From the NCBI GenBank assembly GCA_021801565.1, contig JAJYXV010000015.1, positions 23,839 to 87,838 of the forward strand: a DNA stretch of 64,000 nucleotides. Reading direction: 5' to 3'. Numbering within the stretch: position 1 is the stretch's first letter; each line of letters starts with the position of its first letter. A program made the translations under genes and the position numbers. The notes beneath the pieces are model-generated. The model was not told the DNA's origin, ran no database searches, and worked only from the letters and a program-made list of their open reading frames with translations. Below, piece by piece: positions 1 through 64,000 of this stretch. The DNA comes from a bacterium (GTDB taxonomy: Bacteria > Patescibacteriota > Minisyncoccia > UBA6257 > GWB1-50-10).

Positions 1-1334
1 TACACTATCTCATGCCACTTATGCCCCTCTATCTGCTTTGGTGGAAGAAGACGCACACTCAAAAACGCGGAAGTAATAATTCCAAATGTAGTGAGGTTGA
101 TAATTGATCCGGTAATTTTCGGAAGATTATATGAGACAATCGTGCTTTGAAAAAGAAATCCACCGAGTATATTAGGAAGAAATCCGAAAAGAAAAATAAT
201 AAAAGAGCTCGTCGCCCACGAATAAAAACCGTCGATCGTGGTAAACGTCCAAAATATTTTCCTTCTGAAAGAAAGCGTTTTGTTCTTCCAAAAATCGGAA
301 AATACATATGACACATTTTCGATTCCCCATGCCCATCGGCGTTGCTGTTTATAAAGATTTATAAGCGCCTCTTTCGTTGTCTTTCCCTCTACTGAATCCA
401 TATAGACGGGATAGAGAAGCGGAACCGCGCGCCAATCACCGTTATAATGATTAACACATTGAAAAAATATGTGAGAATCTTCATTCACAATCCCCACATT
501 CCAAAAACCTACATCAACAAGTGCCTGAAGCGGGATGCTGTGGGAAGAAAATGAAACGAGTTGCTCTGGGCGCGCTTGTTGCATTAATTGCCAAAATGTT
601 GAACTAAATCCAATAAGCCGCGCGAATATAGGAACTTTATAAACATTGTTGGTAAAAATCGGAATCGGTTGATAGCTCGAATGATCGGGATGAGCTGCAG
701 TGAGGTATGCGTGTGTAAGTATTCCAAAATATTCTTTTCCGGGACGTGTATCAATATCAAATACCGATACAAGAACGTCTTTTATGGGAATGCCTGATGG
801 AACAATCATCTCGGGAATTGCACGACGCACCGCATATGTATCATTCGATCCCTTTCCGGGAAGTTCTCCGGAAATTCCGAATGGATGGGAAACCACCAGC
901 ATCCCCTTAAATATATGGCCAAGCTCTTCCGCCACTTGCTGCGCTGATTTTTCCATCCCCCCCCTTTCTTCCGGTGCGAGAAGAATAAAAATTTTATCTT
1001 TCGGAAAATTTGTTTTTGATAGACTTTCAACCGCATCATATATAACCTCATATGACTCTTTATAGAGGGGAAGTACCACGAGATGATGCATCCGCTCCCA
1101 CGCAAGATGTTCATTTTTTATGCGCTCCATCCAGTCGACTTCCATATTCTTTTTCATTTGCACAAATGAAAAACGCAAATGAAGGAATAGATAGACCGTT
1201 CTTAAAAACCAAAGAAGATCATAAACAACGATAAAAATCGCGACTACAAACGGCAATTTCCATGATAAGAAAAGAAGCCCGAGGAGTGTTCCCCAGGAAA
1301 GGAGACCGATTATCATTTCGTAAAATCGCTTCAT
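1..1334 (-). CDS. GT2-family glycosyltransferase (cellulose/chitin-synthase-like); partial, 3' end beyond window start
   Basis: Hand translation of minus frame from ATG at 1334 reads MKRFYEMIIGLLSWGTLLGLLFLSWKLPFVV...VVLPLYKESYEVIYDAVESLSKTNFPKDKIFILLAPEE...VFDIDTRP...LYKQQRRWAWG. It has N-terminal TM helices, a DxD-like motif, the canonical QxxRW motif and C-terminal TM helices. It is absent from the ORF track because no stop lies in the window, and the listed ORFs 59..316, 584..772 and 806..1114 are in a different frame. Confidence 0.6.
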   Translation of the reverse strand, partial: MKRFYEMIIGLLSWGTLLGLLFLSWKLPFVVAIFIVVYDLLWFLRTVYLFLHLRFSFVQMKKNMEVDWMERIKNEHLAWERMHHLVVLPLYKESYEVIYDAVESLSKTNFPKDKIFILLAPEERGGMEKSAQQVAEELGHIFKGMLVVSHPFGISGELPGKGSNDTYAVRRAIPEMIVPSGIPIKDVLVSVFDIDTRPGKEYFGILTHAYLTAAHPDHSSYQPIPIFTNNVYKVPIFARLIGFSSTFWQLMQQARPEQLVSFSSHSIPLQALVDVGFWNVGIVNEDSHIFFQCVNHYNGDWRAVPLLYPVYMDSVEGKTTKEALINLYKQQRRWAWGIENVSYVFSDFWKNKTLSFRRKIFWTFTTIDGFYSWATSSFIIFLFGFLPNILGGFLFQSTIVSYNLPKITGSIINLTTFGIITSAFLSVRLLPPKQIEGHKWHEIV

Positions 1335-1400
1335 GTCATGAAATACTATCCTGAATATGCCTCTTTTTCAATAATAAAGAGTCTCTTTTATATGAATGAC

Positions 1401-1802
1401 TTAATATAAAAACAGCCCAAACAACTGATCAACAGCAAACTTTCCGCCCCCTACTGTGAGGAGTACGAAAAATGAAATGAGAATAAGAAGATCAAATTCA
1501 AAACTCGAAAAATTTCTCAATTTTTTTACCTTAATGATAATAACAATAAATTCAATGATGAATGGAATCGCGACAAGTTGTGTGAGAAATCCAAAAATGA
1601 GAAAAATACCCCCAATGAATTCCACAATACCCACAAGAAGCGCCCAAAAAATTCCTGGTCTAAATCCCATTCCAGCAAAGCTATCTACTGTCGCTCTCAG
1701 ATTTTTCAATTTTGGAAACCCATGATAAATAAAAATGATACCTAAAACGACACGAAGAAGAAAAAATGCCCAATCACTGAATACAAATAATGGCTGAATC
1801 AT
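1401..1802 (-). CDS. DoxX family membrane protein
   Basis: 133 aa with 4 TM helices and a DoxX-like N-terminus (FLLRVVLGIIFIYHGFPKL). Confidence 0.7.
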   Translation of the reverse strand: MIQPLFVFSDWAFFLLRVVLGIIFIYHGFPKLKNLRATVDSFAGMGFRPGIFWALLVGIVEFIGGIFLIFGFLTQLVAIPFIIEFIVIIIKVKKLRNFSSFEFDLLILISFFVLLTVGGGKFAVDQLFGLFLY

Positions 1803-2040
1803 AACTTTGGTAATTAGAAACTAGTAATTTATAACGTGTGACCTTTGTACAAATATAAGTATAGCAAAAATCCGGAGAATTGCTCCCGATCCTAATTTAA
1901 TCGAACTTTCTAATTTCTTCGATATGACCGCCAAGCATGTCAGAATCGGTAAATATTATCGTTTCTTCTTCTGTTTTTCCCTCTCTTAGAAGAATCAATC
2001 CTATTTCCAATTCATTATAAAAAATTAACAAACAACACAA

Positions 2041-2082
2041 ATACTAAAGTATTATGTGCGGCCGCACATAATACTTTAGTAT
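2041..2082. repeat. 42-bp perfect palindrome centred on GCGGCCGC in the divergent DoxX/tsaD intergenic region
   Basis: atactaaagtattatgtgcggccgcacataatactttagtat is exactly self-complementary. Confidence 0.8.
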
Positions 2083-2150
2083 CGAGAATTTTCGGCTAAT
2101 AAAAATAACAAACACTTGATACTTAATACCAAATACCTAATACTTTCCCT

Positions 2151-3239
2151 ATGAAGATTCTTGCGATAGAAACATCGTGTGATGACACGGCAATTGCGCT
2201 CGTGGAGGCGTCAGGCACAATGTCCACACCAAAATTCAAGATTCTAAAGAGTGTAGTATCATCACAAATCAAAATCCATCGCCCGTGGGGTGGTGTGGTT
2301 CCCAACCTCGCAAAGCGTGAGCACATCAAAAATCTTCCAAAGATTTTTGATAAGTTAAAAGTTAAAGGCAAAAAGGCAAAAGTTGATGCAATCTGTGTCA
2401 CCGTCGGACCCGGACTTGAACCGGCACTCTGGGCAGGAATCACATTTGCTAAGGAAATTTATAGACAATTGAAGACTGAAAACCCGACCAAGACGGGCCA
2501 GCCTCAGGCTGGAAAACTAAGGCTTATCGGAGTGAATCACCTGGAGGGACACCTCTACAGTTTTTTGCTCTCACAAAAAACTGTAAATTCTAAACACAAA
2601 ATACTAAATCCTAAATCCTATTCCCCAACCCCCATCTTTCCCGCGATTGCTCTAATTGTTTCTGGGGGACACACCATTCTTCTCAAAATGGACTCGCCTA
2701 TAAAATGGAAAAAACTTGGGGAAACAAAGGATGACGCGGTGGGAGAATCATTCGACAAAGTGGCAAAAATGCTTGGATTTCCCTATCCAGGAGGGCCAGA
2801 GATACAACGCCTTGCCGAGAAAGGAAACCCAAACGCAGTACGATTTCCACGTCCAATGATCGGATCGAAAGATTATAATTTCAGCTATTCGGGACTCAAA
2901 ACCTCTGTACTTTATTACCTCCGCGACAATCCAAAAGCAGAAAAAGAAGATGTAGCAGCAAGTTTTCAAGAAGCGGCACTCGATGTACTCATAAAAAAAA
3001 CCGAGCGGGCAGCACGTGAATATGGTGCAAAATCAATCTTTCTTTCTGGGGGCGTTGCAGCAAATAGTGTGCTTCGTAATAAGTTATTAGTAATTAGTAA
3101 TAAGTTGGGCGCAAATTTCTTTGCGCCACCAATGGATTTTAACACCGATAATGCCGTGATGATTGCGGTTGCGGGATATATGAGTATCCTCCGTAAGAAA
3201 AATAAAAAACTTATTGCGGATGGGAATATGAGGATATAA
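2151..3239 (+). CDS. tsaD: tRNA N6-adenosine threonylcarbamoyltransferase TsaD (Kae1/YgjD)
   Basis: MKILAIETSCDDTAIALV N-terminus, GVNHLEGHL, SGGHT and GGVAAN motifs. It contains an extra insert encoded by TAAATCC repeats. Confidence 0.9.
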   Translation: MKILAIETSCDDTAIALVEASGTMSTPKFKILKSVVSSQIKIHRPWGGVVPNLAKREHIKNLPKIFDKLKVKGKKAKVDAICVTVGPGLEPALWAGITFAKEIYRQLKTENPTKTGQPQAGKLRLIGVNHLEGHLYSFLLSQKTVNSKHKILNPKSYSPTPIFPAIALIVSGGHTILLKMDSPIKWKKLGETKDDAVGESFDKVAKMLGFPYPGGPEIQRLAEKGNPNAVRFPRPMIGSKDYNFSYSGLKTSVLYYLRDNPKAEKEDVAASFQEAALDVLIKKTERAAREYGAKSIFLSGGVAANSVLRNKLLVISNKLGANFFAPPMDFNTDNAVMIAVAGYMSILRKKNKKLIADGNMRI

Positions 3240-3280
3240 CATAATATAGTCGATCGGATGGATAATGTTATATATCACTT

Positions 3281-3562
3281 TTGTATTTTTTATGTATACT
3301 ATACATTATGGGTAATGAAAAAATGGAACGGAGATTTATTGTAAATCCCAACGGAGAAGCAAAAGAACAAAAATTAAAAGAGGGTGAGCCAACGCGAAAA
3401 TTCGTGGGAAATGAAATGGGAGAAATAAAGGAGGAAGAATTTACAGAGGAAGATCGAGAGCTTTTTCGTATTGCCGAAAGTCTAGATTATCAGAAATTCT
3501 TTCAAGAGAACCCTGATTTAAGAGAAGAATTTATCGAGTGGTATAAGAAAAATAAAAAGTAA
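3281..3562 (+). CDS. hypothetical small acidic protein
   Basis: 93-aa ORF followed directly by a hairpin terminator. The true start may be the internal MGNEKMERR. Confidence 0.45.
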   Translation: MYFLCILYIMGNEKMERRFIVNPNGEAKEQKLKEGEPTRKFVGNEMGEIKEEEFTEEDRELFRIAESLDYQKFFQENPDLREEFIEWYKKNKK

Positions 3563-3563
3563 A

Positions 3564-3592
3564 ATTCTCCGTGTTTGACGGAGAATTTTTTT
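3564..3592. terminator. Rho-independent terminator, bidirectional
   Basis: attctccgtgtttgacggagaat hairpin followed by a T run and preceded by an A run. It sits between convergent genes. Confidence 0.7.
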
Positions 3593-3911
3593 ATCCCAAA
3601 AATAAGTATGTGTACCATCCCGCCACAATAAAGGAAATGACAATCGTTCCAATACTTATCCCCTTCCAAAAATCACTCCTCTTGTCATTTTTATACTCCC
3701 CAGTGAGAACATAGATATTGTAGAAAAATGCAAGAGTAAGCATCGAAACAGCAAAGATAGTAAACATCGGGAAATTCACGATATGCGCAACAATAAAAAG
3801 CACGCCATACAAAAAAACAGCAAGTAATAAACCAAAAAGTTTCATATAGACCCCTTTTAGATGTATAAATAATTCTGTATTTATAAAAGCACCAACAATA
3901 GCAATCGTCAA
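3591..3911 (-). CDS. hypothetical membrane protein
   Basis: 106-aa ORF with 3 predicted TM helices. The likely start is internal, at MKLFGLL. Confidence 0.45.
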   Translation of the reverse strand: MTIAIVGAFINTELFIHLKGVYMKLFGLLLAVFLYGVLFIVAHIVNFPMFTIFAVSMLTLAFFYNIYVLTGEYKNDKRSDFWKGISIGTIVISFIVAGWYTYLFLG

Positions 3912-3947
3912 ACTGTTTCAAAACTATCGGAGAAAATTAATATTTCC

Positions 3948-3982
3948 TTGCAAAACCCTTGCTATGGGAGTATAACGATTGA
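3948..3982 (+). promoter_or_regulatory. sigma70-like promoter (TTGCAA-N17-TATAAC) upstream of 4012 gene
   Basis: ttgcaaaacccttgctatgggagtataac. Confidence 0.45.
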
Positions 3983-4011
3983 TAGTTATTTAACTCAAAA
4001 CGGAGTTCTCT

Positions 4012-4356
4012 ATGAGCGATGCACATGGCGACTTAAAACGCGAAGAAAACAGATGCTTTGCATATGTCGGTTTCCTCGAAGCGTTCATTGATTATATCAA
4101 AAAACCTCTGGAAAAAAATTGGAAACAAATAGAAATAAAAATCCTTGACGCAACAGACTATATTTCGAAAGAAGAATATTTTGAATTCAAATTTCAAAAA
4201 AGTATTGAAATTTTTGACCGGCTGAAAGAAAAAGCAAAACTTCTAAAAAATCTTGATTTTCAGGAATCTAAAAAGTTTATTTCCGCCGTCAATCCTTACG
4301 GAAAATTCAGCAAAAAAATCAAAGACTTTATAGAAGAAATAACTCCAGAAGAATAA
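4012..4356 (+). CDS. hypothetical protein
   Basis: 114-aa ORF, charged and helical, followed by a convergent terminator. Confidence 0.5.
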   Translation: MSDAHGDLKREENRCFAYVGFLEAFIDYIKKPLEKNWKQIEIKILDATDYISKEEYFEFKFQKSIEIFDRLKEKAKLLKNLDFQESKKFISAVNPYGKFSKKIKDFIEEITPEE

Positions 4357-4425
4357 TGACGTACCCCCCGTAGCCAAGTTGTGGGGTTCCTGATAATTAA
4401 AAAACCCGGATTCATTTCGGGCTTT

Positions 4426-5106
4426 TTATTTATTTTCTTGTGAAAACTGCACTGATTTTATATACTCCATCGGAATCTCCCCTTGAACCATCACCTCTGG
4501 AAATAGGCGCATATAGGCGCGAAATTTATCATCATTTTTGTCTCTAACTCTTTCCAACATTGCCTCACCAAAAAGATTTTGTAATCTCTCCTTTTTTATA
4601 TTTTCCCTCCAAAACAAATCATCATTTTCGATATCAGTGAGATATTTTTTTAAGTAAGAGATAAATTCACTTCCTTTTATTATAGAATTTTTGAAATATT
4701 TCTCATCATCCTCTTTTCCAATAAAATGGATAAGGTCTCCTGCTGTAGCAACCATTACATCCTCGCGATTTAATATCTCTGGATCTATTTCTAAAACAAC
4801 ATCTCCCATATTACTTGGCTTATGACTCAGAAATATACTATTATCCCTGCCATGTTGTTTATCCATAATTCCGCTTGATGCGGCATCCGATAAAAGATCT
4901 TCTGGGTCATTTTCTGATAAAAACCTATTTTTTATAAGTTCCGCAATACTCATTATCTTTCCTTGTTTTTTTATCTTTTCCCATTTTTCCTTGCTTGTTG
5001 AATGGTATAAATGAAGTTTTTCCATTATTTCTTTTTCAGAAATTTCTGGCCTTTTCTTCACGTCGACAGTTAGTGAAACTAACTCTTTCTTTTCAAAACT
5101 TTCCAT
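4426..5106 (-). CDS. hypothetical protein
   Basis: 226-aa ORF with a coherent non-repetitive sequence and no recognisable motif. Confidence 0.5.
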   Translation of the reverse strand: MESFEKKELVSLTVDVKKRPEISEKEIMEKLHLYHSTSKEKWEKIKKQGKIMSIAELIKNRFLSENDPEDLLSDAASSGIMDKQHGRDNSIFLSHKPSNMGDVVLEIDPEILNREDVMVATAGDLIHFIGKEDDEKYFKNSIIKGSEFISYLKKYLTDIENDDLFWRENIKKERLQNLFGEAMLERVRDKNDDKFRAYMRLFPEVMVQGEIPMEYIKSVQFSQENK

Positions 5107-5121
5107 TTGATAAGTATAACA

Positions 5122-5151
5122 TAAAAAAAACCAGGAATATTCCGGGTTTTT
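5122..5151. terminator. hairpin terminator
   Basis: aaaaaaaaccaggaatattccgggtttttt. Confidence 0.6.
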
Positions 5152-5160
5152 TAATAATAT

Positions 5161-5520
5161 TTATTCCTTCACCGCGATATAGTGCGGCTCTCTACAGTGA
5201 TAGCATTGAGCTTTTTCAATTGCGACGCTAACTGCGCGCGAGTATTGTTTAAATCTCAGAGGGAGATTTTCTGGTCTTCCGGACCAGATTTTGAATTCAT
5301 CAAGAACAATTCCATACGGAACCAATCTTGTTGAAAATTTCCTTATATCCACATCACCATCACCACGGTGATGTGGAAAGGAAATTCTTATGACAGCCTC
5401 GGGAACAGAAAAATACGCACGCACACCACAGGCGAGATGTCCCGATCGAGGAATGTAATATGGGAAAAGATTTTTTCCTGACAGACCGCAAATGACTTCT
5501 GCATCTCCCGTGTTCGTCAT
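5161..5520 (-). CDS. hypothetical protein with split Cys cluster (C11, C31, CxxC at C-terminus)
   Basis: 119-aa ORF ending in a CYHC motif. It is a possible zinc-ribbon protein. Confidence 0.45.
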   Translation of the reverse strand: MTNTGDAEVICGLSGKNLFPYYIPRSGHLACGVRAYFSVPEAVIRISFPHHRGDGDVDIRKFSTRLVPYGIVLDEFKIWSGRPENLPLRFKQYSRAVSVAIEKAQCYHCREPHYIAVKE

Positions 5521-5627
5521 TCCACCACCACACTCTTCGCATTGTATTGAGAATGTATAAGAATATAATATGTCAATATAATCAAAAGTCTTTATTCTAT
5601 AATGAAAATCGAGGTATAATCAAAAAC

Positions 5628-7811
5628 ATGGAACTTATTACTGGCGCATACGAACCAAAAGAAGCGGAATCGAACATATACGAAAAATGGGAACAATCGG
5701 GATATTTTAATCCAGACAAACTTCCCGGCGAGCGGAATGAAAAATATATTGTCTATATGCCACTTCCCAACGTGACAGGAACACTCCATATGGGACACGC
5801 ACTTGATAATACGCTTCAGGATATTGTTATTCGCTATCATCGAATGAAAGGATATAAAACACTTTGGTTTCCTGGCACCGACCACGCGGGTATTGCAACG
5901 CAGTATGTTGTTGAAAAAGAATTAAAGAAAAGGGGAATAAACCGTTTTGAACTTGGGCGTGAAAAATTTATTGAGAAAATATGGGAGTGGAAAAACAAAT
6001 ACGGAAACACTATTATTGAGCAGTTAAAAAAACTTGGAGTGTCATGTGATTGGTCGCGCATCAGATTCACTATGGACGAGAAATATGCAAAAGATGTGCA
6101 AAATGCATTCGTGCATTACCACGAGAAAGGATTTCTCTATCGTGGAAAACGCGTTGTAAATTGGTGCCCACGCTGTGGTACAAGTCTTTCTGAACTTGAA
6201 CTCGAATATAAAGACGAGAAATCAAAATTGTGGTACATAAAATATAATTTCAAAGATCAAAATTCAAAGATCAAAAGTGTGACTGTTGCAACAACACGAC
6301 CTGAAACAATGTTGGGTGACACCGCGGTTGCGGTACATCCGAAAGATGATCGGTATAAAAATATGATTGGAAAAACTCTTATACTTCCGATTATGCATCG
6401 GGAAATTCCCATTGTTGCTGATGATGCAATAGACATGGAGTTTGGTACGGGTGCGGTCAAAGTTACCCCCGCACATGACATGGTTGATTTTGAAATGGGG
6501 GAGCGACACAAACTTGAAGTAATTCAAGTGATTGATGAACGCGGAAAAATGAATGAAAACGCAGGAATATACAATGAAATGAAAGCGGAAGAGGCACGGG
6601 AAAAGATTGTTGAAAGATTAAAAGGGGAAAAACTTCTTGAAAAAGAGGAGAGCTACGACCACCGGGTCGCGGTTTGCTACCGTTGCGGACACGTGATTGA
6701 GCCGGTTCCCTCACTTCAATGGTTTTTGAGAATGGAAGAACTCGCAAAAAATGCACTTGATGCCGTAAAATCCAAAAAAGTAAAAATCATCCCTAATAAT
6801 TTTGAAAAAAAATATTTCGATTGGCTTGAAAATATCCGCGACTGGACAATCTCGCGTCAGATTTGGTGGGGACACCAAATTCCAGTTTATTTTTGCAAAA
6901 ATAAACTGGAATCAATTTCCAATGAAAATAAAGAAGAGTATGTGGTCTCACTGGAAAGACCAGGAACATGCCCATTTTGTAAAAAATGTGAAATGGAACA
7001 ATCTCCTGATGTGCTCGACACGTGGTTTTCCTCGGCACTTTGGCCGTTTGCAGGACTTTCGGAATCAGATCTCAAAAATTATTATCCAGGAACAACACTT
7101 ATTACCGCGCGCGATATATTAAATCTTTGGGTGGCGCGTATGATTTATTCCGGCATTGAATTTAAAAAAGAACTTCCCTTTACTAACGTATTTATTCACG
7201 GAACGATACTCACCAAAGATGGGAAACGCATGTCGAAAAGTCTTGGCACCGGCATTGATCCGTTGAAATATATTGATCAGTATGGCGCCGACGCAACACG
7301 CTTTGGAATCGTCTGGCAGGCGAGCGGACAAGATATTCGATGGGATGAGACCGCAATTATTGCAGGAAAAAAATTTGCAAATAAATTATGGAACGCGAGT
7401 CGGTTTGTTCTCGCAAACGCTTCGCCAAATGGTATCAGTATAAATCAGCTCAATCCGCATATATCCGCGTCTACGGATGCAGATAAGAAAATTTTAAGGG
7501 CACTTGAGAAAACAAAAGAAAGTATTGAAAGGGATATAAAAAATTTTGAATTTTCGAGACCGCTTCACACCGCATACGATTTTTTCTGGCACGAATTTTG
7601 CGACATTTATCTTGAGATATCAAAGAAACAATTATCTGTCCCGAACGGAAAAGACGAAAACCTGTCGGAAAACACGAAAGCGATACTAATACATGTCCTC
7701 CTCTCTTCCCTTAAAATATTTCATCCCTTCATTCCCTTCATCACTGAAGAAATTTATTCACGTATTCCACTTGAAAACAAAAAAGAATGTCTCATGATTG
7801 AGGAATGGTAA
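5628..7811 (+). CDS. valS: valine--tRNA ligase (short form lacking C-terminal coiled-coil)
   Basis: PLPNVTGTLHMGHA (HIGH) and KMSKSLGTG (KMSKS) motifs, with the ValRS-type N-terminus YEPKEAESNIYEKWEQSGYF. The track start at 5547 is a TTG, so the ATG at 5628 is preferred. Confidence 0.9.
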   Translation: MELITGAYEPKEAESNIYEKWEQSGYFNPDKLPGERNEKYIVYMPLPNVTGTLHMGHALDNTLQDIVIRYHRMKGYKTLWFPGTDHAGIATQYVVEKELKKRGINRFELGREKFIEKIWEWKNKYGNTIIEQLKKLGVSCDWSRIRFTMDEKYAKDVQNAFVHYHEKGFLYRGKRVVNWCPRCGTSLSELELEYKDEKSKLWYIKYNFKDQNSKIKSVTVATTRPETMLGDTAVAVHPKDDRYKNMIGKTLILPIMHREIPIVADDAIDMEFGTGAVKVTPAHDMVDFEMGERHKLEVIQVIDERGKMNENAGIYNEMKAEEAREKIVERLKGEKLLEKEESYDHRVAVCYRCGHVIEPVPSLQWFLRMEELAKNALDAVKSKKVKIIPNNFEKKYFDWLENIRDWTISRQIWWGHQIPVYFCKNKLESISNENKEEYVVSLERPGTCPFCKKCEMEQSPDVLDTWFSSALWPFAGLSESDLKNYYPGTTLITARDILNLWVARMIYSGIEFKKELPFTNVFIHGTILTKDGKRMSKSLGTGIDPLKYIDQYGADATRFGIVWQASGQDIRWDETAIIAGKKFANKLWNASRFVLANASPNGISINQLNPHISASTDADKKILRALEKTKESIERDIKNFEFSRPLHTAYDFFWHEFCDIYLEISKKQLSVPNGKDENLSENTKAILIHVLLSSLKIFHPFIPFITEEIYSRIPLENKKECLMIEEW

Positions 7812-8538
7812 TTTTCTTATGTTCTTTTTAACACTTATTCTTACTCTCCTCTTTGCGTGTGCACCAAGCATTATATGGCTTCTTTTTTTCTTGCGCGAAG
7901 ATACGCGTCCGGAACCAAAGCGACTCATCCTCTATACGTTCGGTGCGGGAGCGTTTGTAAGCCTTTTCGTGCTTGTTGTTCAATATATCTTCCAACAATC
8001 AGTACTCGGACTTGGAGGAAATGTGCTTTTTCTTATCGTTGGACTCGCATTCGTAGAAGAATTATTTAAATTTATCGCGGCACATTGGGCGGTAGAACGG
8101 GATAGAGCATTTGACGAACCAGTTGATGCGATGATCTATATGATTATCGCAGCACTCGGATTTGCAACAATAGAAAACTTATTTGTGCTTGGAAACTCGT
8201 TTGATGTAATAAGTGCCGCCTCTTTTTCAATTGTGGGCACAACACTTCTCCTTCGATTTATTGGTGCAACACTTCTCCACAGTATTTCGTCTGCGCTTGT
8301 TGGATTTTATTGGGCGAAAGGGAAGTTGCTGCGAAAAAAGAAAAAACTTATTCCTATTGGTATCATTTTTGCGACACTCATTCATGGAGTGTTCAACTAT
8401 CTCATTGAATATTTCCAAGATAAAAATCTTCTCATCTACCCGAGTATTTTTCTTCTTATTGCCTCATTTTTTATCTTTGTTGACTTCGAAAAACTGAAAG
8501 AAATCTGGAAAAATAAGTATCCTCGAGAAACACAATAG
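7798..8538 (+). CDS. PrsW-family intramembrane metalloprotease
   Basis: Polytopic membrane protein with EELFKF (EExxK) and HGVFN motifs. An alternative ATG lies at 7819. Confidence 0.7.
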   Translation: MRNGNFLMFFLTLILTLLFACAPSIIWLLFFLREDTRPEPKRLILYTFGAGAFVSLFVLVVQYIFQQSVLGLGGNVLFLIVGLAFVEELFKFIAAHWAVERDRAFDEPVDAMIYMIIAALGFATIENLFVLGNSFDVISAASFSIVGTTLLLRFIGATLLHSISSALVGFYWAKGKLLRKKKKLIPIGIIFATLIHGVFNYLIEYFQDKNLLIYPSIFLLIASFFIFVDFEKLKEIWKNKYPRETQ

Positions 8539-8557
8539 TCTGTGTTATACTTGAAAC

Positions 8558-9007
8558 ATGGAAGATAAAAATAAAGACAATATTTTCATTGAACTTGCAA
8601 AAGTACGAAGTCAACCCGCACCCATTGCGATAGACACCGAAGAAGATTTTTCTACCGAAATTGCGGATGAGGAGGTGGAGGGACAGCTCACTGTTGACGT
8701 GTATCAAGATAAAGACAATGTGGTGGTGCAGTCAACCGTGGCGGGAGTAAATCCAGACGAATTAGAGGTGAATATTACAAACGAATCGATCACTGTTCGC
8801 GGAAAAAGAGAGAGGGTGGAAAAAATTGAAGAAAAAAATTACTTTTACCAGGAATGTTTTTGGGGAAAATTTTCCCGATCTATTATTCTTCCTGTTGAAG
8901 TGGATCCCGAAAGTTCTGTTGCAACATTGAAAAATGGAGTGCTTACGGTGGTAATGCCGAAAGCAACAAGAAAAAAAGCAAAGAAATTAAAGGTAAGGCT
9001 CGATTAA
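8558..9007 (+). CDS. Hsp20/alpha-crystallin small heat-shock protein
   Basis: ACD-like core: DVYQDKDNVVVQSTVAGVNPDELEVNITNESITVRGKRE...GKFSRSIILPVEVDPESSVATLKNGVLTVVMPK. Confidence 0.85.
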   Translation: MEDKNKDNIFIELAKVRSQPAPIAIDTEEDFSTEIADEEVEGQLTVDVYQDKDNVVVQSTVAGVNPDELEVNITNESITVRGKRERVEKIEEKNYFYQECFWGKFSRSIILPVEVDPESSVATLKNGVLTVVMPKATRKKAKKLKVRLD

Positions 9008-9031
9008 AAATCCGCCGAAAGGCGGATTTTT
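9006..9031 (+). terminator. Rho-independent terminator
   Basis: aaaaatccgccgaaaggcggattttt. Confidence 0.8.
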
Positions 9032-9388
9032 CTATCTGTAGAGAATTTTTATTTCTTCAAATGAAGAAGATAAGTATCTTTCCTCAAGATCTGCGACTTC
9101 ATCCATGTGAAATTCATGATCCGGATTCGTTCCGAGGATTTCGGGCAAAAAGTGTTCTGCGTGCCCGATTATTTTTTTTCTTTGTGTGCGATCAAGAAAA
9201 TTTGTTCGCAAAATGATTTCACAACATACACAAAATGCCTTTTCTTCTCCTATTTTTTGCACATTAAAATCCCGAATAACCATATCCGCTTTCCTCGAGT
9301 CAGAAATTGGGTAATGAGAAAAATCTGGAAATAAAACACCAAACACTTCATCAAGCGGATTCATCTTTTTCTTCGACATTATCTTCAC
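9032..9388 (-). CDS. hypothetical protein
   Basis: 118-aa ORF. The probable start is MSKKKMNPLDE. Confidence 0.45.
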   Translation of the reverse strand: MKIMSKKKMNPLDEVFGVLFPDFSHYPISDSRKADMVIRDFNVQKIGEEKAFCVCCEIILRTNFLDRTQRKKIIGHAEHFLPEILGTNPDHEFHMDEVADLEERYLSSSFEEIKILYR

Positions 9389-9485
9389 TCCTTTTTATGT
9401 AAATATCTGCTTCGAGTATAAACTGAATTTCTCTCCACAGTCAACCAGGGAGTGATCCGCCAACGGGCGGACTACTTCCTGGTCA

Positions 9486-9600
9486 ATCCCGTTAGAGGTC
9501 ACACCCACTCCTTTTATTCCAAAACAAATCAATTTTTTGTAATAGGAGTGGATTATAAAAAATATTTAACTATCTCGTGGTGGGTTATTTCTAACGGGAT
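9486..9600. repeat. inverted-repeat element (ATCCCGTTAGA ... TCTAACGGGAT) enclosing hairpins
   Basis: 11-bp arms at 9486-9496 and 9590-9600. The arm motif is shared with 37209-37327 and 29030-29177. Confidence 0.6.
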
Positions 9601-9609
9601 CAAATTCCT

Positions 9610-11055
9610 CTATTTGAATACTTGTTTGGAATATTCTGCAAATTTTTTTCCTCGATCGAACTCATTCTCAAATTTTTCAAAACTCGCAGCACCCGGAGAA
9701 AAAAGTACAATTACATCCGACATAAGAATCACCCTTTTGCGTACGTGTGTTAATAAATCTTTCAAATCTTCAAATGTATTCTTCTTTTGGTTCCTAAAAT
9801 AATGACGCGTCTCAAGTTCACGAATCAGTCTTCGTGTTGCACTTCCGTTTAAGAAAAAGAGATTTTCTGGTTCAATTGTACTTTTTATTTCATCCGCGAG
9901 TTTTTTGAATTCGAGTTGCTTATCAGTTCCCCCAGTAATATAGATAATCTTCCCCTCCCGAGAAAAACGCCTGAGTGCAGCGATTGCGGCATCAGGTGAG
10001 GTTCCCGCAGAATCGTTCACTACGGTATAGTTTTTCTTTTTTATGATTATCTCCTGGCGAAGAAAAATATCTGGAAGTGTTATAATTCTTTTTTCAATTT
10101 CTTTCCACGAAACTCCGCTTAAAAAACTTGCAAGTGCCGCAGCAAGGAAATTATACAAATTATGCTCCCCGCGTGCCCACAAGAGTTGCAATATCTGCTC
10201 TTTATATATCACAGATTCTTTTTTCTTATCCCGAAACATAATTGTATTCCCATGAACATACAATCCATATTTACTTTTTGGTAGCGCACGAAGCGAGAAA
10301 AAATATATTTCGCTCTTTGGTTTTTGGTTCACAAAAAATTGTGTCCACTCATTATCAAAATTTAACACGAGATATTGTCCCTCTTTTTGGTTTTTAAATA
10401 TATTTGCTTTCGCAAGCACATAATTTTTCATTGTGTCATGCCGATTCATGTGATCCTGATAGATGTTTGTGATGACCGAAACACCGGGCGCTTGATGCGC
10501 GCGGTCAGCAATTTCAAGCTGGAATGAGGATAATTCAAGCACCGCTGGAGTTTTTGCATCCTTCAAAAAACGTTCCGAAAGTGCAAGCAACGCTTCATCT
10601 GATGAATTCCCGCTTGCACACGCTTTTGGAAAACGAGATTTTAAAAAATGGGCAATCCAGTTTGTGGTTGTTGTTTTTCCACGCGTTCCTGTCACCGCAA
10701 TAATTGGGTTCTTTACCTCCTTAAGAAAAAGTGTAAGGTCACTTACAATTTGCTTTTTCATTTTTGCGGCGATCTCTAAAAATTTGTTTCCTAAAATCCT
10801 TACTGCGGGATTCACTACAATAAAATCTGCATTTTTAAAATCCTCCTCGTTGTGTTTTTCAAGAACAAATTTTATTTTTTTTGAATCATTTCCAAGTACG
10901 GCGATAGATTTCTTCAATTCTTCTCTTCGTCGTAGATCTGTCACCGTAATTTCTGCACCACGCTTCAAAAACCACTTTGTGGTTGCAATTCCCCCGCCCA
11001 AAATTCCGAGCCCCATAATCAATATCTTTTTGTTCTGAAATTGTTTTTTTAGCAT
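9610..11055 (-). CDS. murD: UDP-N-acetylmuramoylalanine--D-glutamate ligase
   Basis: KKILIMGLGILGGG Rossmann motif, AVTGTRGKTTTT P-loop and the Mur ligase middle and C-terminal domains. Confidence 0.85.
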   Translation of the reverse strand: MLKKQFQNKKILIMGLGILGGGIATTKWFLKRGAEITVTDLRRREELKKSIAVLGNDSKKIKFVLEKHNEEDFKNADFIVVNPAVRILGNKFLEIAAKMKKQIVSDLTLFLKEVKNPIIAVTGTRGKTTTTNWIAHFLKSRFPKACASGNSSDEALLALSERFLKDAKTPAVLELSSFQLEIADRAHQAPGVSVITNIYQDHMNRHDTMKNYVLAKANIFKNQKEGQYLVLNFDNEWTQFFVNQKPKSEIYFFSLRALPKSKYGLYVHGNTIMFRDKKKESVIYKEQILQLLWARGEHNLYNFLAAALASFLSGVSWKEIEKRIITLPDIFLRQEIIIKKKNYTVVNDSAGTSPDAAIAALRRFSREGKIIYITGGTDKQLEFKKLADEIKSTIEPENLFFLNGSATRRLIRELETRHYFRNQKKNTFEDLKDLLTHVRKRVILMSDVIVLFSPGAASFEKFENEFDRGKKFAEYSKQVFK

Positions 11056-11531
11056 ATATCAACAATGCGTATTCTCCTTTCTTTCGATCCAAACTGGGTA
11101 ATAATTTCATCTCCAATTTTTTTCCCAAGAAGATTCTTTCCAATGGGAGAATTTTCTCCAATTACTATGATTCTGTTCCCTAATTCATCTTCAATTTGTA
11201 TTCCAGACCCCCCTTTAAGGAAAAGATAATTTATCTCTTTTTCCCCGTCTCGAATTTTTATAAGACTCCCTTCGCATATTTCTTTTTTTGGTATTGTGGA
11301 TATTATTTCAAATTTCTCTAATATTTCTAATTCTCCATTTTTTACAGAAAGTTGTTTTTCAATATCATCCTTCAGTGCATTCATTTGAAACTTTGTGGTA
11401 TCGCTATGTGATTGCATTGCTCCGGGCGCTTCAACAGCCGCTTTCCGCATTGAAAGTATGTTTTTTTCAAGTTCATCCACTTCTTTTTGAAGTTTTTCCA
11501 CCACCTTTTCTACAAGTGCTTTTTTGTCCAT
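11049..11531 (-). CDS. greA: transcription elongation factor GreA
   Basis: N-terminal coiled-coil followed by a C-terminal FKBP-like domain (ISTIPKKEICEGSLIKIRDGEKEINYLFLKGGSG). Confidence 0.85.
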   Translation of the reverse strand: MDKKALVEKVVEKLQKEVDELEKNILSMRKAAVEAPGAMQSHSDTTKFQMNALKDDIEKQLSVKNGELEILEKFEIISTIPKKEICEGSLIKIRDGEKEINYLFLKGGSGIQIEDELGNRIIVIGENSPIGKNLLGKKIGDEIITQFGSKERRIRIVDIC

Positions 11532-11568
11532 ATATACAAAATACCAGAAAACTGACTTATTTGTTCTA

Positions 11569-11598
11569 TTGACAAATGGATATATAATATGGTATAAT
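11569..11598 (+). promoter_or_regulatory. sigma70 promoter TTGACA-N18-TATAAT
   Basis: ttgacaaatggatatataatatggtataat. Downstream is an AGGAG Shine-Dalgarno 8 nt before the ATG at 11671. Confidence 0.6.
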
Positions 11599-11670
11599 CA
11601 AAACAGAAAGTTAAGAAGTAAATAATCAGACTAGAATAGAATTTTTTCAGAAAGTTTTAAAGGAGAGATA

Positions 11671-11943
11671 ATGAAAAACTTATTTTTGAAAATATGGTTT
11701 TCCGGGAAGATTTATTTTTATGTATCTTTCCAGGCAACTGTATATCTTGGTGCCTTATACGGAATTTGTTTATATTTCGTCCCACCTGCATTCCTTAATA
11801 ATTTTGGTGGCACCTGGGGAAAAATTTTCGTAGGAGATTTTCTCCTTATAATGATCTTTTATCCCCTTGTTGTTTTTGAGGGGACAAAGAGATTCTACAG
11901 GGACCAGATGTTCCTGTATGAACTTTACAAGGATGAGTTATAA
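11671..11943 (+). CDS. small hydrophobic membrane protein
   Basis: 90-aa ORF with a consensus promoter, a strong SD and an immediate terminator. Confidence 0.6.
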   Translation: MKNLFLKIWFSGKIYFYVSFQATVYLGALYGICLYFVPPAFLNNFGGTWGKIFVGDFLLIMIFYPLVVFEGTKRFYRDQMFLYELYKDEL

Positions 11944-11968
11944 AGCGGCATTAAATAATGCCGCTTTT
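11943..11968 (+). terminator. Rho-independent terminator
   Basis: agcggcattaaataatgccgctttt. Confidence 0.75.
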
Positions 11969-12081
11969 CCTTATTTTCGAATATAACATATTCCAGCCGA
12001 TCGATATTTATATGTTACATTAAAAATAAAACCCCTTCGCGGGGTTCTATCTTTAATGTCTCCCATTATTCCCTCTACTAC

Positions 12082-14118
12082 TTACATAAAGAGCGTCACC
12101 AGCGCGAGTGTAAGTGTACTTAACAATTTGATAAGCACATGGAGTGATGGGCCCGCGGTGTCCTTAAACGGATCGCCGACCGTGTCTCCAGTTACCGCCG
12201 CTTTGTGAGCATCAGAACCTTTCCCGCCTAGATTTCCTTCTTCAATCCATTTCTTTGCATTATCCCACGCACCACCCGCATTGTTCATGAGTGTTGCAAG
12301 GAGAATTCCCGCAATCGTTCCCACCATCAAAAGTCCTGCCGCCGCTTCCGCTTTAAACACAACACCAACAACAACCGGCACTACCACCGCGAGAAACCCC
12401 GGAAGAATCATTTCTTTCAATGCTCCTTTTGTGGTGATATCAATTGCCTTCGAGTAGTCCGGCTTTTCCGTTCCTTCCATAATTCCCGGATGTTCTTTAA
12501 ATTGCCTGCGCACTTCATTAATAATGTAATATGCTGCGCGTCCTACTGCACGAATTGAAAGACTTGAAAATAAAAACACAAGCATCGCACCCAACATCGC
12601 ACCGATAAAGACCGGAATTTTTGCAAGATCAACAACGGTAATTTTTGCTTCTTCAAGATATGCGGAAAACAATAAAAACGCCGCAAGTGCCGCCGAACCA
12701 ATCGCATATCCTTTTGTAAGTGCCTTTGTTGTATTTCCCGCTGAATCAAGTTTATCGGTATTTTTTCTTATTGAATCAGGAGCGCCTGACATCTCAACAA
12801 TTCCTCCCGCATTATCGACGATGGGACCGAATGTATCCATTGCAAGAATATATGCCGCACTCGCGAGCATTCCCATGGTTGCGATTGCGGTTCCATATAA
12901 TCCCCCTCCCGAAATTCCCGAAAGCTCTCCAAATTTATATGAAGTAAAAAGTGCAACTACAATCGCCACAATAGTCACTCCAACCGATTCAAGTCCCACT
13001 GCAAACCCCTGAATAATATTTGTTGCGTGTCCTGTTTTTGATGCTTCCGCAACTTCCCGCACTGGACGATATTTTGACTCAGTATAATATTGCGTGAAAT
13101 ATACAAATACAATCGACATGAAAATTCCAACAAGTCCAGCCGCGAAAAACCACATGTTTCCGAGAAGATATTTTGTCGCAAAATAAAATGCAATTGCAGA
13201 AAGTACGCTCGTAACCCAATATCCGCGATCAAGTGATTTCATCGGATCTTCATTCTCTTTTGGTCTCACTGAAAAGATTCCAACAATAGAAGCAATGAGT
13301 CCTAATGCGCGAACCACGAGCGGAAATAAAATTCCGCTTAAACCAAACACAGGATAGAGTGCAACTCCTAAAATCATTGCACCAATATTTTCCGCAGCAG
13401 TCGATTCAAAGAGATCAGCTCCCCTTCCTGCACAATCACCAACATTATCTCCCACAAGATCTGCAATAACCGCAGGATTTCTCGGATCATCTTCTGGAAT
13501 TCCTGCTTCGATTTTTCCCACTAAATCAGCTCCTACGTCGGCAGCTTTTGTATAAATTCCACCTCCAAGCTGGGCAAAAAGAGCAACCAAACTTGCACCA
13601 AATCCATATCCAACAATAAGGTGTGGAATTTTTATCACTTCATACCCAAGAACTGTATAGATTTCAAATAGCCCCGAAATTCCCAAAAGCGAAAGCGATA
13701 CGATGGTGATCCCAGAAACCGCCCCTCCACGAAGCGCAATGAGCATTGCTCCTTTAATTCCGTTTTGTGCTTCCGCCGCAGAACGAATATTCGTTCGCAC
13801 ACTCATCCACATTCCCACAAGTCCTGCAATTGCCGAAGAAACCGCTCCAATTACAAATGCAATTGCGGTTTTTGTCCCCATACTAAAATCCCCTGATGCT
13901 CCGTATGCAGCCACAAGTCCTATGGCACCAAGTGCAATAATCACACTAATTGTCGTATATTGACGTTTTAAAAATGCATTTGCGCCGATACGAATTGCAT
14001 CAGCAACTGCTTTCATTTTTTCGGTCCCCGTCTGTTTTTTTAACACTGCGAGAGCCATGTGTGCCGCTACACAAAGCGAAAAAATAGCGACAACAATCGA
14101 TAGAATGTTGTAGTTCAT
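12082..14118 (-). CDS. hppA: membrane-bound proton/sodium-translocating pyrophosphatase
   Basis: 16 TM helices with the GADLVGK and DNVGDCAGRGADLFE signature motifs. Confidence 0.9.
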   Translation of the reverse strand: MNYNILSIVVAIFSLCVAAHMALAVLKKQTGTEKMKAVADAIRIGANAFLKRQYTTISVIIALGAIGLVAAYGASGDFSMGTKTAIAFVIGAVSSAIAGLVGMWMSVRTNIRSAAEAQNGIKGAMLIALRGGAVSGITIVSLSLLGISGLFEIYTVLGYEVIKIPHLIVGYGFGASLVALFAQLGGGIYTKAADVGADLVGKIEAGIPEDDPRNPAVIADLVGDNVGDCAGRGADLFESTAAENIGAMILGVALYPVFGLSGILFPLVVRALGLIASIVGIFSVRPKENEDPMKSLDRGYWVTSVLSAIAFYFATKYLLGNMWFFAAGLVGIFMSIVFVYFTQYYTESKYRPVREVAEASKTGHATNIIQGFAVGLESVGVTIVAIVVALFTSYKFGELSGISGGGLYGTAIATMGMLASAAYILAMDTFGPIVDNAGGIVEMSGAPDSIRKNTDKLDSAGNTTKALTKGYAIGSAALAAFLLFSAYLEEAKITVVDLAKIPVFIGAMLGAMLVFLFSSLSIRAVGRAAYYIINEVRRQFKEHPGIMEGTEKPDYSKAIDITTKGALKEMILPGFLAVVVPVVVGVVFKAEAAAGLLMVGTIAGILLATLMNNAGGAWDNAKKWIEEGNLGGKGSDAHKAAVTGDTVGDPFKDTAGPSLHVLIKLLSTLTLALVTLFM

Positions 14119-14131
14119 ATATGTTTATTTT

Positions 14132-15358
14132 TTACTCCTCTTTATTTTCTGTTTCTAAAGATGAAACGTCTTCAGAAGTACTTTCTGGTGCATCTGCAAT
14201 CCCTCCCTCTTGTACCTCATCGGGACGTGATTGAGATCTCACATCAATCTTCCACCCGGTAAGTTTCGCAGCAAGACGAACATTTTGTCCCCCCTTTCCA
14301 ATTGCAAGACTCAACTGATCTTCTGCCACAAGCACGCGCGCTTCACGTTTCGGCAATGCTTCAACAAGTTTTACCTTTGCTGGAGAAAGTGAGTTCCCGA
14401 TGAATTTTTCAGGATCATCGGACCACTCAATGATATCTATTTTCTCATTTCCCAACTCATTTGTTACTGCCATGACACGCATTCCGCGTTGTCCAACAGC
14501 CGAACCAACTGGGTCAACTCCTTCTTGATTCGATGCTACTGCAATTTTTGTTCTGCTTCCCGCTTCTCGTGCAATTTTTTTAATTGCAACGATATTATCC
14601 GTCATTTCCGGAATTTCCAATTCGAATAATTTCAATACGAAATTCGGATGTGCTCGAGAAAGCACAATTCCCGGTCTTCGTGGATCGTCCTGCACCGCAA
14701 GCACGTAAAACCGCATACGTTGACCAATTCGATAATGCTCGCCCGGAATATTTTCGTTATAAAACATGATTCCAACGGCGCGCCCAAGATCAACATATAC
14801 ATTTCCGCGATCAAATCGCTGAACAATTCCACTCACAATTTCCCCCTCCTTTCCGGCAAATTCCTGTTGAATAGAACTTCGTTCCGCTTCACGAATACTT
14901 TGGAGAATCACTTGTTTTGCGGTTTGTGCTGCAATTCTCCCGAAATCTGCATGTGTTTCAAGTGGAAATTCCATTTCTTCTCCCGCCTCAGCCTTTGGAT
15001 TTATTGCACGCGCCTCCTCAAGAAAAATATGCCTGTCAGGATTATACCGTGGAAGCGCCGTCTCTCCTTCCTCTTTTTCTGTTTCTTTTTGAATCTCTTT
15101 TTTTTCTTTTTCCTCTTCTTCCTCTTCTGTAACAATTCTTACTTCGCTCGGGTCAACAACTGTTTTCACCTGCCAAAAACGTATATCACCCTTCTTCACA
15201 TCAAACTTCGCATGAATTACTTCAGATCGTTTCCGATATTCTTTTTTATATGCGGCTGCAATTGCAGACTCAACTGCTTCAAGCACGCGATCTGCAGGAA
15301 TTCCCTTTTCTCCCGCGATCTGATCAATTGCTGTTGCAAGTGTTTTTATATCCATCAT
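14132..15358 (-). CDS. nusA: transcription termination/antitermination factor NusA (with acidic low-complexity insert)
   Basis: S1 and KH domains (GEIVSGIVQRFDRGNVYVDLG, KIAVASNQEGVDPVGSAVGQRGMRV). The start is the MM at 15358; the track start 15412 is upstream. Confidence 0.85.
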   Translation of the reverse strand: MMDIKTLATAIDQIAGEKGIPADRVLEAVESAIAAAYKKEYRKRSEVIHAKFDVKKGDIRFWQVKTVVDPSEVRIVTEEEEEEKEKKEIQKETEKEEGETALPRYNPDRHIFLEEARAINPKAEAGEEMEFPLETHADFGRIAAQTAKQVILQSIREAERSSIQQEFAGKEGEIVSGIVQRFDRGNVYVDLGRAVGIMFYNENIPGEHYRIGQRMRFYVLAVQDDPRRPGIVLSRAHPNFVLKLFELEIPEMTDNIVAIKKIAREAGSRTKIAVASNQEGVDPVGSAVGQRGMRVMAVTNELGNEKIDIIEWSDDPEKFIGNSLSPAKVKLVEALPKREARVLVAEDQLSLAIGKGGQNVRLAAKLTGWKIDVRSQSRPDEVQEGGIADAPESTSEDVSSLETENKEE

Positions 15359-15472
15359 ATATTTATTTTTTTCTGACCTTTCTAATAAATCACCGCTCCA
15401 AAGAGCGGTCAATCACTTCAAGTGCAAGTATACCATATCCAACAAAAAAATCAATCCCGTTAATAAAAACCA

Positions 15473-15500
15473 ATATCCCGCCGATTAATCGGCGGGATAT
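15473..15500. terminator. 28-bp perfect palindrome terminator 9 nt after TGA stop of 15509 gene
   Basis: atatcccgccgattaatcggcgggatat. Confidence 0.7.
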
Positions 15501-15508
15501 AATTAAAT

Positions 15509-16174
15509 TCAAATTTTGGAATCAGTTTTAAGAAGTTCCAGAAGTTCTCTCGTCTCGGTAATTTTTTTGTCGACATCTCCCTGAGAAAATGTACTTAGAG
15601 CCCATTTGGTATGAAATTTGAGATTTTTATGGAATGTGCTTTCCATTTCAAGAACCTCAATTGGTTTTTTATTCCATTCGGATGCAAGTCCAAATATCAC
15701 CTGCTGGATCCATGCTTCACTAAGCGCCTGGCTCATATCCGCATCACGAATGATTTGACCACACAATGTAAGATTCTCGGACGGGATTTTGTAGGGATAT
15801 TCAGTTACCTGAATTAACGAAATAATTTCTTCTACGTGTTCACGATCTTTCTGGATAACGTATTTTTTGAATTCTCTTATTGCTCTTTCAATATTCAGAT
15901 CATCGTTACCCATCATTCCAGAATGATCAAAGTCATGGAATAGGGCTGCAATAAGCAGATTGCGCATCTCGCGAGCGGTCAACGTCTCGACATAGAAAAT
16001 ACATGCCTGATGACATAACCACACCACATGAAACATATGACGAAAATTGTGGTATGGATGCTGGAGGTTCTGGGCATGATTAAAAATAATTTGAAAGTAT
16101 TCAATGAGATTGCCCTCATAAAGATTACTATCATTACGAATGATCTCTGGTAAGGTTCCGTGTGTTGTCTTCAT
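15509..16174 (-). CDS. HD-domain phosphohydrolase
   Basis: HNFRH ... HDFDH metal-binding motifs. The gene ends in a TGA stop. Confidence 0.7.
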   Translation of the reverse strand: MKTTHGTLPEIIRNDSNLYEGNLIEYFQIIFNHAQNLQHPYHNFRHMFHVVWLCHQACIFYVETLTAREMRNLLIAALFHDFDHSGMMGNDDLNIERAIREFKKYVIQKDREHVEEIISLIQVTEYPYKIPSENLTLCGQIIRDADMSQALSEAWIQQVIFGLASEWNKKPIEVLEMESTFHKNLKFHTKWALSTFSQGDVDKKITETRELLELLKTDSKI

Positions 16175-16247
16175 ATATATTTTCCTTATTTCAATTGAGC
16201 TATAAAAATAGTGCACTATTTAATTAGTGTTGTCAATATTTGTAGAA

Positions 16248-16622
16248 TCAGATATTTTCGTAGTGATGCACAAGAAAATCATTCCCCACTTTTACGAGCG
16301 CTACTACATCAAGTCGGAATCCGTGTTTATCATCCCATAAATTTTTGTGTGAATTTGCATATGAAAGTGCCATTTTTTTAAACCTCAATATTTTTGATCC
16401 AGTCATTTGATTCTCTGGTTGTATTCCTTCGGGAAAATAGCCCTTCATTGTTTTTACCTCAACAAATACGAGCACTCCCTCCGTATCTCGCGCAATAATA
16501 TCCAACTCACCAAATTTTTCACCAACATTCCTTGAAAGAATTTTCCAATATTTTTTCTTTAGATATGTGCACGCAAAATCTTCTCCTTCATCTCCAAGAT
16601 TTCTTTTTTCCGTCTTCGCCAT
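16248..16622 (-). CDS. yraN: YraN/UPF0102 family endonuclease
   Basis: GEDFACTYLKKKYWKILSRNV...GELDIIARD...VFVEVK. Confidence 0.8.
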   Translation of the reverse strand: MAKTEKRNLGDEGEDFACTYLKKKYWKILSRNVGEKFGELDIIARDTEGVLVFVEVKTMKGYFPEGIQPENQMTGSKILRFKKMALSYANSHKNLWDDKHGFRLDVVALVKVGNDFLVHHYENI

Positions 16623-16719
16623 ATATTTATTATAAACTCACAAAATATGAAATAATTGACAGTATAAAAAATATGTATTAGAGTATGAATAGAAAATTTA
16701 AAATCTGAGGAGAAGCATA

Positions 16720-17028
16720 ATGGAAAATATTTTTTTAATATATCTCGTTTCTCTTATTTTTGTTTCTTTCTCTGCAAGAGAGAAAAAATGGAGATTAAAA
16801 AGGGTAATTTTTCTAAATTTGTTACCTTTTCTCTTTTTTGGCTTTTTGTTCTATAAATCTGCCGTCGATAAACATTCCTTGATTCTTTTTTCCTTATTTT
16901 CTATTGGATCATGCGTTCTTGGATATTTTCTGAGACCAATTGGAAGATTTTTTAAAAAGGGCATGGAGGCGTCTCATTCATCCGCAGATGTTTCGGATGA
17001 AGAAGAAGAAAAAGATTATAAATGGTAA
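16720..17028 (+). CDS. small membrane protein
   Basis: 102-aa ORF with a GAGGAG SD, 3 TM helices and an acidic C-terminus. Confidence 0.5.
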   Translation: MENIFLIYLVSLIFVSFSAREKKWRLKRVIFLNLLPFLFFGFLFYKSAVDKHSLILFSLFSIGSCVLGYFLRPIGRFFKKGMEASHSSADVSDEEEEKDYKW

Positions 17029-17054
17029 ATCTCATTTGTTCTCTCTACAAGCCA

Positions 17055-17252
17055 AAAAATCAAATGTTTCTAATTGGAATAAAATGTTTAACGCTAAACA
17101 TTTTTGCACAAAAAAATATAGAAACGTAGATTTCATCGCATTATCAGGTTTTATAGAAAATGTTTAGCAACAAACATTTTGTGGTCTTAAAAATCAAAAA
17201 TGTAGGTTTCATCGCACTATCGGCTTCTCAAAAAGAGAAGCTGATTTTTTTG
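17055..17252 (+). repeat. two diverged ~85-nt tandem repeat units each with a 10-bp-stem hairpin, ending in a terminator
   Basis: aaaatgtttaacgctaaacatttt paired with aaaatgtttagcaacaaacatttt, and gtagatttcatcgcattatcagg paired with gtaggtttcatcgcactatcggc. They are followed by cttctcaaaaagagaag plus a T run. Confidence 0.6.
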
Positions 17253-17280
17253 ATTTAACAGGTTTATCAATTTTATAAGA

Positions 17281-17310
17281 AAAACCCCAATAACTATTAT
17301 TGGGGTTTTT
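17281..17310. terminator. bidirectional terminator
   Basis: aaaaccccaataactattattggggttttt. Confidence 0.7.
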
Positions 17311-17326
17311 AAATTAAAATCCTAAC

Positions 17327-17680
17327 TCATTTTTTTAAATCTCTTTCTAGACATAGGTACTTCCGATTTGCCCATATCTTCTTCCCGTGATATTCAAGTG
17401 TTATCCCGTCCTTAATGTATGTAACCATTTCACTTGGAACCCCTTCCAAATTCCAAGAAATGAACTTACATTTTTTCATAATTCTTGGATCTCCAAACGC
17501 TATATCAATAATTGATCCAACCAGAATTTTTCTCGGAATATCTTTTGAGAAAAATGCACATCTTCCCTCGTATTTCTTAGAAAAAGGTGGGAGTTCTCCC
17601 TCGGAAATAAGAACAACATGAAAAGAGGAGTATGAATTTACTTTGTGTCCACGATAGTTATAAAAAAAGAAACGCTTCAT
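17327..17680 (-). CDS. hypothetical protein
   Basis: 117-aa ORF with no recognised motif. Confidence 0.4.
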   Translation of the reverse strand: MKRFFFYNYRGHKVNSYSSFHVVLISEGELPPFSKKYEGRCAFFSKDIPRKILVGSIIDIAFGDPRIMKKCKFISWNLEGVPSEMVTYIKDGITLEYHGKKIWANRKYLCLERDLKK

Positions 17681-17778
17681 TATTTCGCCTCCTTATCTTG
17701 ATCAAAAAATATCAATTAGATACTAACAAGAATATGCCACCAGAAATTGCATATGTCAAATTTTTATATTGTAATTAT

Positions 17779-18459
17779 TTAACGGAATATCTCTAGCCCT
17801 ATTCCATTTTTTCCCAATGCAAGAAACGAAGAGGGGGAGTCAGTCCACGATCCAATATTTATATAGCGAACACCCCTTGCTGTTTTATCCATATATTGGT
17901 GTGTGTGGCCACAAATAACAACTTGAGCCTTTCGGTCAATCGCGTGTTTCACCGCACCTTTCATAACACGGGGAGAAAGCCGCAACCAAAATTTATACTG
18001 TTTTTTCATAAATCTGCTTGTGCGCCGCTTCCCCCGGTCAATCTTTTGCAACACGCGATATGATACATTCATTGTTTTACTAATCATCCTATTTCGTATA
18101 AGGAATCTATCATACTGGTGACCGTGTATTACTACACACTTTTTTCCGTCAAATATAAATTGAAACTCGCGGCATATTTTTACTCCAATCATTTGAAAAA
18201 AATTCCTCGCAAATCCATCATGATTTCCCTGTACCCATACTACTTCGACATTTTTGTTCACAAGTGTCTGGAGAAATGAAAGAAATTCCCAATCATCTTT
18301 TTTAAGACGTTTTGGATTTTCATTGTCAAATATGTCGCCGTCTAAAACAAGCCGTTTCAATGAAAGATGTTTTAACACCTTTGTAAGTTCCCTTACTCGA
18401 GAAACTTCCGATCCGATGTGTATGTCAGAAACAATCAATGTATCAATAATTTTTTCCAT
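17779..18459 (-). CDS. metallophosphoesterase (calcineurin-like)
   Basis: DIHIG, GDIFD, GNHD and GHTH motifs. The start is at MEKIIDT. Confidence 0.75.
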   Translation of the reverse strand: MEKIIDTLIVSDIHIGSEVSRVRELTKVLKHLSLKRLVLDGDIFDNENPKRLKKDDWEFLSFLQTLVNKNVEVVWVQGNHDGFARNFFQMIGVKICREFQFIFDGKKCVVIHGHQYDRFLIRNRMISKTMNVSYRVLQKIDRGKRRTSRFMKKQYKFWLRLSPRVMKGAVKHAIDRKAQVVICGHTHQYMDKTARGVRYINIGSWTDSPSSFLALGKNGIGLEIFR

Positions 18460-18510
18460 ATTTATGTATTGCACATGTAACATACATGCGCTCATGCTTA
18501 TTTCTTTCTC

Positions 18511-19290
18511 CTACGAAAGGAGAAATTGTATCACTTTTTTTGTTTCCTGAGGAGAACGCACCTTGATGCATTTCACCCCAGTTTTTACTACCGGATAATC
18601 ATTCCCACCGGGGAAAATCATATCGCCAACAAATAATATATCTTTTGTGTGTATATGAAAATACTTTCTCACCCTCCGCACTCCATATGCCTTATCAATC
18701 CCTTTGCGGATTACATCAATAGAAGTAAGGCCCGCAATTTTTGCATCAAATCCCGGTAATTTTTTCTCAAGTATGTTTTTTATCCGTACGCGCACATCAT
18801 GTTTTTTGTTCCATTCATTTTTTTTAGAGAGGGGCGCTTTTTGGCCAAGTGCAGAAAACACAACCTCAGTCCCGCGATATTCCAGTATCTTTCCATATTT
18901 GTGTTTTGGTTTTACAAACCCGATGCGTTTGAGTGCCGTGTAAAACTGCTTTAAGATTTCTTTTTCTTCTTTCTTTGATATTTTAATATTATAGAGTCTC
19001 ACCCATTTCCTTTTTTTATAAACGTAAAACATCGCTGCATTGGTGGGAAGAAGAACTAAATTTTTCAGTATTTGCGAAGCATTTGGAAGCTTTGAAATAA
19101 CTTGTTTTCTAAACAATGCATATTTTTCTCCGCTTACTAACACCACTATTTTTTCTGCTAATAACCCGGAAAGCAACCGTCCCATTGTTTTATCAATCGG
19201 CATTTTGCTTTTTGTGATTGTGCCATCAATATCAAAAATTATTACCCTTTTTTTCTTCAACAAATTCGACAAGGTGATCATACTATTCAT
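18511..19290 (-). CDS. HAD-superfamily hydrolase (IIB/Cof-like)
   Basis: FDIDGTIT motif I and a C-terminal GDMIFPGGND. Confidence 0.7.
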   Translation of the reverse strand: MNSMITLSNLLKKKRVIIFDIDGTITKSKMPIDKTMGRLLSGLLAEKIVVLVSGEKYALFRKQVISKLPNASQILKNLVLLPTNAAMFYVYKKRKWVRLYNIKISKKEEKEILKQFYTALKRIGFVKPKHKYGKILEYRGTEVVFSALGQKAPLSKKNEWNKKHDVRVRIKNILEKKLPGFDAKIAGLTSIDVIRKGIDKAYGVRRVRKYFHIHTKDILFVGDMIFPGGNDYPVVKTGVKCIKVRSPQETKKVIQFLLS

Positions 19291-19336
19291 TATATATAAT
19301 TGAATAATTATTTAATTTAAGTTTTAATGAATACAC

Positions 19337-21451
19337 ATGTCCAAGAAGAAAAAGAAGAAATCTTCGGCGAACGAAAGTAAAAAAACTTTCGAAAAAGAGG
19401 GAGCGCAAAAACAATCTCGATACCCCCTTCACCCAGAGATAAAAAAGAGTGTCTGGATGGTAGGTTTTTTAGCGCTCGCGGTGGTATTTCTTCTTGCTGG
19501 ACTCGGACAAGCAGGACCATGGGGAGAAGGAATATATAATGGGCTAAGAATGCTCTTTGGGTGGGGTTACTTTTTTCTTCCTTTTTTGTTTTTTATACTT
19601 GCCTTTTCTTTTATCTCCGAGGAGCGAAAGCAAATGCTTGGATTTCGCTTAATCAGCGGATTTTTCTTTATTGGCGCGGGACTTGGATTTATTGATATTA
19701 TTGCTCCAGAAAGCGGAGGGCTTTTAGGAAATTTTGTTGGATCATTAAAACATCCGTTTGGTATGATTGCCGCGCTCGTAATTACCCTTACCATTCTCAT
19801 CATCTCCTTTCTTGTTACAATCAACAAACCTATTTCTCTCCTAAGAAAAAAGTATGGAGACGAAAATGATGAAGATGAAGAAGTTATTGCACCACCTGAA
19901 ATGGTTGAAATACAAAATATACAACCACCAACACAGGAAGGGGGGAAATCAAAGAAAAAAGAAGAAGTTGAAATAAAAGAGCCCGAATATCTTGAACATG
20001 AAGAAGGAAAAAAGATGAGTGAAAAAATGAAACCAATACATAATTATGTCGCCCCACCACTTTCACTTCTTTCTTCAATCATTGAAAAACCAACCATTGG
20101 TGATCTCCGTGCAAATGCAAATATTATTAAACGAACACTTGAAAGTTTCGGCATTTCTGTGGAAATGGGGGAAATCAACGTCGGACCAACAGTAACAAGA
20201 TATACGCTGAAACCCGCGGAAGGGATGCGTCTCTCTCGAATCACCGCATTAAATCAGGATCTTGCACTTGCGCTTGCGGCTCACCCAATCCGCATTGAGG
20301 CACCAATTCCTGGAAAATCGCTTGTAGGAATCGAGGTGCCCAACAAGTCTGCTGCAATTGTGCGCCTTGGAAGTATTCTTCTCTATCCCGAGTTCCAAAA
20401 AGCACCCGCACTTACATTCGCTCTCGGACGCGATGTGAGTGGTGAACCAATTTTTCAAGATATTGGTAAAATGCCCCATCTTCTGGTGGCTGGAGCTACC
20501 GGAAGCGGAAAATCTATTACTATACACGCACTCCTCGTTTCTCTTCTATTCAAAAATTCGCCCGACATGCTTAAATTCATCATGGTTGACCCAAAACGTG
20601 TTGAGCTTTCTATTTACGGCGGAATTCCTCATCTTCTTGCGCCAGTAATTACTGAAAATAAAAAGGCAATGGGAGCGCTTCGATGGGCAATACAAGAAAT
20701 GGATCGACGCTATCAGCTACTTCTCGAATCTGGCGCGCGCGACATCAAAAGTTATCATAAACAGAAAAACGATTTGCCCTATATTGTTATCGTAATTGAT
20801 GAGTTGGCGGATTTAATGACTTCATACGGAAGGGAGGTAGAGGGTTCAATTATCCGTCTTGCACAAATGGCGCGCGCAACAGGTATTCATCTTATTGTTT
20901 CAACACAACGTCCATCAGTTGAAATTATTACCGGACTCATCAAAGCAAATATCACCACAAGGGTTGCGCTTCAAGTTGCGAGCCAAATTGATTCACGTAC
21001 CATTCTTGATACCGCGGGCGCAGAAAAACTTTTGGGAAGCGGGGATTTGTTGTTTTCTTCTGCCGAACTTTCAAAACCGAAACGTGTACAGGGTGCATTT
21101 ATTACTGAAGAGGAGATAAAAAGCGTGGTTGAGTTCATAAAGAAAAACAATAAAGGATTTGATGAAGAACAAATAAACGTAGAGAAATTAGAAATTGAGC
21201 CTGGTGAACAAAATGGAAACGGAAATGGAGGAGGTATTAATTTTGATGACTATGAAGCAAGTGGAGACGATGATGAATTGTATGAAGAAGCGGTGGAAGT
21301 AGTCCGTTCAGCGAAAAAAGCATCTGCATCCCTTTTACAAAGACGGCTGAAGGTTGGATATGCTCGCGCAGCACGTCTTATCGATATGATGGAAGAGCGG
21401 GGAGTAGTGGGTCCAGGTGAAGGAGCAAAACCAAGAGATGTGTTTTTATAA
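19337..21451 (+). CDS. ftsK: DNA translocase FtsK/SpoIIIE
   Basis: N-terminal TM helices, the motor domain (LLVAGATGSGKS Walker A, VIVIDELADLM Walker B) and a C-terminal winged-helix gamma domain. Confidence 0.9.
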   Translation: MSKKKKKKSSANESKKTFEKEGAQKQSRYPLHPEIKKSVWMVGFLALAVVFLLAGLGQAGPWGEGIYNGLRMLFGWGYFFLPFLFFILAFSFISEERKQMLGFRLISGFFFIGAGLGFIDIIAPESGGLLGNFVGSLKHPFGMIAALVITLTILIISFLVTINKPISLLRKKYGDENDEDEEVIAPPEMVEIQNIQPPTQEGGKSKKKEEVEIKEPEYLEHEEGKKMSEKMKPIHNYVAPPLSLLSSIIEKPTIGDLRANANIIKRTLESFGISVEMGEINVGPTVTRYTLKPAEGMRLSRITALNQDLALALAAHPIRIEAPIPGKSLVGIEVPNKSAAIVRLGSILLYPEFQKAPALTFALGRDVSGEPIFQDIGKMPHLLVAGATGSGKSITIHALLVSLLFKNSPDMLKFIMVDPKRVELSIYGGIPHLLAPVITENKKAMGALRWAIQEMDRRYQLLLESGARDIKSYHKQKNDLPYIVIVIDELADLMTSYGREVEGSIIRLAQMARATGIHLIVSTQRPSVEIITGLIKANITTRVALQVASQIDSRTILDTAGAEKLLGSGDLLFSSAELSKPKRVQGAFITEEEIKSVVEFIKKNNKGFDEEQINVEKLEIEPGEQNGNGNGGGINFDDYEASGDDDELYEEAVEVVRSAKKASASLLQRRLKVGYARAARLIDMMEERGVVGPGEGAKPRDVFL

Positions 21452-21562
21452 ACAAAACAACACATTAAACTATATTAACATCTTTCTCAGACTATGAGCC
21501 TTTCTATCTCTAATTGAATGCTTCTAAAAAATATGTAATAGTAAATTTATTAGAAAGACACT

Positions 21563-22279
21563 ATGGAATCCGAAGAGAAAAATTTTTCCGAACTCATCGA
21601 AAATGCGATGAGAGTAAAGGGATTTACAGTAGAAAAACTTGCCCAGGCTACGGGAATATCTGATCGCTTTATAGAATATATTGTCGAGGGTAATTTAAAA
21701 AAACTTCCCTCCTCTCCATATGTGCACGGATACGTGTTAAGAATTGCGGATGCACTTAGTCTCAACGGGGAAGAGTTGTGGCAAGAATATTTTCAAAAAA
21801 ATCAGGATATAAAACATTCGGATAGAGCAGATGAATTGCCCGGAAATCATTTTAGGGGAAGGTCAATAAACAAGAACATAATTATCGGCGGTGTTATTTT
21901 GATTATTATTGCGATATTCGTATTTTGGCGCGTTCAATCGCACGTCGGTGAACCATCACTTTCCCTCTCTGATTTTAAGGATGAGATGATTGTTGAACAA
22001 AAAACTTTTGATCTTAAGGGAAAAATTGATCCGCGTGATCAACTTACGTTAAACGAAGAAATTATTTATCCGGATGTTAACGGAAATTTTCAAAAAACAC
22101 TTTCACTTGAACCAGGATTCAATACACTTACATTCAAAGTAAAGAAGTTTTTGGGAGATGAGTATATAATAAAAAAGCAGATATTTTTAAAAGTCGCAAC
22201 AAGCAGCAAGGAGAAAGTAAATAATACTTCTCCGACTTCCCAACTAGAAACAACAACCACATATAATGGCACAGAATAA
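21563..22279 (+). CDS. RodZ-like HTH membrane protein
   Basis: N-terminal HTH ([23 protein letters not shown]), a single TM helix and an extracytoplasmic domain. It overlaps the recA start by 14 nt. Confidence 0.55.
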
Positions 22280-23300
22280 AAAAATAAAAGAAGAAAAAGA
22301 GAGCGGACAAAAAAATGATCTAAACTCTCTCATGGAATCTCTCCAAAGCCGATTTGGTGAAGGATCGGTTATGACTTTAGGTACACAACTTCACTCAAAG
22401 GTGGAAACAATCCCATCCGGATCCTTCTCGCTCGATATTGCACTCGGCGGAGGCCTTCCGAAAGGAAGGATTATTGAGATCTATGGACCGGAAAGTTCAG
22501 GAAAAACAACACTCGCACTTCACGCTGTTGCTGAAATTCAAAAAAGAGGTGGAAAGGCGGCATTTATCGATGCGGAACACGCACTTGATCCTGAATATGC
22601 GGCAAAAATAGGCGTAAGGGTAAAAGAATTAATCATTTCACAACCAGATAACGGGGAGGAAGCATTAAACATACTTGAAAGCATCGTACGATCCGGAATC
22701 ATCAACATTGTTGTTGTTGACTCTGTTGCGGCACTCACTCCACGCGCAGAAATAGAAGGAGAAATGGGTGCGTCACATATCGGACTTCAGGCGCGATTGC
22801 TTTCACAGGCACTTCGTAAACTTACTGCGATTGCGGCAAAAACAGGAACAATAATTATTTTTATCAATCAGCTCCGCATGAAAATCGGTATTATGTTTGG
22901 AAATCCAGAAACAACTCCCGGTGGTATGGCATTAAAATTTTATGCGTCAGTTCGCATTGATGTGCGGAGAATTGCCCAAATAAAAAAAGGTGATGAGGTA
23001 ACGGGGAATAGAACGAAAGCAAAGGTAGTAAAAAATAAAGTTGCTCCGCCATTTCGTATCGCCGAATTTGACATTATGTACGGCGAGGGAATTTCATATG
23101 AAGCGGATGTGTTAAACACCGCAACAAAATACGAGGTAGTAAAAAAATCAGGGGCAAGTTACAGCTTTGGAGACGAAAAACTCGGCGTTGGATTCGATAA
23201 TGTGCGCGAAAAATTAAAAACGGATAAGAAAACGTTGGAGGCGATAAAGAAAAAGACGAAAGAAATTTCTGAACAAAAGGGTGCTGTCTCAGAAGAATAG
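22266..23300 (+). CDS. recA: recombinase RecA
   Basis: [19 protein letters not shown] Walker A, plus the L1 and L2 loops. Confidence 0.95.
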
Positions 23301-23405
23301 AAAAATCGTCCACTTTATGTGTGAGATGTGTGCAATATAATACCCCCTGTGTATAAGTGAGGGAAAAGCTAAAGAACTCGCTTATAGAAACAAAAAAACA
23401 GGACT

Positions 23406-24245
23406 TTATCTTTCCTGCTTTTCGACTAAAATAAAAAAATTTTCAAAAAGTTTCGCCACAAGTATGGGACCCGTGCCACCGGGTGTTGGAGTGAAGTCAA
23501 TTTTCAATTCACAATTTTCAATTTTCAATTTTTCTGAATTAAAATCTCCAACCAATTGCCATTCGTCATTTGCCATTTGCTTTTTTCCATATCCAAAATC
23601 AATCACTAAAACCTTTTCTTTTAACATACCTTGAGAAACAAGATGTGGCTGACCGGTTCCAAGTATCACTATATCGGCATTTTTAATGAGTGAATAATCA
23701 CCTCCTTTATCCAAAAGATATAAATCTGAGACTTTTCCCTTGAGCCATGTCGCAATCGGTTTTCCAACAAGATTTCCAAGTCCCACAACGCCAACTTTTT
23801 TTTCGCTTAATATAAGATTTTGATTTTTTAATATTTCTTCAACCACACCAACTGCGGGAGGTAATATAAAATTTCTTCCGGCATAAAACGCACCGAGTGC
23901 GCGTTCACCCAACACATCAACATCTTTTTCCCGAGGAATCACGTTCATCACATATTGTGCGTTCACGTGAGAGGGGAGAGGAAGTTGTACAATCACACCG
24001 CCACATGTTTTGTGATTTGTAATTTTTAAAATTTCTTTTCGTAACCTATCCTGCGTTATATCCTCCTCAAGTTTGTATACTCTAAAGTCAATATTGAGCG
24101 CCTTCGCTATTTTTTCCTTCTGTTTCAAAAAACTTACTGACGCAGGATTCTCTCCAATTAAAAATGCCGCAAAAAACTTTTTTGTTTTTTTCTCTTTTAT
24201 TTTAGTTAAAATTCCCTCAGCGATTTTTTTTCCATCAATAACCAT
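23406..24245 (-). CDS. folD: bifunctional methylenetetrahydrofolate dehydrogenase/cyclohydrolase
   Basis: FolD family with a GxGxxVG NAD(P) motif. It carries an extra insert, NSEKLKIENCELKID, encoded by GAAAATT repeats. Confidence 0.8.
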   Translation of the reverse strand: MVIDGKKIAEGILTKIKEKKTKKFFAAFLIGENPASVSFLKQKEKIAKALNIDFRVYKLEEDITQDRLRKEILKITNHKTCGGVIVQLPLPSHVNAQYVMNVIPREKDVDVLGERALGAFYAGRNFILPPAVGVVEEILKNQNLILSEKKVGVVGLGNLVGKPIATWLKGKVSDLYLLDKGGDYSLIKNADIVILGTGQPHLVSQGMLKEKVLVIDFGYGKKQMANDEWQLVGDFNSEKLKIENCELKIDFTPTPGGTGPILVAKLFENFFILVEKQER

Positions 24246-24266
24246 AAATAAAATTTTTTTATTTTC

Positions 24267-24557
24267 TTATTCGCGCGAATTAGAAACTGCTGAAATAATA
24301 TATTTCACCAAATCAGAAAGATTATCTGCAATTCGATAATATACAACCAGACTCTTTTGTTTATGATCAAGGATATCTAATTTATATAACATGTTCAAAT
24401 GTTTTGATGTCGCAGTAAAAGAAAGTCCTATGCGCTCTGCAATATCACCCACAGATAATTCCTTTTCTTTTGTAAGTGCCCGCACAATCCTCAACCTACG
24501 ATTATTTCCAAATCCTTTCATAATTCTCTCAAGTTGTTTTATGTTTTCCACACTCAT
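24267..24557 (-). CDS. ArsR/SmtB family transcriptional regulator
   Basis: Winged HTH: LRIVRALTKEKELSVGDIAERIGLSFTATSKHLNMLYKLDIL. Confidence 0.8.
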   Translation of the reverse strand: MSVENIKQLERIMKGFGNNRRLRIVRALTKEKELSVGDIAERIGLSFTATSKHLNMLYKLDILDHKQKSLVVYYRIADNLSDLVKYIISAVSNSRE

Positions 24558-24585
24558 ATATTATCTGTTTTATTTTATCACGCTT

Positions 24586-24623
24586 CTGCTATTTTCCTAT
24601 TCGCGCGAATAGGAAAATAGCAG
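24586..24623. promoter_or_regulatory. 38-bp perfect palindrome, candidate ArsR operator
   Basis: ctgctattttcctattcgcgcgaataggaaaatagcag lies about 30 nt upstream of the arsR start. A half-site, attcgcgcgaat, is at 24269-24280, just upstream of folD. Confidence 0.55.
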
Positions 24624-24663
24624 ACTAAATATCAAAAAAAAACAAACAAAAATATGTGAGGAT

Positions 24664-25959
24664 TTAAGGCAAAATCGGAAACTTTTTACAAAGTTTTTTT
24701 ATATCCACTTGTATCGTCAATTTTTTTTGAGTTTGTAGCAACGAATCAGAAATAAGATGTGCGATTAATCTCATTTCTTTTTCTTTCATTCCGCGTGTCG
24801 TAAGTGCGGGGGTACCAACACGAATTCCTGATGGGTTGGTAGGTTTTTGTGTGTCGTAGGGAATTGTGTTTTTATTCACGATAATTCCAACACCTTCCAA
24901 CAAATCACTCGCTTCGCCTCCACTTATTCCTTTTTCCATTGTATTAACTAAAAACAAGTGCGAGTCAGTTCCTCCCGAAATAATTTTCCATCCAATTTTT
25001 TTAAGCTCCTCCGCAAGTGCCTTCGAATTTTTTACCACCTGTTTTGAATATATCCTAAATTGATTTGTGTCGGCCTCGCTTAATGCAACTCCGATTGCCG
25101 CGATTGTATTCATGTGTGGTCCACCCTGAATTCCTGGGAAAACAATTTTATTAATGGCCTCTGCAATTGATAGTTTCGAATTTTGAATTTTGAATTTTGA
25201 ATTTGTTTGAGATTTGAGATTTGAGATTTGAGATTTTCTTGCAAATATAAGTGCCGCTCGCGGACCGCGGAGTGTTTTGTGTGTGGTAGTGGTCACTACA
25301 TGCGCGTAGGTGAAGGGGGATGGATATGCGCCTCCTGCAACAAGTCCCGCAAAATGAGACATATCTACCATAAATATCGCTCCTACTGCATCTGCAATTT
25401 TTCTCATCTTCTTGAAATCAATAATTCGCGCGTATGCACTTCCTCCCGCAATAAGAAGTGTTGGTTTTTCTTTTTTTGCGATTTTCAAAACCTCATCATA
25501 GTTTATTTTTTCTGTTTTTTTATCCACTCCGTAGGGGACCTGTTTCCATAGTTTTCCTGTCACGCTTACACGATATCCGTGCGTAAGGTGACCCCCCATA
25601 TCGAGCGCCATTGCCATGATTTTTGAACCAACAGGAATAAGTGCATGATAGACTGCGAGATTTGCGGGAGATCCAGAATATGGCTGCACATTCACATCCC
25701 ACATTTTTCGATCCGCCGGCTGGCGGATAAATAACTTTAACGCACGTGATTGTACCAACTCTTCAAGTTCGTCCACGTGCTTATTGCCCGCATAATAACG
25801 CGCTCGCGTGTATCCTTCGGCGTATTTATTGGTAAATACACTTGCCAGTGCCTCGCGTACGCCTGGTGAAACATAATTTTCCGAAGCGATAAGATTCAGC
25901 GTCTCATTCTGCCGAATTTTCTCTTTTCTAACAAGTTGTCGCATCTCTCTATCTCTCAT
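24664..25959 (-). CDS. glyA: serine hydroxymethyltransferase
   Basis: SHMT family with the PLP-Lys region HVVTTTTHKTLRGPR. It contains a repeat-encoded insert, RKSQISNLKSQTNSKFKIQNSKLS. Confidence 0.9.
   Translation of the reverse strand: MRDREMRQLVRKEKIRQNETLNLIASENYVSPGVREALASVFTNKYAEGYTRARYYAGNKHVDELEELVQSRALKLFIRQPADRKMWDVNVQPYSGSPANLAVYHALIPVGSKIMAMALDMGGHLTHGYRVSVTGKLWKQVPYGVDKKTEKINYDEVLKIAKKEKPTLLIAGGSAYARIIDFKKMRKIADAVGAIFMVDMSHFAGLVAGGAYPSPFTYAHVVTTTTHKTLRGPRAALIFARKSQISNLKSQTNSKFKIQNSKLSIAEAINKIVFPGIQGGPHMNTIAAIGVALSEADTNQFRIYSKQVVKNSKALAEELKKIGWKIISGGTDSHLFLVNTMEKGISGGEASDLLEGVGIIVNKNTIPYDTQKPTNPSGIRVGTPALTTRGMKEKEMRLIAHLISDSLLQTQKKLTIQVDIKKLCKKFPILP
25177..25237. repeat. heptanucleotide tandem repeats (GAATTTT)x4 + (GAGATTT)x4 inside glyA coding sequence
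   Basis: cgaattttgaattttgaattttgaatttgtttgagatttgagatttgagatttgagatttt. Confidence 0.85.
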
Positions 25960-26008
25960 GTATGTGACTTTATATCAAAACAAAAATAAATACAAAAGTT
26001 ATTATATT

Positions 26009-26048
26009 TTTACTACAGATATAACACAACATCGCCGATCGGCGATGT
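26009..26048. terminator. 40-bp perfect palindrome
   Basis: atataacacaacatcgccgatcggcgatgttgtgttatat. Confidence 0.6.
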
Positions 26049-26078
26049 TGTGTTATATAGAAATTTACTTCTCAAATT

Positions 26079-26171
26079 AGTAAAACAAAAGTGGAACGTA
26101 GGCCATAATAAGACCCAACACAAGAATTCCCACTACAACGATAACTAAAATTCTATGTTTTTTCCCCATGT
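26079..26171 (-). CDS. possible 30-aa hydrophobic peptide
   Basis: MGKKHRILVIVVVGILVLGLIMAYVPLLFY. It is below the ORF-track length cutoff. Confidence 0.3.
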
Positions 26172-26239
26172 TCTTATTGTATCAAATATGAATTTTTTGT
26201 TCCTCTCTAGGTTTGAGATTTGATTTTTGAGATTCTAAT

Positions 26240-26815
26240 TTAAAAAAGACTTTCTTGAGGTGCTTCGTGATCCTCCTCTTTATATACAATCTCCGCTTTC
26301 CCCATCTGAGGAATGTTCCGTTGAGGAATCCAGAGATATCCTTGTTTTCGTATGAGATCAAAAATTTCTTTCGTGAGCCTCACATCCTGCTTGCAGTATT
26401 CTTTCAATTTTTCCATTTCACCGTTTCGGTACCATTCAATTGCGTCGAGTCCGTGTCCGCTTTTTTTCATTCCTAAATTCGCTTCTCCCAGCAAATCAAG
26501 ACTGATGCGTCGCCCCCAACTGTTTTCGATCTGCTCCAAAATATCGTAGTGGGGTACCGCGTGGAGATTAAATTTAAAATACTTGTTTAAGACCGGCACA
26601 TCAAAACGCTTGCTCGCGAATCCAATAATAAGACCCGCGTTCTGCATCATTTCCGCAAGCACGTTAAATTCATGTTCTTCAAAACAATAATATTCGTTTT
26701 TGAGATATGAATAGGCACCCACCACCGACACTTCCAGTTTTTCAATATTTTCTTCACCTCCCACATCCGCAAACGTGTTCTTTGTCTCAATATCAAAAAC
26801 AATTTTGTCTTTCAT
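26240..26815 (-). CDS. DEDD-family 3'-5' exonuclease (RNase H-like fold)
   Basis: VFDIETKNT ... YCKQDV motifs. The start is at MKDKIVFDIE; the track start 26920 is upstream. Confidence 0.6.
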   Translation of the reverse strand: MKDKIVFDIETKNTFADVGGEENIEKLEVSVVGAYSYLKNEYYCFEEHEFNVLAEMMQNAGLIIGFASKRFDVPVLNKYFKFNLHAVPHYDILEQIENSWGRRISLDLLGEANLGMKKSGHGLDAIEWYRNGEMEKLKEYCKQDVRLTKEIFDLIRKQGYLWIPQRNIPQMGKAEIVYKEEDHEAPQESLF

Positions 26816-26882
26816 TGCTGTATTAATTATCGTTCTATTCTTACAAGAATTTACCACGAAGTCAAAAACACCCAACTCTATT

Positions 26883-27236
26883 TTATTTTTTAAAAATTGC
26901 CTTAATGTTTGAATAAGCAATTTTTATTCCAATACCAAGAAAGACAAGGCCAAAGAAAAACGGGAGGAGTGCGGGGATATTAGTCATATTAAAATCCAAG
27001 AGTGCAACATTAAAAACAAAAAATACCAAAAAACCACCGGCAACTATAACAATAAAGGAAAAACATACACTAACTATCTTTATCCATAGTGATTGAGACG
27101 AGGGAACATCTCCCATATTTTGGTACATTTGTCTTACCGCTTCATTCACCCACATTGGGCCGCCTATATTCGAGGGTGTATCTACTTCTTTGGAATTAAT
27201 TTGCTCTAATTTTTTGTTTTTTTCTTTCTGATTCAT
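26883..27236 (-). CDS. hypothetical membrane protein
   Basis: 117-aa ORF with 2-3 TM helices. Confidence 0.45.
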   Translation of the reverse strand: MNQKEKNKKLEQINSKEVDTPSNIGGPMWVNEAVRQMYQNMGDVPSSQSLWIKIVSVCFSFIVIVAGGFLVFFVFNVALLDFNMTNIPALLPFFFGLVFLGIGIKIAYSNIKAIFKK

Positions 27237-27277
27237 GCTTCATGGCTTTTCACTCAAAAGTGAAAATATATAAAAAT

Positions 27278-27766
27278 CTACCTCACGTGGCGATCTGCAA
27301 CCTTTGAGGCCGCATAACTTTCTGGCTTTGTTTTCACTTCAAAGTTGTTTGCGCGAATCATTCCCACCACTTCTTGTATAAGTGTTTTTGTCTCTCCGTT
27401 TTCACCTATATCTGCGTGTATCTCAAAATCCCAATGGGGAAGAAGATCGGAATTCTTTTTTAGTTCTTCGAGCACTTCTTTTGCGGTATCAATTGAGAAC
27501 AACACCTCTTGAATAATCCTATCTCGAAGTGTGTGGAATTTTCCCTTTTCAAACCCTCTCCAAAAATAACGCCCACCATTCCCCACGCGATAGACGACCA
27601 CCACAGTCACAAAATCTGCGTTTTTACTTGGAAGATGGAGTGAATCAGTACCAATAATAATTTTATACGAACTTGCCGTATCGTTTTTTAAAAATTGAAC
27701 AACTTCACCCACCACCTCATGAAGCGGTAACTGAGCACCAAACGAATTTTTGAATAACACCTGCAT
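27278..27766 (-). CDS. YkuK/DUF458 family RNase H-like protein
   Basis: IIGTDS motif and a C-terminal KPESYAASKVADRHVR resembling the YkuK family. Confidence 0.5.
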   Translation of the reverse strand: MQVLFKNSFGAQLPLHEVVGEVVQFLKNDTASSYKIIIGTDSLHLPSKNADFVTVVVVYRVGNGGRYFWRGFEKGKFHTLRDRIIQEVLFSIDTAKEVLEELKKNSDLLPHWDFEIHADIGENGETKTLIQEVVGMIRANNFEVKTKPESYAASKVADRHVR

Positions 27767-27810
27767 TCCTCCACCTTATTCCGAAGAATCTGGTTCGTCA
27801 ATGTTATTTA

Positions 27811-28428
27811 TTACTTCGATAAAATCTTCAACAACGCATCGGTGATGGGTTTTAATTCCAGAAGCTCTTCTTCTTTGGTGTGTTGTATTGATGGTTTATT
27901 TGTTGTTATAGAAACATAAAGTGCCCGCATCGGAAATTGAATGTGTGACTCTCCAAACACTTGATTGGTTAAAATAACTTCCCGTTTTGATTCTTCTTTG
28001 CGCATTATGCCATCGGGATTGAGGAGCGTAAAAACTTCAATCCATGCGGCACTTACCCTTCCCCCGTGTTTTGTTGCAATGCCCTTCCAAAAATCTAAAA
28101 GCGTTTTTGAAATTTCTTCCTTTGTTAAATTTTCTTTTTCCATTTCTCCCAACGCTATTCTTTTTGGCGCATCAATCAAGCCCCCTCCCTCAACCCAAAA
28201 ACCAGTATCGTTTGCAAGAATGGGAATATTCACTTTTCCAAAATATGCCCGCGCTTTAATTTCCGAATTTTCAGCCAATGTTTTTCCATTCTCTTCGACT
28301 TCAATATCTTCGAGTCCAAAGTCTTTCGGAGTATAAATCTTAATATCGAGCCCCGTCTCTCCCAAGAGGTTCTTAAATCTCTGAATTTTTGCCTCGTTGT
28401 GTGTAGCGAGAAATATTTCTTTTTTCAT
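27811..28428 (-). CDS. non-canonical purine NTP pyrophosphatase (Ham1/RdgB family)
   Basis: LATHNEAK, ENSEIKA and NDTGFWVEGGG motifs arranged as in the ITPase fold. Confidence 0.6.
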   Translation of the reverse strand: MKKEIFLATHNEAKIQRFKNLLGETGLDIKIYTPKDFGLEDIEVEENGKTLAENSEIKARAYFGKVNIPILANDTGFWVEGGGLIDAPKRIALGEMEKENLTKEEISKTLLDFWKGIATKHGGRVSAAWIEVFTLLNPDGIMRKEESKREVILTNQVFGESHIQFPMRALYVSITTNKPSIQHTKEEELLELKPITDALLKILSK

Positions 28429-28433
28429 AAAGA

Positions 28434-28979
28434 TTAATCAAGTATATATTCCCATCCAGGTTTCCATTCTTTTGTCTTTCGCCAATCGGTCGCAAATGCT
28501 TCTTCCCACGTTAGTTTTTTAAGAAGAACATCCAGTGCAAGTTGTGGGGCCTTATGAGCAACAATTGCTATGGACTTTCCATTATAATTTTTCTTTATAT
28601 CTTCCAAAAAACTTTTTACGCGTTCTTTTACCATTTCATAACTTTCTCCATTCGGCATTGGTGTAATAACTGATTGTTCTTGTAGTGGCTCAACTATTTC
28701 TGATGGTTTGTTATTATAATCTCCGTAATTACACTCCCTAAGGCGTGCGTCGGGAATAATTTTATATTTATCTCCCCACGTTAATTGGGCGGATTGGATA
28801 GCGCGCTTTAAATCTGATGTAAAAACAACATCAAAGTTTTTGTCTTCCGTGAGTGGTCCTAATTCTTTTGATTGTTGTATTCCAAGTTCCGAAAGTTCAA
28901 CATCTGACCAACCTGAAGAAAACCCCCCTTCATTATCGGTCGTAGTTCCGTGAACAAAATAAGTTATTTTTACGGCCAT
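28434..28979 (-). CDS. histidine phosphatase superfamily protein
   Basis: YFVHGTTTDNE N-terminal motif, GES, and the H in IAIVAHK. Confidence 0.55.
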   Translation of the reverse strand: MAVKITYFVHGTTTDNEGGFSSGWSDVELSELGIQQSKELGPLTEDKNFDVVFTSDLKRAIQSAQLTWGDKYKIIPDARLRECNYGDYNNKPSEIVEPLQEQSVITPMPNGESYEMVKERVKSFLEDIKKNYNGKSIAIVAHKAPQLALDVLLKKLTWEEAFATDWRKTKEWKPGWEYILD

Positions 28980-28987
28980 AAAAATTT

Positions 28988-29029
28988 TGGTGCCCTCGAG
29001 AGGATTTGAACCCCAGACCTTCTCGGTTT
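28988..29029 (-). other. tRNA 3'-half-like fragment (T-loop TTCAAAT, ends GGGCACCA)
   Basis: The reverse complement reads AAACCGAGAAGGTCTGGGGTTCAAATCCTCTCGAGGGCACCA. It shares ACCGAGAAGGTC with tRNA-Val and lacks a 5' half. Confidence 0.4.
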
Positions 29030-29177
29030 ATCCCGTACAAATTTTTTGTTTCGCTATATTTATAATATGAATCTAAATATTAATTTGTGGGCACACAAGG
29101 GATTGAACCTTGGACCTTCTCGGTGTAAACGAGACGCTCTACCACTGAGCTATGTGCCCAAAAAATTTGTACGGGAT
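29030..29177. repeat. perfect 18-bp inverted repeat (ATCCCGTACAAATTTTTT / AAAAAATTTGTACGGGAT) bracketing tRNA-Val plus a 40-nt AT-rich spacer
   Basis: Arms at 29030-29047 and 29160-29177. Confidence 0.8.
29088..29159 (-). tRNA. tRNA-Val (anticodon TAC)
   Basis: GGGCACATAGCTCAGTGGTAGAGCGTCTCGTTTACACCGAGAAGGTCCAAGGTTCAATCCCTTGTGTGCCCA forms a canonical cloverleaf. The acceptor pairs GGGCACA with TGTGCCC. Confidence 0.9.
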
Positions 29178-29319
29178 GTAAACGGATTAGTCCTCTCCCA
29201 CTGAGCCCCGCCTGCCGGCGGGCAGGTAAGCGCGCAAAAACTATCATAATCAATTTAACCGAAGTTTATTGAGTATGCAAATATATGATATAATGAACCT
29301 GTAAAAATGTATTAAGTAA

Positions 29320-30000
29320 GTGCAAATCAGAAGTATTATGACCCGTCTAAAAGATAGAGAAAAAGCAATTAAATTACGAAAACAAGGAAAAAGTTACAGC
29401 CAGATAAAAACAATTATTGGCGTGAATAAGGGGACATTAAGTTATTGGCTAAAAGATTTTCCACTTGAAGAAAAACGACTTCGAGAATTGCGAGACTGGA
29501 ATCAAGTGCGTATTGAACACTATCGAAAAACAAGAACTCTAAAAAGAGAAAATATATAAAAAGAAATATATAAAAAACAAAAGAGCGCTATATTTCCACT
29601 CTCTAAAAGAGATCTTTTTATTGCCGGTCTTTTCTTATACTGGGGCGAGGGCTCAAAAACAAGATTTTCAGAACTCGCTGTTGCCAACACGGATCCTTCA
29701 GTGCCAAAATTTTTTATTTATTGGGTCACCGTTTTTTTGGGTATAGAAAAGTCAAAAATAAAAATACACCTTCATCTCTATAGTGATATGAATATAGAAA
29801 ATGAAACGACATTCTGGTCTGAAACATTGAAAATCCAAAAAAAACAATTTATGAAGCCTTATATAAAAGATTCTTTGTTTAAAAAGATTAATCGCGGATC
29901 ATTCGGTCATGGTACTTGCACGATAAGAGTTGGAAATGCTAAAGTTGCTAAAGAAACCTTAATGGGATTAAGGGTGATTCAAGATCATTTCGGCCCGTAG
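29320..30000 (+). pseudogene. HTH + LAGLIDADG-like putative homing-endonuclease/transposase-related gene interrupted by one in-frame TAA (29557)
   Basis: ORFs 29320..29559 and 29701..30000 are in the same frame, and the intervening codons encode KEIYKKQKSAIFPLSKRDLFIAGLFLYWGEGSK... The N-terminal HTH is KAIKLRKQGKSYSQIKTIIGVNKGTLSYWL. The ORF stop overlaps tRNA positions 8-10. Confidence 0.5.
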
Positions 30001-30062
30001 CTCAGTGGTAGAGCAACGCCCTTATAAGACGTGGGTCGCAGGTCCGATCCCTGCCGGGCCGA
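29991..30062 (+). tRNA. tRNA-Ile-like (anticodon TAT), atypical
   Basis: CGGCCCG TA GCTC AGTGGTA GAGC A ACGCC CTTATAA GACGT GGGTC GCAGG TCCGATC CCTGC CGGGCCG A. There is one C-A mismatch in the anticodon stem and an unusual T-loop (TCCGATC). Confidence 0.5.
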
Positions 30063-30063
30063 C

Positions 30064-30094
30064 AAAAAAAATCAGCACAATGTGCTGATTTTTT
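30064..30094. terminator. bidirectional terminator
   Basis: aaaaaaaatcagcacaatgtgctgatttttt. Confidence 0.8.
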
Positions 30095-30107
30095 AGTTTT
30101 ATAGATA

Positions 30108-31523
30108 TCATTTCATTACTATCTGTTTTATTCCCGATGCTTTAATAATTTCGTTAAATTCTTCCTGTTCAATCGTTTCGTTTTCCATAAGTTTCCGTGC
30201 GATAATATCAAGTGTGTCTTTATTTGTAGTGATAATTTTCTTTGCTGTTTCAAGTGACTTTTTCATAATCACATTCATTTCGGAATCAATCATCTCTCCC
30301 GTTTTTTCCGAATAATCTTTTTCCGAAGAAATCTCGCGTCCCAAAAACATAAGTTCATGATTTTTTCCGAGTGTCCGTGGACCAATCACATCGCTCATTC
30401 CATATCGCGTAATTGCTTTATGTGCAAGATCGGTTGCATATTGAATATCGCTCGATGACCCAGTGCTTACATCCTTAAATATAATTGACTCTGCGGCATA
30501 TCCACCAAATGATACCGCGAGATCGGCAAGAAATTGCGCCTTTGTTTTCAATCGTCGTTCTTCGATCGGAAGTTTTAATGTATATCCTCCCGCCATCCCA
30601 CGGCTAATAATCGTCACTTTGTGTACCGGATCACTATCTTTCAGTGTTGCCGCAACAAGTGCGTGTCCCGCTTCGTGATACGCAGTGATTTCTCTTTCTT
30701 TTTGAATCGTCACGCGCGAACGTCGTGCGGGACCAAGTAATACTTTTTCAATTGAATTTAATATGTCGTCCTGCGTCACCTTCTTTCTTCCTGCGCGCGC
30801 AGTTACAATTGCCGCTTCATTTAAAAGGTTTGCAAGATCTGCGCCAGAAAAACCCGGCGTACGAGTTGCCACTACCTTCAAATTCACTGATTCATCAAAT
30901 GGTTTTCCCTTTGCATGAATCTTCAAAATATCCTCACGATCGTGAAGATCGGGCATATCAAGGAGAACGCGCCGATCAAAGCGTCCCGGACGAAGGAGTG
31001 CCTGGTCCAAAATATCGGGACGATTGGTTGCTGCCATCACAATTACATTGGTATCTCGTTCAAATCCATCCATTTCTACAAGTATCTGGTTCAGCGTCTG
31101 TTCGCGCTCGTCGTGTCCGCCCCCAAGTCCCGCTCCGCGTTCACGTCCCACCGCGTCTATTTCGTCGATAAAAATGATTGAAGGAGCTGCCTTTTTTGCG
31201 GTTTGAAATAAATCGCGGACACGTGATGCGCCAACCCCCACAAACATTTCAACAAATTCCGATGCCGAAAGATGAAAGAAGGGGACATTGCTTTCTCCTG
31301 CAACTGCACGAGCGAGAAGTGTTTTTCCGGTTCCCGGAGGACCCATTAAGAGGACTCCGCGAGGAATTTTTGCACCAATATCCAAAAACTTTTTCGGATT
31401 TTTCAAAAAATCCACCACCTCCTCCAACTCTTCTTTTGATTCTTTCAAACCCGCGACATCTTTAAATGTAATTTTGTCTTTATCTTGAGAAAAAAGACAA
31501 ATATTTATTTTTCCAAATGACAT
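30108..31523 (-). CDS. ftsH: ATP-dependent zinc metalloprotease FtsH, AAA+ and protease domains
   Basis: AMSFGK...[14 protein letters not shown] Walker A, DEIDAVG Walker B and the HEAGHA zinc motif. Confidence 0.85.
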
Positions 31524-31550
31524 TGCTTGAATTGCTCAACCCTTCGCCTG

Positions 31551-31973
31551 TCAAAAAATAAACCAAAATAAAAAAATCATAAAAAATATTGGGAGAAGCG
31601 TAGGAATTAAAATACCCATCCAATATTTAAATCCGCTCGGATCCTCGACGGTAATATTTACCTTTCTTAGTTTCTCCTTATCAACACCATAATTTGAAAG
31701 TGTTTCTACAATACCGCTCTCGCTTTCTTTTTTTGAGAGCGCGAGAGAATCATCGGTGAGCGTAATCTTTAAATCGTTTCCGCTAATTACGATGTTTTTT
31801 ACTCCATCGGTGTTTACCTTATCTGCAAGTTCGCTCATATTCATAGTCTTCGGTGGTGTTCCTTCCATTTCAAAAAGAAATGAAAAAATAACCGTGACAA
31901 ATAAGAGAAGTGTAATCGCAAAAATAAGATTTTTACTTAAATTTTTCATATGTTTTCCACTATCATAACGCAT
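31551..31973 (-). CDS. ftsH: FtsH N-terminal membrane/periplasmic domain (same frame as 30108..31523, separated by two TGA codons)
   Basis: TM1, a periplasmic domain and TM2 (WMGILIPTLLPIFFMIFLFWFIF). The frame continues [13 protein letters not shown]. Confidence 0.6.
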   Translation of the reverse strand: MRYDSGKHMKNLSKNLIFAITLLLFVTVIFSFLFEMEGTPPKTMNMSELADKVNTDGVKNIVISGNDLKITLTDDSLALSKKESESGIVETLSNYGVDKEKLRKVNITVEDPSGFKYWMGILIPTLLPIFFMIFLFWFIF

Positions 31974-32039
31974 TGGCGTTTTTCTGTAAAATGGAAATAA
32001 AAAAAGCCATACGTGGTATGGCCTTCAAGTTTAATATAA

Positions 32040-32315
32040 CTATTTTTCTGTTTTAATCTTAATAAAATATTTTATCCTCTCTGATACCGAATCAAAATCA
32101 AACTCCGATTCCGGCTTAAAATCAATTGAGGCCTCTTTTCCGTTCGGCAATGTTATTCTTGCTGTAATCACTTTTGGTCCATTTTTTCTCATGGACGTAC
32201 ATTGCGCCGAAAATAAACTTATTTCCTCCCGCTTTTTAAATTTTTGGAGTACACTATTTACCGTCCCCTGGAGGGAATCGATTTTTTTCTGGAAATTTTT
32301 TCCGTAAATTACCAA
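32040..32315 (-). CDS. possible ribosome hibernation factor (RaiA/HPF-like), short
   Basis: 91 aa. MVIYGKNF...LQKFKK...KVITARITLPNGKEASIDF...FDSVSERI fits the HPF-like pattern only weakly. Confidence 0.4.
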   Translation of the reverse strand: MVIYGKNFQKKIDSLQGTVNSVLQKFKKREEISLFSAQCTSMRKNGPKVITARITLPNGKEASIDFKPESEFDFDSVSERIKYFIKIKTEK

Positions 32316-32457
32316 GATATTTCTCCTTATAAAAATGAATATTCAGTTAAATTGCCAATACGTACAATAAAACAAAATAAAAATATTGCAAGTACTCCTA
32401 AATTATCGATGATAAAGAGTATAAAAACCCCCGACAGCTGTCAGGGGCTCTACCGCC

Positions 32458-33549
32458 TTATGACTTCAATTTCAAAAGAATCTTTCTTTCATTTGGAACC
32501 AAACTTTCTATAGTAAACGAATATTCCTTTCCAATATTCAACTGTTTTTTCATCTCCTCAACGCCCCCAAACGAAGCAACGTGTATCTGACCCTGTATTT
32601 CTCCATCAAGATTCACAATTGCTCCAAACGGATGAAAACTATGTACAATTCCGGAAATTTCTTGCCCTTCTTTGTATTTTTCTCCCACGTTTATCCACGG
32701 ATCAACACGAAGTGCGCGAAGTGATAATGAAATTTTTCCATCCCTAATATCAGTAATTTTTGCTTTTACCGCATCATCAATTTTTACAACTTCTTTTGGA
32801 TTTTCAACAATACGATACCCGAGCTCGGATACATGAATAAGTCCCTCAAGCGCCGGATTGTCAGTAAATCGGACAAACACACCAAAATCAGCAACGCCGG
32901 ATACTACACCCTCAATAATCTGGCCCACTTGATAATTTTGTACCAATTCTTTTGTGCTTACCTCGGTCGCTGCTTTTTCAGAGACAATGAGTTTATTTGT
33001 GCGAGGGTTCACATCAATAATACGCACCTCAACTTCTTTTCCTACCAACTCTTGAAGCACTTTTTCTATTTCTTCTTTATTATTTATCGTTCTTCCTTCA
33101 AGACCATTTCCCAATTGCGAAACAGGTAAAAACGCCGGAAGCCCACGAAGTTCGCCAAGTAATCCTCCTTTATTAAAGGTGGTGAGCTTCACTTTTACTA
33201 TCTCTTCTTGATCTCTTAAATCTTGCACTTCTTCCCATGCTTTTTGTTTATCGGCTTGAGTAAGAGAAAGCTCAATATATCCATCCTCATTATCAATCTG
33301 CACCACTTTTGCACCAATCACATCTCCTGGTTTCAAACTTTTTACCACATCGCGTGCATTCTGAAGTTCCCCGCGATACACCGCCCCCACACCGTTAGCA
33401 CCTAAGTCAATAGTCATCATGCGCACTCCTTTTTCAATAATGGTGCCTTGCACCAAATCTCCGACACGAAGCAAATTTAATGCTCCGAATTCTGATTTTA
33501 CAAAATCGTTTGGCATACGATCTTCTTGTTTTATTGCATTCATAAACAA
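32458..33549 (-). CDS. rpsA: 30S ribosomal protein S1 (4 S1 domains)
   Basis: Repeated S1 OB-fold motifs (GDLVQGTIIE, GQIIEGVVSGVADFGVFVRF, GQEISGIVHSFHPFGAIVNL). Confidence 0.8.
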   Translation of the reverse strand: MFMNAIKQEDRMPNDFVKSEFGALNLLRVGDLVQGTIIEKGVRMMTIDLGANGVGAVYRGELQNARDVVKSLKPGDVIGAKVVQIDNEDGYIELSLTQADKQKAWEEVQDLRDQEEIVKVKLTTFNKGGLLGELRGLPAFLPVSQLGNGLEGRTINNKEEIEKVLQELVGKEVEVRIIDVNPRTNKLIVSEKAATEVSTKELVQNYQVGQIIEGVVSGVADFGVFVRFTDNPALEGLIHVSELGYRIVENPKEVVKIDDAVKAKITDIRDGKISLSLRALRVDPWINVGEKYKEGQEISGIVHSFHPFGAIVNLDGEIQGQIHVASFGGVEEMKKQLNIGKEYSFTIESLVPNERKILLKLKS

Positions 33550-33699
33550 ATTACGTATTTACTAAGATATGAGAAAAAGTAGGCAGTGTCAACCCCGCAG
33601 TAAAAATTCAACTGAAATTCGATGGGATAACTGTATTAATTGAAAAGAGATTGTTTTTGGCATAAAATATACTGGTAACAATGCGTGCGCTTATTTTTT

Positions 33700-34275
33700 A
33701 TGATTATTACATATCAAGGAGATAATTATTTTAGAATCCAATCGGGGGAACTTACGGTATTGGTCGACCCGACAAATGGACGTTCATTTCGCGGCGCGAC
33801 CGTCGCAATAAATACAGTTCTTCCGTCATCAACCGATGCCCCAAAGGAAAATGAGTGTTTTTGGATTGAACATCAGGGAGAATATGAAGTACGGGGAATT
33901 CGTGTTGACGGGTGGAGTGCGGGAAATGAAGATGAAACAGAAAAAACAATCTATAAAATCTTATTTGAGGATATCTCAATTGTAGTCCTTGGACACCTTT
34001 CAAAAGAACCGCCACAAAATATTTTGGAATATCTCGAACACCCCGACGTACTTATTGTCCCTGCGGGAGGAAAACCATGGATCTCCCAGGCAACGGCCGC
34101 AAAATTTATCCGCCAAACAGAACCAAGTATTGTCATCCCGTCGCTCACCTCAGATCCGAAGTTATTTCTTAAGGAACTGAACCAAACACCATCTCCAAAA
34201 GAAGAAAAGTTTGTATTCAAAAAAAAGGACCTTACTCCCGGCGCAATGACAATAAAATGCCTCGAGGTAAAATAA
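33700..34275 (+). CDS. MBL-fold metal-dependent hydrolase-like protein
   Basis: MIITYQGDNYFRIQSGELTVLVDP resembles the N-terminus of the UPF0173/MBL fold family. The track start is 33685. Confidence 0.5.
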   Translation: MIITYQGDNYFRIQSGELTVLVDPTNGRSFRGATVAINTVLPSSTDAPKENECFWIEHQGEYEVRGIRVDGWSAGNEDETEKTIYKILFEDISIVVLGHLSKEPPQNILEYLEHPDVLIVPAGGKPWISQATAAKFIRQTEPSIVIPSLTSDPKLFLKELNQTPSPKEEKFVFKKKDLTPGAMTIKCLEVK

Positions 34276-34284
34276 ATAAAATTC

Positions 34285-34722
34285 ATGCCAGTTACGTTCT
34301 ATCATAATGTGAAAAAATTCATAAGAGACGTGCAACGATCCGATGTGGCGAGGAGAAAAAAATGGTTTATCGGCGGATCTTTTATCTCCGTACTTTTTAT
34401 CCTCATTCTTTGGGTGATATATGTGAATATTGGATTTCCAGCAGTTGAGCCATCAATACCAGCGATAGAAAAAAATATTCAAACACAAACAGAGCAAAAC
34501 AGTGCGGACGAATCAATGTTTCAAATATTTGAGAGGGGAATAAAAAACATTTCAAATGATTTTAAAAAACAATATGATGTATTTAAAGAACATATAGAAA
34601 AGGGGATTGGTTCATTGAGGAGCGGATTGGAAAGAAAAAACACGATGTATATCCAAGGAGCTCGACTCAATTTTGTTCTCGACGGACTTGATCCTATTCC
34701 TTCCACTCATCTCCCACAATAA
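34285..34722 (+). CDS. hypothetical membrane-anchored protein
   Basis: 145-aa ORF with one TM helix. Confidence 0.45.
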
Positions 34723-34724
34723 CT

Positions 34725-37184
34725 ATGGAAAAAGAAAAACCAAAACAAATACAACGAACAGAAGATCGTGAAATCACTGATGAATTAAAAGATTCATATA
34801 TTAGTTATGCAATGTCGGTGATTGTTTCGCGCGCACTTCCCGATATTCGCGACGGATTGAAACCGGTGCAACGGAGAATTTTGTGGTCTATGTGGGAATC
34901 GGGTCTTACTGCATCAGCAAAATTCAGAAAATCAGCGAACGTGGTCGGAGGAGTAATGGCGCACTATCATCCTCACGGTGATATGTCTATTTATGATGCG
35001 CTTGCCCGTATGGCACAAGACTTTTCGCTCCGTTATCCGCTCATCAATGGACAAGGAAACTGGGGATCTGTGGACGGAGATGCGCCCGCAGCAATGCGTT
35101 ACACCGAGGCAAAACTATCAAAAATTGCAGAAGAACTTTTAAACGATATTGAAAAGGAAACTGTTGATTGGGGGGGGAATTATGACAACTCAAAACTCGA
35201 ACCGAATTATCTTCCCGCAAAACTTCCACATCTTCTCTTAAATGGAACAATGGGAATCGCAGTCGGAATGGCAACGAGTATCCCCCCACATAATCTCGGT
35301 GAACTTGCCGATGGCATTATGTATCTTGCCGAAAATCCAGATACGGACGTAAAAGAACTTATGAAGTTTATTCCGGGACCGGATTTTCCCACCGGAGGAA
35401 TTATTTATGACCACAGAGCAATTGAAGAAGCATATGCAACAGGAAAGGGGGCTGTAACCATGCGCGGGGTTGCACAGGTTGAAGAACGAAAAGGCGGGAG
35501 TTTTCAAATTGTCATCACTGAAATTCCCTACCAGACGAATAAAGCAACGCTGGTGACAAAAATTGCTGAACTCGTCCAAGAAAAACGCATTGAGGGCATC
35601 CGTGATCTTCGCGACGAATCAGATAGAGACGGTCTTCGTGTAGTGATCGATTTAAAACAAGACAGCTCACCACAAAAAATATTAAACCAGCTCTATCAGT
35701 ACACGGAACTCCAAAAGAATTTTTATTTCAATGTGCTTGCACTCACTAATGATCTTCGTCCAGAAATTCTCTCATTGAAAGACATTCTTTCCGCATATCT
35801 TGACCATCGAAAGATTGTGGTTCGACGGAGAACTGAATTTGATCTAAAAAAAGCAGAAGAACGCGCACATATTCTTGAAGGACTCGTAAAAGCACTTGAT
35901 GTTATTGATAAAATTATTTCAATAATTAAAAGGTCAAAAGATAAAGAAGATGCGGCGGCAAATCTGATAAAAAACTTCAAACTCACCCCTACGCAGGTGC
36001 AGGCAATTCTTGAGATGAGGTTACAAACACTTGCGGCGCTTGAACGACACAAACTTGAAATAGAGCTTGCTGAAAAAAAGAAACTTATTGCAGAGTTGCA
36101 AACGATCTTAAAAAATCCGAAAAAAATCATTGACGTAATTCACAAGGAACTTGAGGAGATAAAGAAAAATTTTTCTGACGACCGGAGGACGAAAATAGTG
36201 GTGTCAAGCCTTAAGGAATTCCGAGAAGAAGATCTTATTCCAAACGAAGACGCGATTATTACTTTAAGCCGCGATGGGTACATCAAGCGTATGCCACCCA
36301 CAAATTTCAAATCACAGAAACGTGGGGGAAAGGGACTTATTGGATTTGAATTAAAAGAGGAAGATCTTATTGAAACATTCATTTCAACAAACACACACGA
36401 CAACATCCTTTTCTTCACAAACCGCGGAAAAATGTTTCAAACAAAAGTATATGAGATTCCTGTTGCGCAACGTACGGGGAAAGGGAAATCGATTTATAAC
36501 TACCTTGAAATTCCTGCGACTGAAAAGGTAAGTGCTATTGTCTCATACCCCGATTCTGATGCAAAAGACAAAGATAAGTGTCTGGTTATGATTACAAAAG
36601 AGGGAAATATAAAAAAGACACAACTTAAAGAATTTGAAAATGTAAGGCGAAGCGGAATCATCGCAATTAAACTCAAAGAAGGGGATGACTTAAAGTGGGT
36701 GAATGTTTCTTCTGGAAGTGACGAAATTATTCTCTCGACCGCGCTTGGGCAAGCAATACGCTTCAAAGAAAAAGATGTAAGACAAATGGGAAGAACTGCT
36801 GCGGGTGTGCGTGCAATTCACTTAAAGAAAAGTGATGAGATTGCGGGACTTGATATAATAAGGGGAGGAAAAGATATAAAAAACCTGAAATTGCTTTCTG
36901 TATTGGGTAATGGATTTGCAAAACAAACTCCGATCAAAGAATATAAACTACAAAAACGTGGGGGGTCGGGAATAAAAACAGCAAAGGTTACCGAAAAAAC
37001 AGGAAAAGTAATTGCAACACGTGCAATTAATGATGAAATCGAAGAGGTAATTGCATTTTCAAAAAAGGGGCAAGCGCTTAAAACAAAACTAAAAGACATT
37101 CGCATCGCAAGCAGAGCAACACAGGGAGTGCGTATTATGGATCTCGAAAAAGGGGATGAACTCATCGGGGTGGTATGTCTTTAA
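34725..37184 (+). CDS. gyrA: DNA gyrase subunit A
   Basis: [26 protein letters not shown], the active-site Tyr region [10 protein letters not shown], and C-terminal beta-pinwheel repeats. Confidence 0.95.
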
Positions 37185-37208
37185 GGATAAAAAGACATTA
37201 AAAAATGA

Positions 37209-37327
37209 ATCCTGTTAGAAATCGCGATCACAAAAATATATCTAACTTAATGTATATAAATATTAGTCGAACAATAATTATCAATCGTAGACCGTGTCGT
37301 TTATTCGCGGTCTATTTCTAACGGGAT
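37209..37327. repeat. inverted-repeat element (ATCCTGTTAGAAAT ... ATTTCTAACGGGAT) ending at the ATG of the 37326 gene
   Basis: 14-bp arms with one mismatch, enclosing the internal hairpin tagaccgtgtcgtttattcgcggtcta. Confidence 0.6.
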
Positions 37328-38639
37328 GAATATTTCAAAACCACAATTTATTATTTTCGCAGTGATTGCTGTGGTTATTCTTGTAATTACCCTTATGGTT
37401 TCCTGTGTTATTCCTGGAATGCAACGATGTGCAAACCCAGGACTCCAAATTGAGGGTACGCTTGATTTTTGGGGAATAGGAGATGACCAAAGTGCATATG
37501 AACCAATTATTACCAACTTCAAAAAACTTTATCCAAAAGTGGAAATAAAATATCGCGGATTCAATACACAAACCGAATATGACCATGCGCTTCTTGAATC
37601 AATGGCACAAGGAAAGGGTCCCGATATATTTATGGTGTTAAATAGTGCTGTTCCAAACAATACGGGAAAAATGTTGCCAATGCCCCAAACACTTATTCCA
37701 TTTGCTCAACTCCAATCCCTTTTTCCAAAGGTAGTGGAACAGGATTTCTTTCCACAACAAACCATATACGGACTTCCACTTTCTATTGATACGCTTGCGC
37801 TTATTTACAATAGAAATTTTATTGATCAAGCCGCGATACAAATACCAAAAACATGGGAGGAATTTCAGGATGTGGTAAAAAAACTTACGATTGTTGACCG
37901 ATCAAAAAAAATTATTCGGGCGGGAGCAGCAATTGGGGGGTCAGCAAAAAATATTTCTACCGCGCCAGATATATTAAGCCTCCTTATGCTTCAAACTGGA
38001 ACAAAAATGATTTCGGATGATTTTCAATCGGCAACATTTGCATCTCCCGAAGGGAAGGACGCGCTCCGTTTTTATACCCAATTCTCAAATGGGACAAGTG
38101 ATACATATACATGGAACGAAACAATGCCGAATGATCTCGACGCATTTGGACAAGAAAATGTTGCAATGATTTTTAATTATGCAAGCGCTCTCCCAGAAAT
38201 ACAAAAACGTAATGCGTTCATCGATTATAAAATTGCACCAATACCACAACCCGCATCGGCAGAAAATCATTCAATTTCGTATCCAAAATACTGGGGGTAT
38301 GCTGTATCGCGACAAAGCAAGACTCCCGATGTTGCTTGGCAATTTGTTCTCTTTATGACCACCGATGAACCCTCGGTAAGGTCTTATCTTACAAAAACAA
38401 AAAAATCTCCAGCACTCGACAATCTTATCCGAAGCGAATATATAAACAATCCGGAACTCGGAGTATTTGCGAGACAAGCGCTTATTGCCCGTTCATGGCC
38501 ACAAATTAATAACATTGCAGTCAATACTATTTTTTCCGACATGATTGAATCTGTTGTTACCAATCAAAGCACTGTTGAATCGGCAATTAATAGGGCACAG
38601 GAAGAGGTGTCACAACTCATGGGCCAGCGGGCATTTTAG
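37326..38639 (+). CDS. ABC transporter extracellular solute-binding protein (sugar family)
   Basis: Signal/TM anchor followed by an SBP_bac_1-like fold (KVEIKYRGFNTQTEYDHALLESMAQGKGPDIFMV). Confidence 0.75.
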   Translation: MNISKPQFIIFAVIAVVILVITLMVSCVIPGMQRCANPGLQIEGTLDFWGIGDDQSAYEPIITNFKKLYPKVEIKYRGFNTQTEYDHALLESMAQGKGPDIFMVLNSAVPNNTGKMLPMPQTLIPFAQLQSLFPKVVEQDFFPQQTIYGLPLSIDTLALIYNRNFIDQAAIQIPKTWEEFQDVVKKLTIVDRSKKIIRAGAAIGGSAKNISTAPDILSLLMLQTGTKMISDDFQSATFASPEGKDALRFYTQFSNGTSDTYTWNETMPNDLDAFGQENVAMIFNYASALPEIQKRNAFIDYKIAPIPQPASAENHSISYPKYWGYAVSRQSKTPDVAWQFVLFMTTDEPSVRSYLTKTKKSPALDNLIRSEYINNPELGVFARQALIARSWPQINNIAVNTIFSDMIESVVTNQSTVESAINRAQEEVSQLMGQRAF

Positions 38640-38716
38640 AAAAAAATTATAAAATAATTAGTTTTTAAGATTAAAAATTTATCTAAGAGGACACACTCAT
38701 GTCTTTTCTAGATGAA

Positions 38717-38752
38717 TTTAATATTGTGGAGATAAATAAAAAGTAGTATATA
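38717..38752 (+). promoter_or_regulatory. sigma70-like promoter TTGTGG-N17-TATATAAT immediately upstream of pilin-like gene
   Basis: ttgtggagataaataaaaagtagtatataat. The ATG lies about 9 nt downstream, so the leader is very short. Confidence 0.45.
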
Positions 38753-38760
38753 ATAAAAAA

Positions 38761-39567
38761 ATGAGGAAGATAGCCTTTCTTGGTATTTTAATCATCATAA
38801 TAAGTATCTCTCTCCCATATATCGCTTCTGCGAGAACGTTATTTTACATTTGGGAAGGGACAACGTGCACACCGGGAACAGAGGGCCCGACAGAACCTTG
38901 TGGACTTTGTGATGCGCTTGTTGTCGGACGGAACATCATTGAAGACATGTTTAAGGTTGCATTTATACTTGCAACTGTTTTTATTGCCTATGGCGGATTC
39001 AGACTTATGACCGCGGGGGGGAATGAAAAAAGCGTGAGCAGCGCAAAGGAAATTATCGAAAGCGCTCTCATCGGCCTCTTTATCGCGCTCGTAGCTTGGC
39101 TTTTAATCAATACCATTCTCACGACACTTGCCAATGGGAGTGCAAGTGCTCCGTGGAACAACATTGAATGTGGAAGCGGATCTACTTCTGGTCCGCGGGA
39201 AACAATAGGAGGGGGTGGATTTGGAACAAGTACATATACTGGTGGGGGTGGACAGTTCGGTGGGGCTGGTGCAAACGGAAGTTGGACAAATAACAATGCA
39301 AACAATGGATCAACGCAAACACAAATAGATCAAGTTATTAACTCTTCATGCGCACAACAAGCAAGTACGTGCATCGATGAAAATAAAAAAGGATCAAGCG
39401 AAAATCCACAATTGAATATCACGCTTGAGGCCGCATACACGATTTCCTGTACAAAAATTGGCACTGGGTACAATGCGAGCGTGCAATTTAAATGTCTCAC
39501 CCCTGTTATTTCTCCATGGAGAAAATGTGCCGATGGACTCCCAGACCTCACAAAAATCTGTAAATAA
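38761..39567 (+). CDS. TrbC/VirB2-like pilin domain protein with Gly-rich and Cys-rich C-terminal extension
   Basis: Signal peptide, then the pilin core AFILATVFIAYGGFRLMTAGGNEKSVSSAKEIIESALIGLFIALVAWLLINTIL, then GGGGFGTSTYTGGGGQFGG and a 10-Cys tail. Confidence 0.65.
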   Translation: MRKIAFLGILIIIISISLPYIASARTLFYIWEGTTCTPGTEGPTEPCGLCDALVVGRNIIEDMFKVAFILATVFIAYGGFRLMTAGGNEKSVSSAKEIIESALIGLFIALVAWLLINTILTTLANGSASAPWNNIECGSGSTSGPRETIGGGGFGTSTYTGGGGQFGGAGANGSWTNNNANNGSTQTQIDQVINSSCAQQASTCIDENKKGSSENPQLNITLEAAYTISCTKIGTGYNASVQFKCLTPVISPWRKCADGLPDLTKICK

Positions 39568-39610
39568 ATGTTTATTCTTACAAAATATGTTTTCGTGTTA
39601 AAATAATATT

Positions 39611-39949
39611 ATGGAAAAAATAAAAAATGTTTCGGTCCTGTTTTTCTCTTCTTTGTTATTTTTCGGTGCAAAAATCTCCCACGCAGCAACGATTGGCCTT
39701 CAAAATCCATTGAAGGTAAGTTCAATTCCTGATCTTATTTACGCAGTCATTGATTGGTTTGTAATTGCCGTCGGTCCCGCAATTGCCGTTGTTATGATTA
39801 TTTACGGCGGGTTTCAAATACTTACCGCCGGAGGAGATCCGAAAAAATTTGAGACAGGAAAACAAATAATCCTTTATGCGGTGGTTGGGTATGGTATAAT
39901 TCTTCTTGCAGAAGGAGTGGTGTTAATTATTCAAAAACTTCTTCAGTAA
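39611..39949 (+). CDS. TrbC/VirB2-like pilin paralogue
   Basis: Signal peptide plus VIAVGPAIAVVMIIYGGFQILTAGGDPKKFETGKQIILYAVVGYGIILLAEGVVLII. Confidence 0.7.
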   Translation: MEKIKNVSVLFFSSLLFFGAKISHAATIGLQNPLKVSSIPDLIYAVIDWFVIAVGPAIAVVMIIYGGFQILTAGGDPKKFETGKQIILYAVVGYGIILLAEGVVLIIQKLLQ

Positions 39950-40005
39950 GAGATAAGAAAGGTCGATTTTTTATCTAAAACAGTCGTAAAAATTATTTAT
40001 TTATT

Positions 40006-40359
40006 ATGAAATCAATCTTAAAAAAGTGGGGGTTAGTCTCAGCTCTTTCATTGGTTCTTTTGGCTCCAGTTGCGTCAGCCCAATTCGATGTCCCCGGCGA
40101 ACAATTGCCGGCGCCTCGGTTCCAAACATATGGCGGTGCGATACAATTGGTGGAAAAGGCGTCAAGTTGGCTTCTTTATATTGTTATTGCGCTTGCGGTT
40201 ATCTTTATTGTATACGCCGGATTTTTATATCTTACCTCGGGTGGAGATGAGGATAAAACAAAAGCGGCAAAGAACTATATTGTGTATGCAGTGATTGGTA
40301 TCGCAATTGCACTTCTTGCGCGCGGCATTGTACTTCTCGTAAAGAATTTCGTCGGATAA
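40006..40359 (+). CDS. TrbC/VirB2-like pilin paralogue
   Basis: WLLYIVIALAVIFIVYAGFLYLTSGGDEDKTKAAKNYIVYAVIGIAIALLARGIVLLV. Confidence 0.7.
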   Translation: MKSILKKWGLVSALSLVLLAPVASAQFDVPGEQLPAPRFQTYGGAIQLVEKASSWLLYIVIALAVIFIVYAGFLYLTSGGDEDKTKAAKNYIVYAVIGIAIALLARGIVLLVKNFVG

Positions 40360-40365
40360 TACGGT

Positions 40366-40731
40366 TTGTATTCCATGAAAAAAACTACTTGGACAATTCT
40401 TTCATTATTTCTTGCCTCAATTCCAGTGCTTATACACGGACAAACCCCGTCATTATTGGATGCTCCACCCGGATCTATAGTAACAAACAACGGTGCTGAG
40501 GGCGCAATGACACTTCTCCGAAAGGCTGGTGGGTGGTTATACAGCGGCGTAATAGCAATATCGGTAATACTTATGATTTATGGGGGTTTTCTTTATGTAA
40601 CCTCTGGGGGAGATGAAGATAAGGTAAAGAATGGAAAAAATTACATCATTTACGGGGTTGTTGGTATTGCTGTCGCAACACTTGCCACTGGAGTTGTATT
40701 CGTTGTAGGAGAATTCTTGGGGGCAAAATAA
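40366..40731 (+). CDS. TrbC/VirB2-like pilin paralogue
   Basis: WLYSGVIAISVILMIYGGFLYVTSGGDEDKVKNGKNYIIYGVVGIAVATLATGVVFVV. Confidence 0.7.
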   Translation: MYSMKKTTWTILSLFLASIPVLIHGQTPSLLDAPPGSIVTNNGAEGAMTLLRKAGGWLYSGVIAISVILMIYGGFLYVTSGGDEDKVKNGKNYIIYGVVGIAVATLATGVVFVVGEFLGAK

Positions 40732-40740
40732 GAAATTCCT

Positions 40741-41070
40741 ATGAAAAAATATTTTTACGCCATTATCGCTCTTGTATTTCCCTTTTTTGTTCATGCACAA
40801 ACACGACAACCAAAAACAAGTATTACAACGCCGGAAAAGGTAATTGAACTTATCAATAAGTTTGGTGGATGGTTTTATAGTGCACTCTTAGCACTTGCGG
40901 TCATCTTCATTATTTATGCCGCATTTAGATTTTTGACTGCTAGTGGAGATGAAAAAAAAGTAGAAGAGGCAAAACAACAATTAATCTACGCCATTATCGC
41001 TCTTGCGGTTGCAATGCTTGCGACGGGGATTGTTACAGTGATGAAACAATTTCTTGGTGTAACCAATTAA
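40741..41070 (+). CDS. TrbC/VirB2-like pilin paralogue
   Basis: WFYSALLALAVIFIIYAAFRFLTASGDEKKVEEAKQQLIYAIIALAVAMLATGIVTVM. Confidence 0.7.
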   Translation: MKKYFYAIIALVFPFFVHAQTRQPKTSITTPEKVIELINKFGGWFYSALLALAVIFIIYAAFRFLTASGDEKKVEEAKQQLIYAIIALAVAMLATGIVTVMKQFLGVTN

Positions 41071-41090
41071 CACTTGAGATATATAAAAAC

Positions 41091-41126
41091 AAAAATCTCC
41101 GCAGAAAACGGAGATTTTTGTTTTTA
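41091..41126 (+). terminator. Rho-independent terminator after pilin array
   Basis: aaaaatctccgcagaaaacggagatttttgtttttat. Confidence 0.8.
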
Positions 41127-41160
41127 TAAAATACCCATGTTATTATCACAAAATAAGATT

Positions 41161-41277
41161 GCCGAGGTGGTCTCGCCGCCGTTCGGGCGGGATAAACTCT
41201 GTTGGCTAATCATGCCCTCGTGGCGGAACTGATATACCCCGCTCGAAACACTTCGTGTTCATACAGGACAAGCGCGC
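41161..41277. other. GC-rich structured segment beginning GCCGAGGTGG (tRNA-Leu 5'-end-like); possible ncRNA or tRNA remnant
   Basis: Contains hairpins CCGCC-gttcg-GGCGG and GAAACAC-ttc-GTGTTC. No complete cloverleaf was found by eye. Confidence 0.25.
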
Positions 41278-41296
41278 AAAATTTAAAACTAAAAAA

Positions 41297-41383
41297 GCTG
41301 AGGTGGCGAAATTGGCAGACGCGCAAGGCTTAGGACCTTGTGAGGGCAACCTCTTGGGAGTTCAAGTCTCCCCCTCAGCACCA
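41297..41383 (+). tRNA. tRNA-Leu (anticodon TAG), CCA-encoded
   Basis: GCTGAGG...CAAGG CTTAGGA CCTTG with a long variable arm (GAGGGCAACCTCTT), the T-arm GGGAGTTCAAGTCTCCC and an encoded CCTCAGCACCA end. Confidence 0.9.
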
Positions 41384-41539
41384 AACAACAAAGTTCATGG
41401 TTCAAAATTTACTCCACATACGAAGGTTGTGCGGGGCCTCTCGAGCCTGCCCGCCGGTGGGTGGGGGCACTATGAAATTCCATCTTTGGTGAAATTCTTT
41501 CTCTAATCCCCACACCCTAACCCCTAATTATCTAACCAT

Positions 41540-42448
41540 CTATTTCTTCTTCCTTCTTATCCCGTGAAATGCTTCATGTACCTCTCGAAGCTCTTTATTT
41601 GTGAGGTGTGTGTAGATTTGTGTTGTTGAAACATTCGCGTGACCTAAAAGTGACTGCACCGAACGAAGATCTGCACCATTAATAAGAAGGTCTGTTGCAA
41701 AACTATGACGTAATTGATGCGGGTGTACTTTCTTCGGAATCCCTGCCGCACGCGCATATCGATCAATAAGGCGCTCCACCGAGCGTGGGGTTATTCTTCC
41801 CAGCGTCTTTCCGGATTTACTTAAACCTACAAATAAAAATTCTTCTGGATCTGTTCTCTTTTTTAAATATTCTTTAATCGCTTTTTTTGCTCCATCAGAA
41901 AGAAATACGATGCGTAACTTGTCCCCCTTTCCTCGCACAGAAATTTCTCCTCGTTCAAGATCAATATACCGCGGGAGGGTGCACAATTCGGAAAGACGAA
42001 GTCCGGTTGAAAAAAACGTTTCAAGTATTGCGCGATCACGAACCGAACGGAGATCGTCTCCTTTTGGAGATTTCAGTAGTCGCTCGAGCTCTCCATAATC
42101 AAGCACTTCAATATCGCGTCGTGAAACTCTTGGAAGTTCGATTGCATCGGGAGAGAGAATATTATATCCGCGTTTTATCAGATATTTCAAAAAATTCCTG
42201 ATTGCAATCACATAATAACTCTGTGTATTCCTTTTTATGTTCTTGCGCGCAAGCATTACACGAAACGATCTCACACGCTCTTCTGTAATATCTTTAATTG
42301 AGTTGGTTTTTGTGTAATCAAAAAATAATTTGAGATATCGTTCATAGTTTTCCCTCGTTTTTGACGAACGATTTTTTTCTATTTCCAAATAATCTAAATA
42401 TTCCCGAAAGTGGCGCTCTATATCATTCATACCCCTTTTTACCAACAT
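41540..42448 (-). CDS. xerC: XerC/XerD-type tyrosine site-specific recombinase
   Basis: N-terminal SAM-like domain (IERHFREYLDYLEIEKNRSSKTRENYERYL). The catalytic R...HxxR...Y motifs are HQLRHSFATDLL and GHANVSTTQIYTH. Confidence 0.8.
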   Translation of the reverse strand: MLVKRGMNDIERHFREYLDYLEIEKNRSSKTRENYERYLKLFFDYTKTNSIKDITEERVRSFRVMLARKNIKRNTQSYYVIAIRNFLKYLIKRGYNILSPDAIELPRVSRRDIEVLDYGELERLLKSPKGDDLRSVRDRAILETFFSTGLRLSELCTLPRYIDLERGEISVRGKGDKLRIVFLSDGAKKAIKEYLKKRTDPEEFLFVGLSKSGKTLGRITPRSVERLIDRYARAAGIPKKVHPHQLRHSFATDLLINGADLRSVQSLLGHANVSTTQIYTHLTNKELREVHEAFHGIRRKKK

Positions 42449-42540
42449 ATTGTATCACTCCTGTCGCAAAATATTAACTTCATATATAAATATTTACATG
42501 GAATTGACCACTCTCCTTTTTTGCGGTACAATCCGTTTGT

Positions 42541-42807
42541 ATGCTTTCAAAACAAAAAAAACAGGCAGCGACACGGGATTATAGGCGCCATGAAAAAGAT
42601 ACTGGATCTGCAGAATACCAAGTCGCTCTCTTAACCCGCCAAATAAAGGCGCTCACTGACCACTTGAAAAAGCATTCGAAAGATCACCACTCTCGGAGAG
42701 GATTGCTTATGATGGTGGGAAAGCGAAGGAGATTTCTCCAATTTCTCCAGAAGAGCGACGAGAAAAAGTATAATAGTCTCGTCAAAAAATTAAAACTTGA
42801 GGCTTAA
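42541..42807 (+). CDS. rpsO: 30S ribosomal protein S15
   Basis: TGSAEYQVALLTRQIKALTDHLKKHSKDHHSRRGLLMMVGKRRRFLQFL. Confidence 0.9.
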   Translation: MLSKQKKQAATRDYRRHEKDTGSAEYQVALLTRQIKALTDHLKKHSKDHHSRRGLLMMVGKRRRFLQFLQKSDEKKYNSLVKKLKLEA

Positions 42808-42881
42808 TTTTTCTTTTTGGAGATATTTCCTCTGCGCAATCTTTAAACATGCGCTTCCTGTAAAAGTACAACGCGAACGAT

Positions 42882-43427
42882 ATGCATCAAAACCAACGAA
42901 TCGGAATTTTTGTTGATGTACAGAACATCTACCACTCGGCGAAGAATCTTTATCACGCTCGGGTAAATTTTGAACAACTCATAAAAACCATTGCTGACGA
43001 TCGTATAATTATCCGATCGGTTGCATATGTAGTAAAAAGCGAAGGAGTCCAAGGATATGAGGGAGAATCTCGTGAAGAGCCGTTTTTTGAAGCACTGAAA
43101 AAATCAGGGCTTGAACTTCGTATGAAGGATTTACAAATTTACCATGGGGGGGCAAAAAAAGCCGATTGGGATGTTGGAATGGCGGTTGATGCAATACGAA
43201 TGGCAAACTCGCTTGATGTTGTAATATTGGTAACCGGAGACGGTGATTTTATCCCTCTTGTTGAATATCTAAAATGGGGAACCGGAAAACAAGTTGAGAT
43301 TGCAGCGTTTTCGCGAACCACATCAGGAAAATTAAAAGAAGTGGCCGATCGTTTTATCGAACTTGAATCAATACCAAAAATACTTTTGAAAATAAGGAAG
43401 TCGCAAACAAAAAAATATAATAAATAA
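42882..43427 (+). CDS. NYN/LabA-like (PIN-fold) domain protein
   Basis: IGIFVDVQNIYHSA ... VVILVTGDGDFIPLV. Confidence 0.7.
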   Translation: MHQNQRIGIFVDVQNIYHSAKNLYHARVNFEQLIKTIADDRIIIRSVAYVVKSEGVQGYEGESREEPFFEALKKSGLELRMKDLQIYHGGAKKADWDVGMAVDAIRMANSLDVVILVTGDGDFIPLVEYLKWGTGKQVEIAAFSRTTSGKLKEVADRFIELESIPKILLKIRKSQTKKYNK

Positions 43428-43432
43428 AACAT

Positions 43433-45487
43433 ATGGAATTACATAAAAAAACGTTTACCACTGAACTAAATAAGGAGCCTATTACTATTGAGGTATCAGA
43501 TCTTGCTGGACAAGCAAATGCAGCGGTGATTGGGCGGCATGGAAATACAGCGGTGCTCGCAACTGTTGTAATGAGCAAGGAAGATCGAATGGGGGATTTT
43601 TTTCCTCTTACTGTCGACTATGAGGAGCGTTTTTATGCGGCGGGAAAAATTATAGGAAGTAGATTTGTCCGAAGAGAGGGAAGGGCGTCCGATGAAGCAA
43701 TCCTTTCTAGTCGTCTTATCGACAGAACTGTGCGCCCGCTTTTTGATGCGCGATTAAGGCGAGAGGTACAAATTGTAGTTACAGTCCTTTCATACGATGA
43801 AAAAAATGATCCAGATGTGATTGGACTTCTCTCGGCGTCAACCGCGCTTGCAATTTCCGATATCCCATGGAACGGACCAATTGCGGGGGTTCAAATAGTA
43901 AAGAAGAATGACAAAGGAGAAGAATACCGATCATTTTTTGCGGGACCAGAAGCATATGTAAATATGATTGAGTTTGAAGGAAAAGAAATACAAGAAAGCG
44001 CTGCTCTTGAAGCGTTTTCCACCGCACATGAAAAAATAAAACAACTTATTACATTTCAAAAAAAGATAGTGAGTGAAATTGGAAAGAAAAAAGCCGATGT
44101 TATGCTTAAAAAACCAGATGAGGAAATTGAGGGATTGGTTAAAAAATTTATTGAAGGAAAAATTGGTCCAGCACTTTGTAACAAAACATTTAGCGAGCTT
44201 AAAAATGACTTATTCAAACATCTCGCTTCACTTGAAAAAACCGGCGATACATTAAAAGATGTAGAACAAATACTTGAAACGGAAACCGACAAATTTGTAC
44301 ATGAAGAAATATTAAAACACGATCGCCGCGTTGACGGGAGAAAACTTAACGAAATCCGTCCACTTTATGGAGAAGTGGGACTTTTGGAACTTACCCATGG
44401 GTCTGGGCTTTTTGTTCGCGGACAAACACAAGTACTTGCGGTAACCACACTTGCTTCTTCGTCTGCCGAGCAATTGGTTGAAACAATGGAATCAACAACT
44501 AAAAAGAGTTTTATGCTCCACTATAATTTTCCGAGTTTTTCAACAGGAGAAGTTGGAAGATCATCGCGCGGGCCAGGGAGGAGAGAAATTGGACATGGAG
44601 CACTTGCAGCAAAAGCACTTCGCGCGCTTATTCCCACAAAAGAAGAATTTCCGTATACAATTCGCATTGTTGCTGAAACACTTTCGTCAAACGGATCATC
44701 ATCTATGGCATCAACATGTGCCGGATGTCTTTCTCTTATGGATGCGGGTGTGCCTATTAAAAAACATATCGGGGGTGTTGCGATGGGGCTTATGACAAGT
44801 GAAGATGGAAAAGAATATAAAATTTTAACCGACATACAAGGACCAGAAGATCATTATGGGGATATGGATTTCAAGGTTGCGGGAACAAAAGATGGAATTA
44901 CCGCAATTCAAATGGATGTAAAAATTAATGGAATTACCGCAGAAATATTCGAGCGTGCACTCACCCAAGCAAAAGAGGGACGGCTTTCTATTATTGGGGT
45001 AATGGAAAAAGTGATCCCCGCGGCAAGACAAAATGTTTCAAAATATGCACCAAAGATTATGTCGCTTATGATTCCGCAAGATCGCATCGGAGAACTTATT
45101 GGGCCTGGGGGGAAAAATATAAATGGAATTGTTGCCGCAAGTGAAAATAAAATCACTGTTGATATCGAAGAAACCGGGAAGGTATATGTCGCGGGGGTAG
45201 ATATTACACTTGTAGAACGCGCCTATAACACTATTAAGGCGTCAATGAGGGAGTTCTCGATTGGGGAAATCGTTACTGGTCCCATTGTTCGAATTCTTGA
45301 ATTCGGAGCGATTGTTGATCTTGGGGGTGGACAAGATGGAATGATACATGTTTCGGAACTAAAAGAGGGATTTGTGAAAAAAGTGGAAGATGTGGTCCAT
45401 ATAGGAGACGTGGTAAAAGCAAAAATAATAAAAATAAACGAAGGAAAAATCGGACTTTCATTGAAGGGATTGGGAGATAAAAAATAA
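43433..45487 (+). CDS. pnp: polyribonucleotide nucleotidyltransferase (PNPase)
   Basis: Two RNase PH domains followed by KH and S1 domains (FSTGEVGRSSRGPGRREIGHGALAAKAL...GGKNINGIV...GEIVTGPIVRILEFGAIVDL). Confidence 0.9.
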   Translation: MELHKKTFTTELNKEPITIEVSDLAGQANAAVIGRHGNTAVLATVVMSKEDRMGDFFPLTVDYEERFYAAGKIIGSRFVRREGRASDEAILSSRLIDRTVRPLFDARLRREVQIVVTVLSYDEKNDPDVIGLLSASTALAISDIPWNGPIAGVQIVKKNDKGEEYRSFFAGPEAYVNMIEFEGKEIQESAALEAFSTAHEKIKQLITFQKKIVSEIGKKKADVMLKKPDEEIEGLVKKFIEGKIGPALCNKTFSELKNDLFKHLASLEKTGDTLKDVEQILETETDKFVHEEILKHDRRVDGRKLNEIRPLYGEVGLLELTHGSGLFVRGQTQVLAVTTLASSSAEQLVETMESTTKKSFMLHYNFPSFSTGEVGRSSRGPGRREIGHGALAAKALRALIPTKEEFPYTIRIVAETLSSNGSSSMASTCAGCLSLMDAGVPIKKHIGGVAMGLMTSEDGKEYKILTDIQGPEDHYGDMDFKVAGTKDGITAIQMDVKINGITAEIFERALTQAKEGRLSIIGVMEKVIPAARQNVSKYAPKIMSLMIPQDRIGELIGPGGKNINGIVAASENKITVDIEETGKVYVAGVDITLVERAYNTIKASMREFSIGEIVTGPIVRILEFGAIVDLGGGQDGMIHVSELKEGFVKKVEDVVHIGDVVKAKIIKINEGKIGLSLKGLGDKK

Positions 45488-45536
45488 GAGTTTCTTCAAG
45501 GTAAAAAACTTAAAAAGTAATAAAAGATTAATAACA

Positions 45537-45568
45537 AAAACCATCCGCCAGCTGGCGGATGGTTTTTG
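45537..45568 (+). terminator. Rho-independent terminator
   Basis: aaaaaccatccgccagctggcggatggttttt. Confidence 0.8.
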
Positions 45569-45624
45569 TGTTTTTATTGCCAAACCGGGTTTTCTATATC
45601 CCGCGCTATGATATAATAGATGCA

Positions 45625-46782
45625 ATGGACGAAAAAAATAATTTTGGCCAACAACAATGGCAGGTGTCCCAAAATCAAAACACGGACACCACAAGGTCGC
45701 AGTTTTTGGGAACCGGAGAAGGGGAAGTTCCTCTTGCGAAGATGCCATCAGATAAAATTGATGTTCGAACGATGGCTTCCGATGTTACGTCGATGCAAGA
45801 AACGGGAGGAGGAATGCCCAGGCCCTACACTCCGCAAACCCAAACTACAGCACCAAAAGAAACCACCGCGCGCCCCACACCAATATCGCCGTCTCAATCT
45901 CCAATTAATTTTGTTGATCAGATGGTGGGAGGAATAGGACAAGCCGGACAACAAACATCAACCACTCCACAACCAAAAAAAACAGGGGGTGGCCGAAGTC
46001 TCTTTGGAACGCTTCTTATCGTTATTATCGTCGTTGGACTTATTGTAATTGGATATTTCTTTGTGTATCCACAATTTATAAATACCGGAACGGAAAAAGA
46101 CCAGGGGGTCGCGACCACAACACCGCCAACGCTACCAGAAGAAACAGCAAATGTTCCGCCGATACCAGCACCTGAAACAGCAACAACATCACCAGTGGTT
46201 CCACCAACGGCGCCAGTTTCTACTGTTGAGGTACATGCTTCATTTTTCAAAACAAAAGCAGATCTCGTAGTTGATGCAAAACTTTCAGCATTTACACTTG
46301 AAGACCTAAAAAAGCCGATTGCTTTTGAAACGACGTCGGTGCCACTTTTCAAAGAAATAGTGTGGAAAACACAAGAAAACAAACCGCTTTCATTTTCGCA
46401 AATTGCTTCTCTTATTTTTCCCAATTTCTTCACCACGGAGAAAGTTGCAAATTTTGAAGATGATTTTACGTTATTCGCATATTCAAACACAAAAGGAACG
46501 TGGCTTGGATTTGTTGTAAAGTTAAAAGACGGGGTTGATATCGGAGCTATACAAAATAGTATGAGTACACTCCAAAAAGATATCGGCCTCAAAAATCTTT
46601 TTCTTTCCGACCCGGGAACAATGAATCCATGGAAAGACGGGAAAGTAAGAAATAAACCAACATCTCTCGCGCCATTTTCTCTGCAAGGAGCAACAATTAG
46701 CTACACATGGTTTGATCGATACCTTCTGGTAAGTTCAAATCTCGAAGCAGCAGAAGAAGCGGGAAAAAGACTCGGATATTAA
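45625..46782 (+). CDS. hypothetical membrane-anchored protein with Pro/Thr-rich linker
   Basis: Starts MDEKNNFGQ after the pnp terminator, has a single TM helix (LLIVIIVVGLIVIGYFFVY) and a TTTPPTLPEET... linker. The track start 45559 lies inside the terminator. Confidence 0.55.
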   Translation: MDEKNNFGQQQWQVSQNQNTDTTRSQFLGTGEGEVPLAKMPSDKIDVRTMASDVTSMQETGGGMPRPYTPQTQTTAPKETTARPTPISPSQSPINFVDQMVGGIGQAGQQTSTTPQPKKTGGGRSLFGTLLIVIIVVGLIVIGYFFVYPQFINTGTEKDQGVATTTPPTLPEETANVPPIPAPETATTSPVVPPTAPVSTVEVHASFFKTKADLVVDAKLSAFTLEDLKKPIAFETTSVPLFKEIVWKTQENKPLSFSQIASLIFPNFFTTEKVANFEDDFTLFAYSNTKGTWLGFVVKLKDGVDIGAIQNSMSTLQKDIGLKNLFLSDPGTMNPWKDGKVRNKPTSLAPFSLQGATISYTWFDRYLLVSSNLEAAEEAGKRLGY

Positions 46783-46791
46783 TTTCTTTAT

Positions 46792-47139
46792 ATGAATTTC
46801 TCTGAAACACAACTAGAACATTTTGCCACCCTCCTTCACGAAGAAAAAGACAAGGTGGATGAAGAATTATCTCAAGTGAAGGCGAGTTCGTCTGATTTTG
46901 GAAATGATATCGACGGATTTGATGAGGAGGCTGATGAATTTGAAGAAATTGGAAACACGCTCTCGGTAAAAGAAGCGCTTCAAGAAAGAAGAAATAGAAT
47001 AGAAAAAGCGCTTCAAAAAATAAAAGAGAGAAAATATGGAGTGTGTGAATCATGCGGAAAACAAATTGAGGAAAAATTACTTCTTATTGATCCAGAATCT
47101 GAGCTTTGCAAAGAATGTAAAATAAGCGGAAAGATATAA
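46792..47139 (+). CDS. DksA/TraR-family C4 zinc-finger protein
   Basis: Coiled-coil followed by CESCGKQIEEKLLLIDPESELCKECK. Confidence 0.8.
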   Translation: MNFSETQLEHFATLLHEEKDKVDEELSQVKASSSDFGNDIDGFDEEADEFEEIGNTLSVKEALQERRNRIEKALQKIKERKYGVCESCGKQIEEKLLLIDPESELCKECKISGKI

Positions 47140-47147
47140 CAAACTCC

Positions 47148-48683
47148 ATGCGTGCAGTTCCTAAAATTCTCTCAGCAGAGCTTGATGGAATCACCGCTGA
47201 ATGTATTGAGGTGGAGGCTGATATTAATAGTGGCCTCCACTCTTTTTCTATTGTTGGACTTGCTGACAAAGCTGTGAGCGAAGCAAAGGAACGAGTAAAC
47301 TCCGCATTAAAAAATTCCGGTATACGCCCACCAACAAAAGAAAACAGAAGAATTACTATTAATTTAGCCCCAGCAGACATAAAAAAAGCTGGTTCACGTT
47401 TTGATCTTCCTATCGCACTCGCATACCTTCTCGCAAGTGAACAAATAAAAACTTTTGACACAAAAGACAAAATTTTTGTCGGAGAACTTTCTCTTGATGG
47501 ATCTTTAAGACCAATCAGCGGATGTTTAAATATTGCCAAGCTCGCAAAAAAAATGGGGGTGCAATATCTTTTTGTGCCTCATGAAAACAGGAATGAAGCA
47601 ACAATGATTGATGGGATTACTGTGTTCGGAATAAGAAGTTTACACGATCTTATTTGCCACCTTGAAAAAACAAATTTGCTTATTCCTGAAGAAAAAAATG
47701 ATATTGTCCCGATACGCCCACCAACTTCGGTTTCTCTTTCGGAAGTAAAAGGACAGGAATCGGCAAAACGTGCACTCACCATTGCGGCGGCTGGAGGACA
47801 TAACATTCTCATGTCGGGGCCGCCGGGAACAGGAAAGACAATGCTTGCTCAAGCACTTGCATCAATACTCCCGTACCCCTCACTTGATGAAATGATTGAA
47901 ATCACTGAAATATACAGTGCGGCGGGTCTCACTGCGCATGATCAGGTTATACAATGGAGACCGTTTCGCTCACCACATCATACCGCATCGCTCGTTTCAA
48001 TAATTGGTGGGGGAACAATCCCAAAGCCAGGAGAAGTGAGTCTTGCCCACCGCGGCGTTCTTTTTTTAGATGAAATGCCAGAATTTCACCAAGACACACT
48101 TGAGGGATTGAGACAACCACTTGAAAATGGATATATACATATTGCGCGCGCAAAAAAAGCCCTTGTGTTTCCTGCACGATTTATGTTGGTTGCCGCAATG
48201 AACCCGTGCCCATGTGGATATTTCGGAGATACCGCAAAAGAGTGTAAATGCACCGCGCATGAAATACTTCGGTATCAAAGAAAAATATCAGGACCGCTTC
48301 TTGATCGAATAGATTTACAACTTGAGGTTCCACGAATACCAATTGAAGAACTGAGGAAAAAGGAAGGAAATAAACAAGAAGAGGAGCGGATAAGAAAAAG
48401 TGTTTCTGACGCGCGGGAAACACAAAAAAAACGCGCAACCCAAGCCCATCTTTCTCTTCATACAAATTCAGAATTCTCATCAAAACAAGTGGATGAGCTT
48501 TTCTTGCTTGATCCTTCTGCTGAAACTTTTTTGAAAAATATTGTCGAACATTCATTTATTTCCCCTCGTGGATATTATCGAATTTTAAAGGTTGCACGAA
48601 CCATTGCCGATATTGAGGCCTCTTCTCAAATAAAAAAAGAGCACCTCGCTGAGGCATTCCAGTACAGAATAAAAGAAGGATGA
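47148..48683 (+). CDS. comM: YifB/ComM family Mg-chelatase-like AAA+ ATPase
   Basis: [12 protein letters not shown] Walker A, VLFLDEMPEF Walker B, and the Lon-like N-terminal and ChlI-like C-terminal domains. Confidence 0.9.
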   Translation: MRAVPKILSAELDGITAECIEVEADINSGLHSFSIVGLADKAVSEAKERVNSALKNSGIRPPTKENRRITINLAPADIKKAGSRFDLPIALAYLLASEQIKTFDTKDKIFVGELSLDGSLRPISGCLNIAKLAKKMGVQYLFVPHENRNEATMIDGITVFGIRSLHDLICHLEKTNLLIPEEKNDIVPIRPPTSVSLSEVKGQESAKRALTIAAAGGHNILMSGPPGTGKTMLAQALASILPYPSLDEMIEITEIYSAAGLTAHDQVIQWRPFRSPHHTASLVSIIGGGTIPKPGEVSLAHRGVLFLDEMPEFHQDTLEGLRQPLENGYIHIARAKKALVFPARFMLVAAMNPCPCGYFGDTAKECKCTAHEILRYQRKISGPLLDRIDLQLEVPRIPIEELRKKEGNKQEEERIRKSVSDARETQKKRATQAHLSLHTNSEFSSKQVDELFLLDPSAETFLKNIVEHSFISPRGYYRILKVARTIADIEASSQIKKEHLAEAFQYRIKEG

Positions 48684-48747
48684 AAATAGGCGGCTAGACG
48701 GTTAGTAAATTAGATAACCAGAAAAACAAAACAAGAGAGAAAATAAC

Positions 48748-48891
48748 ATGAATTCATATAAAGAACTGGTAGTTTGGAAAAAATCCATAGAACTCGCAAA
48801 AGAAAAATATAAAAAATCGGAAGAATTGCTTTCCGAAATTATGAAGATGTTAAACAAACTCATCTCTGTTGTAAAAAATCAAACACCCTAA
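48748..48891 (+). pseudogene. truncated four-helix-bundle (23S rRNA intervening-sequence protein-like) gene fragment
   Basis: MNSYKELVVWKKSIELAKEKYKKSEELLSEIMKML matches the N-terminus of this family but has only ~47 codons. Confidence 0.45.
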
Positions 48892-48912
48892 CAATCTAAC
48901 CGCCTAATATCG

Positions 48913-50082
48913 CTACTTGAGTGCAAAAGGATTTTTTGCTCCCAACACTTCAAAATGAAGATGACATCCGGTTGTTCCTTGTGTATTTCCAGAACTTCCT
49001 ATAAACGCTATGTTTTCTCCCTGAGAAACAACATCTCCAACTTTTACAACGTTTTTTAATGTGTGGGCATAGCGTGTTTGTGTTTTATTTGGATGTTCTA
49101 TAAGAACGTAATTTCCATATCCACCATTCCACGATCCATCAGAAGATTCCTCAATTACCACTCCGTCCGCCGCGGCATAAATATTACTCCCGCATGTGTT
49201 TGCAATATCGACGGCATTATAATCATGTAATATTCCCCAATTCCACCCCTTCGCAGGAAGAACAAAATAACCGGCGAGGTCCGCCAAATTTTCTTTTTTC
49301 ATTTCTTTTTGCACTATTGACGTGGGAGTTTCTTTTGCGTTCGGAAGAATAAGTGTTACCCCCGATGTCTCAAGAAGTTTTGTATATTCAGGGTTGTATT
49401 TTTTTATTATTTCAGGACTTATTCCAAAACGATCAGCAATACCCTGTAATGTATCCCCTGGTTGCGTAGTATAAAGCGCGCCTGATGTAGGAAGAATAGT
49501 AAGTATTTGTCCTGTTTTTATCTTTTTTATACCCGCATTCGACGCATAAAGTGTTTCGAGTGTAATTCCAAACTGAGCCGCAATACTTGAAAATGTATCT
49601 CCTTTCTTTATTTTATATTTTTTGATTCCATCCCTCACTGGAAGGTCATTAATAAGAGACGGAGACGCGCCAAAAAGAGAGCTTTCGTCACCAGAAGTAA
49701 AAACCCTCCTACTATCATGCCCATCTTCAATGTAATAAGATGCTTGCGCGACAGAAATCGTGCCTAATTCACTCTCAAGTGATTCTGACGGACCTCCAAT
49801 TCCCCATGTGTCATATTTTTTATAAGCAGAAAAAAGAGTGCCATCACCCAAAAATATGGCACCAGAACATCCAATAATAATAAGGAAAAACAACGACCAC
49901 GCAGTAGTCGTACTTGAAAAACCCCTTAATAAAGGCTTTATGTGTGTAATAAACGTACTTATACATATACTATACCAAAAATACACATAAAAGGGAATGG
50001 CGCGGCTAGAAAAATAGACGGGCGGACTTATCAACAGGGAGCATAACATCATGCTACCGATCGACTTATAAATGTTATACAC
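48913..50082 (-). CDS. M23-family peptidase with two LysM domains
   Basis: LysM repeats (KIKKGDTFSSIAAQFGITLETLYASN, TTQPGDTLQGIADRFGISPEIIKKYN) and a C-terminal M23 domain (HTLKN...GSSGNTQGTTGCHLHFEV). Confidence 0.85.
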   Translation of the reverse strand: MYNIYKSIGSMMLCSLLISPPVYFSSRAIPFYVYFWYSICISTFITHIKPLLRGFSSTTTAWSLFFLIIIGCSGAIFLGDGTLFSAYKKYDTWGIGGPSESLESELGTISVAQASYYIEDGHDSRRVFTSGDESSLFGASPSLINDLPVRDGIKKYKIKKGDTFSSIAAQFGITLETLYASNAGIKKIKTGQILTILPTSGALYTTQPGDTLQGIADRFGISPEIIKKYNPEYTKLLETSGVTLILPNAKETPTSIVQKEMKKENLADLAGYFVLPAKGWNWGILHDYNAVDIANTCGSNIYAAADGVVIEESSDGSWNGGYGNYVLIEHPNKTQTRYAHTLKNVVKVGDVVSQGENIAFIGSSGNTQGTTGCHLHFEVLGAKNPFALK

Positions 50083-50090
50083 TATATATT

Positions 50091-50660
50091 ATGAAAGAGA
50101 AGATTCGAGTTGGGTCATTTTCTCTCGCGGTATTACGAACCCTTTCTGAAACTACAAACGGGATTTTATTTGGACAACTTACTAGAGATAAAAGGGGTAG
50201 GAGCGACAACACGCGTGGATCAATGCGTTCTTCAAAAGATGGTGGGAAACATCACAATGCTCTCAAAGACGCTTCTGAAAAAAACCTGCGAGTAACGCTC
50301 TGGCGGCTTGAACAAAAGGGGTTGGTTGAAAAAAAAGAAAATAAATATTTTCTTTCTCTGCTTGGGAAAAAGTTTTTTACAAACCAAGAACAACCGAAAC
50401 AATGGGATGGAAGGTGGCGACTTATTACATTTGATATTCCCGAAACAAAACGAGGGTCGCGTATCTGGCTCCGTACAAATCTCATTCATGAAGGATATGA
50501 CACAGTACAAAAGAGTGTGTTTCTTGGAAAAAATCCGATTCCACACCGCATGATTGAAGAGATGAAAGAACGAGACATATTATCGTGTGTGCGACTCATG
50601 GTAATCGGGGAAATAGATGACGATTCATTGCTCTCCGAATATGAAAAACGACACAAATAA
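50091..50660 (+). CDS. PaaX-family-like transcriptional regulator (wHTH + PaaX_C-like domain)
   Basis: N-terminal winged helix, then WDGRWRLITFDIPETKRGSRIWLRTNLIHEGYDTVQKSVFLG. Confidence 0.5.
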   Translation: MKEKIRVGSFSLAVLRTLSETTNGILFGQLTRDKRGRSDNTRGSMRSSKDGGKHHNALKDASEKNLRVTLWRLEQKGLVEKKENKYFLSLLGKKFFTNQEQPKQWDGRWRLITFDIPETKRGSRIWLRTNLIHEGYDTVQKSVFLGKNPIPHRMIEEMKERDILSCVRLMVIGEIDDDSLLSEYEKRHK

Positions 50661-50725
50661 CAGTCTTATATCGATCGGCCAGTAAATGTAATACCAGTTA
50701 AAATAAATAGAAAAGAAAAAAGATT

Positions 50726-51568
50726 ATGGGACAAAAATTAGGACAACATTTTTTAAAGAATAAAAAAATACTTCAGATAATTGCCGGGGCAGCTGAATTG
50801 CGTGATGGTGAAACCGTGATTGAAGTCGGTCCAGGACACGGGGAGCTCACAGAGCACCTCAAATCTCAAACCTCAAATCTCAAAAATTGCAAAATAATTT
50901 TGATCGAGAAAGATAAGGCACTTGCTGAACAACTGGAGAAAAAATTTGAAAAAGATAAAAATATAAAAATTATTTATGGAGATGCTTTAAAAATACTTTC
51001 CAGGGTTGTCTCTTCTCTCTCACATAAATCTTCTTCTCTGGGCCCCAGTTATATACTTGTTGGAAATATTCCTTACTACATCACCGGATATTTGCTTCGA
51101 ACAATTCAAGAACTAAAAAATAGACCAACTCGTACAATCGTTATGATACAAAAAGAGGTCGCTGAGCGTATTGTAAAAAAACCACCGGAAATGAATTTAC
51201 TTGCCGCAAGCGTGGCATATTGGGCTGATGCCGCAATTATTATGAGCGTATCAAAAAAAGAATTTGTCCCACAACCAAAAATTGATTCTGCGGTAATCGC
51301 GCTTCATACAAAAAGAACACACTTAAAAAATAGTGGGGGAGAAGAAAAAAAATATTATAAAACACTTGGTATATTATTCAAACAACCAAGAAAAACAATA
51401 AAAAATAATATAACGTTATCGTATCGATCGGCTAGTAAATGTAACACCGGAGAAAAAGAGGAGATATTTAAGAGGTTAAAAAAAACAGGAATAGATATTG
51501 AGCAACGATCACAGAACTTAAGCGTAGAGGAAATAAGAAGGGTCGCAAATGTTATATGTACAAAATAA
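50726..51568 (+). CDS. rsmA: 16S rRNA (adenine1518/1519-N6)-dimethyltransferase
   Basis: MGQKLGQHFLKN...VIEVGPGHGELTE...VGNIPYYIT. It has an insert, LKSQTSNLKNCK, encoded by AAATCTC repeats. Confidence 0.9.
   Translation: MGQKLGQHFLKNKKILQIIAGAAELRDGETVIEVGPGHGELTEHLKSQTSNLKNCKIILIEKDKALAEQLEKKFEKDKNIKIIYGDALKILSRVVSSLSHKSSSLGPSYILVGNIPYYITGYLLRTIQELKNRPTRTIVMIQKEVAERIVKKPPEMNLLAASVAYWADAAIIMSVSKKEFVPQPKIDSAVIALHTKRTHLKNSGGEEKKYYKTLGILFKQPRKTIKNNITLSYRSASKCNTGEKEEIFKRLKKTGIDIEQRSQNLSVEEIRRVANVICTK
50857..50895. repeat. heptanucleotide repeat (CTCAAAT/CTCAAAC) inside rsmA
   Basis: cctcaaatctcaaacctcaaatctcaaaaattgcaaaat. Confidence 0.8.
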
Positions 51569-51615
51569 AAAACAAATCCCGTTGATAATAACCTTTTACA
51601 ACACCAATAAACGAG

Positions 51616-52233
51616 ATGAAAATAAAATATATGTTTTCTAAACAAATAAAAAAAGGGCGAAACATACCAAAAAGACGCATGTGCCGACACCGGCAGGCGG
51701 AAGCATATATATTCTCTACTATTAATGGGGGGAGAAAATATATTGCTATATTCGTTCTTTTCCTCGTTATGTTTGCCTCTTTGGGCGATAAAACGTTTGC
51801 CGCCATATCTCCAATAAGCCCGTTTGGAGGAAAGGTGATTTCGTGGCTTCCTTCGGCGCCAGGATGTCTTGCTTTTACCACAGCCGTATCTCTCGCAACA
51901 CTCGGTACAATCAATCCGAGTGTTGAAGAATTGGTGGTGGGACCTCCCAATGGCGGAACGTTCGGTATTCTTCGTGTTAATCTTATTCCTGTTCCTCCAA
52001 CAACGATTCATATATATCAACAATATCAACTCCCAGAAACGTACGTACTTGGCTCTTCGGTAAATATTTGTGATGCGTGTAAGGCCGTCGACAAACTTCC
52101 GTTTCTCAAAAATGTGTGCAACACGGGCATCTTAAAAGATATACTTGGAACAGTATGTAGTTTTATTGGCGGCGCATGTCCGATAACAAACCTTGTTTTG
52201 AAGATGGGAACAGCAATAAAACCATCACCGTAG
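51616..52233 (+). CDS. hypothetical secreted/membrane-anchored Cys-containing protein
   Basis: 205-aa ORF with a hydrophobic anchor and 8 Cys in its C-terminal half. It is the first gene of the T4SS-like block. Confidence 0.45.
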   Translation: MKIKYMFSKQIKKGRNIPKRRMCRHRQAEAYIFSTINGGRKYIAIFVLFLVMFASLGDKTFAAISPISPFGGKVISWLPSAPGCLAFTTAVSLATLGTINPSVEELVVGPPNGGTFGILRVNLIPVPPTTIHIYQQYQLPETYVLGSSVNICDACKAVDKLPFLKNVCNTGILKDILGTVCSFIGGACPITNLVLKMGTAIKPSP

Positions 52234-52290
52234 TCTTCTTGTTTTGTCTCACAAGACTTGGAAAAGCTGATATAATAATAATGAAACAAT

Positions 52291-53043
52291 ATGTCCTTTA
52301 TTAGAAAACATAAAAAAATCTTCTCTCTCCTTATTGTGGTGTGTGCGATAATTACATCGTTCTTTATTGTGCGCGGAGGACAAGAAAAAAAACCAGATTA
52401 TCTTTTCCAAGTAGTAAAAAATACAGCTGAAACGCCATCAACACATATTAAGAATCCGCTTCCTAATCTCACCACCGAATTTACCACTGAATCTCTCAAA
52501 ACACTTATGTCTGAAAAAAATAATGTTGCCGCACAGGAGAAAAACGATGCATCGCAAGCGAAAACACTTCCCGACAAGAACGCCGTGGAAAAAATCGTTG
52601 GTGATATTATCGACAAAGAACTTGAATCGGAAACCATTGATCCAAAAACAATCAGTGTGGCAAAAGACGATTCAAAACAAATGCAAGTGGTATATCTCTT
52701 AGTAATACAAGAAATTATAAAAAATGTATCTGAAAAAAATAGCACGGAAGATGTAACAAAGATGCCTATTGCCGCATATTTTGGAAATATTGGAAATAAT
52801 TTTAAAAACACTGTTGATATTTTAAAAATAATGAACGTTCCACCGTCGTGGGTCGATATACATGCAAGTCTCCTTGGGTTTTTTACTTCACAAAAAAATG
52901 TGTATCTTTCGCTTTCACAAGCCGACCAAGATCCGCTCCGATTTATGATCGCGATTCAGCGCATCGCCGATGAAAGTGAGAAAAAATTTGATGATATTCG
53001 AATAAAAATAGACAAGCGGGTAAAAGAACAAAAAATTATCTAA
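52291..53043 (+). CDS. hypothetical N-terminally anchored protein
   Basis: 250-aa ORF with one TM helix and a charged extracytoplasmic domain. Confidence 0.5.
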   Translation: MSFIRKHKKIFSLLIVVCAIITSFFIVRGGQEKKPDYLFQVVKNTAETPSTHIKNPLPNLTTEFTTESLKTLMSEKNNVAAQEKNDASQAKTLPDKNAVEKIVGDIIDKELESETIDPKTISVAKDDSKQMQVVYLLVIQEIIKNVSEKNSTEDVTKMPIAAYFGNIGNNFKNTVDILKIMNVPPSWVDIHASLLGFFTSQKNVYLSLSQADQDPLRFMIAIQRIADESEKKFDDIRIKIDKRVKEQKII

Positions 53044-53052
53044 TTTATAGCT

Positions 53053-54546
53053 ATGGTGCATTATATAAAAAATATTGTTGTCCTCTTCTTTATTGTGGTG
53101 TTTTTATATGCTCCATTTTCTGCGTACGGGCAATCTACTTCAACAACCGCCACTTCAACACAAACACTTTCAAGTAAGGGAGAGGTGCAAGGAATGGAAA
53201 TGTGTATCAAGGCGGCGCGTCTTTCTGCAAAATATGGTGGATTTACGGCGCTTGATCGTGTACAAACAAATATCACAAACAGCGTGAAAAATTATCTAAG
53301 TATGCAATTTAATAGCGCAACGGGTCTTAATATTGATTTTTCGAATCTCGGATCAAGCATTATTAATCAAGGGCTAGGGATGTTAAATGACGTATTTGGA
53401 AACGTCCTGAAAGATGAAGTAGGAAAACAAGTGGATACACTAAAGAAAAAAGCACAAGATGAATTGGAAAGAATAGCAAAAGAAGCGCTTGGAAACGTAG
53501 TCAAAGATGCGACAAACGCGTTAAATCCGCTTTCTCCAGTACCCACCGCAGAACAAGGGGACTTGCTTGATGAAGCAAGAAAACAAAACGAAAAAACAAA
53601 TCAAATGATCGCCGAACAGAAACGCGCTCAACTTATTGCGGATACGCGGGATAAATGCCAAGAACTTTTAAAAACCACCACAGAGACAATAAAGCGATCT
53701 CTTTTGTATCAACTCTCAAACCAAATTACACAATGGATTGTAAACGATGAAAAACCGCAATTTGTAAAAGACCCCGGGCAATTTTTAGCGGATACTGCGC
53801 AACTTGCAGTTGATCGAACGATCTCCAGAATTGCTCCTCGCCTTTGCACTCCATTCCAGCTTTCCATCACTGCACAAATTCCAACCGCAAACCGACAGGC
53901 AAATCCGTTCTACGAAGAGCTAACCTGCACGCTCGACCAAGTAACAGGAAATATTGAGGCGTTCTATAACGACTTCAGAAACGGCGGGTGGATCGCATAT
54001 CAAGAAATGTGGAAACCGCAAAATAATTATTATGGCGCATCAATGATGGTTCAAGAAGAACTTGCACAACAACAAGCGGCTGCCACACAACTCGCGCAAG
54101 AAGACTTACAAAGAGGAAGTGGTTTTCCCAGTCAAACACAATGTGTTGAGTGGCAACTTTATGTACCAACGGATTGTAATTTAAACGATTTGCAAAAACG
54201 GATGTCTGATGTTCTTCAAGTTGGGGGGCAATGTTTTGTTGCGGTGGATGGAGAAATACACGGACCCACGGATGACGGGAAAGAGCCACCACTTAGCACC
54301 GCAACCACACAGGCACCCGAAGGATCATATTGGCAGTGTCAGAGAAGTGAAATCACGAATCCAGGAACCATCACCGCACGTCTGGGAGAAAAAGCACAAC
54401 AAATGGAAGTAAATCAACTTGAAACAACAGGCGATATAGAAAATTTCCTTGATACGATTGGCGATGCAATTGTAAACAAACTCGTAAAGTCTGGTATTGG
54501 GGGCCTCCGCGGATTATTACAGGGGCTTCCTCCGCTAAATCCCTAA
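53053..54546 (+). CDS. hypothetical secreted protein (Gln-rich)
   Basis: 497-aa ORF with a signal peptide and a coiled-coil/Q-rich sequence. Confidence 0.5.
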   Translation: MVHYIKNIVVLFFIVVFLYAPFSAYGQSTSTTATSTQTLSSKGEVQGMEMCIKAARLSAKYGGFTALDRVQTNITNSVKNYLSMQFNSATGLNIDFSNLGSSIINQGLGMLNDVFGNVLKDEVGKQVDTLKKKAQDELERIAKEALGNVVKDATNALNPLSPVPTAEQGDLLDEARKQNEKTNQMIAEQKRAQLIADTRDKCQELLKTTTETIKRSLLYQLSNQITQWIVNDEKPQFVKDPGQFLADTAQLAVDRTISRIAPRLCTPFQLSITAQIPTANRQANPFYEELTCTLDQVTGNIEAFYNDFRNGGWIAYQEMWKPQNNYYGASMMVQEELAQQQAAATQLAQEDLQRGSGFPSQTQCVEWQLYVPTDCNLNDLQKRMSDVLQVGGQCFVAVDGEIHGPTDDGKEPPLSTATTQAPEGSYWQCQRSEITNPGTITARLGEKAQQMEVNQLETTGDIENFLDTIGDAIVNKLVKSGIGGLRGLLQGLPPLNP

Positions 54547-54549
54547 TCA

Positions 54550-56931
54550 ATGTTTAAAAAATATAAAAAAATACTTATTTTTGTGTTGTTGTTTATAACC
54601 ATTTTTATTTCTGGATCTGTTTTTCTTACACAAAAAGCAAATGCAATAGCAGGATATCCAGATTTTATGATGAACCCCTATAATCCAGTTACACAAAAAA
54701 TAGGAGAGGTGGCAACAGATATAATAACATGGCCACTAAGAGAGGCGTTTAAGGGACTTATGTATGTTTTAGCACTTATTGCGGGGCTTTTATTTTGGAT
54801 AGGGGCGCAGCTCATTGGATTTTTTATGTCGCTCAATATGGCAATTTTCGACATGCCTCTCGTTGAGGTGGGGTGGAAAATTGTCCGCGATGTTGCAAAC
54901 TTGGGATTTGTTCTTGCAATTATCATTATTGCAGTTGCTACCATTGTGCGATACGAAGAGTATGGAACAAAAAAACTTCTCCCAAAGCTTATCGCGGCCG
55001 CAATTTTAGTAAATTTCAGTTTAACCATTGGCGCTGTGTTTATTGATTTTTCAAACACACTTACAAATTTCTTTATCTCTAAGTCTTCAAAAAATGGTGA
55101 TGTTATTGGTATGACCACAGAACTTGCGAGAGGTTTTGATACACAGCAATTTTTAAGAACACACACAAGCGGCAACCAATTTATACAAGGGGGGGCAGCA
55201 CCAATATATGAAACATTTGCATCAATTTTAAGTTTATCTATGGCCGCATTATTTACATTTATTTCCGCGGTGAGTTTGTTGGGAATCGCAATTATGCTTC
55301 TCGTGCGTTTTATGTATCTCTCCGTGCTTCTTCTTGTTTCTCCGATTATTTATCTCTTTTGGGTCATACCCGATACAGCATCGGTGTGGAAAAGTTGGTG
55401 GAGAAAGTTTTTGGAATGGGTATTTAATGCTCCAATTCTTACTTCGTTTCTTTATCTTACCGTCATATCAACTACCGCGCTTGGAAAATTTGCTGATAAA
55501 TATGCGGTCAGTGCTGGTTCAAAAATTAATGACAGTTTATCGCTCACCCCTCAAATTCTTATTGTTATAGGAAACTCACTTATTATGACTGGGCTTCTCG
55601 TTGGAGCGCTTTTGGTGGCAAACAGTTTGGGTATTACCGGCGCAACCACCGCATATAGTCTCGCGTCAAAAGCCGGAAAAACAACAAAGAAGTGGGCACT
55701 TGATAAGAGCAAGGGCGCGGCGAAAAAGGCTGGGAGAAGCGCGCTCACGGCAGGAACAAAGACAGATGATCAAGGAAACACAACGACCGCGCTCGAACGA
55801 TTTGGCGGAAAGTATGGAAAGATTCCTCTTATCGGCAGGGCAATTACGGGGATTTCTGGTGCCTCATCCTCTGCAAGGGCAACAAGTGGCAAGGGAGTAG
55901 AGGAAAGAATGAAGGGACTTGAAAACAGGACGGGCGACGACTTGGTGGCGCTCGCGAGCAGAAAGGGTCTTTCATCGGAGGAGCTTGCAGCCACTGGTAT
56001 TGCCGCCGCGAAGAAAGGAAAATGGAATGATCTAAGTGAAGAAACACGAAAGAGCGTGGTGGATGCGGCACGAAAAACAAAGACGGGAGATAAACTTGCT
56101 GAACAAGCCCCGTGGCTCGCAAAAGAACTGGGAGAAGACGAAGTAAAGATAGCCGCAAAAATGAACGAAGTTCCAAAGAGTGCAATTTATGAAAAGAAAG
56201 ATGGTGATGGAAACGTCATTAAAGACGCAAGCGGCAAACCAATAAAGGAGGTGAATCCAAATTACGAGAAGTTTGTACAGGATAACGCAATGAATTTCCC
56301 GGCTCAATTTAAAGAAGAAATTGGAAAACTTCCAAAGGACACCGGAGAGGCGGTGCGCGAGGCATTTACAGCTGGTCTTAAAGATAAGGTGAGAGAAAAA
56401 ATAGAGGTTGAGGTTTATAATGCGGCGACAAAAACATTCGAAAAAGAAAAAGGATATGAAGCGGTTGAAAAGGCAAATAAGATTATAGACGACACAAAGG
56501 GTCCGTTGAAAATAATAGAAACGGCTATAGAAGATTTGAGAGATAAGGTTGATAAACCACAACTTGTTGCACTCCAAAAACAAAAAACAAAACTTGGTGA
56601 CGAGGAAACAAAACTTAATAACGAGTTGAATGGTCTACGAAGCGATCCATTACTAAACGCTGGTAAGATCAAGGAAACAGAGAAAAAAATAGCAACAATC
56701 AAGAAAGAAATTGTGTCTGTCGAAAAAGAGTTTACAAATCTTAATGATATACAGACAGAATTTGATAACAAAAAGGCCGAGCGAAAAGCAATAATTGATG
56801 TGGTATCTACTCAAGAAGAGAAATTAAAAAAGATGAAAGATAGTATTGGAAGGGAAAACGCTCGTATAGTGAGCAAACTTGACGATATTACAAAAGATGT
56901 TTCGTTCAAAAAAAACCAAAAAACACCCTAA
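54550..56931 (+). CDS. VirB6/TrbL-like polytopic membrane protein with long C-terminal coiled-coil/charged extension
   Basis: About 7 TM helices in the first ~380 aa, then a Lys/Glu-rich coiled coil. Its position lies upstream of the VirB3/VirB4 homologues. Confidence 0.5.
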   Translation: MFKKYKKILIFVLLFITIFISGSVFLTQKANAIAGYPDFMMNPYNPVTQKIGEVATDIITWPLREAFKGLMYVLALIAGLLFWIGAQLIGFFMSLNMAIFDMPLVEVGWKIVRDVANLGFVLAIIIIAVATIVRYEEYGTKKLLPKLIAAAILVNFSLTIGAVFIDFSNTLTNFFISKSSKNGDVIGMTTELARGFDTQQFLRTHTSGNQFIQGGAAPIYETFASILSLSMAALFTFISAVSLLGIAIMLLVRFMYLSVLLLVSPIIYLFWVIPDTASVWKSWWRKFLEWVFNAPILTSFLYLTVISTTALGKFADKYAVSAGSKINDSLSLTPQILIVIGNSLIMTGLLVGALLVANSLGITGATTAYSLASKAGKTTKKWALDKSKGAAKKAGRSALTAGTKTDDQGNTTTALERFGGKYGKIPLIGRAITGISGASSSARATSGKGVEERMKGLENRTGDDLVALASRKGLSSEELAATGIAAAKKGKWNDLSEETRKSVVDAARKTKTGDKLAEQAPWLAKELGEDEVKIAAKMNEVPKSAIYEKKDGDGNVIKDASGKPIKEVNPNYEKFVQDNAMNFPAQFKEEIGKLPKDTGEAVREAFTAGLKDKVREKIEVEVYNAATKTFEKEKGYEAVEKANKIIDDTKGPLKIIETAIEDLRDKVDKPQLVALQKQKTKLGDEETKLNNELNGLRSDPLLNAGKIKETEKKIATIKKEIVSVEKEFTNLNDIQTEFDNKKAERKAIIDVVSTQEEKLKKMKDSIGRENARIVSKLDDITKDVSFKKNQKTP

Positions 56932-56934
56932 CAC

Positions 56935-58200
56935 ATGGAAGAGATGAATGACATTCCACAAACCATACGTGATCAAATAGGATCAGGAAAAATTATCGCA
57001 ACCATTGATTCAATCAATGAGCGTGCCGACATTGCGCGTCTTGATATTATTCCACAACTTGTATATGACGTGCTTTCAAGGGGTGTTCCCGCAAAAGATT
57101 TTATTTCACACTGTTCGGGTGTTTTAAACTTCAATCAAAAAAAGTTGAAAGCGGTGGTGCGAGAAATAAAAGAAAAAATATTGAAACAATTTGATTATGC
57201 GCTTTTGAACTATGGGGTAGATATAAAAGAGATAGATGTGTCAGATGCGATGACGCTTGATGAATACACAAAACAACATAATGAGATGCTTGCTTCTGTT
57301 GGTATTGAGGTTGAAAAACCAGTTTCTACAATTTCTCTCGAAAATTTCTCGGACACCGAACCAGAAAATCTTGGTCCGGTGAAAATAAGCGTAAGCGGAC
57401 CCACTGACGAAACCACAAAAAAAATTGAAGTAACCGAAGAACCCGCACCACTTGTAATACATAGAGAAAAACCACAAACGGCCGCACAAGAGAATCTACC
57501 AACTAAGGGATACTCACAACAAACAAGGGGGTTTTCCCTCCCATTTGGGTTTTTTAAACAAAAAATTGTGCAAACACAAGCGCCATCAACACCAGTGAAA
57601 GCAACGATTGAATTTTGGAAGAAAGATGAACCAAAAAAACGCGCTGTTGATTATAGTGAGTTGAGAACACCACTTACGCCTTTTGCCGGACTAACCAACA
57701 ACAAGCAACCAACAACCGACAACACTAAAATAACTGACATCGGGATAAAAGAAACTGACCGCGCTCAAACACAGCCAATAACTCAGAAAATAAATCCACT
57801 TATGATGTTTGGAAACAAACAAACGACAAACAACCCTCAACCAACAACACAAAAAGAGGGGGGTGGCATCCTTGATATTAGGACGGGGGAGAGAAACGAC
57901 AAACAACCGAAAATCGAAAACTTAAGAGAAAATACAAAAACATCCGCCCAAGGCGGACCGGCCTCGGGTCGGCAGACCGCTCCAGTAATAAATACCGTTC
58001 CAAAACAAAACACACCCACCGAGCAAAAACCAACTCCAAACCCACAACAGCAAAAAACCGAAGGTCAAAAAGGAAAGGGGTTTGTCTGGTTTAAAAAACC
58101 AACGCAGAAAAGTACAACGATAACTAACAACAACACAGACAAAGATCCGAGAATCGAAGGAAACACGGTTGATCTACGATCAACAAACAATGAAAAATAA
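56935..58200 (+). CDS. hypothetical protein with Thr/Gln/Pro-rich C-terminal region
   Basis: 421-aa ORF that abuts the preceding gene with a 3-nt gap. Confidence 0.5.
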   Translation: MEEMNDIPQTIRDQIGSGKIIATIDSINERADIARLDIIPQLVYDVLSRGVPAKDFISHCSGVLNFNQKKLKAVVREIKEKILKQFDYALLNYGVDIKEIDVSDAMTLDEYTKQHNEMLASVGIEVEKPVSTISLENFSDTEPENLGPVKISVSGPTDETTKKIEVTEEPAPLVIHREKPQTAAQENLPTKGYSQQTRGFSLPFGFFKQKIVQTQAPSTPVKATIEFWKKDEPKKRAVDYSELRTPLTPFAGLTNNKQPTTDNTKITDIGIKETDRAQTQPITQKINPLMMFGNKQTTNNPQPTTQKEGGGILDIRTGERNDKQPKIENLRENTKTSAQGGPASGRQTAPVINTVPKQNTPTEQKPTPNPQQQKTEGQKGKGFVWFKKPTQKSTTITNNNTDKDPRIEGNTVDLRSTNNEK

Positions 58201-58202
58201 CA

Positions 58203-58577
58203 ATGACAGGGGATAAAAACCACGGATTTCGTTTCAAAGAATGGGACATTTATAAAGACTCGCGGAAACTAAGAACACAAATAAACGCTCTATTGAAAAC
58301 ATATCCCAAAGAAGAAAAGTTCGCGCTTGTTGACCAAACAAAAAGGGCATTAAATTCAATAGTGCTAAATATAGCCGAGGGGTCAAATAGAAGCACAGAT
58401 AAAGATTCAAAACTTTTTATAAATCGCGCACACGCGTCTCTTGATGAGGTTGTTGCATGCATTGATTGTGCGCTTGATGATAATTATATAGACAAAGAGG
58501 TGCACGAAAACATCATGATTAAATCTGAAAACTTAGCAAAACAATTAAGGGGATTTTATAAATATCTTTCCAAGTGA
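58203..58577 (+). CDS. four-helix-bundle protein (23S rRNA intervening-sequence protein family)
   Basis: WDIYKDSRKLRTQINALLKTYPKEEKFALVDQTKRALNSIVLNIAEGSNR. Confidence 0.65.
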   Translation: MTGDKNHGFRFKEWDIYKDSRKLRTQINALLKTYPKEEKFALVDQTKRALNSIVLNIAEGSNRSTDKDSKLFINRAHASLDEVVACIDCALDDNYIDKEVHENIMIKSENLAKQLRGFYKYLSK

Positions 58578-58622
58578 TTTTTTGTAATTGTTATCGGTTA
58601 TAGTTATAGTTAATGTATACTC

Positions 58623-59111
58623 ATGGCTACTTTTCAGGTTCCGCAATTTATTGATCAAAAACCAAAAATAGTAGGGCCGCTCACGCTCACACAGTTTTTT
58701 TATATTGCAATTGCGGCGGGTATTGTATTCGCTTCTTTTTATATATTTAATCTTTTTGTTTGGATACTTGTAAGTATTGTTTTTGTTACAATCGGTGTTG
58801 GGCTCGCATTCATAAAAATAAATGGACGGGAGATGCCAAAAGTAATACGCGACGGGCTTTATTTCTTTTTAAAACCGCGAATTTATACGTGGCAAAGGAT
58901 TACAGAAGAACCGCTTTACGAAGAGGAGAAAATAGAAAATACAAGAAAAACAATGGGTGCGAGAGAAAAATTAAATTCAATCGTACTAAACGTCACCACA
59001 GGAAAATTGTTTTCACCAAAACAAATGAGAAGCGAACAAAAAAAAGAAGAGTATCAAGTGGCCACATTCGAGACCGGAGAAAGAAGAAAAATAAAAAGAG
59101 TGGACTATTAA
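58623..59111 (+). CDS. PrgI/VirB3-like T4SS membrane protein
   Basis: MATFQVPQFIDQKPKIVGPLTLTQFFYIA followed by 2 TM helices, as in the PrgI family. Confidence 0.55.
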   Translation: MATFQVPQFIDQKPKIVGPLTLTQFFYIAIAAGIVFASFYIFNLFVWILVSIVFVTIGVGLAFIKINGREMPKVIRDGLYFFLKPRIYTWQRITEEPLYEEEKIENTRKTMGAREKLNSIVLNVTTGKLFSPKQMRSEQKKEEYQVATFETGERRKIKRVDY

Positions 59112-59198
59112 CAATACTAAAACTCTAATTTCCAATATCAAACGAAGACAAAAAATCAAAATGACAAACGAGGACATAAATTAACCGCCGATAAAATC

Positions 59199-59310
59199 TC
59201 AAATTACCAATGTCGAATAAATAACAAAATCAAAACACTAAATTTTTAAGTTTTAATCATTTGAATTTTGTTGGAAATTAAGATTTTGAAACTTGGATTT
59301 TAAATACAAG
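59199..59310 (+). repeat. ~110-bp direct repeat copy 1 (upstream of VirB4 N-domain gene)
   Basis: caaattaccaatgtcgaataaataacaaaat...tgttggaaattaagattttgaaacttggatttt is about 85% identical to 59981-60088. Confidence 0.75.
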
Positions 59311-59329
59311 ATAGTAGATAATAAAAAGT

Positions 59330-59980
59330 ATGTCGAACACACCAAAAAACACAACCGCACCATCCCAACAATTTGTTGAAATTACAAAGGTAGAAGATGG
59401 AGTAGTATATCTTAAAAAAGGAGGGATTCGCAAGATAATCATTGTGAGCGGAATTAATTTTGATTTAAAATCAGAAACCGAACAGAATCTTATATTAAGC
59501 AGCTTTCAAGACTTTTTAAATACGGTTGATTTTTCGGTACAATTTTTTGTTCATTCAAGGAAGGTAAATATTGATACTTACATGGAGCGAATGCGAGCGC
59601 GTCGCGAAGAAGAATCAAATGAACTTTTAAAAATACAAATAGATGAGTATATAAATTTTATAAAAACATTTATCGAACAGAATAAAATAATTTCAAAAAC
59701 ATTTTTTGTCATTGTTCCCTATGAAGCGGGGGATGCTATTGAACAAGCAAAGAAGGGGTTTCTGAGTTTTTTTGGAAAAAAACAATCACAAACCGAAGAT
59801 GTTCCAAATGCACAGGCGGCAATTGAACAGCTAAATCATCGTGTTGACCAGGTAATTTCTGGTCTTCAACAAATTGGACTTCGAGCGGTTCCTCTTGAAG
59901 ATGAAGAGCTCACCGAGCTTTTTTATAATCTCTATAATCCGCAACTTGTCGAGAAAAAAGGAATAGAGGTGCAGAAATGA
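59330..59980 (+). CDS. VirB4/TrbE N-terminal domain protein (separate ORF)
   Basis: VVYLKKGGIRKIIIVSGINFDLKSETEQNLILSSFQDFLNTVDFSVQFFVHSRK fits the VirB4 N-terminal pattern. Confidence 0.5.
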   Translation: MSNTPKNTTAPSQQFVEITKVEDGVVYLKKGGIRKIIIVSGINFDLKSETEQNLILSSFQDFLNTVDFSVQFFVHSRKVNIDTYMERMRARREEESNELLKIQIDEYINFIKTFIEQNKIISKTFFVIVPYEAGDAIEQAKKGFLSFFGKKQSQTEDVPNAQAAIEQLNHRVDQVISGLQQIGLRAVPLEDEELTELFYNLYNPQLVEKKGIEVQK

Positions 59981-60088
59981 CAAATTACTAATTTTCAATG
60001 TCGAACAAATAACAAAATTAAAAAATCAAATTTAAGATCTTTGTCATTTAGATTCTGTTGGAAATTAAGATTTTGAAATTTGGATTTA
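59981..60088 (+). repeat. ~110-bp direct repeat copy 2 (between VirB4 halves)
   Basis: caaattactaattttcaatgtcgaacaaataacaaaat...tgttggaaattaagattttgaaatttggattt. Confidence 0.75.
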
Positions 60089-60095
60089 ACAACAT

Positions 60096-61844
60096 ATGCC
60101 TCAAACAAACGAAAAATCAAACGCGCAGGATAATCTTTCAAACATCATTGCTCCCGCAGGCGTTGAAACGGGTTCAAATTATTTGAAAATAGGTGACTAC
60201 TATGCAAAAACATTTTTTGTATTCAATTATCCGCGTTTTATTTCGAGTGGATGGTTTTCTCCAATTATCAATTTGTCAGAGATGATGGATATTTCAATAT
60301 TTGCCCACCCAATGGATACCGGGCTGGCACTCAGGAATCTGAGAAAAAAAGTTGCACAGGTCGAGGCAGAAATAAATGAAAAACAAGACAAGGGAATTGT
60401 ACGCGATCCAATGCTCGAAACAGCATATGAAGACATTGAAAATTTGAGAGACTCGCTTCAACAAGCGAGAGAAAAACTTTTTCAGGTCGCGATCTACATT
60501 ACGATTTACGGAGAGGATTTAAAAAATCTTTCGAGGCTTGAAAATACACTCGAATCGCTTTTAGACAGTAAGTTGGTATATATAAAACCGGCGCTTTTCA
60601 GACAAATTGAAGGATTTAATTCCGTGCTTCCGATTGGAAAAGATGAACTCGCAGTAAATACCCCCCTTAACTCAGGTCCTTCATCCTCGCTTTTTCCATT
60701 TGTCTCTCCGGATCTTACTTCAGACAAAGGAATTCTCTTTGGGCTCAATATGCACAACAATGGTCTCATTATTTTCGACCGCTTTTCGCTTGAAAACGCA
60801 AATACGGTGGTGTTTGCAAAATCAGGATCAGGAAAGTCTTATGCATCAAAACTCGAAATACTCCGCTCTCTCATGGTGGGAACAAATGTAATTGTCATTG
60901 ATCCAGAAAACGAATACCAAAATCTCGCAAATTCAATTGGAGGAAGTTATTTTAAAATTTCACTCACCTCACAAAATCACGTAAACCCGTTTGATATTCC
61001 CGTAATTCCCGAGGGCGAGGAACCGGCCGACGTATTTAAATCTCATGTATTAAATCTGAGTGGACTCTTAAAATTGATGTTAAAAGAAATAAGCGCGGAA
61101 GAAGATGCAATTCTTGATCGCGTGATTATTGAAACGTACGCATCACGCGACATTACTGCTGAAAATTTTGGAACGATAAAAGAATTGAACCCGCCGCTTT
61201 TGGAAGATCTTCAAACTGTTTTAGAAAATACTGAGGGAGGACAAAATATGGCAAAACGACTGGAGAAATTCACTCGCGGATCATATGCCGGATTTACTAA
61301 TGCGCCGACGAATGTCGATATTAAAAATCGTCTTATTGTATTCTCTATCCGCGATCTTGAAGAAGAACTCCGTCCAATCGCAATGTATATTGTTCTAAAT
61401 TTTGTATGGAATCTTGTCCGATCTGAATTAAAACGCAGACTTCTTGTTGTTGATGAAGCGTGGTGGATGATGAAGTATAAAGACAGCGCATCGTTTTTAT
61501 TCGGTCTCGTAAAGCGTGCAAGAAAATATTACCTGGGAGTTACCACCATCACGCAAGACGTCGAAGATTTTTTGAAATCGGAATATGGAAAGCCAATTGT
61601 CACTAACTCATCAATACAATTACTCTTAAAACAGTCGCCGTCGAGTATTGGGGTGGTAACACAAGCATTTGATTTAACCGGCGGCGAACAATCATTGCTT
61701 CTTGAGGCGGGCGTGGGAGAGGGACTTTTCTTCGCTGGGCTAAAACACGTGGCGATAAAAATAATTGCCTCCTATACCGAAGATCAGATCATCACCACAA
61801 ATCCAGAACAAGTACTCCAGACCAAAGGGTTGTCATCCTTATAA
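60096..61844 (+). CDS. virB4: VirB4/TrbE/CagE-family T4SS ATPase (CagE_TrbE_VirB domain + ATPase)
   Basis: FFVFNYPRFISSGWFSPIINLSEMMDISIF, Walker A FAKSGSGKSYASK and Walker B LLVVDEAWWMM. Confidence 0.85.
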   Translation: MPQTNEKSNAQDNLSNIIAPAGVETGSNYLKIGDYYAKTFFVFNYPRFISSGWFSPIINLSEMMDISIFAHPMDTGLALRNLRKKVAQVEAEINEKQDKGIVRDPMLETAYEDIENLRDSLQQAREKLFQVAIYITIYGEDLKNLSRLENTLESLLDSKLVYIKPALFRQIEGFNSVLPIGKDELAVNTPLNSGPSSSLFPFVSPDLTSDKGILFGLNMHNNGLIIFDRFSLENANTVVFAKSGSGKSYASKLEILRSLMVGTNVIVIDPENEYQNLANSIGGSYFKISLTSQNHVNPFDIPVIPEGEEPADVFKSHVLNLSGLLKLMLKEISAEEDAILDRVIIETYASRDITAENFGTIKELNPPLLEDLQTVLENTEGGQNMAKRLEKFTRGSYAGFTNAPTNVDIKNRLIVFSIRDLEEELRPIAMYIVLNFVWNLVRSELKRRLLVVDEAWWMMKYKDSASFLFGLVKRARKYYLGVTTITQDVEDFLKSEYGKPIVTNSSIQLLLKQSPSSIGVVTQAFDLTGGEQSLLLEAGVGEGLFFAGLKHVAIKIIASYTEDQIITTNPEQVLQTKGLSSL

Positions 61845-61950
61845 TATATGCCCAGTGGTGATCCGCCAATTAGCGGACTACTAATCAGATCAGAAGATTC
61901 TTAGATAAAACAATGCCTTTTCAAATGTGTCTGCAATAGCATAAATATAT

Positions 61951-62382
61951 ATGGCCGAAGAAACAAAAAAAACTGGAGGGGAAAAAATAAAAACAGACGG
62001 AACAGAGCATAAAAAAAGATTTGGGACCGGAGAATTTATATTAGTTACCCTTATTTTGTTCTTTGCCGAGTTATTTGACTTTCTCATGAATATAGCATTT
62101 CCGATTCCTGTCGTGGGTCAAGTACTCTCAATTTTTGGAAGTTTATTTAGTTTTGTTGTTGGAGCATTTTTCCAGTTATATTTATTTTTAAAAGGGGCCC
62201 GCGGGATAGCTACGTGGTCAACAAGTATCGCCGGGTGGGTGGCAAATAGTATTCCGCTTCTTCAGATTTTTCCACTTCAAATTCTCGCATGGTTCGTAGT
62301 TGTAATAATTGAAAACAACCCAAAAGCACAAAAAATTGCTTCTGTCGCGAGTGGAAAGGCTGGTTCCGCAATAAAGAAATAG
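61951..62382 (+). CDS. hypothetical polytopic membrane protein
   Basis: 143-aa ORF with 3-4 TM helices. Confidence 0.45.
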   Translation: MAEETKKTGGEKIKTDGTEHKKRFGTGEFILVTLILFFAELFDFLMNIAFPIPVVGQVLSIFGSLFSFVVGAFFQLYLFLKGARGIATWSTSIAGWVANSIPLLQIFPLQILAWFVVVIIENNPKAQKIASVASGKAGSAIKK

Positions 62383-62405
62383 TTTTTATTGTATAATTAG
62401 AGAAT

Positions 62406-63077
62406 ATGAAAGTGAGGTTTATATTTCTTCTGTTTTTCTTTTGTCTTCTTGTTTTTTCTTTTGTCTCGGCACAAACCGGAGGTAATCTCATCATTACATG
62501 GCATGCCAACAATTATGTCCCCGAAGATTTTCAAGAAAAAGCATTTCCGACAAACGGAAACACCGTTCAAGTTTCTGTGGAATTTTTATTAGGCCAAAAA
62601 ATACAGAACATCTCACAAGTAGATATATCATGGTTTGTTGATGGGGTATTTTTTACCAAGGGCACCGGATTGAAAGAGATGTCATTTCCCATCACAAAAG
62701 TTGGGAGAAGCTCACATTCTGTGCGGGTTGTTATCCAAACAAAAACCGATAAATATGAGGGAATTATTTCCATTCCTGTGTTTAATCCGATAATAACGAT
62801 TGAAAACAAATACCCGCGCGGACTTGTTCGTTCTGGCGAACAAGTAAGCTTCTTTGTCATTCCATATTTTTTCAACATTTCATCACCATCTGAAATCACT
62901 TCTTTATGGACAATAAATGGCAACGCACAGGAGGGAACTCGCGATACGCTTCTTACATTAAATATTGGCGCTCCAAAAACTTCAGAACAAAAAAACATGA
63001 CAATTGAATCGTTCGTACAAAATATAAAAAACGGGCTTGAGTTTGCAAAAGAAAAAATAAACCTTTATATACAATAA
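62406..63077 (+). CDS. hypothetical secreted protein
   Basis: 223-aa ORF with a signal peptide (MKVRFIFLLFFFCLLVFSFVSAQ) and a beta-rich sequence. Confidence 0.5.
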   Translation: MKVRFIFLLFFFCLLVFSFVSAQTGGNLIITWHANNYVPEDFQEKAFPTNGNTVQVSVEFLLGQKIQNISQVDISWFVDGVFFTKGTGLKEMSFPITKVGRSSHSVRVVIQTKTDKYEGIISIPVFNPIITIENKYPRGLVRSGEQVSFFVIPYFFNISSPSEITSLWTINGNAQEGTRDTLLTLNIGAPKTSEQKNMTIESFVQNIKNGLEFAKEKINLYIQ

Positions 63078-63080
63078 TTT

Positions 63081-64000
63081 ATGGTAAAACCAATTTTTAA
63101 AATAATATTTCTCGTTGTTTTATTTACATCACTTGCTGTTGTTGCGCGCGCAGCCGTCATAGATTACAAATTTCCTTGTTCAAATTTTGGAACAGAACTC
63201 CTTGGATACACCGATTGTGCATCTGCTGATACCTCCGCTAGTATCCCCAACTATATACGGCGTCTATATCAATTTGCGATCGGTATTTCCGGAATACTTG
63301 CTGTGGGAATGATGGTGGCGGGAGGAATACTTTATACCGTCTCCGGTGGAAGTCCCGACAAACAAAACGAAGGAAAAGATATGATTTTTTCGGCGCTCTG
63401 GGGACTTGGGCTTTTATTTGGCGCGTATATTATTTTAAACACAATAAATCCGCAACTTACTGAACTGAAAGAGCCAGACGCACCACAATTTACTGGCACC
63501 AATTACACCAATCCAGCGGAAACCGCCCTGGGGCAGCCATGGGGGTGGTGCGAGGCGTCAAAAGCAGAGTGTGCTGCTGCAATACAAAAAAGCAGTAATT
63601 CAACCTCAACGGGAATTAGTTGTTGTCTTGCGGTAAAACAAAATACTGGATTGGCCGATTGCAAAGCCGATGGATGGGGATGGGATAATAGACCAAACAT
63701 ACAAAAAAGTTGTTGCATTATTGGATCTGTTATTGGTAATTGTGCCTACGGGACAGGTGCAATGACCAATACCCAATTACAACAAAGAGAAGAACAGATA
63801 AGAGAAACGCTCAGGTTGGGTGGAATAACGGTAAATAAGACATGTTATATTCCAACCCAAGACGGTTGTACCAATGTTGGATTACTTCCTGAATCAACAA
63901 TTGATGCCCTTCTTACAATAAAAAAGAAGTGTAATTGTGACGTGATGGTAACTGGCGGTGCAGAAACCGCGGGCCATAAAACACACGGACCAGGAAAACC
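63081..64000 (+). CDS. TrbC/VirB2-like pilin domain fused to Cys-rich extracellular domain (partial, runs off window)
   Basis: ATG at 63081, a signal peptide, then FAIGISGILAVGMMVAGGILYTVSGGSPDKQNEGKDMIFSALWGLGLLFGAYIILNTI and a >15-Cys C-terminal region. No stop lies in the window. Confidence 0.6.
   Translation, partial: MVKPIFKIIFLVVLFTSLAVVARAAVIDYKFPCSNFGTELLGYTDCASADTSASIPNYIRRLYQFAIGISGILAVGMMVAGGILYTVSGGSPDKQNEGKDMIFSALWGLGLLFGAYIILNTINPQLTELKEPDAPQFTGTNYTNPAETALGQPWGWCEASKAECAAAIQKSSNSTSTGISCCLAVKQNTGLADCKADGWGWDNRPNIQKSCCIIGSVIGNCAYGTGAMTNTQLQQREEQIRETLRLGGITVNKTCYIPTQDGCTNVGLLPESTIDALLTIKKKCNCDVMVTGGAETAGHKTHGPGK

Follow-up and report, generated by a model that had tools for sequence, protein, structure and literature searches.

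The TrbC pilin of RP4 and the VirB2 pilin of the Ti plasmid are cyclised head to tail through a peptide bond. Patescibacteria depend on host bacteria. VirB2-like pilin genes are arranged in their genomes as arrays, of which 441 were described in 383 assemblies with 2-11 genes each and an identity within the array of 25% on average and 54% at most (PMC12102498, Quinonero-Coronel et al. 2025). The patescibacterial type IV secretion system (T4SS) and pilin array were found to be essential in the one species tested, Southlakia epibionticum, where the array lies in the region SEML1_0006-0019 (PMC10633639, Wang et al. 2023; PMC12857230). The virB2 paralogue arrays of Bartonella and Anaplasma phagocytophilum have been read as antigenic or host-range variation (PMC12102498). 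The VirB2-like proteins of Gram-positive T4SSs form short pili on VirB6 pentamers in models (bioRxiv 10.64898/2025.12.18.695078). Such pilin arrays are already published and the locus analysed here is another case, in which nothing but the additional Cys-rich domain of the first pilin is unusual. The available text of PMC12102498 and PMC10633639 does not describe positional orthology, a 4-Cys pilin subfamily or appended domains, and the mention of cysteine in that of PMC12102498 concerns VirB1 only.

The locus was analysed within a window of 64,000 nucleotides, the whole stretch of DNA studied, which comes from an ultrasmall bacterium of the Patescibacteria (CPR). Like the described patescibacterial arrays, it is made of tandem PF18895/VirB2-like genes with low identity within the array, and the accompanying T4SS is likewise of the monoderm type, with no recognisable relaxase nearby and with virB4 near dnaA, rnpA and ksgA (PMC12102498). 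Unlike arrays that lie inside the T4SS cluster, it is placed 13-19 kb from virB3/virB4. The proteins resemble TrbC and VirB2 in having a signal peptide followed by a hairpin of two helices with a short polar loop, and they would likewise be handled by VirB4, VirB3 and VirB6 with both ends on the same (outer) side; they differ in missing the PF04956 threshold and in belonging to a monoderm. Small VirB2-like hairpins of a monoderm T4SS are also represented by pCF10 PrgF(B2) and by the Mbov_0395 pilin-like proteins of mycoplasma ICEs (NF045849). Those proteins belong to conjugative systems, in which as a rule just one copy forms the pilus, whereas five plus one chromosomal paralogues are present here. 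Tandem amplification of divergent virB2 genes is shared with Bartonella and A. phagocytophilum, in contrast to which the genes here form stable orthologue groups under purifying selection. The array is read here, with a probability of about 0.72, as a chromosomal operon whose five VirB2-type pilin paralogues serve the VirB4/VirB3/VirB6 T4SS located 13-23 kb downstream, beside the replication origin.

Composition and transcription signals of the array

Five consecutive pilin genes, named P1 to P5, were located at 38761-41070 of the forward strand, in agreement with the list of open reading frames. The features of the array and its borders are as follows.

38727-38754, + strand: promoter-like site, TGGAGA-16 nt-TATAAT, 10/12 matches
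38761-39567, + strand: P1, 268 aa, pilin with appended module; PF18895 33.3 bits
39611-39949, + strand: P2, 112-aa pilin; PF18895 47.1 bits; conserved NPL motif in the exposed N-terminus
40006-40359, + strand: P3, 117-aa pilin; PF18895 43.1 bits; TrbC 27.0 against 27.9 bits
40375-40731, + strand: P4, 118-aa pilin from ATG; PF18895 32.8 bits; conserved DAPPGS motif
40741-41070, + strand: P5, 109-aa pilin; PF18895 59.1 bits; NCBIfam NF045849 44.7 bits against a cut-off of 40
41082-41128, + strand: intrinsic terminator-like hairpin, perfect 20-bp stem, 7-nt loop, flanking A and T runs
41540-42448, - strand: tyrosine recombinase (Phage_integrase/XerC-like) adjoining the array, with the standard XerC/D domain pair

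The open reading frame of P4 opens at a TTG (40366, 121 aa), and the ATG at 40375 is the start in public gene calls. All five proteins exceeded the gathering threshold of PF18895 (T4SS_pilin, 26.6 bits) with 33-59 bits (E 5e-8 to 4.5e-16), and the five consecutive matches covered 55-69 of the 71 profile positions; since all five lie above the threshold, chance is excluded as the source of such matches in five adjacent reading frames. The hydropathy profile of each protein revealed a signal segment and two transmembrane segments, and each protein carries the polar loop motif T[AS][GS]G[DN]. The threshold of the TrbC/VirB2 profile PF04956 (27.9 bits) was reached by none of the five, with P3 at 27.0, P2 at 20.0 and P5 at 19.4 bits, while P1 and P4 had no PF04956 match in the Pfam search. 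By profile score the proteins are related to TrbC/VirB2 at the superfamily level and are not members by the curated cut-off. The family NF045849 passed by P5 comprises pilin-like conjugal transfer proteins of mycoplasma ICEs. A PDB sequence search with the pilin profile gave no match. These results are in accordance with the sequence-only reading, which had described five same-strand genes with a signal peptide and a common core and had assigned them to TrbC/VirB2-type pilin paralogues; its estimate of 35-60% pairwise identity was replaced by 28-58% in local alignments, the exposed N-terminal segments being the most divergent. A patescibacterial VirB2 array has been defined as at least two pilin genes with HMM i-Evalue <0.001 and >50% profile coverage, in tandem or with one gene between them, and VirB4 in the genome (PMC12102498); five tandem matches and VirB4 in the same window were found here.

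The whole array lies between one promoter-like site and one strong terminator-like hairpin, for which a dG of -24.3 kcal/mol and a z of -9.1 were obtained. The promoter-like site has a perfect -10 element, TATAAT at 38749-38754, ending 6 nt before the ATG of P1, so the P1 mRNA would be leaderless or nearly so. Conservation of the -10 block AAATAAAAAGT..TATAATAAAAA extends over four related genomes (W, L007, L012 and L008). The putative -35 element TGGAGA has only 4/6 matches, and the region shows no enrichment of promoter-like sites, with 7 counted where 8.5 were expected. The earlier claim of a consensus promoter with almost no leader fits the -10 element and its distance from the ATG and does not fit the -35 element; the signals before P1 fit a leaderless or near-leaderless transcript from a putative promoter. 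A second -10-like site, TAAAAT, ends 6 nt upstream of the ATG of P2, and no Shine-Dalgarno sequence was visible upstream of any of P1-P5.

The first pilin and its appended module

P1 had been described as a pilin with a single 10-Cys domain, which is not what its layout revealed. Three of its ten cysteines (C36, C47 and C50) precede helix 1, one (C137) follows directly after helix 2, and the other six lie in a C-terminal domain of 86 aa, that is 3 + 1 in the core and 6 in the appended domain.

38833-39171, + strand: P1 mature pilin core, aa 25-137, with C36, C47, C50, helix 1, loop TAGGNEKS, helix 2 and PWNNIEC137
39172-39306, + strand: P1 low-complexity linker, aa 138-182, Gly-rich in P1, pLDDT <50
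39307-39564, + strand: P1 C-terminal domain, 86 aa, six invariant Cys (C197, C204, C230, C245, C256, C267)

Full-length P1 was modelled with AF2 from an 11-sequence alignment at a pLDDT of 51, and the model was used for secondary structure only; it placed helices at 48-84 and 89-125 with low confidence. By its motifs P1 belongs to a widespread subfamily of "4-Cys" PF18895 pilins of about 138 aa, defined here by two motifs, W-x-G-x-x-C ... C-x-[LF]-C-D-A-L preceding helix 1 and P-W-x-x-[IL]-x-C following helix 2, with C36, C47, C50 and C137 in place in P1. The 4-Cys pattern was present in 24 of the top 25 profile matches. Among these top 4-Cys matches 0-2 aa separate the last Cys from the C-terminus (7 aa in one), whereas 131 residues follow C137 in P1, and it is on these residues beyond the last Cys that P1 and roughly 12 relatives are set apart, by sequence, from the other 4-Cys pilins. 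The 4-Cys pilin and P6 relatives are labelled Jorgensenbacteria, Paceibacterota and Parcubacteria, and one related MAG is labelled Saccharibacteria.

The profile matches ranked below the 4-Cys set carry the N-terminal Cys pair only, which suggests pairing of the first Cys with the second and of the third with the fourth. This pairing, deduced from conservation patterns only, is probable: a C36-C47 disulfide would close the N-terminal loop, and a C50-C137 disulfide would act as a staple between the beginning of helix 1 and the far end of helix 2. P1-type pilins differ from the cyclised TrbC and VirB2 in this conserved Cys at each end, and the C50-C137 staple may be the disulfide counterpart of head-to-tail cyclisation.

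The appended module is restricted to a narrow lineage: of 1.8 billion representatives, about 12 proteins carry a P1-type module, and only ten full-length homologues of P1 were found. The linker in these homologues varies from 22 to 64 aa, with 0-38% Gly and 35-70% S/T/N/Q/P together. The module is absent from two close relatives (P0017 of L012, and P0018) that are 77-82% identical in the core, which makes it an accessory part; in the first pilin of L013 an N-terminal CarboxypepD_reg domain is present in its place. In the exhaustive sequence search the six-Cys domain was matched only by P1-type pilins, and sequence and fold searches with it revealed no relatives. NTTRR-F1 (NCBIfam) was rejected as its identity, with 15 bits against a threshold of 70, and the phmmer matches P0014-P0016 from the exhaustive search were dismissed as repeat or low-complexity noise.

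The linker and the disulfide-rich 86-aa domain would point outward on a VirB2-type fibre, and P1 would therefore most likely be a sparse or terminal subunit displaying an accessory binding module; a tip or adhesin variant is plausible. In this proposed role as a scarce subunit presenting a binding domain, P1 (and P6, described below) would be comparable with VirB5 tip adhesins and the minor pilins of other fibre systems. Neither sequence nor fold links P1 to VirB5, and the major-pilin-type core of P1 is complete. That P1 comes first after the promoter-like site is awkward for a "minor subunit".

The secretion gene block and a sixth pilin

The core T4SS genes VirB4, VirB3 and VirB6 co-occur with the array in the window, in the following features.

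54550-56931, + strand: VirB6-like polytopic membrane protein (TrbL_3), 793 aa, about six TM segments; PF19590 recorded for the identical gene in public contigs
58623-59111, + strand: PrgI/VirB3-like protein; PF12666 31.4 against 27 bits
59330-61844, + strand: VirB4 ATPase in two reading frames, 59330-59980 (N-terminal domain) and 60096-61844 (P-loop domain)
63081-64000, + strand: P6, sixth gene with a pilin core, extended at the C-terminus by a Cys-rich part, running off the window; local HMM E 4.4e-15

The T4SS context comprises PrgI, the split VirB4 and TrbL_3, after which come P6 and then jag-yidC-rnpA-dnaA. The same two-gene call for VirB4 is found in public MAGs. The presence of a T4SS gene block in the same window had been proposed earlier and was borne out; the block is separate from the array, as had been stated, and its recognisable genes begin 13.5 kb downstream (54550) and not 10 kb. 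The window revealed neither a relaxase nor a coupling protein. The array does not adjoin virB4 here, which is a point against the operon reading; that arrangement is given in the literature for roughly 40% of assemblies.

P6 lies beside virB4. The full-length protein is 359 aa in L016 and reaches 38 bits for PF18895. A PDB sequence search with the P6 extension gave no match. A likeness of the extension (GHKTHGPGKPVVD ... EHIHINF) to LAS/M15-type metallopeptidases was noticed by eye and was rejected, as neither Pfam nor the PDB search supported it.

Proposed role of the array and alternative readings

In the operon reading, the five genes would be co-transcribed from the promoter-like site before P1 to the hairpin after P5. 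After export by Sec and cleavage behind an AxA-type site, each pilin would be kept as a hairpin in the membrane. The ATPase of the T4SS, together with the VirB6 platform, would then pull the subunits out and assemble them as a polymer, either a pilus or a short conduit, reaching the host bacterium. The five paralogues would be non-redundant, either as subunits of one mixed fibre or as specialised layers or assembly stages, and not interchangeable.

The sequence-only reading had instead seen antigenically variable or developmentally switched pilins, and interchangeable variants, alternately expressed or fast diversifying, for antigenic or phage escape or for matching host strains have also been offered as a speculation for patescibacterial arrays (PMC12102498). 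Identity of only 28-58% between paralogues, the divergence of their exposed N-terminal segments, the reading of the analogous Bartonella and Anaplasma arrays as variation and the second -10-like site, at the same position before P2, are in keeping with this idea. The comparison of related genomes argues otherwise. The gyrA-SBP-[array]-xerC context is kept in at least seven of them, and the same five-gene array with diagonal orthology was found in L007, L008, L009, L012, L014 and L015. Each array position is its own orthologue group: identity from one related genome to another is 67-89% (P2 75-85%, P3 74-89%, P4 74-82%), higher than between paralogues, and gene order and flanking genes are kept even where gyrA is only 74% identical. 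The array has a dN/dS of 0.05-0.17 with dS saturated, which is not above neighbouring genes (0.08-0.09 for the SBP gene). The exposed motifs NPL (P2) and DAPPGS (P4) are themselves conserved, and across six public contigs the array is invariant while the flanks differ at 0-3.2 sites per kb, the identity of P1 following from contig look-up. A search of the array for long repeats, direct or inverted, through which gene conversion or inversion could proceed found none; the longest direct repeat (30 nt, 83% identity) lies inside P5 and different pilin genes share none longer than 21 nt. Neither the elevated non-synonymous change or shuffling nor the repeats of variable pilin loci (Neisseria pilE/pilS type; Bartonella/Anaplasma) were found. 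Purifying selection acts on the five paralogues, which are orthologue groups of ancient origin and fixed order; because of this stability, the absence of recombination repeats, and the single promoter-like site and terminator, the switching reading is unsupported and interchangeable variants are considered improbable. Inversion of the array DNA by the adjacent tyrosine recombinase, as by Rci in the PilV shufflon, has in its favour that a Phage_integrase/XerC-like gene lies directly downstream in every related genome. It is nevertheless highly improbable, as the pilin genes have no flanking or internal inverted repeats, the terminator hairpin being the sole exception, their order and orientation are the same in all contigs retrieved, and the recombinase, with standard XerC/D domains and among housekeeping genes, is most simply the chromosomal Xer. 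The repeats of a shufflon or gene-conversion mechanism were not found and both were rejected.

The sequence-only reading had itself named generic small membrane proteins as the finding that would count against its claim. P1-P5 do give weak matches to many unrelated membrane families, because they are short and hydrophobic; the curated PF18895 threshold exceeded by all five, the TrbC matches near threshold and another family member directly adjoining virB4 leave the reading as generic proteins with no tie to type IV secretion almost no probability, and the PF18895 scores effectively refute it. A more serious contender, though still an unlikely one, is that P1-P5 build only a short conduit or stalk, spanning membrane and wall and seated on the VirB6 platform in the way modelled for the PrgF(B2) protein of Gram-positive plasmids, with the P1 module binding the cell's own wall or surface layer and not the host. 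The monoderm (MPF-FATA-like) type of the T4SS, the match of P5 to the mycoplasma ICE family and the modelling of Gram-positive VirB2-like proteins as short pili on VirB6 pentamers point in this direction, but five conserved paralogues and a sixth, extended pilin exceed the needs of a minimal channel, and the flexible tether, with its length of up to 64 aa, suggests that the module reaches past the cell surface.

The operon reading can be taken further, to a tentative and on balance doubtful form in which the T4SS fibre of this Paceibacteria-like lineage is an obligate heteropolymer of five fixed pilins and the terminal disulfide staple of P1 replaces the peptide-bond cyclisation of VirB2/TrbC, the freed C-terminus displaying the six-Cys domain for host recognition on its tether. 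If this is true, gain, loss or swap of the module, which is absent in L012 and has an N-terminal Ig-like domain as its counterpart in L013, would set host range.

The picture of the T4SS pilin system is unchanged by these results, and concrete targets are gained, namely a subunit, a domain and Cys residues. What is new is a recognisable 4-Cys pilin subfamily, stable and ordered paralogues, the appended module of P1 and a sixth pilin by virB4. Stable, ordered paralogues, each conserved in its own right, speak for division of labour over variation. The pilin cores serve as anchors for appended domains, as in P1, P6 and the first pilin of L013, and these domains are candidate host-contact determinants.

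The pilin array and its paralogues

Five open reading frames of 268, 112, 117, 121 and 109 codons (P1 to P5; P4 has 118 codons when counted from ATG) were found in a row on the plus strand at 38761-41070, and all of them exceeded the curated threshold of the Pfam family PF18895, 'Type IV secretion system pilin' (33-59 bits vs 26.6), which bears out the five-gene pilin array proposed from the sequence alone. Matches to TrbC/VirB2 (PF04956) were near or below threshold for three of the five, the highest being that of P3 (27.0 vs 27.9), and P5 passed the cut-off of NF045849, the NCBIfam mycoplasma ICE pilin-like conjugal transfer protein family. The hydropathy profiles revealed a common plan of a signal segment and two hydrophobic helices, the helices being joined by a polar loop T[AS][GS]G[DN]. 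The paralogues were 28-58% identical in local alignments, and P2-P5 of the window contain no Cys.

In a profile screen of 3,035 Patescibacteria genomes (PF18895, PF04956 and CONJScan), Quinonero-Coronel et al. (2025) reported 441 VirB2 arrays of 2-11 genes each in 383 assemblies; identity within an array averaged 25% and reached at most 54% (PMC12102498). Wang et al. (2023) found the pilin series in the T4SS cluster of Southlakia epibionticum to be essential for epibiotic growth (PMC10633639), and a 2025 review gives this organism six divergent VirB2-like pilins (PMC12857230). Since such arrays are reported in Patescibacteria and in Southlakia epibionticum, the array type is already published and the locus is another member of it.

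The context of SBP gene, five-gene array and recombinase gene was also found in four closer genomes (L007, L008, L009, L012) and two distant ones, L014 and L015 (SBP 49% identical in both; gyrA 74% identical in L015). In the closer genomes orthologues were 67-89% identical (P1 56-82%) and paralogues 28-58%, the neighbouring SBP and lactamase-B genes being 72-85% and gyrA 85-93% identical. Identity and alignment scores peaked where each position was compared with the same position; in L014 and L015 this diagonal kept the top score, with one near-tie at P4 in L015. The dN/dS values (Nei-Gojobori), approximate since dS is saturated, ranged from 0.05 to 0.17 among the pilins and from 0.08 to 0.09 for SBP. 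N-terminal motifs were conserved by position (NPL in P2, AQF in P3, DAPPGS in P4), and no long direct or inverted repeats were found at 38500-42600 besides the terminator hairpin behind P5. The array showed zero differences between the window and six public contigs, with 0-3.2 sites per kb in the flanks; as the contigs were located by exact P1 look-up, the identity of P1 is by construction. This diagonal orthology, low dN/dS, absence of repeats, invariant array and conserved motifs give P1-P5 the sequence signature of old, non-redundant paralogues.

The sequence-only reading had taken the diversification as typical of surface-exposed, antigenically variable or developmentally switched pilins. 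Their nature as pilins is upheld by PF18895 and the hydropathy plan, but the pattern across genomes speaks against antigenic variation, and likewise against cassette switching and a shufflon.

Expression signals and chromosomal setting

A perfect -10 element, TATAAT, lies at 38749-38754 and ends 6 nt from the P1 ATG, with a -35 matching at 4 of 6 positions. The block AAATAAAAAGT..TATAATAAAAA is kept in four related genomes, with the ATG at identical 6-nt spacing in three of them. Upstream of P2 (39577-39604) a weaker -10-like TAAAAT preceded by TG likewise ends 6 nt from the ATG. The scan gave no enrichment of promoter-like sites across the array region, and no Shine-Dalgarno sequence was visible upstream of P1-P5. 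Behind P5, at 41082-41128, a perfect 20-bp hairpin has A and T runs on each side (dG -24.3 kcal/mol, z -9.1). With the conserved -10 before P1 and the terminator hairpin after P5, one transcription unit is the simplest reading of P1-P5.

The window is Patescibacteria (CPR) core chromosome carrying gyrA, SBP, tRNA-Leu, a XerC-type recombinase, NYN, pnp, comM, recA, ftsK, nusA and others. The same locus is present, identical, in NCBI MAG GCA_027423605.1 and several ENA and Logan assemblies, and the related genomes carry the label 'Patescibacteria group bacterium'. Against public contig L001, four differences were counted in 20.8 kb, all within one short segment of ftsH (31499, 31531, 31538, 31553). 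The window copy of ftsH (30108-31973, minus strand) has two in-frame stop codons; the L001 copy is intact (621 aa). The T4SS block downstream of the array contains the following genes.

54550-56931, VirB6/TrbL_3-like polytopic protein
58623-59111, PrgI/VirB3
59330-59980, VirB4, first ORF, N-terminal TraC-like domain
60096-61844, VirB4, second ORF, P-loop domain
63081-64000, P6, sixth PF18895 gene, after virB4 and two small secreted proteins, running off the window end

Between the two VirB4 ORFs lie 115 bp that contain stop codons in every frame, and the split is probably genuine and not a sequencing error because public MAG gene calls show it too. Full-length P6 has 359 aa in public contigs (L016 10676-11755) and is followed by jag-yidC-rnpA-dnaA-dnaN. 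This gene order agrees with the published Patescibacteria layout of virB4 near dnaA, rnpA and ksgA (PMC12102498).

Two Cys-rich secreted or anchored proteins without a Pfam match (51616-52233 and 53053-54546) head the block and are possible further surface components. Just upstream of it, a PaaX-middle/Cas2-like domain protein (50091-50660) has an M23/LysM peptidase gene to one side and ksgA to the other. A small gene at 58203-58577, between a 421-aa ORF and prgI, has recorded matches to 23S_rRNA_IVP and bAvd. The latter is a four-helix bundle of the type that diversity-generating retroelements have as accessory protein; the subset of window ORFs scanned with Pfam yielded no reverse transcriptase.

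Cysteine classes and the appended domain of P1

The search of 5.8 billion proteins with full-length P1 retrieved just ten homologues of full length. The alignment revealed three invariant Cys before helix 1 (W-x-G-T-x-C36 and P-C47-G-L-C50-D-A-L), one just past helix 2 (P-W-N-x-I-x-C137), a linker of 22-64 aa whose low-complexity composition varies among homologues (Gly 0-38%) and a C-terminal domain of 86-89 aa with six invariant Cys. The core-only profile retrieved 68 proteins, and 24 of the 25 top matches are pilins, 117-162 aa long, that share these four Cys and end 0-2 residues after the last of them (7 residues in a single case). Their sources include Jorgensenbacteria and Minisyncoccia, among others. 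As the last Cys of these relatives is terminal and P1 continues, P1 is, judged by alignment, a four-Cys pilin with a tethered domain added after the normally terminal Cys. Most of the next-ranked matches (about three dozen) have the N-terminal Cys pair only, and for this reason the pairing C36-C47 and C50-C137 is suggested for P1. The C50-C137 bond would join both ends of the hairpin, which face outward. TrbC/VirB2 pilins are cyclised, and this bond might be a disulfide analogue of that cyclisation. The PF18895 pilins P0017-P0084 fell into a four-Cys class with the last Cys C-terminal and a two-Cys class with the N-terminal pair only.

An exhaustive phmmer search of P1 residues 179-268 against 1.84 billion cluster representatives returned P1-type pilins only (P0009, P0012, P0013), the other matches being rejected as repeat noise. 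The P1 orthologues of L012 (7944-8363; P0017) and P0018 have 138-139 aa and a core 77-82% identical; they stop exactly at the conserved post-helix-2 Cys, with linker and six-Cys domain cleanly gone and P2 10 nt on. Since such close relatives do without it, the module is dispensable.

In L013, a more distant genome, a four-gene array opens with a pilin (7287-8420) that combines the same four-Cys core with an N-terminal CarboxypepD_reg (Ig-like) domain (51.6 bits vs 32.3), and has a short tail past the last Cys and no C-terminal module. P6 carries a C-terminal, Cys-rich extension of about 235 aa without Pfam or PDB match; a LAS/M15 metallopeptidase, resembled by eye, was supported by no tool. 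Extended pilins of the P6 type, with total lengths of 227-593 aa, occur commonly in Paceibacterota and Parcubacteria. Given these extended pilins, extra domains on pilin cores are a recurrent theme and the rarity is limited to the appended domain of P1. The locus belongs to a published array type, and one of its subunits bears an orphan domain confined to this lineage.

Proposed assembly

For pilus assembly, stoichiometry, disulfides and binding we infer a scheme in which the pilins would be exported by Sec, cleaved by signal peptidase after an AxA-type site and held as a membrane pool of hairpins. The VirB6/VirB4 platform would extract these hairpins and polymerise them helically, giving either a pilus or a short conduit directed at the host cell. 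P2-P5 would serve as structural subunits, each in a role of its own, and P1, probably also P6, would present accessory domains outward. The main live alternative is a short wall-spanning stalk only, as has been modelled for the Gram-positive PrgF(B2) (bioRxiv 10.64898/2025.12.18.695078). What the analysis establishes is family membership, topology, gene context and evolutionary pattern. The locus is useful as a case of strictly conserved paralogue order.

Follow-up and report, generated by a model that had tools for sequence, protein, structure and literature searches.

The rsmA segment at 50857-50895 (+) is probably a heptanucleotide microsatellite that was fixed in frame in coding DNA and now forms ordinary protein structure. 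It was studied in a stretch of 64,000 nucleotides, referred to here as the window, from a Patescibacteria (CPR) MAG (GCA_027423585.1 / GCA_027349045.1). The segment is of the heptanucleotide SSR kind, with an unusual behavior: it lies within essential enzymes, keeps a constant length, is conserved at the protein level, and is homogenized in its units and exchanged by recombination. Its DNA is cctcaaatctcaaacctcaaatctcaaaaattgcaaaat and its peptide HLKSQTSNLKNCKI, and it lies within the rsmA ORF, just as the first-pass annotation of this DNA had described. That annotation had also recognized a repeat family shared with the glyA gene, which was borne out, and had attributed it to a shared inserted element, for which no supporting evidence was found.

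The rsmA ORF is a full-length RsmA/KsgA with the features of the RrnaAD family. A profile search matched its product to Pfam PF00398 with 152.8 bits over residues 4-276, and the protein contains SAM motif I (GPGHGELT) as well as the NIPY motif, present as GNIPYY. It also matched the KsgA of B. subtilis (6IFS) with E=7e-32. Tandem Repeats Finder (TRF) reported a period of 7 at 50858-50884, with 3.9 copies, 90% matches, and the unit CTCAAAT, encoding the peptide LKSQTSNLK. The array has at least three head-to-tail 7-nt units and exceeds chance length, as expected of a heptanucleotide SSR, and as in neuO the 7-nt unit lies within an ORF, three units giving one heptad. The array codes for the C-terminal half of helix alpha-A (residues 40-49) and the loop 50-55 that precedes beta-2. 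In the whole-protein AlphaFold model (mean pLDDT 88.7), residues 40-49 formed a helix and 56-61 a strand, with a pLDDT of about 91-92 in the array region, so the array-coded segment is modeled as regular structure rather than as a disordered appendage. The 6IFS alignment and the model agree in placing the segment between SAM motif I and beta-2, where the annotation had put it. The trailing TGCAAAA is common to the short allele of relatives described below (CGCAAAA TGCAAAA; L009 and L014), and in local alignment it pairs with AAATTCAAAAT of the glyA insert.

Table 1. Features of the window and of the glyA inserts compared with it (coordinates counted from the first nucleotide of the window).
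Feature	Position	Strand	Description and basis
rsmA/ksgA, host gene (16S rRNA A1518/A1519 dimethyltransferase)	50726..51568	+	280-aa ORF; Pfam RrnaAD E=1.2e-44
rsmA heptanucleotide array CTCAAAT/CTCAAAC/CTCAAAT/CTCAAA(A)	50858..50884	+	TRF, codon view; codes L45-K53
Trailing TGCAAAA unit	50888..50894	+	Codons C55-K56; 2 nt out of register with the rsmA array
glyA (serine hydroxymethyltransferase), second carrier of the CTCAAAT unit	24664..25959	-	431-aa ORF; Pfam SHMT E=1.9e-157
glyA array 1	25206-25236	-	TTTGAGA = reverse complement of CTCAAAT; 4.4 perfect copies (TRF)
glyA array 2	25174-25204	-	TTTTGAA, sense-strand (TTCAAAA)4; abuts array 1 (TRF)
glyA loop insert	25171..25233	-	63 nt = 21 codons = 9 heptamers; codes SQISNLKSQTNSKFKIQNSK(L)
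glyA insert, window			unit1 AATCTCA, unit2 TCAAAAT
glyA insert, L016			unit1 AATCCGA, unit2 TCGAAAT
glyA insert, L017			unit1 AATTTCA type, unit2 TCAAAAT / TAAAAAT
glyA insert, L015			unit1 mixed, unit2 mixed
Two weaker folD arrays	23497..23580	-	Units TCAATTT, CCATTTG on + strand; TRF; Pfam THF_DHG_CYH
Three degenerate 7-nt arrays in tsaD	2352-2384, 2584-2620, 3076-3105	+	TRF; Pfam TsaD E=2e-71
(TTCAAAG ATCAAAA)x2 in a class I aminoacyl-tRNA synthetase gene	6249..6276	+	TRF periods 7 and 14
Two A/C-rich 7-nt arrays in an ORF of a T4SS-like region	57693-57723, 57813-57849	+	TRF

In agreement with the annotation, one repeat unit is common to rsmA and glyA, sense-oriented in both, and gives the same heptad peptide; the glyA product reads ...ARKSQISNLKSQTNSKFKIQNSKLSIAEA... 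across two abutting 7-nt arrays. Aligned on their sense strands, the rsmA segment and the glyA insert shared 38/40 identities, with a score of 57 vs. a shuffle maximum of 26. Outside the repeat units and the adjacent AAATT(G)CAAAAT (11 nt), the two segments were without common sequence. Translation of (CTCAAAT)n in its three frames yields LKSQISN, SNLKSQI, or QISNLKS, which are one cyclic heptad; because 7 and 3 are coprime, a 7-nt array crosses all frames every 21 nt and encodes that same heptad throughout. With TGA in its complement, (ATTTGAG)n, the array can lie inside a gene in the stop-free, A-rich orientation only. Since frame, strand, and peptide are all forced in this way, finding the same peptide in the same frame is automatic and uninformative on a common insertion. 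The proposal that one element had inserted in the same frame in both genes is undercut by this and by the age of the rsmA array. At the level of the peptide, the 7-nt unit is "frame-proof", and selection filters only strand and total length. In annotation, a heptad peptide that recurs unchanged in unrelated genes is not necessarily a sign of mobile DNA or of a common functional motif.

The age of the array was examined in rsmA orthologues of 57-73% identity, whose DNA was compared codon by codon. A long allele, LKSQ(I/T)SNLKNCKI, was present in four lineages (window, L007, L012, and L013). Its DNA reads (CTCAAAT)3 CTCAAAA AT TGCAAAA, with (CTCAAAT)3-4 in these lineages; in L012, three perfect CTCAAAT units are followed by CTCAAAA. 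Comparison of long alleles gave seven synonymous codon changes (AAG twice, CTA, AAC, TGT, CAG, and ATT, with CAG and ATT coming from L010) vs. two non-synonymous ones, namely I49T (window) and L45F (L010). L010 also contained an extra GC-rich insertion of 21 nt (PPTERAG) within the array. Mainly synonymous decay in orthologues this divergent shows that the rsmA array is old, and not a recent insertion, and that its peptide is under purifying selection. As the segment is conserved across the KsgA orthologues of this family at 57-73% identity, its reading as an insertion fails within the family.

A short allele, LK(T/A)Q(N/S)AKCKI, was found in two lineages, L009 and L014, and is 3 aa (9 nt) shorter. 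Its DNA is CTCAAGA CACAAAA CGCAAAA TGCAAAA in L009 and CTCAAAG CGCAAAG TGCAAAA TGCAAAA in L014. These alleles are also 7-nt periodic (p7 = 0.73 and 0.77, respectively), and they open with a CTCAAR seed as the long allele does. Canonical bacterial RsmA loops have 9 aa, e.g., QELAKKVKK, and the window loop is 5 aa longer; in the alignment, B. subtilis KsgA (6IFS) was likewise 5 aa shorter than the window RsmA at the loop. Orthologues had been expected to be about 9 aa shorter here, and the actual differences are thus 3 aa for the short allele and 5 aa for the canonical loops and B. subtilis KsgA. No 7-nt periodicity was seen in the 9-aa RsmA loops of other bacteria. A metagenome scan for RsmA DNA, which recovered mostly distant orthologues with 9-aa loops and few Patescibacteria loops, served as a negative control.

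The distribution of the two alleles was compared with a genome tree built from PNPase plus ComM (1197 columns). This tree joined L007 with L009 (97% aa identity) and L012 with L014 (96%) as sisters, each with 100% bootstrap, and both pairs held opposite rsmA loop alleles, one long and one short. At the nucleotide level, L007 and L009 were 100% identical over 360 nt upstream and mostly 92-100% identical in the adjoining parts of rsmA on both sides of the loop, vs. 62-72% over about 115 nt centered on the loop. Codons in the conserved flanks differ synonymously by allele (GAA CTC ACT GAG CAT in L007 vs. GAA TTA ACC GAA AAA in L009), and the flank states of the L009 short allele are common to that of L014. 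A divergent tract of about 115 nt with allele-specific flanks points to short-tract homologous recombination importing a divergent allele, a signature that is clear in one sister pair (L007/L009), while L012/L014 is discordant with no tract resolved. By parsimony with L010 as the outgroup, L009 is the recipient. The moving unit is a gene segment with its homologous flanks rather than a free element. Identity between L007 and L009 also drops sharply toward the rsmA 3' end and in the gene downstream, which makes the entire region mosaic. Where genomes are nearly identical, discordant loop alleles offer a clean marker of short-tract recombination in uncultivated, ultra-small bacteria.

The glyA insert is a separate 63-nt pair of arrays, nine heptamers in all, that is like in kind to the rsmA array. 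Its sense strand consists of (AATCTCA)x4, AACAAAT, (TCAAAAT)x3, and TCGAAAC. The GlyA loop of the window exceeds that of its nearest backbone relatives (P0124-P0131) by exactly 21 aa, a set that includes the genomes of L007, L009, and L010. The 63-nt architecture recurs in L015, L016, and L017, which are distant Patescibacteria including Jorgensenbacteria, and the four lineages follow one plan: GCAAGRA, (unit1)x4, AACAAAT, (unit2)x4, TATCAAT, with units as given in Table 1. One substitution present in every unit alters several amino acids together (SQISNLK to SEIRNPK), which indicates concerted evolution at the DNA level and not peptide selection. Units of one array evolve together, being lineage-specific both in glyA and in RsmA loop 1. 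In a GlyA tree with the loop masked, long loops were scattered and the window clade was nested among short-loop sequences; canonical SHMT has the short loop, SKKEFSSQ. Given both observations, the long loop with its own flanks (ARK...KLSIAEA) was most likely imported into the window clade. The window glyA was 78-80% identical to L016 and L017 over the insert vs. about 52-79% elsewhere (lower on average). The insert is homologous across Patescibacteria, with units homogenized within each lineage.

To follow such arrays at the protein level, we used an encodability score, which gives for each stretch of 10 aa its closest match to a peptide translated from perfectly 7-periodic DNA of whatever unit. 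No shuffled protein scored above 7/10. Among 240 Patescibacteria RsmA and GlyA homologues, 312 such stretches scored 8, 109 scored 9, and 29 scored 10. High-scoring stretches occurred in 35/120 proteins of each family; they clustered at four variable loops in RsmA and at one loop in GlyA. The arrays that mark these loops provide a DNA-level account of some lineage-specific insertions in Patescibacteria. RsmA loop 1 peptides differed by lineage (NLKSQISNLK, IKNQKSKIK, IKYQISNIK, ELRIKNYELR, NFQFSISNFQ). The RsmA loop DNA of L141 was (AAGAATT)4.5, with p7 = 0.88, and the 49% identical RsmA of L311 contained a perfect (AATCTCA)4.3 together with two further arrays, of other units, in other loops. 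The commonest inferred heptamer unit in the RsmA and GlyA loops of Patescibacteria was AAATCTC.

When 185,579 species genomes were scanned for (CTCAAAT)3, at least 120 loci emerged. The matches listed fell mostly in Cyanobacteria (Microcoleus), Planctomycetota, Verrucomicrobiota, Bacteroidota, Acidobacteriota, and Chloroflexota, and an array specific to Patescibacteria was therefore rejected. Array length among these matches had a mode of 30-35 nt and a median of 32 nt, or about 4-4.5 units. About one third of the arrays among the matches listed sit in open frames of at least 250 aa, and some arrays of the same unit lie in non-coding DNA of other phyla. Pfam confirmed in-frame arrays in the LeuRS editing domain, an M16 peptidase, YggS, LysA, YegS, MtnA, UvrA, and a MurD-like ligase, and N-terminal ones in an epimerase and in the 3-hydroxyacyl-CoA dehydrogenase of the isolate Halpernia humi. 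In viral contigs, the CTCAAAT unit matched 39 times, and four stop-free control heptamers of matched composition 6-19 times. Arrays of heptamers, whatever the unit, far exceed chance expectation, and a unique status for CTCAAAT was rejected, as it is favored only about 3-fold over the controls in viral contigs.

Heptamers are described as the most abundant class of 5-11-nt SSR in most prokaryotic genomes (Mrazek 2007, via PMC4679880, PMC4692102), an excess that has been attributed to polymerase slippage (PMC4679880, PMC4692102). Published families (TAACTGA, GGGAATC, cyanobacterial STRR) lie mostly between genes and favor arrays of about four units; the occasional copies in ORFs have the stop-free orientation only (PMC4679880, PMC4692102). 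The rsmA array resembles prokaryotic heptamer SSRs in its head-to-tail arrangement, its roughly four units, its sporadic occurrence across phyla, and its stop-free orientation in ORFs. Published heptamer SSRs, however, are under-represented in genes as well as mainly intergenic, and their length varies between strains, whereas the rsmA array occupies part of an essential enzyme's catalytic fold, is constant in length, and is conserved across a family-level clade. Copy-number variation between close strains, which characterizes SSRs, was not found when contigs and clusters were compared. Identical RsmA was present on 13 contigs from different samples, no variation in array length was seen within RsmA or GlyA clusters at 90%, and the insert was identical among GlyA variants of 96-98% identity. 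A literature search for these peptide and DNA repeat strings found no paper.

Two known systems offer other readings of the segment. Rickettsia palindromic elements (RPE) are MITE-like selfish DNA found in frame in housekeeping genes (PMC10969869), and like the present arrays they add DNA-derived extra peptides to surface regions of conserved enzymes in a fold-compatible and patchy manner. A mobile or selfish element of this type, inserted in frame into rsmA and glyA, would account for one unit, orientation, and peptide in two unrelated genes, for a 38/40-nt similarity that extends into AAATT(G)CAAAAT after the array, for the patchy glyA long loop among short-loop relatives, and for the same array in many unrelated genes and phyla. 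We nevertheless consider it very improbable. RPEs are palindromes of about 100-150 bp that share a family consensus and are present many times in a genome (PMC10969869), whereas the rsmA and glyA segments are 27-63 nt, purely tandem, and non-palindromic, and travel with homologous flanks. No inverted repeats or hairpin were found bracketing either segment, and target duplication was likewise lacking; the arrays were unpaired in predicted folds (z = +0.61 for the glyA insert). There is no non-repeat core or consensus, as only the units and 11 nt are shared, and empty sites differing by the array alone were absent, since at both genes the alleles without the array differ in their flanks too. Frame and strand are dictated by the genetic code, the rsmA array is ancient and built on a local CTCAAA seed that the short allele has as well, transfer between genomes brings homologous flanks along, and composition-matched control heptamers are just about 3-fold rarer. 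A diversity-generating retroelement, considered because a bAvd-like gene lies nearby, seems unlikely, as the allele differences are not confined to adenines. The second system is the poly-psi motif of neuO in the E. coli K1 prophage CUS-3, in which (AAGACTC)n codes for RLKTQDS heptads (PMC3046976). Its construction is the same, with a 7-nt coding unit, three units per heptad, and all three frames read, and the units differ at 2/7 positions (AAATCTC / KSQISNL here vs. AAGACTC / KTQDSRL). A contingency locus in which 7-nt slippage switches rsmA in an on/off or graded fashion is, however, extremely improbable. The neuO array follows the start codon, has 2-93 copies with single-unit changes, acts as an on/off and graded switch, and encodes a disordered peptide (PMC3046976), whereas the rsmA array is internal and stable, with a modeled helix plus loop and no sign of switching. 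Where neuO combines frequent single-unit change with a long 5' array in a non-essential gene, rsmA has four units, broken by a mismatch, at codons 45-53 inside the Rossmann fold, both rsmA and glyA are housekeeping genes, and copy number was constant on the 13 contigs and within clusters. A split glyA of Falkowbacteria (cluster 7) was considered as an array frameshift and rejected; the break is elsewhere, with an N-terminal fragment of 145 aa and the loop in the other fragment.

The remaining readings concern what shapes the array. Convergence at the protein level, with selection for an amphipathic heptad (L/I 4 and 3 apart) and the DNA periodicity as a by-product of AT-rich codon bias, would fit a peptide conserved despite synonymous DNA changes and the 3-4 hydrophobic spacing of LKSQISN in a confidently modeled helix-loop. 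It would not account for perfect 7-nt identity over 28-31 nt, third codon positions included (L012, L311, glyA), for real loops that reach 10/10 encodability when shuffled proteins stay at or below 7/10, for several amino acids changed by one substitution in all units, or for the same arrays in the non-coding DNA of other phyla, and we find it quite improbable. An active process, templated or polymerase-driven, that writes heptamer arrays of about 30 nt whose loop cassettes are then shuffled by recombination seems unlikely. The length mode of 30-35 nt among the matches listed, the several arrays of different units in one gene (L311), the homogenization of units at constant length, and the swapping of alleles between genomes all fit such a process, but no candidate enzyme or template was found, and slippage explains the general bacterial heptamer excess more simply (PMC4679880). 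In a bolder form, which is still rather unlikely, a process in Patescibacteria and perhaps in bacteria generally would write or rewrite arrays of about 30 nt (about four units) as evolvable loop cassettes at particular sites, loops of essential enzymes included, where they are homogenized at constant length, hit by secondary GC-rich insertions, and passed between species by short-tract recombination; the in-frame recurrence of AAATCTC / LKSQISN in LeuRS, UvrA, LysA, MtnA, GlyA, and RsmA of different phyla would then stem from a specific mechanism and not from generic slippage plus selection. The fixed microsatellite that we favor has its own difficulties. Growth by a single unit would frameshift an essential gene, so that rare changes of three units or compensated events are needed, and none were observed. 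The 9-nt difference between the long and short rsmA alleles is no multiple of 7, simple slippage does not predict the strong preference for about 4-4.5 units (median 32 nt), and the glyA long loop of the window, placed among short-loop relatives, most likely reflects import and not local expansion.

For the fixed microsatellite, the following course of events is proposed. Bacterial replication yields arrays of 7-nt units far more often than of other 5-11-nt units, which the literature has established and the present data show, and the local Leu-Lys codons CTC-AAA may have seeded the rsmA array. Within genes, only the strand that is stop-free in all frames, with net length changes divisible by three, survives; from the code, this filter forces the A-rich sense orientation and the cyclic heptad LKSQISN in any frame. 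After fixation, the peptide came under purifying selection and the DNA repeat has slowly decayed by synonymous change, as the rsmA codon changes show. Related Patescibacteria exchange the loop allele, together with roughly 50 nt on either side, by short-tract recombination, as seen for L007/L009, and units within an array are homogenized in each lineage, as seen for glyA, possibly by slippage or gene conversion. The unit common to rsmA and glyA would reflect a generally favored unit and not transposition. The case shows that non-triplet microsatellites can turn into permanent protein sequence and that a heptamer array can become part of an essential enzyme's core fold and be conserved thereafter.

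Coding heptamer arrays are real but sparse in any one genome. With at most one mismatch, the 13-mer CTCAAATCTCAAA occurred seven times in the window vs. 0.49 expected, and six period-7 arrays were found vs. 0.23 expected in order-3 Markov simulations, a window-wide enrichment that rests on few arrays. Arrays of periods 8-15 were absent from the window. Besides rsmA and glyA, the housekeeping ORFs tsaD, folD, and a class I aminoacyl-tRNA synthetase contain period-7 arrays. Encodability reached at least 8/10 in three ORFs of the window (glyA, rsmA, and one other), and 10/10 in glyA only; as 50 kb of E. coli gave one chance match, a description of the arrays as pervasive in this genome was dropped. 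The folD arrays code for ...KKQMANDEWQ...NSEKLKIENCELKI..., and the aminoacyl-tRNA synthetase array codes for NFKDQNSKIKS in a product matching Pfam tRNA-synt_1 (E=4e-129). No Pfam family was found for the ORF with the arrays at 57693..57849, which scored 8/10.

Among the matches listed, the same array was found in conserved genes of other phyla, where at least three exact AATCTCA units lay in frame and yielded the LKSQISN heptad. Genes carrying such an array of at least three units internally and in frame encoded LeuRS (in the editing domain), UvrA, LysA, MtnA and YggS. A 3-hydroxyacyl-CoA dehydrogenase of Halpernia humi DSM 21580, a cultured isolate, carried such an array of at least three units at its N-terminus.

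Array length was measured in the genome-contig scan (loci L018–L137, n = 115), for which the search minimum was 21 nt. Among these listed matches, the mode of 30–35 nt did not fall at the search minimum, and the median was 32 nt, or ~4.5 units. This resembles the four-unit preference on record for G-rich heptamers, which has been attributed to G-quadruplexes (PMC4679880, PMC4692102); such structures are impossible in the (AATCTCA)n sequence.

In rsmA and glyA sequences, the A-rich heptamer arrays harbored secondary GC-rich insertions coding for Pro, Gly and Arg (rsmA of L010; RsmA homologues P0002 and P0048; GlyA homologue P0143). A 21-nt insert, CCACCTACGGAACGGGCGGGT, encoded PPTERAG and split the array peptide as SQISN|PPTERAG|LK; two further peptides were interrupted as SQI|RPSGDLPKAKT|NLK and SQIPD|PPALGTPRARPG|KSKTN. 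Such inserts were unexpected where the host genome GC is ~38%. The occurrence of GC-rich secondary inserts within A-rich arrays, in genomes of ~38% GC, suggests that heptamer arrays are hotspots for insertion.

The rsmA of locus L311 (protein P0043) contained a perfect (AATCTCA)4.3, a CTAAAAG-type array, and approximately nine AGNGACA units encoding DKGQETRGKRQGTSGKR. The second variable loop of the window RsmA, VVSSLSHKSSSLGPS, was periodic at 7 aa (SSL...SSL). Its position is a hotspot of long insertions in relatives P0002, P0007 and P0008, and is occupied in the L014 orthologue by a CCCTATA/CCCTATG heptamer array.

Features and their coordinates
Feature	Location	Remark
In-frame (AATCTCA)≥3 carrier	L077:414-3233(-)	
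In-frame (AATCTCA)≥3 carrier	L117:2-3241(+)	
In-frame (AATCTCA)≥3 carrier	L124:1523-2731(-)	
In-frame (AATCTCA)≥3 carrier	L018:2082-3260(+)	
In-frame (AATCTCA)≥3 carrier	L112:3916-4707(-)	
In-frame (AATCTCA)≥3 carrier	L034:1929-3203(-)	
GC-rich insertion, rsmA loop	L010:10130-10195	
rsmA encoding P0043	L311:7427-8263	three loops, three heptamer arrays, three different units
Second variable RsmA loop	window 51006-51050	residues ~94-108
Type IV secretion or conjugation-like cluster	window 51616-64000 (= L001:10891-20843)	directly downstream of rsmA

Microcoleus arrays (e.g., L042, L071, L082, L089, L092 and L111) were followed by a conserved GAYTGRCYG flank among the matches listed, and appear to be part of a larger dispersed repeat.

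The cluster 3' of rsmA encoded TrbL_3, PrgI, TraC-like and VirB4/DUF87-TraG ATPase proteins, together with a bAvd/23S_rRNA_IVP four-helix-bundle gene and several ORFs lacking a Pfam match. Upstream, L001 and its relatives carried genes for T4SS pilins as well as a tyrosine recombinase. Between the near-identical genomes of L007 and L009, the stretch downstream of rsmA was strongly mosaic.

Follow-up and report, generated by a model that had tools for sequence, protein, structure and literature searches.

The ultra-small Patescibacteria carry a type IV secretion system (T4SS) that is akin to the conjugation machines of single-membrane bacteria, bears pilins, is free of relaxase and lies near ksgA and rnpA/dnaA (Wang et al. 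2023, PMC10633639; Quinonero-Coronel et al. 2025, PMC12102498). Across 2,400 genomes, systems were described that match the locus studied here in architecture and location, TrsD being the commonest T4SS component of Patescibacteria; pilin arrays were described with these systems, and distant homologues of the coupling protein (T4CP) occur in most Patescibacteria genomes (PMC12102498). The system is real and biologically important. Epibiotic growth of S. epibionticum requires the T4SS and its pilin array (PMC10633639; review PMC12857230). In a cultivated relative, tubes that may be T4SS pili reach the host envelope and apparently penetrate it (bioRxiv 10.64898/2026.06.21.733656).

Two other kinds of system are of use for comparison. 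The T4SSs by which Gram-positive bacteria conjugate (pCF10 Prg/Pcf, C. difficile CTn2 of the CD1110 type and pGO1 Trs) own a relaxase, a T4CP (PcfC), VirB8-like PrgL, VirB1-like PrgK and surface adhesins, and have no pilin. H. pylori ComB and archaeal Ced are powered by VirB4, work without relaxase or T4CP and are precedents for inward transport.

The stretch of DNA analysed here (the window, 64,000 nucleotides) comes from a member of the Paceibacteria (Parcubacteria, Jorgensenbacteria-like). From position 51616 to the window end, twelve co-oriented ORFs were found on the + strand at the coordinates given in an earlier sequence-only reading. As that reading had claimed, they include a T4SS core, which consists of a VirB6-like protein, PrgI/VirB3, TrsD, VirB4 and a VirB2-like pilin. 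The locus shows no difference in kind from the Patescibacteria-clade T4SS (S. epibionticum SEML1_0006-0019, PMC10633639; PMC12102498). Shared with it are a separate TrsD beside a VirB4 of single-membrane type, PrgI/VirB3, VirB6, VirB2-like pilins, a multi-gene array, the absence of a relaxase or nearby T4CP, and a site, known from earlier reports on Paceibacteria, by dnaA, dnaN, rnpA and ksgA. The system had been described in 2023-2025; the present copy is one more ordinary example, a few of whose parts lack annotation. It adds six unannotated conserved syntenic families and a peptidase-like C-terminal domain of the pilin. With the Gram-positive conjugative T4SSs it shares VirB4, PrgI, TrsD and VirB6 homology, a single-membrane (monoderm) envelope and the lack of an outer-membrane core complex; it differs from them in having pilins, no nearby relaxase or T4CP, and a fixed chromosomal position. 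We consider it likely that 51616-64000 is a chromosomal type IV secretion/pilus cluster typical of Patescibacteria and vertically inherited, and this judgement applies to the explanation as a whole, including the mechanism proposed below. The sequence-only reading of the block as a T4SS-like pilus machine of CPR/Patescibacteria, and not a conjugative element, was supported by the kinship of VirB4, the synteny and the published architecture.

Synteny was examined in 36 full-flank, species-level related loci, in which presence was scored by tblastn or iterative HMM. The cluster has ksgA on one side and the origin genes rnpA-yidC-jag/dnaA-dnaN on the other. The order comM-M23-ksgA-T4SS-jag/yidC/rnpA-dnaA-dnaN, whose conservation had been put forward as a check, was kept in all 36 Paceibacteria species. 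The same gene order and site in every species argue for vertical chromosomal inheritance and not a mobile element. ksgA/rsmA (50726-51568, + strand; rRNA adenine dimethylase, Pfam RrnaAD E=1.2e-44) forms the upstream boundary and is not a component; it was found upstream of the cluster in 35/36 loci. Its divergent neighbour (48913-50082, − strand) encodes a LysM-LysM-M23 peptidoglycan peptidase (Pfam M23 E=4e-24, plus LysM). An M23 peptidase was matched by tblastn near the 5′ end of 25/36 loci; in most of these it lies just upstream of ksgA, encoded on the minus strand. By association only, it is a candidate wall-remodelling partner with a VirB1-like role. The neighbouring rpsO-pnp (pnp lying 6 kb upstream of the cluster) and comM are ordinary genes of housekeeping, and the 8 kb ahead of the window hold housekeeping genes. 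The block had been taken to end at 64000; it in fact runs on beyond the window with one more conserved gene. The following ~9 kb contain the rest of the pilin gene, this cluster gene (g13), then jag, yidC and rnpA, and further downstream dnaA, dnaN, a PBP gene and ruvC.

The locus encodes a conserved membrane core, made up of the VirB6-like channel protein, PrgI/VirB3 and the TrsD plus VirB4 ATPase pair. The gene at 54550-56931 (+) encodes a VirB6/TrbL-like polytopic membrane protein ("extended VirB6") with 5-6 predicted membrane helices and a hydrophilic, coiled-coil-rich C-terminal tail of ~400 aa, which matched coiled-coil families only. A precomputed PF19590 (TrbL_3) match exists for exactly this protein, and 4 of 31 orthologues matched Pfam PF04610 (TrbL; best E=1.2e-6); the window protein itself had no TrbL match in the Pfam copy searched. 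The gene was present in all 36 related loci, as was that of the PrgI/VirB3-like membrane protein (58623-59111, +; PF12666, 31.4 bits, cut-off 27). Both assignments had been proposed from sequence alone. The former, a polytopic VirB6-like protein with a coiled-coil tail, was borne out by the helices, the TrbL_3 annotation and the orthologue matches, and the latter by a Pfam score above the cut-off. The small polytopic membrane protein g10 (61951-62382, +) was found by iterative HMM in 35/36 loci, and a small hydrophobic ORF fills its slot in nearly all relatives. Its alignment showed near-invariant E28, D40, K81 and N122 and an invariant P102.

The VirB4 ATPase (60096-61844, +) belongs to the CD1110 family and has no N-terminal domain. 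It matched NCBIfam NF045971 with 370.2 bits (cut-off 325) over model positions 185-733, and the Pfam families P-loop_TraG, AAA_10 and DUF87. CD1110-type VirB4 is the type of conjugation systems in single-membrane bacteria. The best 120 of 8000 homologues were 545-604 aa long, and every taxon-named one among them was from Patescibacteria/CPR; the closest relatives were from Patescibacteria MAGs (Jorgensenbacteria, Brennerbacteria, Paceibacterota). VirB4 was found in 80 genome loci, all of them from Patescibacteria/CPR MAGs, with 66-100% identity. Across genera the identity was 66-97%, indicating strong purifying selection. Upstream of virB4 lies trsD (59330-59980, +), whose 216-aa product is a free-standing homologue of the N-terminal domain of VirB4. 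This product matched NF041427 (TrsD) at E=3.4e-9, below the curated cut-off, and also VirB4 N-terminal models, with positions 2-133 of the CD1110 model; its precomputed annotation is PF26593 (TraC-like). A VirB4 "in two pieces" had been noticed earlier as a peculiarity. However, a separate trsD ORF of 193-239 aa was present in 74/75 related loci. This is a normal, ancient trsD + virB4 gene pair, and the reading as a broken gene was rejected. Here 115 nt separate trsD from virB4; in relatives the two genes most often overlap by 4 nt (15 loci).

Six unannotated families (g02, g03, g05, g10, g11 and g13) were shown to be conserved syntenic core parts. The protein g02 (52291-53043, +; 250 aa) has one N-terminal membrane anchor (helix at residues 9-27). 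It is conserved and fast-evolving, being found by iterative HMM in 34/36 loci, and no Pfam match was obtained among 32 orthologues. The secreted or anchored 497-aa protein g03 (53053-54546, +) has a conserved core and was present in 36/36 loci. Alignments revealed four nearly invariant cysteines (C265, C292, C364, C429), a GGW element with G311 and W313 invariant among closer relatives, and an invariant N324-N325 pair (consensus PQNN). No PDB or Pfam homology of g03 was found, and its AlphaFold model was unusable (mean pLDDT 42). The 421-aa g05 (56935-58200, +) is mostly low-complexity (T/Q/P-rich) and has no membrane helix. It was found by iterative HMM in 36/36 loci, and its alignment contained the consensus motifs PFxLHEE, KGFSxPFGFFK, KRVVHYSExRTP and, at the C-terminus, EGNxIDLR. 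The 223-aa g11 (62406-63077, +) has a signal peptide and was also present in 36/36 loci. Among 38 orthologues, three matched BiPBP_C (best E=3e-4), two PKD and one PKD_3, and g11 probably consists of two Ig-like beta-sandwich repeats; no PDB match was found. The first gene of the block, g01 (51616-52233, +), encodes a 205-aa protein that contains cysteines and whose N-terminal part includes a hydrophobic segment; it had no Pfam or NCBIfam match. It is variable and lineage-restricted, with same-position homologues in only 11/36 loci (iterative HMM). Counterparts of VirB8/PrgL (NTF2-like), VirB1/PrgK (lytic transglycosylase/CHAP) and VirB5 were sought in g01, g02, g03, g11 and g13, and no sequence homology to them was detected with Pfam, NCBIfam or PDB sequences.

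The last gene in the window (63081->64000, +; cut by the window end) encodes a VirB2-like pilin with a signal peptide, two membrane helices and a Cys-rich extracytoplasmic extension of ~235 aa. PF18895 was matched with 38 bits (cut-off 26.6), in agreement with the earlier reading as a pilin fused to a Cys-rich domain. The full-length protein has 359 aa. Five VirB2-like pilin genes (38761-41070, +; 268, 112, 117, 121 and 109 aa) stand in tandem 12 kb upstream. The first gene of this array (38761-39567) matched PF18895, and all five matched an HMM of the cluster pilin domain (E 1e-12 to 4e-7). The array probably supplies the major pilins.

The C-terminal domain of the cluster pilin is the most interesting lead, and its proposed homology is statistically unproven. 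Within the final ~115 aa lies a motif that resembles zinc peptidases of the LAS/Hedgehog-DD-peptidase type, TGGxE..H-x2-H-x7-D...E-x3-H-x-H, which is (near-)invariant in 83 homologues (H355 100%, H353 98%, E349 82%). The order of residues is that of Shh H141, D148, E177 and H181-x-H183 (MEROPS M15-type; Roelink 2018, PMC6027127), and the E-x3-H-x-H spacing is identical; of 83 members scanned, 76 yielded the motif, and 65 of these had this spacing. In bacterial Hh-like proteins the domain is likewise C-terminal in a larger extracellular protein. In contrast to LAS/Hedgehog proteins, the pilin domain has an extra conserved disulfide-type Cys pattern, and 77 of 80 members have H-x7-D (one has x6) where the canonical zinc motif is H-x6-D. 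In hhalign, E349, H353 and H355 were aligned with Shh E176, H180 and H182, an alignment in register with the zinc/catalytic residues but not significant (probability 1.7%). With one family member as query, 18 of the 19 best PDB matches, including the whole top 17, were Hedgehog N-domains at E=0.37-0.9; the domain profile gave no match to PDB sequences at E≤10. No Pfam match was above threshold; of 46 members, one hit HH_signal (E=0.016) and one hit M15_4 (E=0.18). An AlphaFold model from a 7-sequence alignment was unusable (mean pLDDT 39.5). The domain occurs in 709 protein clusters (50% identity), and 140 of 156 fetched proteins bearing it also contain the pilin domain. We tentatively propose, as a suggestion that falls somewhat short of probable, that the cluster pilin may be a membrane- or pilus-displayed LAS/Hedgehog-type zinc peptidase which, together with the six families, would form a Paceibacteria-specific extracellular T4SS module. 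If so, it would supply the "missing" VirB1-like wall cutting of Patescibacteria T4SSs or cut host peptidoglycan at the pilus contact, and the module would have no counterpart in studied systems. A fusion of a LAS/Hedgehog-like domain to a T4SS pilin was not found in the literature searched.

In the mechanism that we propose, VirB4 and its detached N-domain TrsD would dock on PrgI and VirB6, and VirB4 would supply the power for drawing pilins out of the membrane and building a surface tube from them. The secreted or anchored g02, g03, g11 and g13 may be wall-spanning or tip parts. The extracellular C-terminal domain of the cluster pilin, as a probable zinc peptidase, would cut peptidoglycan cross-links and so open the own or the host wall locally. 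The tube would contact the host cell of the epibiont and act as an inward or outward conduit for cargo that may be protein, RNA or other, and the T4SS locus would not be a conjugation machine. This function for Paceibacteria is extrapolated from Saccharimonadia and one preprint.

An integrated conjugative element, or the decayed remnant of one, is highly improbable. The VirB4, TrsD and PrgI families do go back to conjugation systems of single-membrane bacteria (family matches; PMC12102498), and a XerC/D-type recombinase gene adjoins tRNA-Leu at 41297-42448. However, rpsO, pnp, comM and ksgA stand between this recombinase and the cluster, the chromosomal position is the same in all 36 species, GC is constant across the block without compositional shift, and the cross-genus conservation of VirB4 speaks for purifying selection. 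As the sequence-only reading had reported, no T4CP/VirD4, VirB11 or relaxase family was detected in window ORFs of at least 300 aa. None was detected among the called genes of both flanks either, and no oriT-like context was present in the ~82 kb thus covered. The only FtsK-family protein in the window (19337-21451) contains the alpha and gamma domains of FtsK and is therefore the chromosomal FtsK. A relaxase or VirD4 just past 64000, which that reading had named as the contrary case, was excluded by the pilin end, the cluster gene and the origin and housekeeping genes found there.

The same lack of relaxase and T4CP, as in ComB, would suit a nucleic-acid import machine like ComB or Ced that pulls in DNA or RNA, a reading that we regard as doubtful but worth weighing. 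In its favour, VirB4 is weakly similar to CedB (E=6e-11), comM (transformation helicase) was matched near the 5′ end of 23/36 full-flank loci, upstream of the M23 gene and ksgA, pnp is close by, and genomes of the ABY1 class place the T4SS with comF, recG and radA (PMC12102498); the cultivated relative with the possible T4SS tubes takes up host RNA (bioRxiv 10.64898/2026.06.21.733656). Yet the preprint itself leaves the route of this RNA undecided, rpsO-pnp and comM are ordinary neighbours, and the CedB score of VirB4 (41.6 bits) is far below the cut-off of 700. ComB is moreover a diderm VirB2-4/6-10 set, unlike the present locus, and Ced uses CedA/A1/A2. In S. epibionticum, the one relative open to genetics, deletion of comEC abolishes transformation and leaves the cells viable, while the T4SS is essential (PMC12857230); the use in DNA uptake suggested earlier thus found no specific support. 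Export of effectors into or onto the host bacterium (toxins, hydrolases, host-manipulating factors), as by the T4SSs of pathogens, is unlikely. Wang et al. suggested that the system "may instead export proteins" (PMC10633639), and g05 is conserved, disordered and cytoplasmic; its strictly C-terminal EGNxIDLR could, speculatively, be a secretion signal or adaptor. However, no such motif is known to serve as a signal, the cluster contains no recognisable effector genes, and no coupling protein is nearby for substrate recruitment.

In the present strain, a four-helix-bundle gene and a duplicated spacer element are inserted in the operon. The gene at 58203-58577 (+) encodes a four-helix-bundle protein (23S rRNA IVS protein/bAvd-like; PF05635 E=6.8e-26, TIGR02436 83 bits). 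The fold recognised in the sequence-only reading was correct, but a role as T4SS component was not upheld: the gene was found in only 5/36 related loci, is missing from the closest relative (L007) and is an accessory insertion. A direct repeat of ~107 nt lies upstream of trsD (59194-59300, +) and again between trsD and virB4 (59982-60087, +). No RNA-structure signal was detected in its first copy (z = -0.4). The two copies are ~80% identical, and the repeat was seen only in contigs of the present strain.

The sequence-only reading described twelve co-oriented ORFs with T4SS core genes at 51616-64000; all twelve were found on the plus strand, and the core genes were borne out by family searches. 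The PrgI/VirB3-like protein (58623-59111, 162 aa) matched PF12666 with 31.4 bits against a cut-off of 27. VirB4 (60096-61844, 582 aa) matched the CD1110 family model NF045971 over model positions 185-733 with 370 bits against a cut-off of 325. TrsD (59330-59980, 216 aa) matched NF041427 (E = 3.4e-9) and corresponds to the N-terminal part of the VirB4 model (CD1110 positions 2-133). The last gene, the cluster pilin (from 63081 past the window end at 64000), contains a PF18895 T4SS_pilin domain (38 bits). The VirB6-like protein (54550-56931, 793 aa) has 5-6 predicted membrane helices followed by a long hydrophilic coiled-coil tail, and a TrbL/VirB6 Pfam match was obtained for 4 of 31 orthologues (best E = 1.2e-6). 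For exactly this protein a precomputed table lists PF19590 (TrbL_3) with no weak or faint mark, whereas hmmscan against Pfam gave no TrbL-family match to the window's own protein even at E ≤ 0.1; the discrepancy probably reflects a difference in Pfam version or model.

Patescibacteria, which live attached to other microbes, account for a large part of bacterial diversity. Close homologues of VirB4 number in the thousands, and the best 120 are stand-alone proteins of 545-604 aa; every one of these 120 with a taxon name belongs to Patescibacteria/CPR, mainly Jorgensenbacteria, Brennerbacteria and Paceibacterota. A scan using one genome per species gave 80 loci with VirB4 identities of 66-97%. 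Synteny, which the sequence-only reading had proposed to check, was compared in the 36 loci having full 10-kb flanks, and one gene order is common to all 36: comM, an M23 peptidase gene (minus strand), ksgA, (g01), g02, g03, virB6, g05, (four-helix-bundle gene), prgI, trsD, virB4, g10, g11, pilin, g13, jag/yidC/rnpA (minus strand), dnaA and dnaN, parentheses marking genes that are not always present. The pilin gene and g13 are exchanged in a minority of loci, and the origin block is inverted in one. As counted by iterative HMM in these 36 loci, g03 (53053-54546), g05 (56935-58200), g11 (62406-63077) and g13 have homologues in all, g10 (61951-62382) in 35, g02 (52291-53043) in 34 and g01 (51616-52233) in 11. 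Gene content and conservation of the locus are established, and the locus is a clean origin-adjacent Paceibacteria example with 11 conserved genes defined, six of them unannotated.

Upstream of ksgA, comM (47148-48683) was matched in 23 of the 36 loci and the LysM-LysM-M23 peptidase gene (48913-50082, minus strand) in 25, both at the extreme edge of the 10-kb flank. Their recurrence there could point to a functional link, through wall remodelling or DNA processing, or be no more than synteny of housekeeping genes near the origin. Between the M23 gene and ksgA, a 189-aa protein with a PaaX-middle/Cas2-like domain is encoded at 50091-50660; it is found in only 2 of the 36 relatives.

The absence of VirD4, VirB11 and relaxase genes noted in the sequence-only reading held for all window ORFs of at least 300 aa. 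These encode housekeeping proteins: TsaD, MurD, H+-PPase, NusA, FtsK, RecA, SHMT, FtsH, S1, GyrA, a solute-binding protein, XerC/D, PNPase, ComM, the M23-LysM peptidase and an aminoacyl-tRNA synthetase of class I whose editing domain is of the LeuRS type; the 407-aa ORF at 45559-46782 had no Pfam match. The FtsK-like ORF was ruled out as a coupling protein by its domain content (FtsK alpha and gamma domains). The sequence past the window end was read from public contigs carrying exactly the same proteins. The full-length cluster pilin is 359 aa, and the next co-oriented gene is g13 (398 aa), followed by jag, yidC and rnpA on the opposite strand and then by dnaA, dnaN, a class A PBP gene and ruvC. 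The cluster thus borders directly on the origin of replication. A relaxase or VirD4 immediately past 64000, raised earlier as the case against a pilus locus, is excluded, g13 and the origin genes lying there instead. The 8 kb preceding the window contain housekeeping genes. The cluster is chromosomal and non-mobile.

A T4SS-like pilus system of Patescibacteria, as the sequence-only reading had it, is supported because the literature describes this system, which is accordingly already known. Quinonero-Coronel et al. (2025) found it in 2,417 of 3,035 Patescibacteria genomes; its VirB4 forms a clade that is nested within the conjugation systems of single-membrane bacteria (PMC12102498). Its parts are TrsD, PrgI, VirB6 and VirB2-like pilins, the latter often in 2-11-gene arrays; relaxases are almost lacking, T4CP (VirD4) homologues are rarely near virB4, and in Paceibacteria the system adjoins dnaA, dnaN, rnpA and ksgA (PMC12102498). 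By Tn-seq, Wang et al. (2023) found the T4SS and its pilins to be essential when S. epibionticum, the one tractable species, grows as an epibiont, and they noted that coupling and relaxase proteins are lacking (PMC10633639). The locus is real, its earlier reading is correct, and it belongs to a described, widespread system and is no new kind.

By comparison with homologous systems, VirB4, TrsD, PrgI and VirB6 would form a membrane motor and channel by which VirB2-like pilins are assembled into a tube at the cell surface. The extracellular part would be built of the conserved secreted and anchored proteins, and the tube would mediate the obligatory contact with the host cell. Such a tube could serve to take up macromolecules from the host, RNA or DNA for example, or alternatively to export proteins. 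A 2025 review puts forward, as a speculation, that exchange or uptake takes place through the pilus as a conduit, and reports that deletion of comEC abolished competence and left viability intact (PMC12857230). In a 2026 preprint, tubes that may be T4SS pili apparently penetrate the host envelope and host RNA is taken up, the route of uptake being left unresolved by its authors (10.64898/2026.06.21.733656).

The sequence-only reading took VirB4 to be in two pieces. Two ORFs are indeed present, but the arrangement is no peculiarity: in 74 of 75 relatives TrsD and VirB4 likewise have an ORF each, most commonly with a 4-nt overlap (15 loci). A separate TrsD is typical of Patescibacteria, where it ranks as the most abundant of the T4SS components detected (PMC12102498). 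A pseudogene or a VirB4 disrupted by an insertion is ruled out by these counts and by the 545-604 aa lengths of the best 120 homologues. The TrsD-VirB4 pair goes back to an ancient fission of domains and is not the result of damage. At locus L084 (Parcubacteria GW2011_GWA2_47_8b, 9575-11725), a TrsD-like region and VirB4 are encoded in a single 716-aa ORF, which is either a natural fusion or a domain-fission intermediate.

Two consecutive spacers, before trsD and before virB4, contain a direct repeat of ~107 nt (59194-59300 and 59982-60087) whose copies are ~80% identical; a third, partial copy lies at 59127-59160. The repeat enlarges the spacer between prgI and trsD to 218 nt and that between trsD and virB4 to 115 nt. 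It is strain-specific, being absent from relatives including the closest in the set (VirB4 97% identical). It may represent either a promoter/RBS region that has been duplicated or a very small insertion element. A structured RNA was rejected, as neither a fold signal nor an Rfam match was obtained, and so was a dispersed mobile element, as no other copy occurs in the window, related loci or metagenome contigs.

The four-helix-bundle gene (58203-58577, 124 aa), which matched TIGR02436/23S-rRNA-IVS, had been listed among the genes of the block. It has a homologue in only 5 of the 36 loci, and L007, the closest relative, lacks it; it is therefore an accessory insertion. Genes of this family (23S rRNA IVS protein/bAvd-like) sit at this same junction between g05 and prgI in several species that are distant in other respects (L018 ~8430, L022 ~8390, L082 ~8380) and a different place in L083. 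The recurrent insertion at a single site suggests that the family is mobile or homing.

What interest remains attaches to the six families that are conserved but unannotated and to the pilin fused to a peptidase-like domain. No significant Pfam, NCBIfam or PDB-sequence match was obtained for g01, g02, g03, g05, g10, g11 or g13, whether searched singly, as orthologue sets or as profiles, and sequence searches identified no VirB8-, VirB1- or VirB5-like part. Profiles of g11, g03, g13 and the pilin C-terminal domain against PDB sequences gave nothing or coiled-coil noise. An AlphaFold model of g03 from a shallow 11-sequence alignment was unusable (mean pLDDT 42.3). One N-terminal membrane anchor each was found in g02 and g13, and signal-like N-termini in g03 and g11. 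The g11 protein probably consists of two Ig-like repeats, its orthologues showing sub-threshold BiPBP_C, PKD or PKD_3 matches in 6 of 38; g13 gave only faint beta-propeller hints. The small polytopic membrane protein g10 has near-invariant E28, D40, K81 and N122 and an invariant P102. The g05 protein, conserved and cytoplasmic, has no membrane segment and is mostly low-complexity or disordered; it contains four short motifs that look invariant, one of them the strictly C-terminal EGNxIDLR (family alignment A10), and some orthologues have an extra N-terminal helical domain of ~190 aa; it is possibly an ATPase adaptor or substrate. Neither g01 nor g10 matches the pilin-domain HMM, and both were rejected as extra pilins.

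In the cluster pilin, a signal peptide and two membrane helices are followed by a Cys-rich C-terminal extension of ~235 aa, which the predicted topology would place outside the cytoplasm. In relatives the pilin domain is conserved, and the extension differs in sequence and length (whole proteins 162-568 aa). The last ~115 residues of the window's pilin form a domain present in 709 clusters at 50% identity (E ≤ 1e-3), located at the C-terminus or within a few residues of it in nearly all 83 full-length matches; 140 of 156 fetched proteins with this domain also contain a VirB2-like pilin domain. Among the 83 diverse members, T291-G292-G293-x-E295, H299, H302, D310, H353-x-H355, C255 and C263 show little or no variation; E349 (82%) and another four Cys (81-83%) are less conserved.

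When aligned by hhalign, these residues lined up, in register, with those of the zinc and catalytic site of Sonic hedgehog (H140, D147, E176 and H180-x-H182 in human numbering; H141, D148, E177 and H181-x-H183 in the mouse numbering of Roelink 2018, PMC6027127), at a non-significant probability of 1.7%. For one member with the canonical HYYGKAVD motif, Hedgehog N-domains were 18 of the 19 best PDB matches, including the entire top 17, at non-significant E values of 0.37-0.9. Single members reached Pfam HH_signal (E = 0.016) and Peptidase_M15_4 (E = 0.18), likewise not significant. The domain profile had no match among PDB sequences, a PHROGs search gave nothing informative, and an AlphaFold model of the fusion from a shallow 7-sequence alignment was unusable (mean pLDDT 39.5). 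The LAS family of zinc peptidases, which includes Hedgehog and DD-peptidases, is defined by H-x6-D and H-x-H (PMC6027127); the spacing in the pilin domain is H-x7-D in 77 of 80 members. The domain is a likely but unproven LAS-type zinc peptidase. A VirB1-like wall-opening activity is usually missing near the pilin genes (PMC12102498), and a peptidase on the pilin, if real, would be a candidate for it. The fusion bears on how a pilus-bearing secretion machine crosses one or two cell walls.

Five tandem VirB2-like pilin genes at 38761-41070 had not been linked to the cluster in the sequence-only reading. The first encodes a 268-aa protein in which a linker rich in Gly and a Cys-rich C-terminal domain are present. 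After the array come tRNA-Leu (41297-41383) and, on the minus strand, a gene for a XerC/D-type recombinase (41540-42448). Elsewhere in the window, ARAGORN called a tRNA-Ile with anticodon TAT (UAU) at 29991-30063, an uncommon bacterial way to read AUA.
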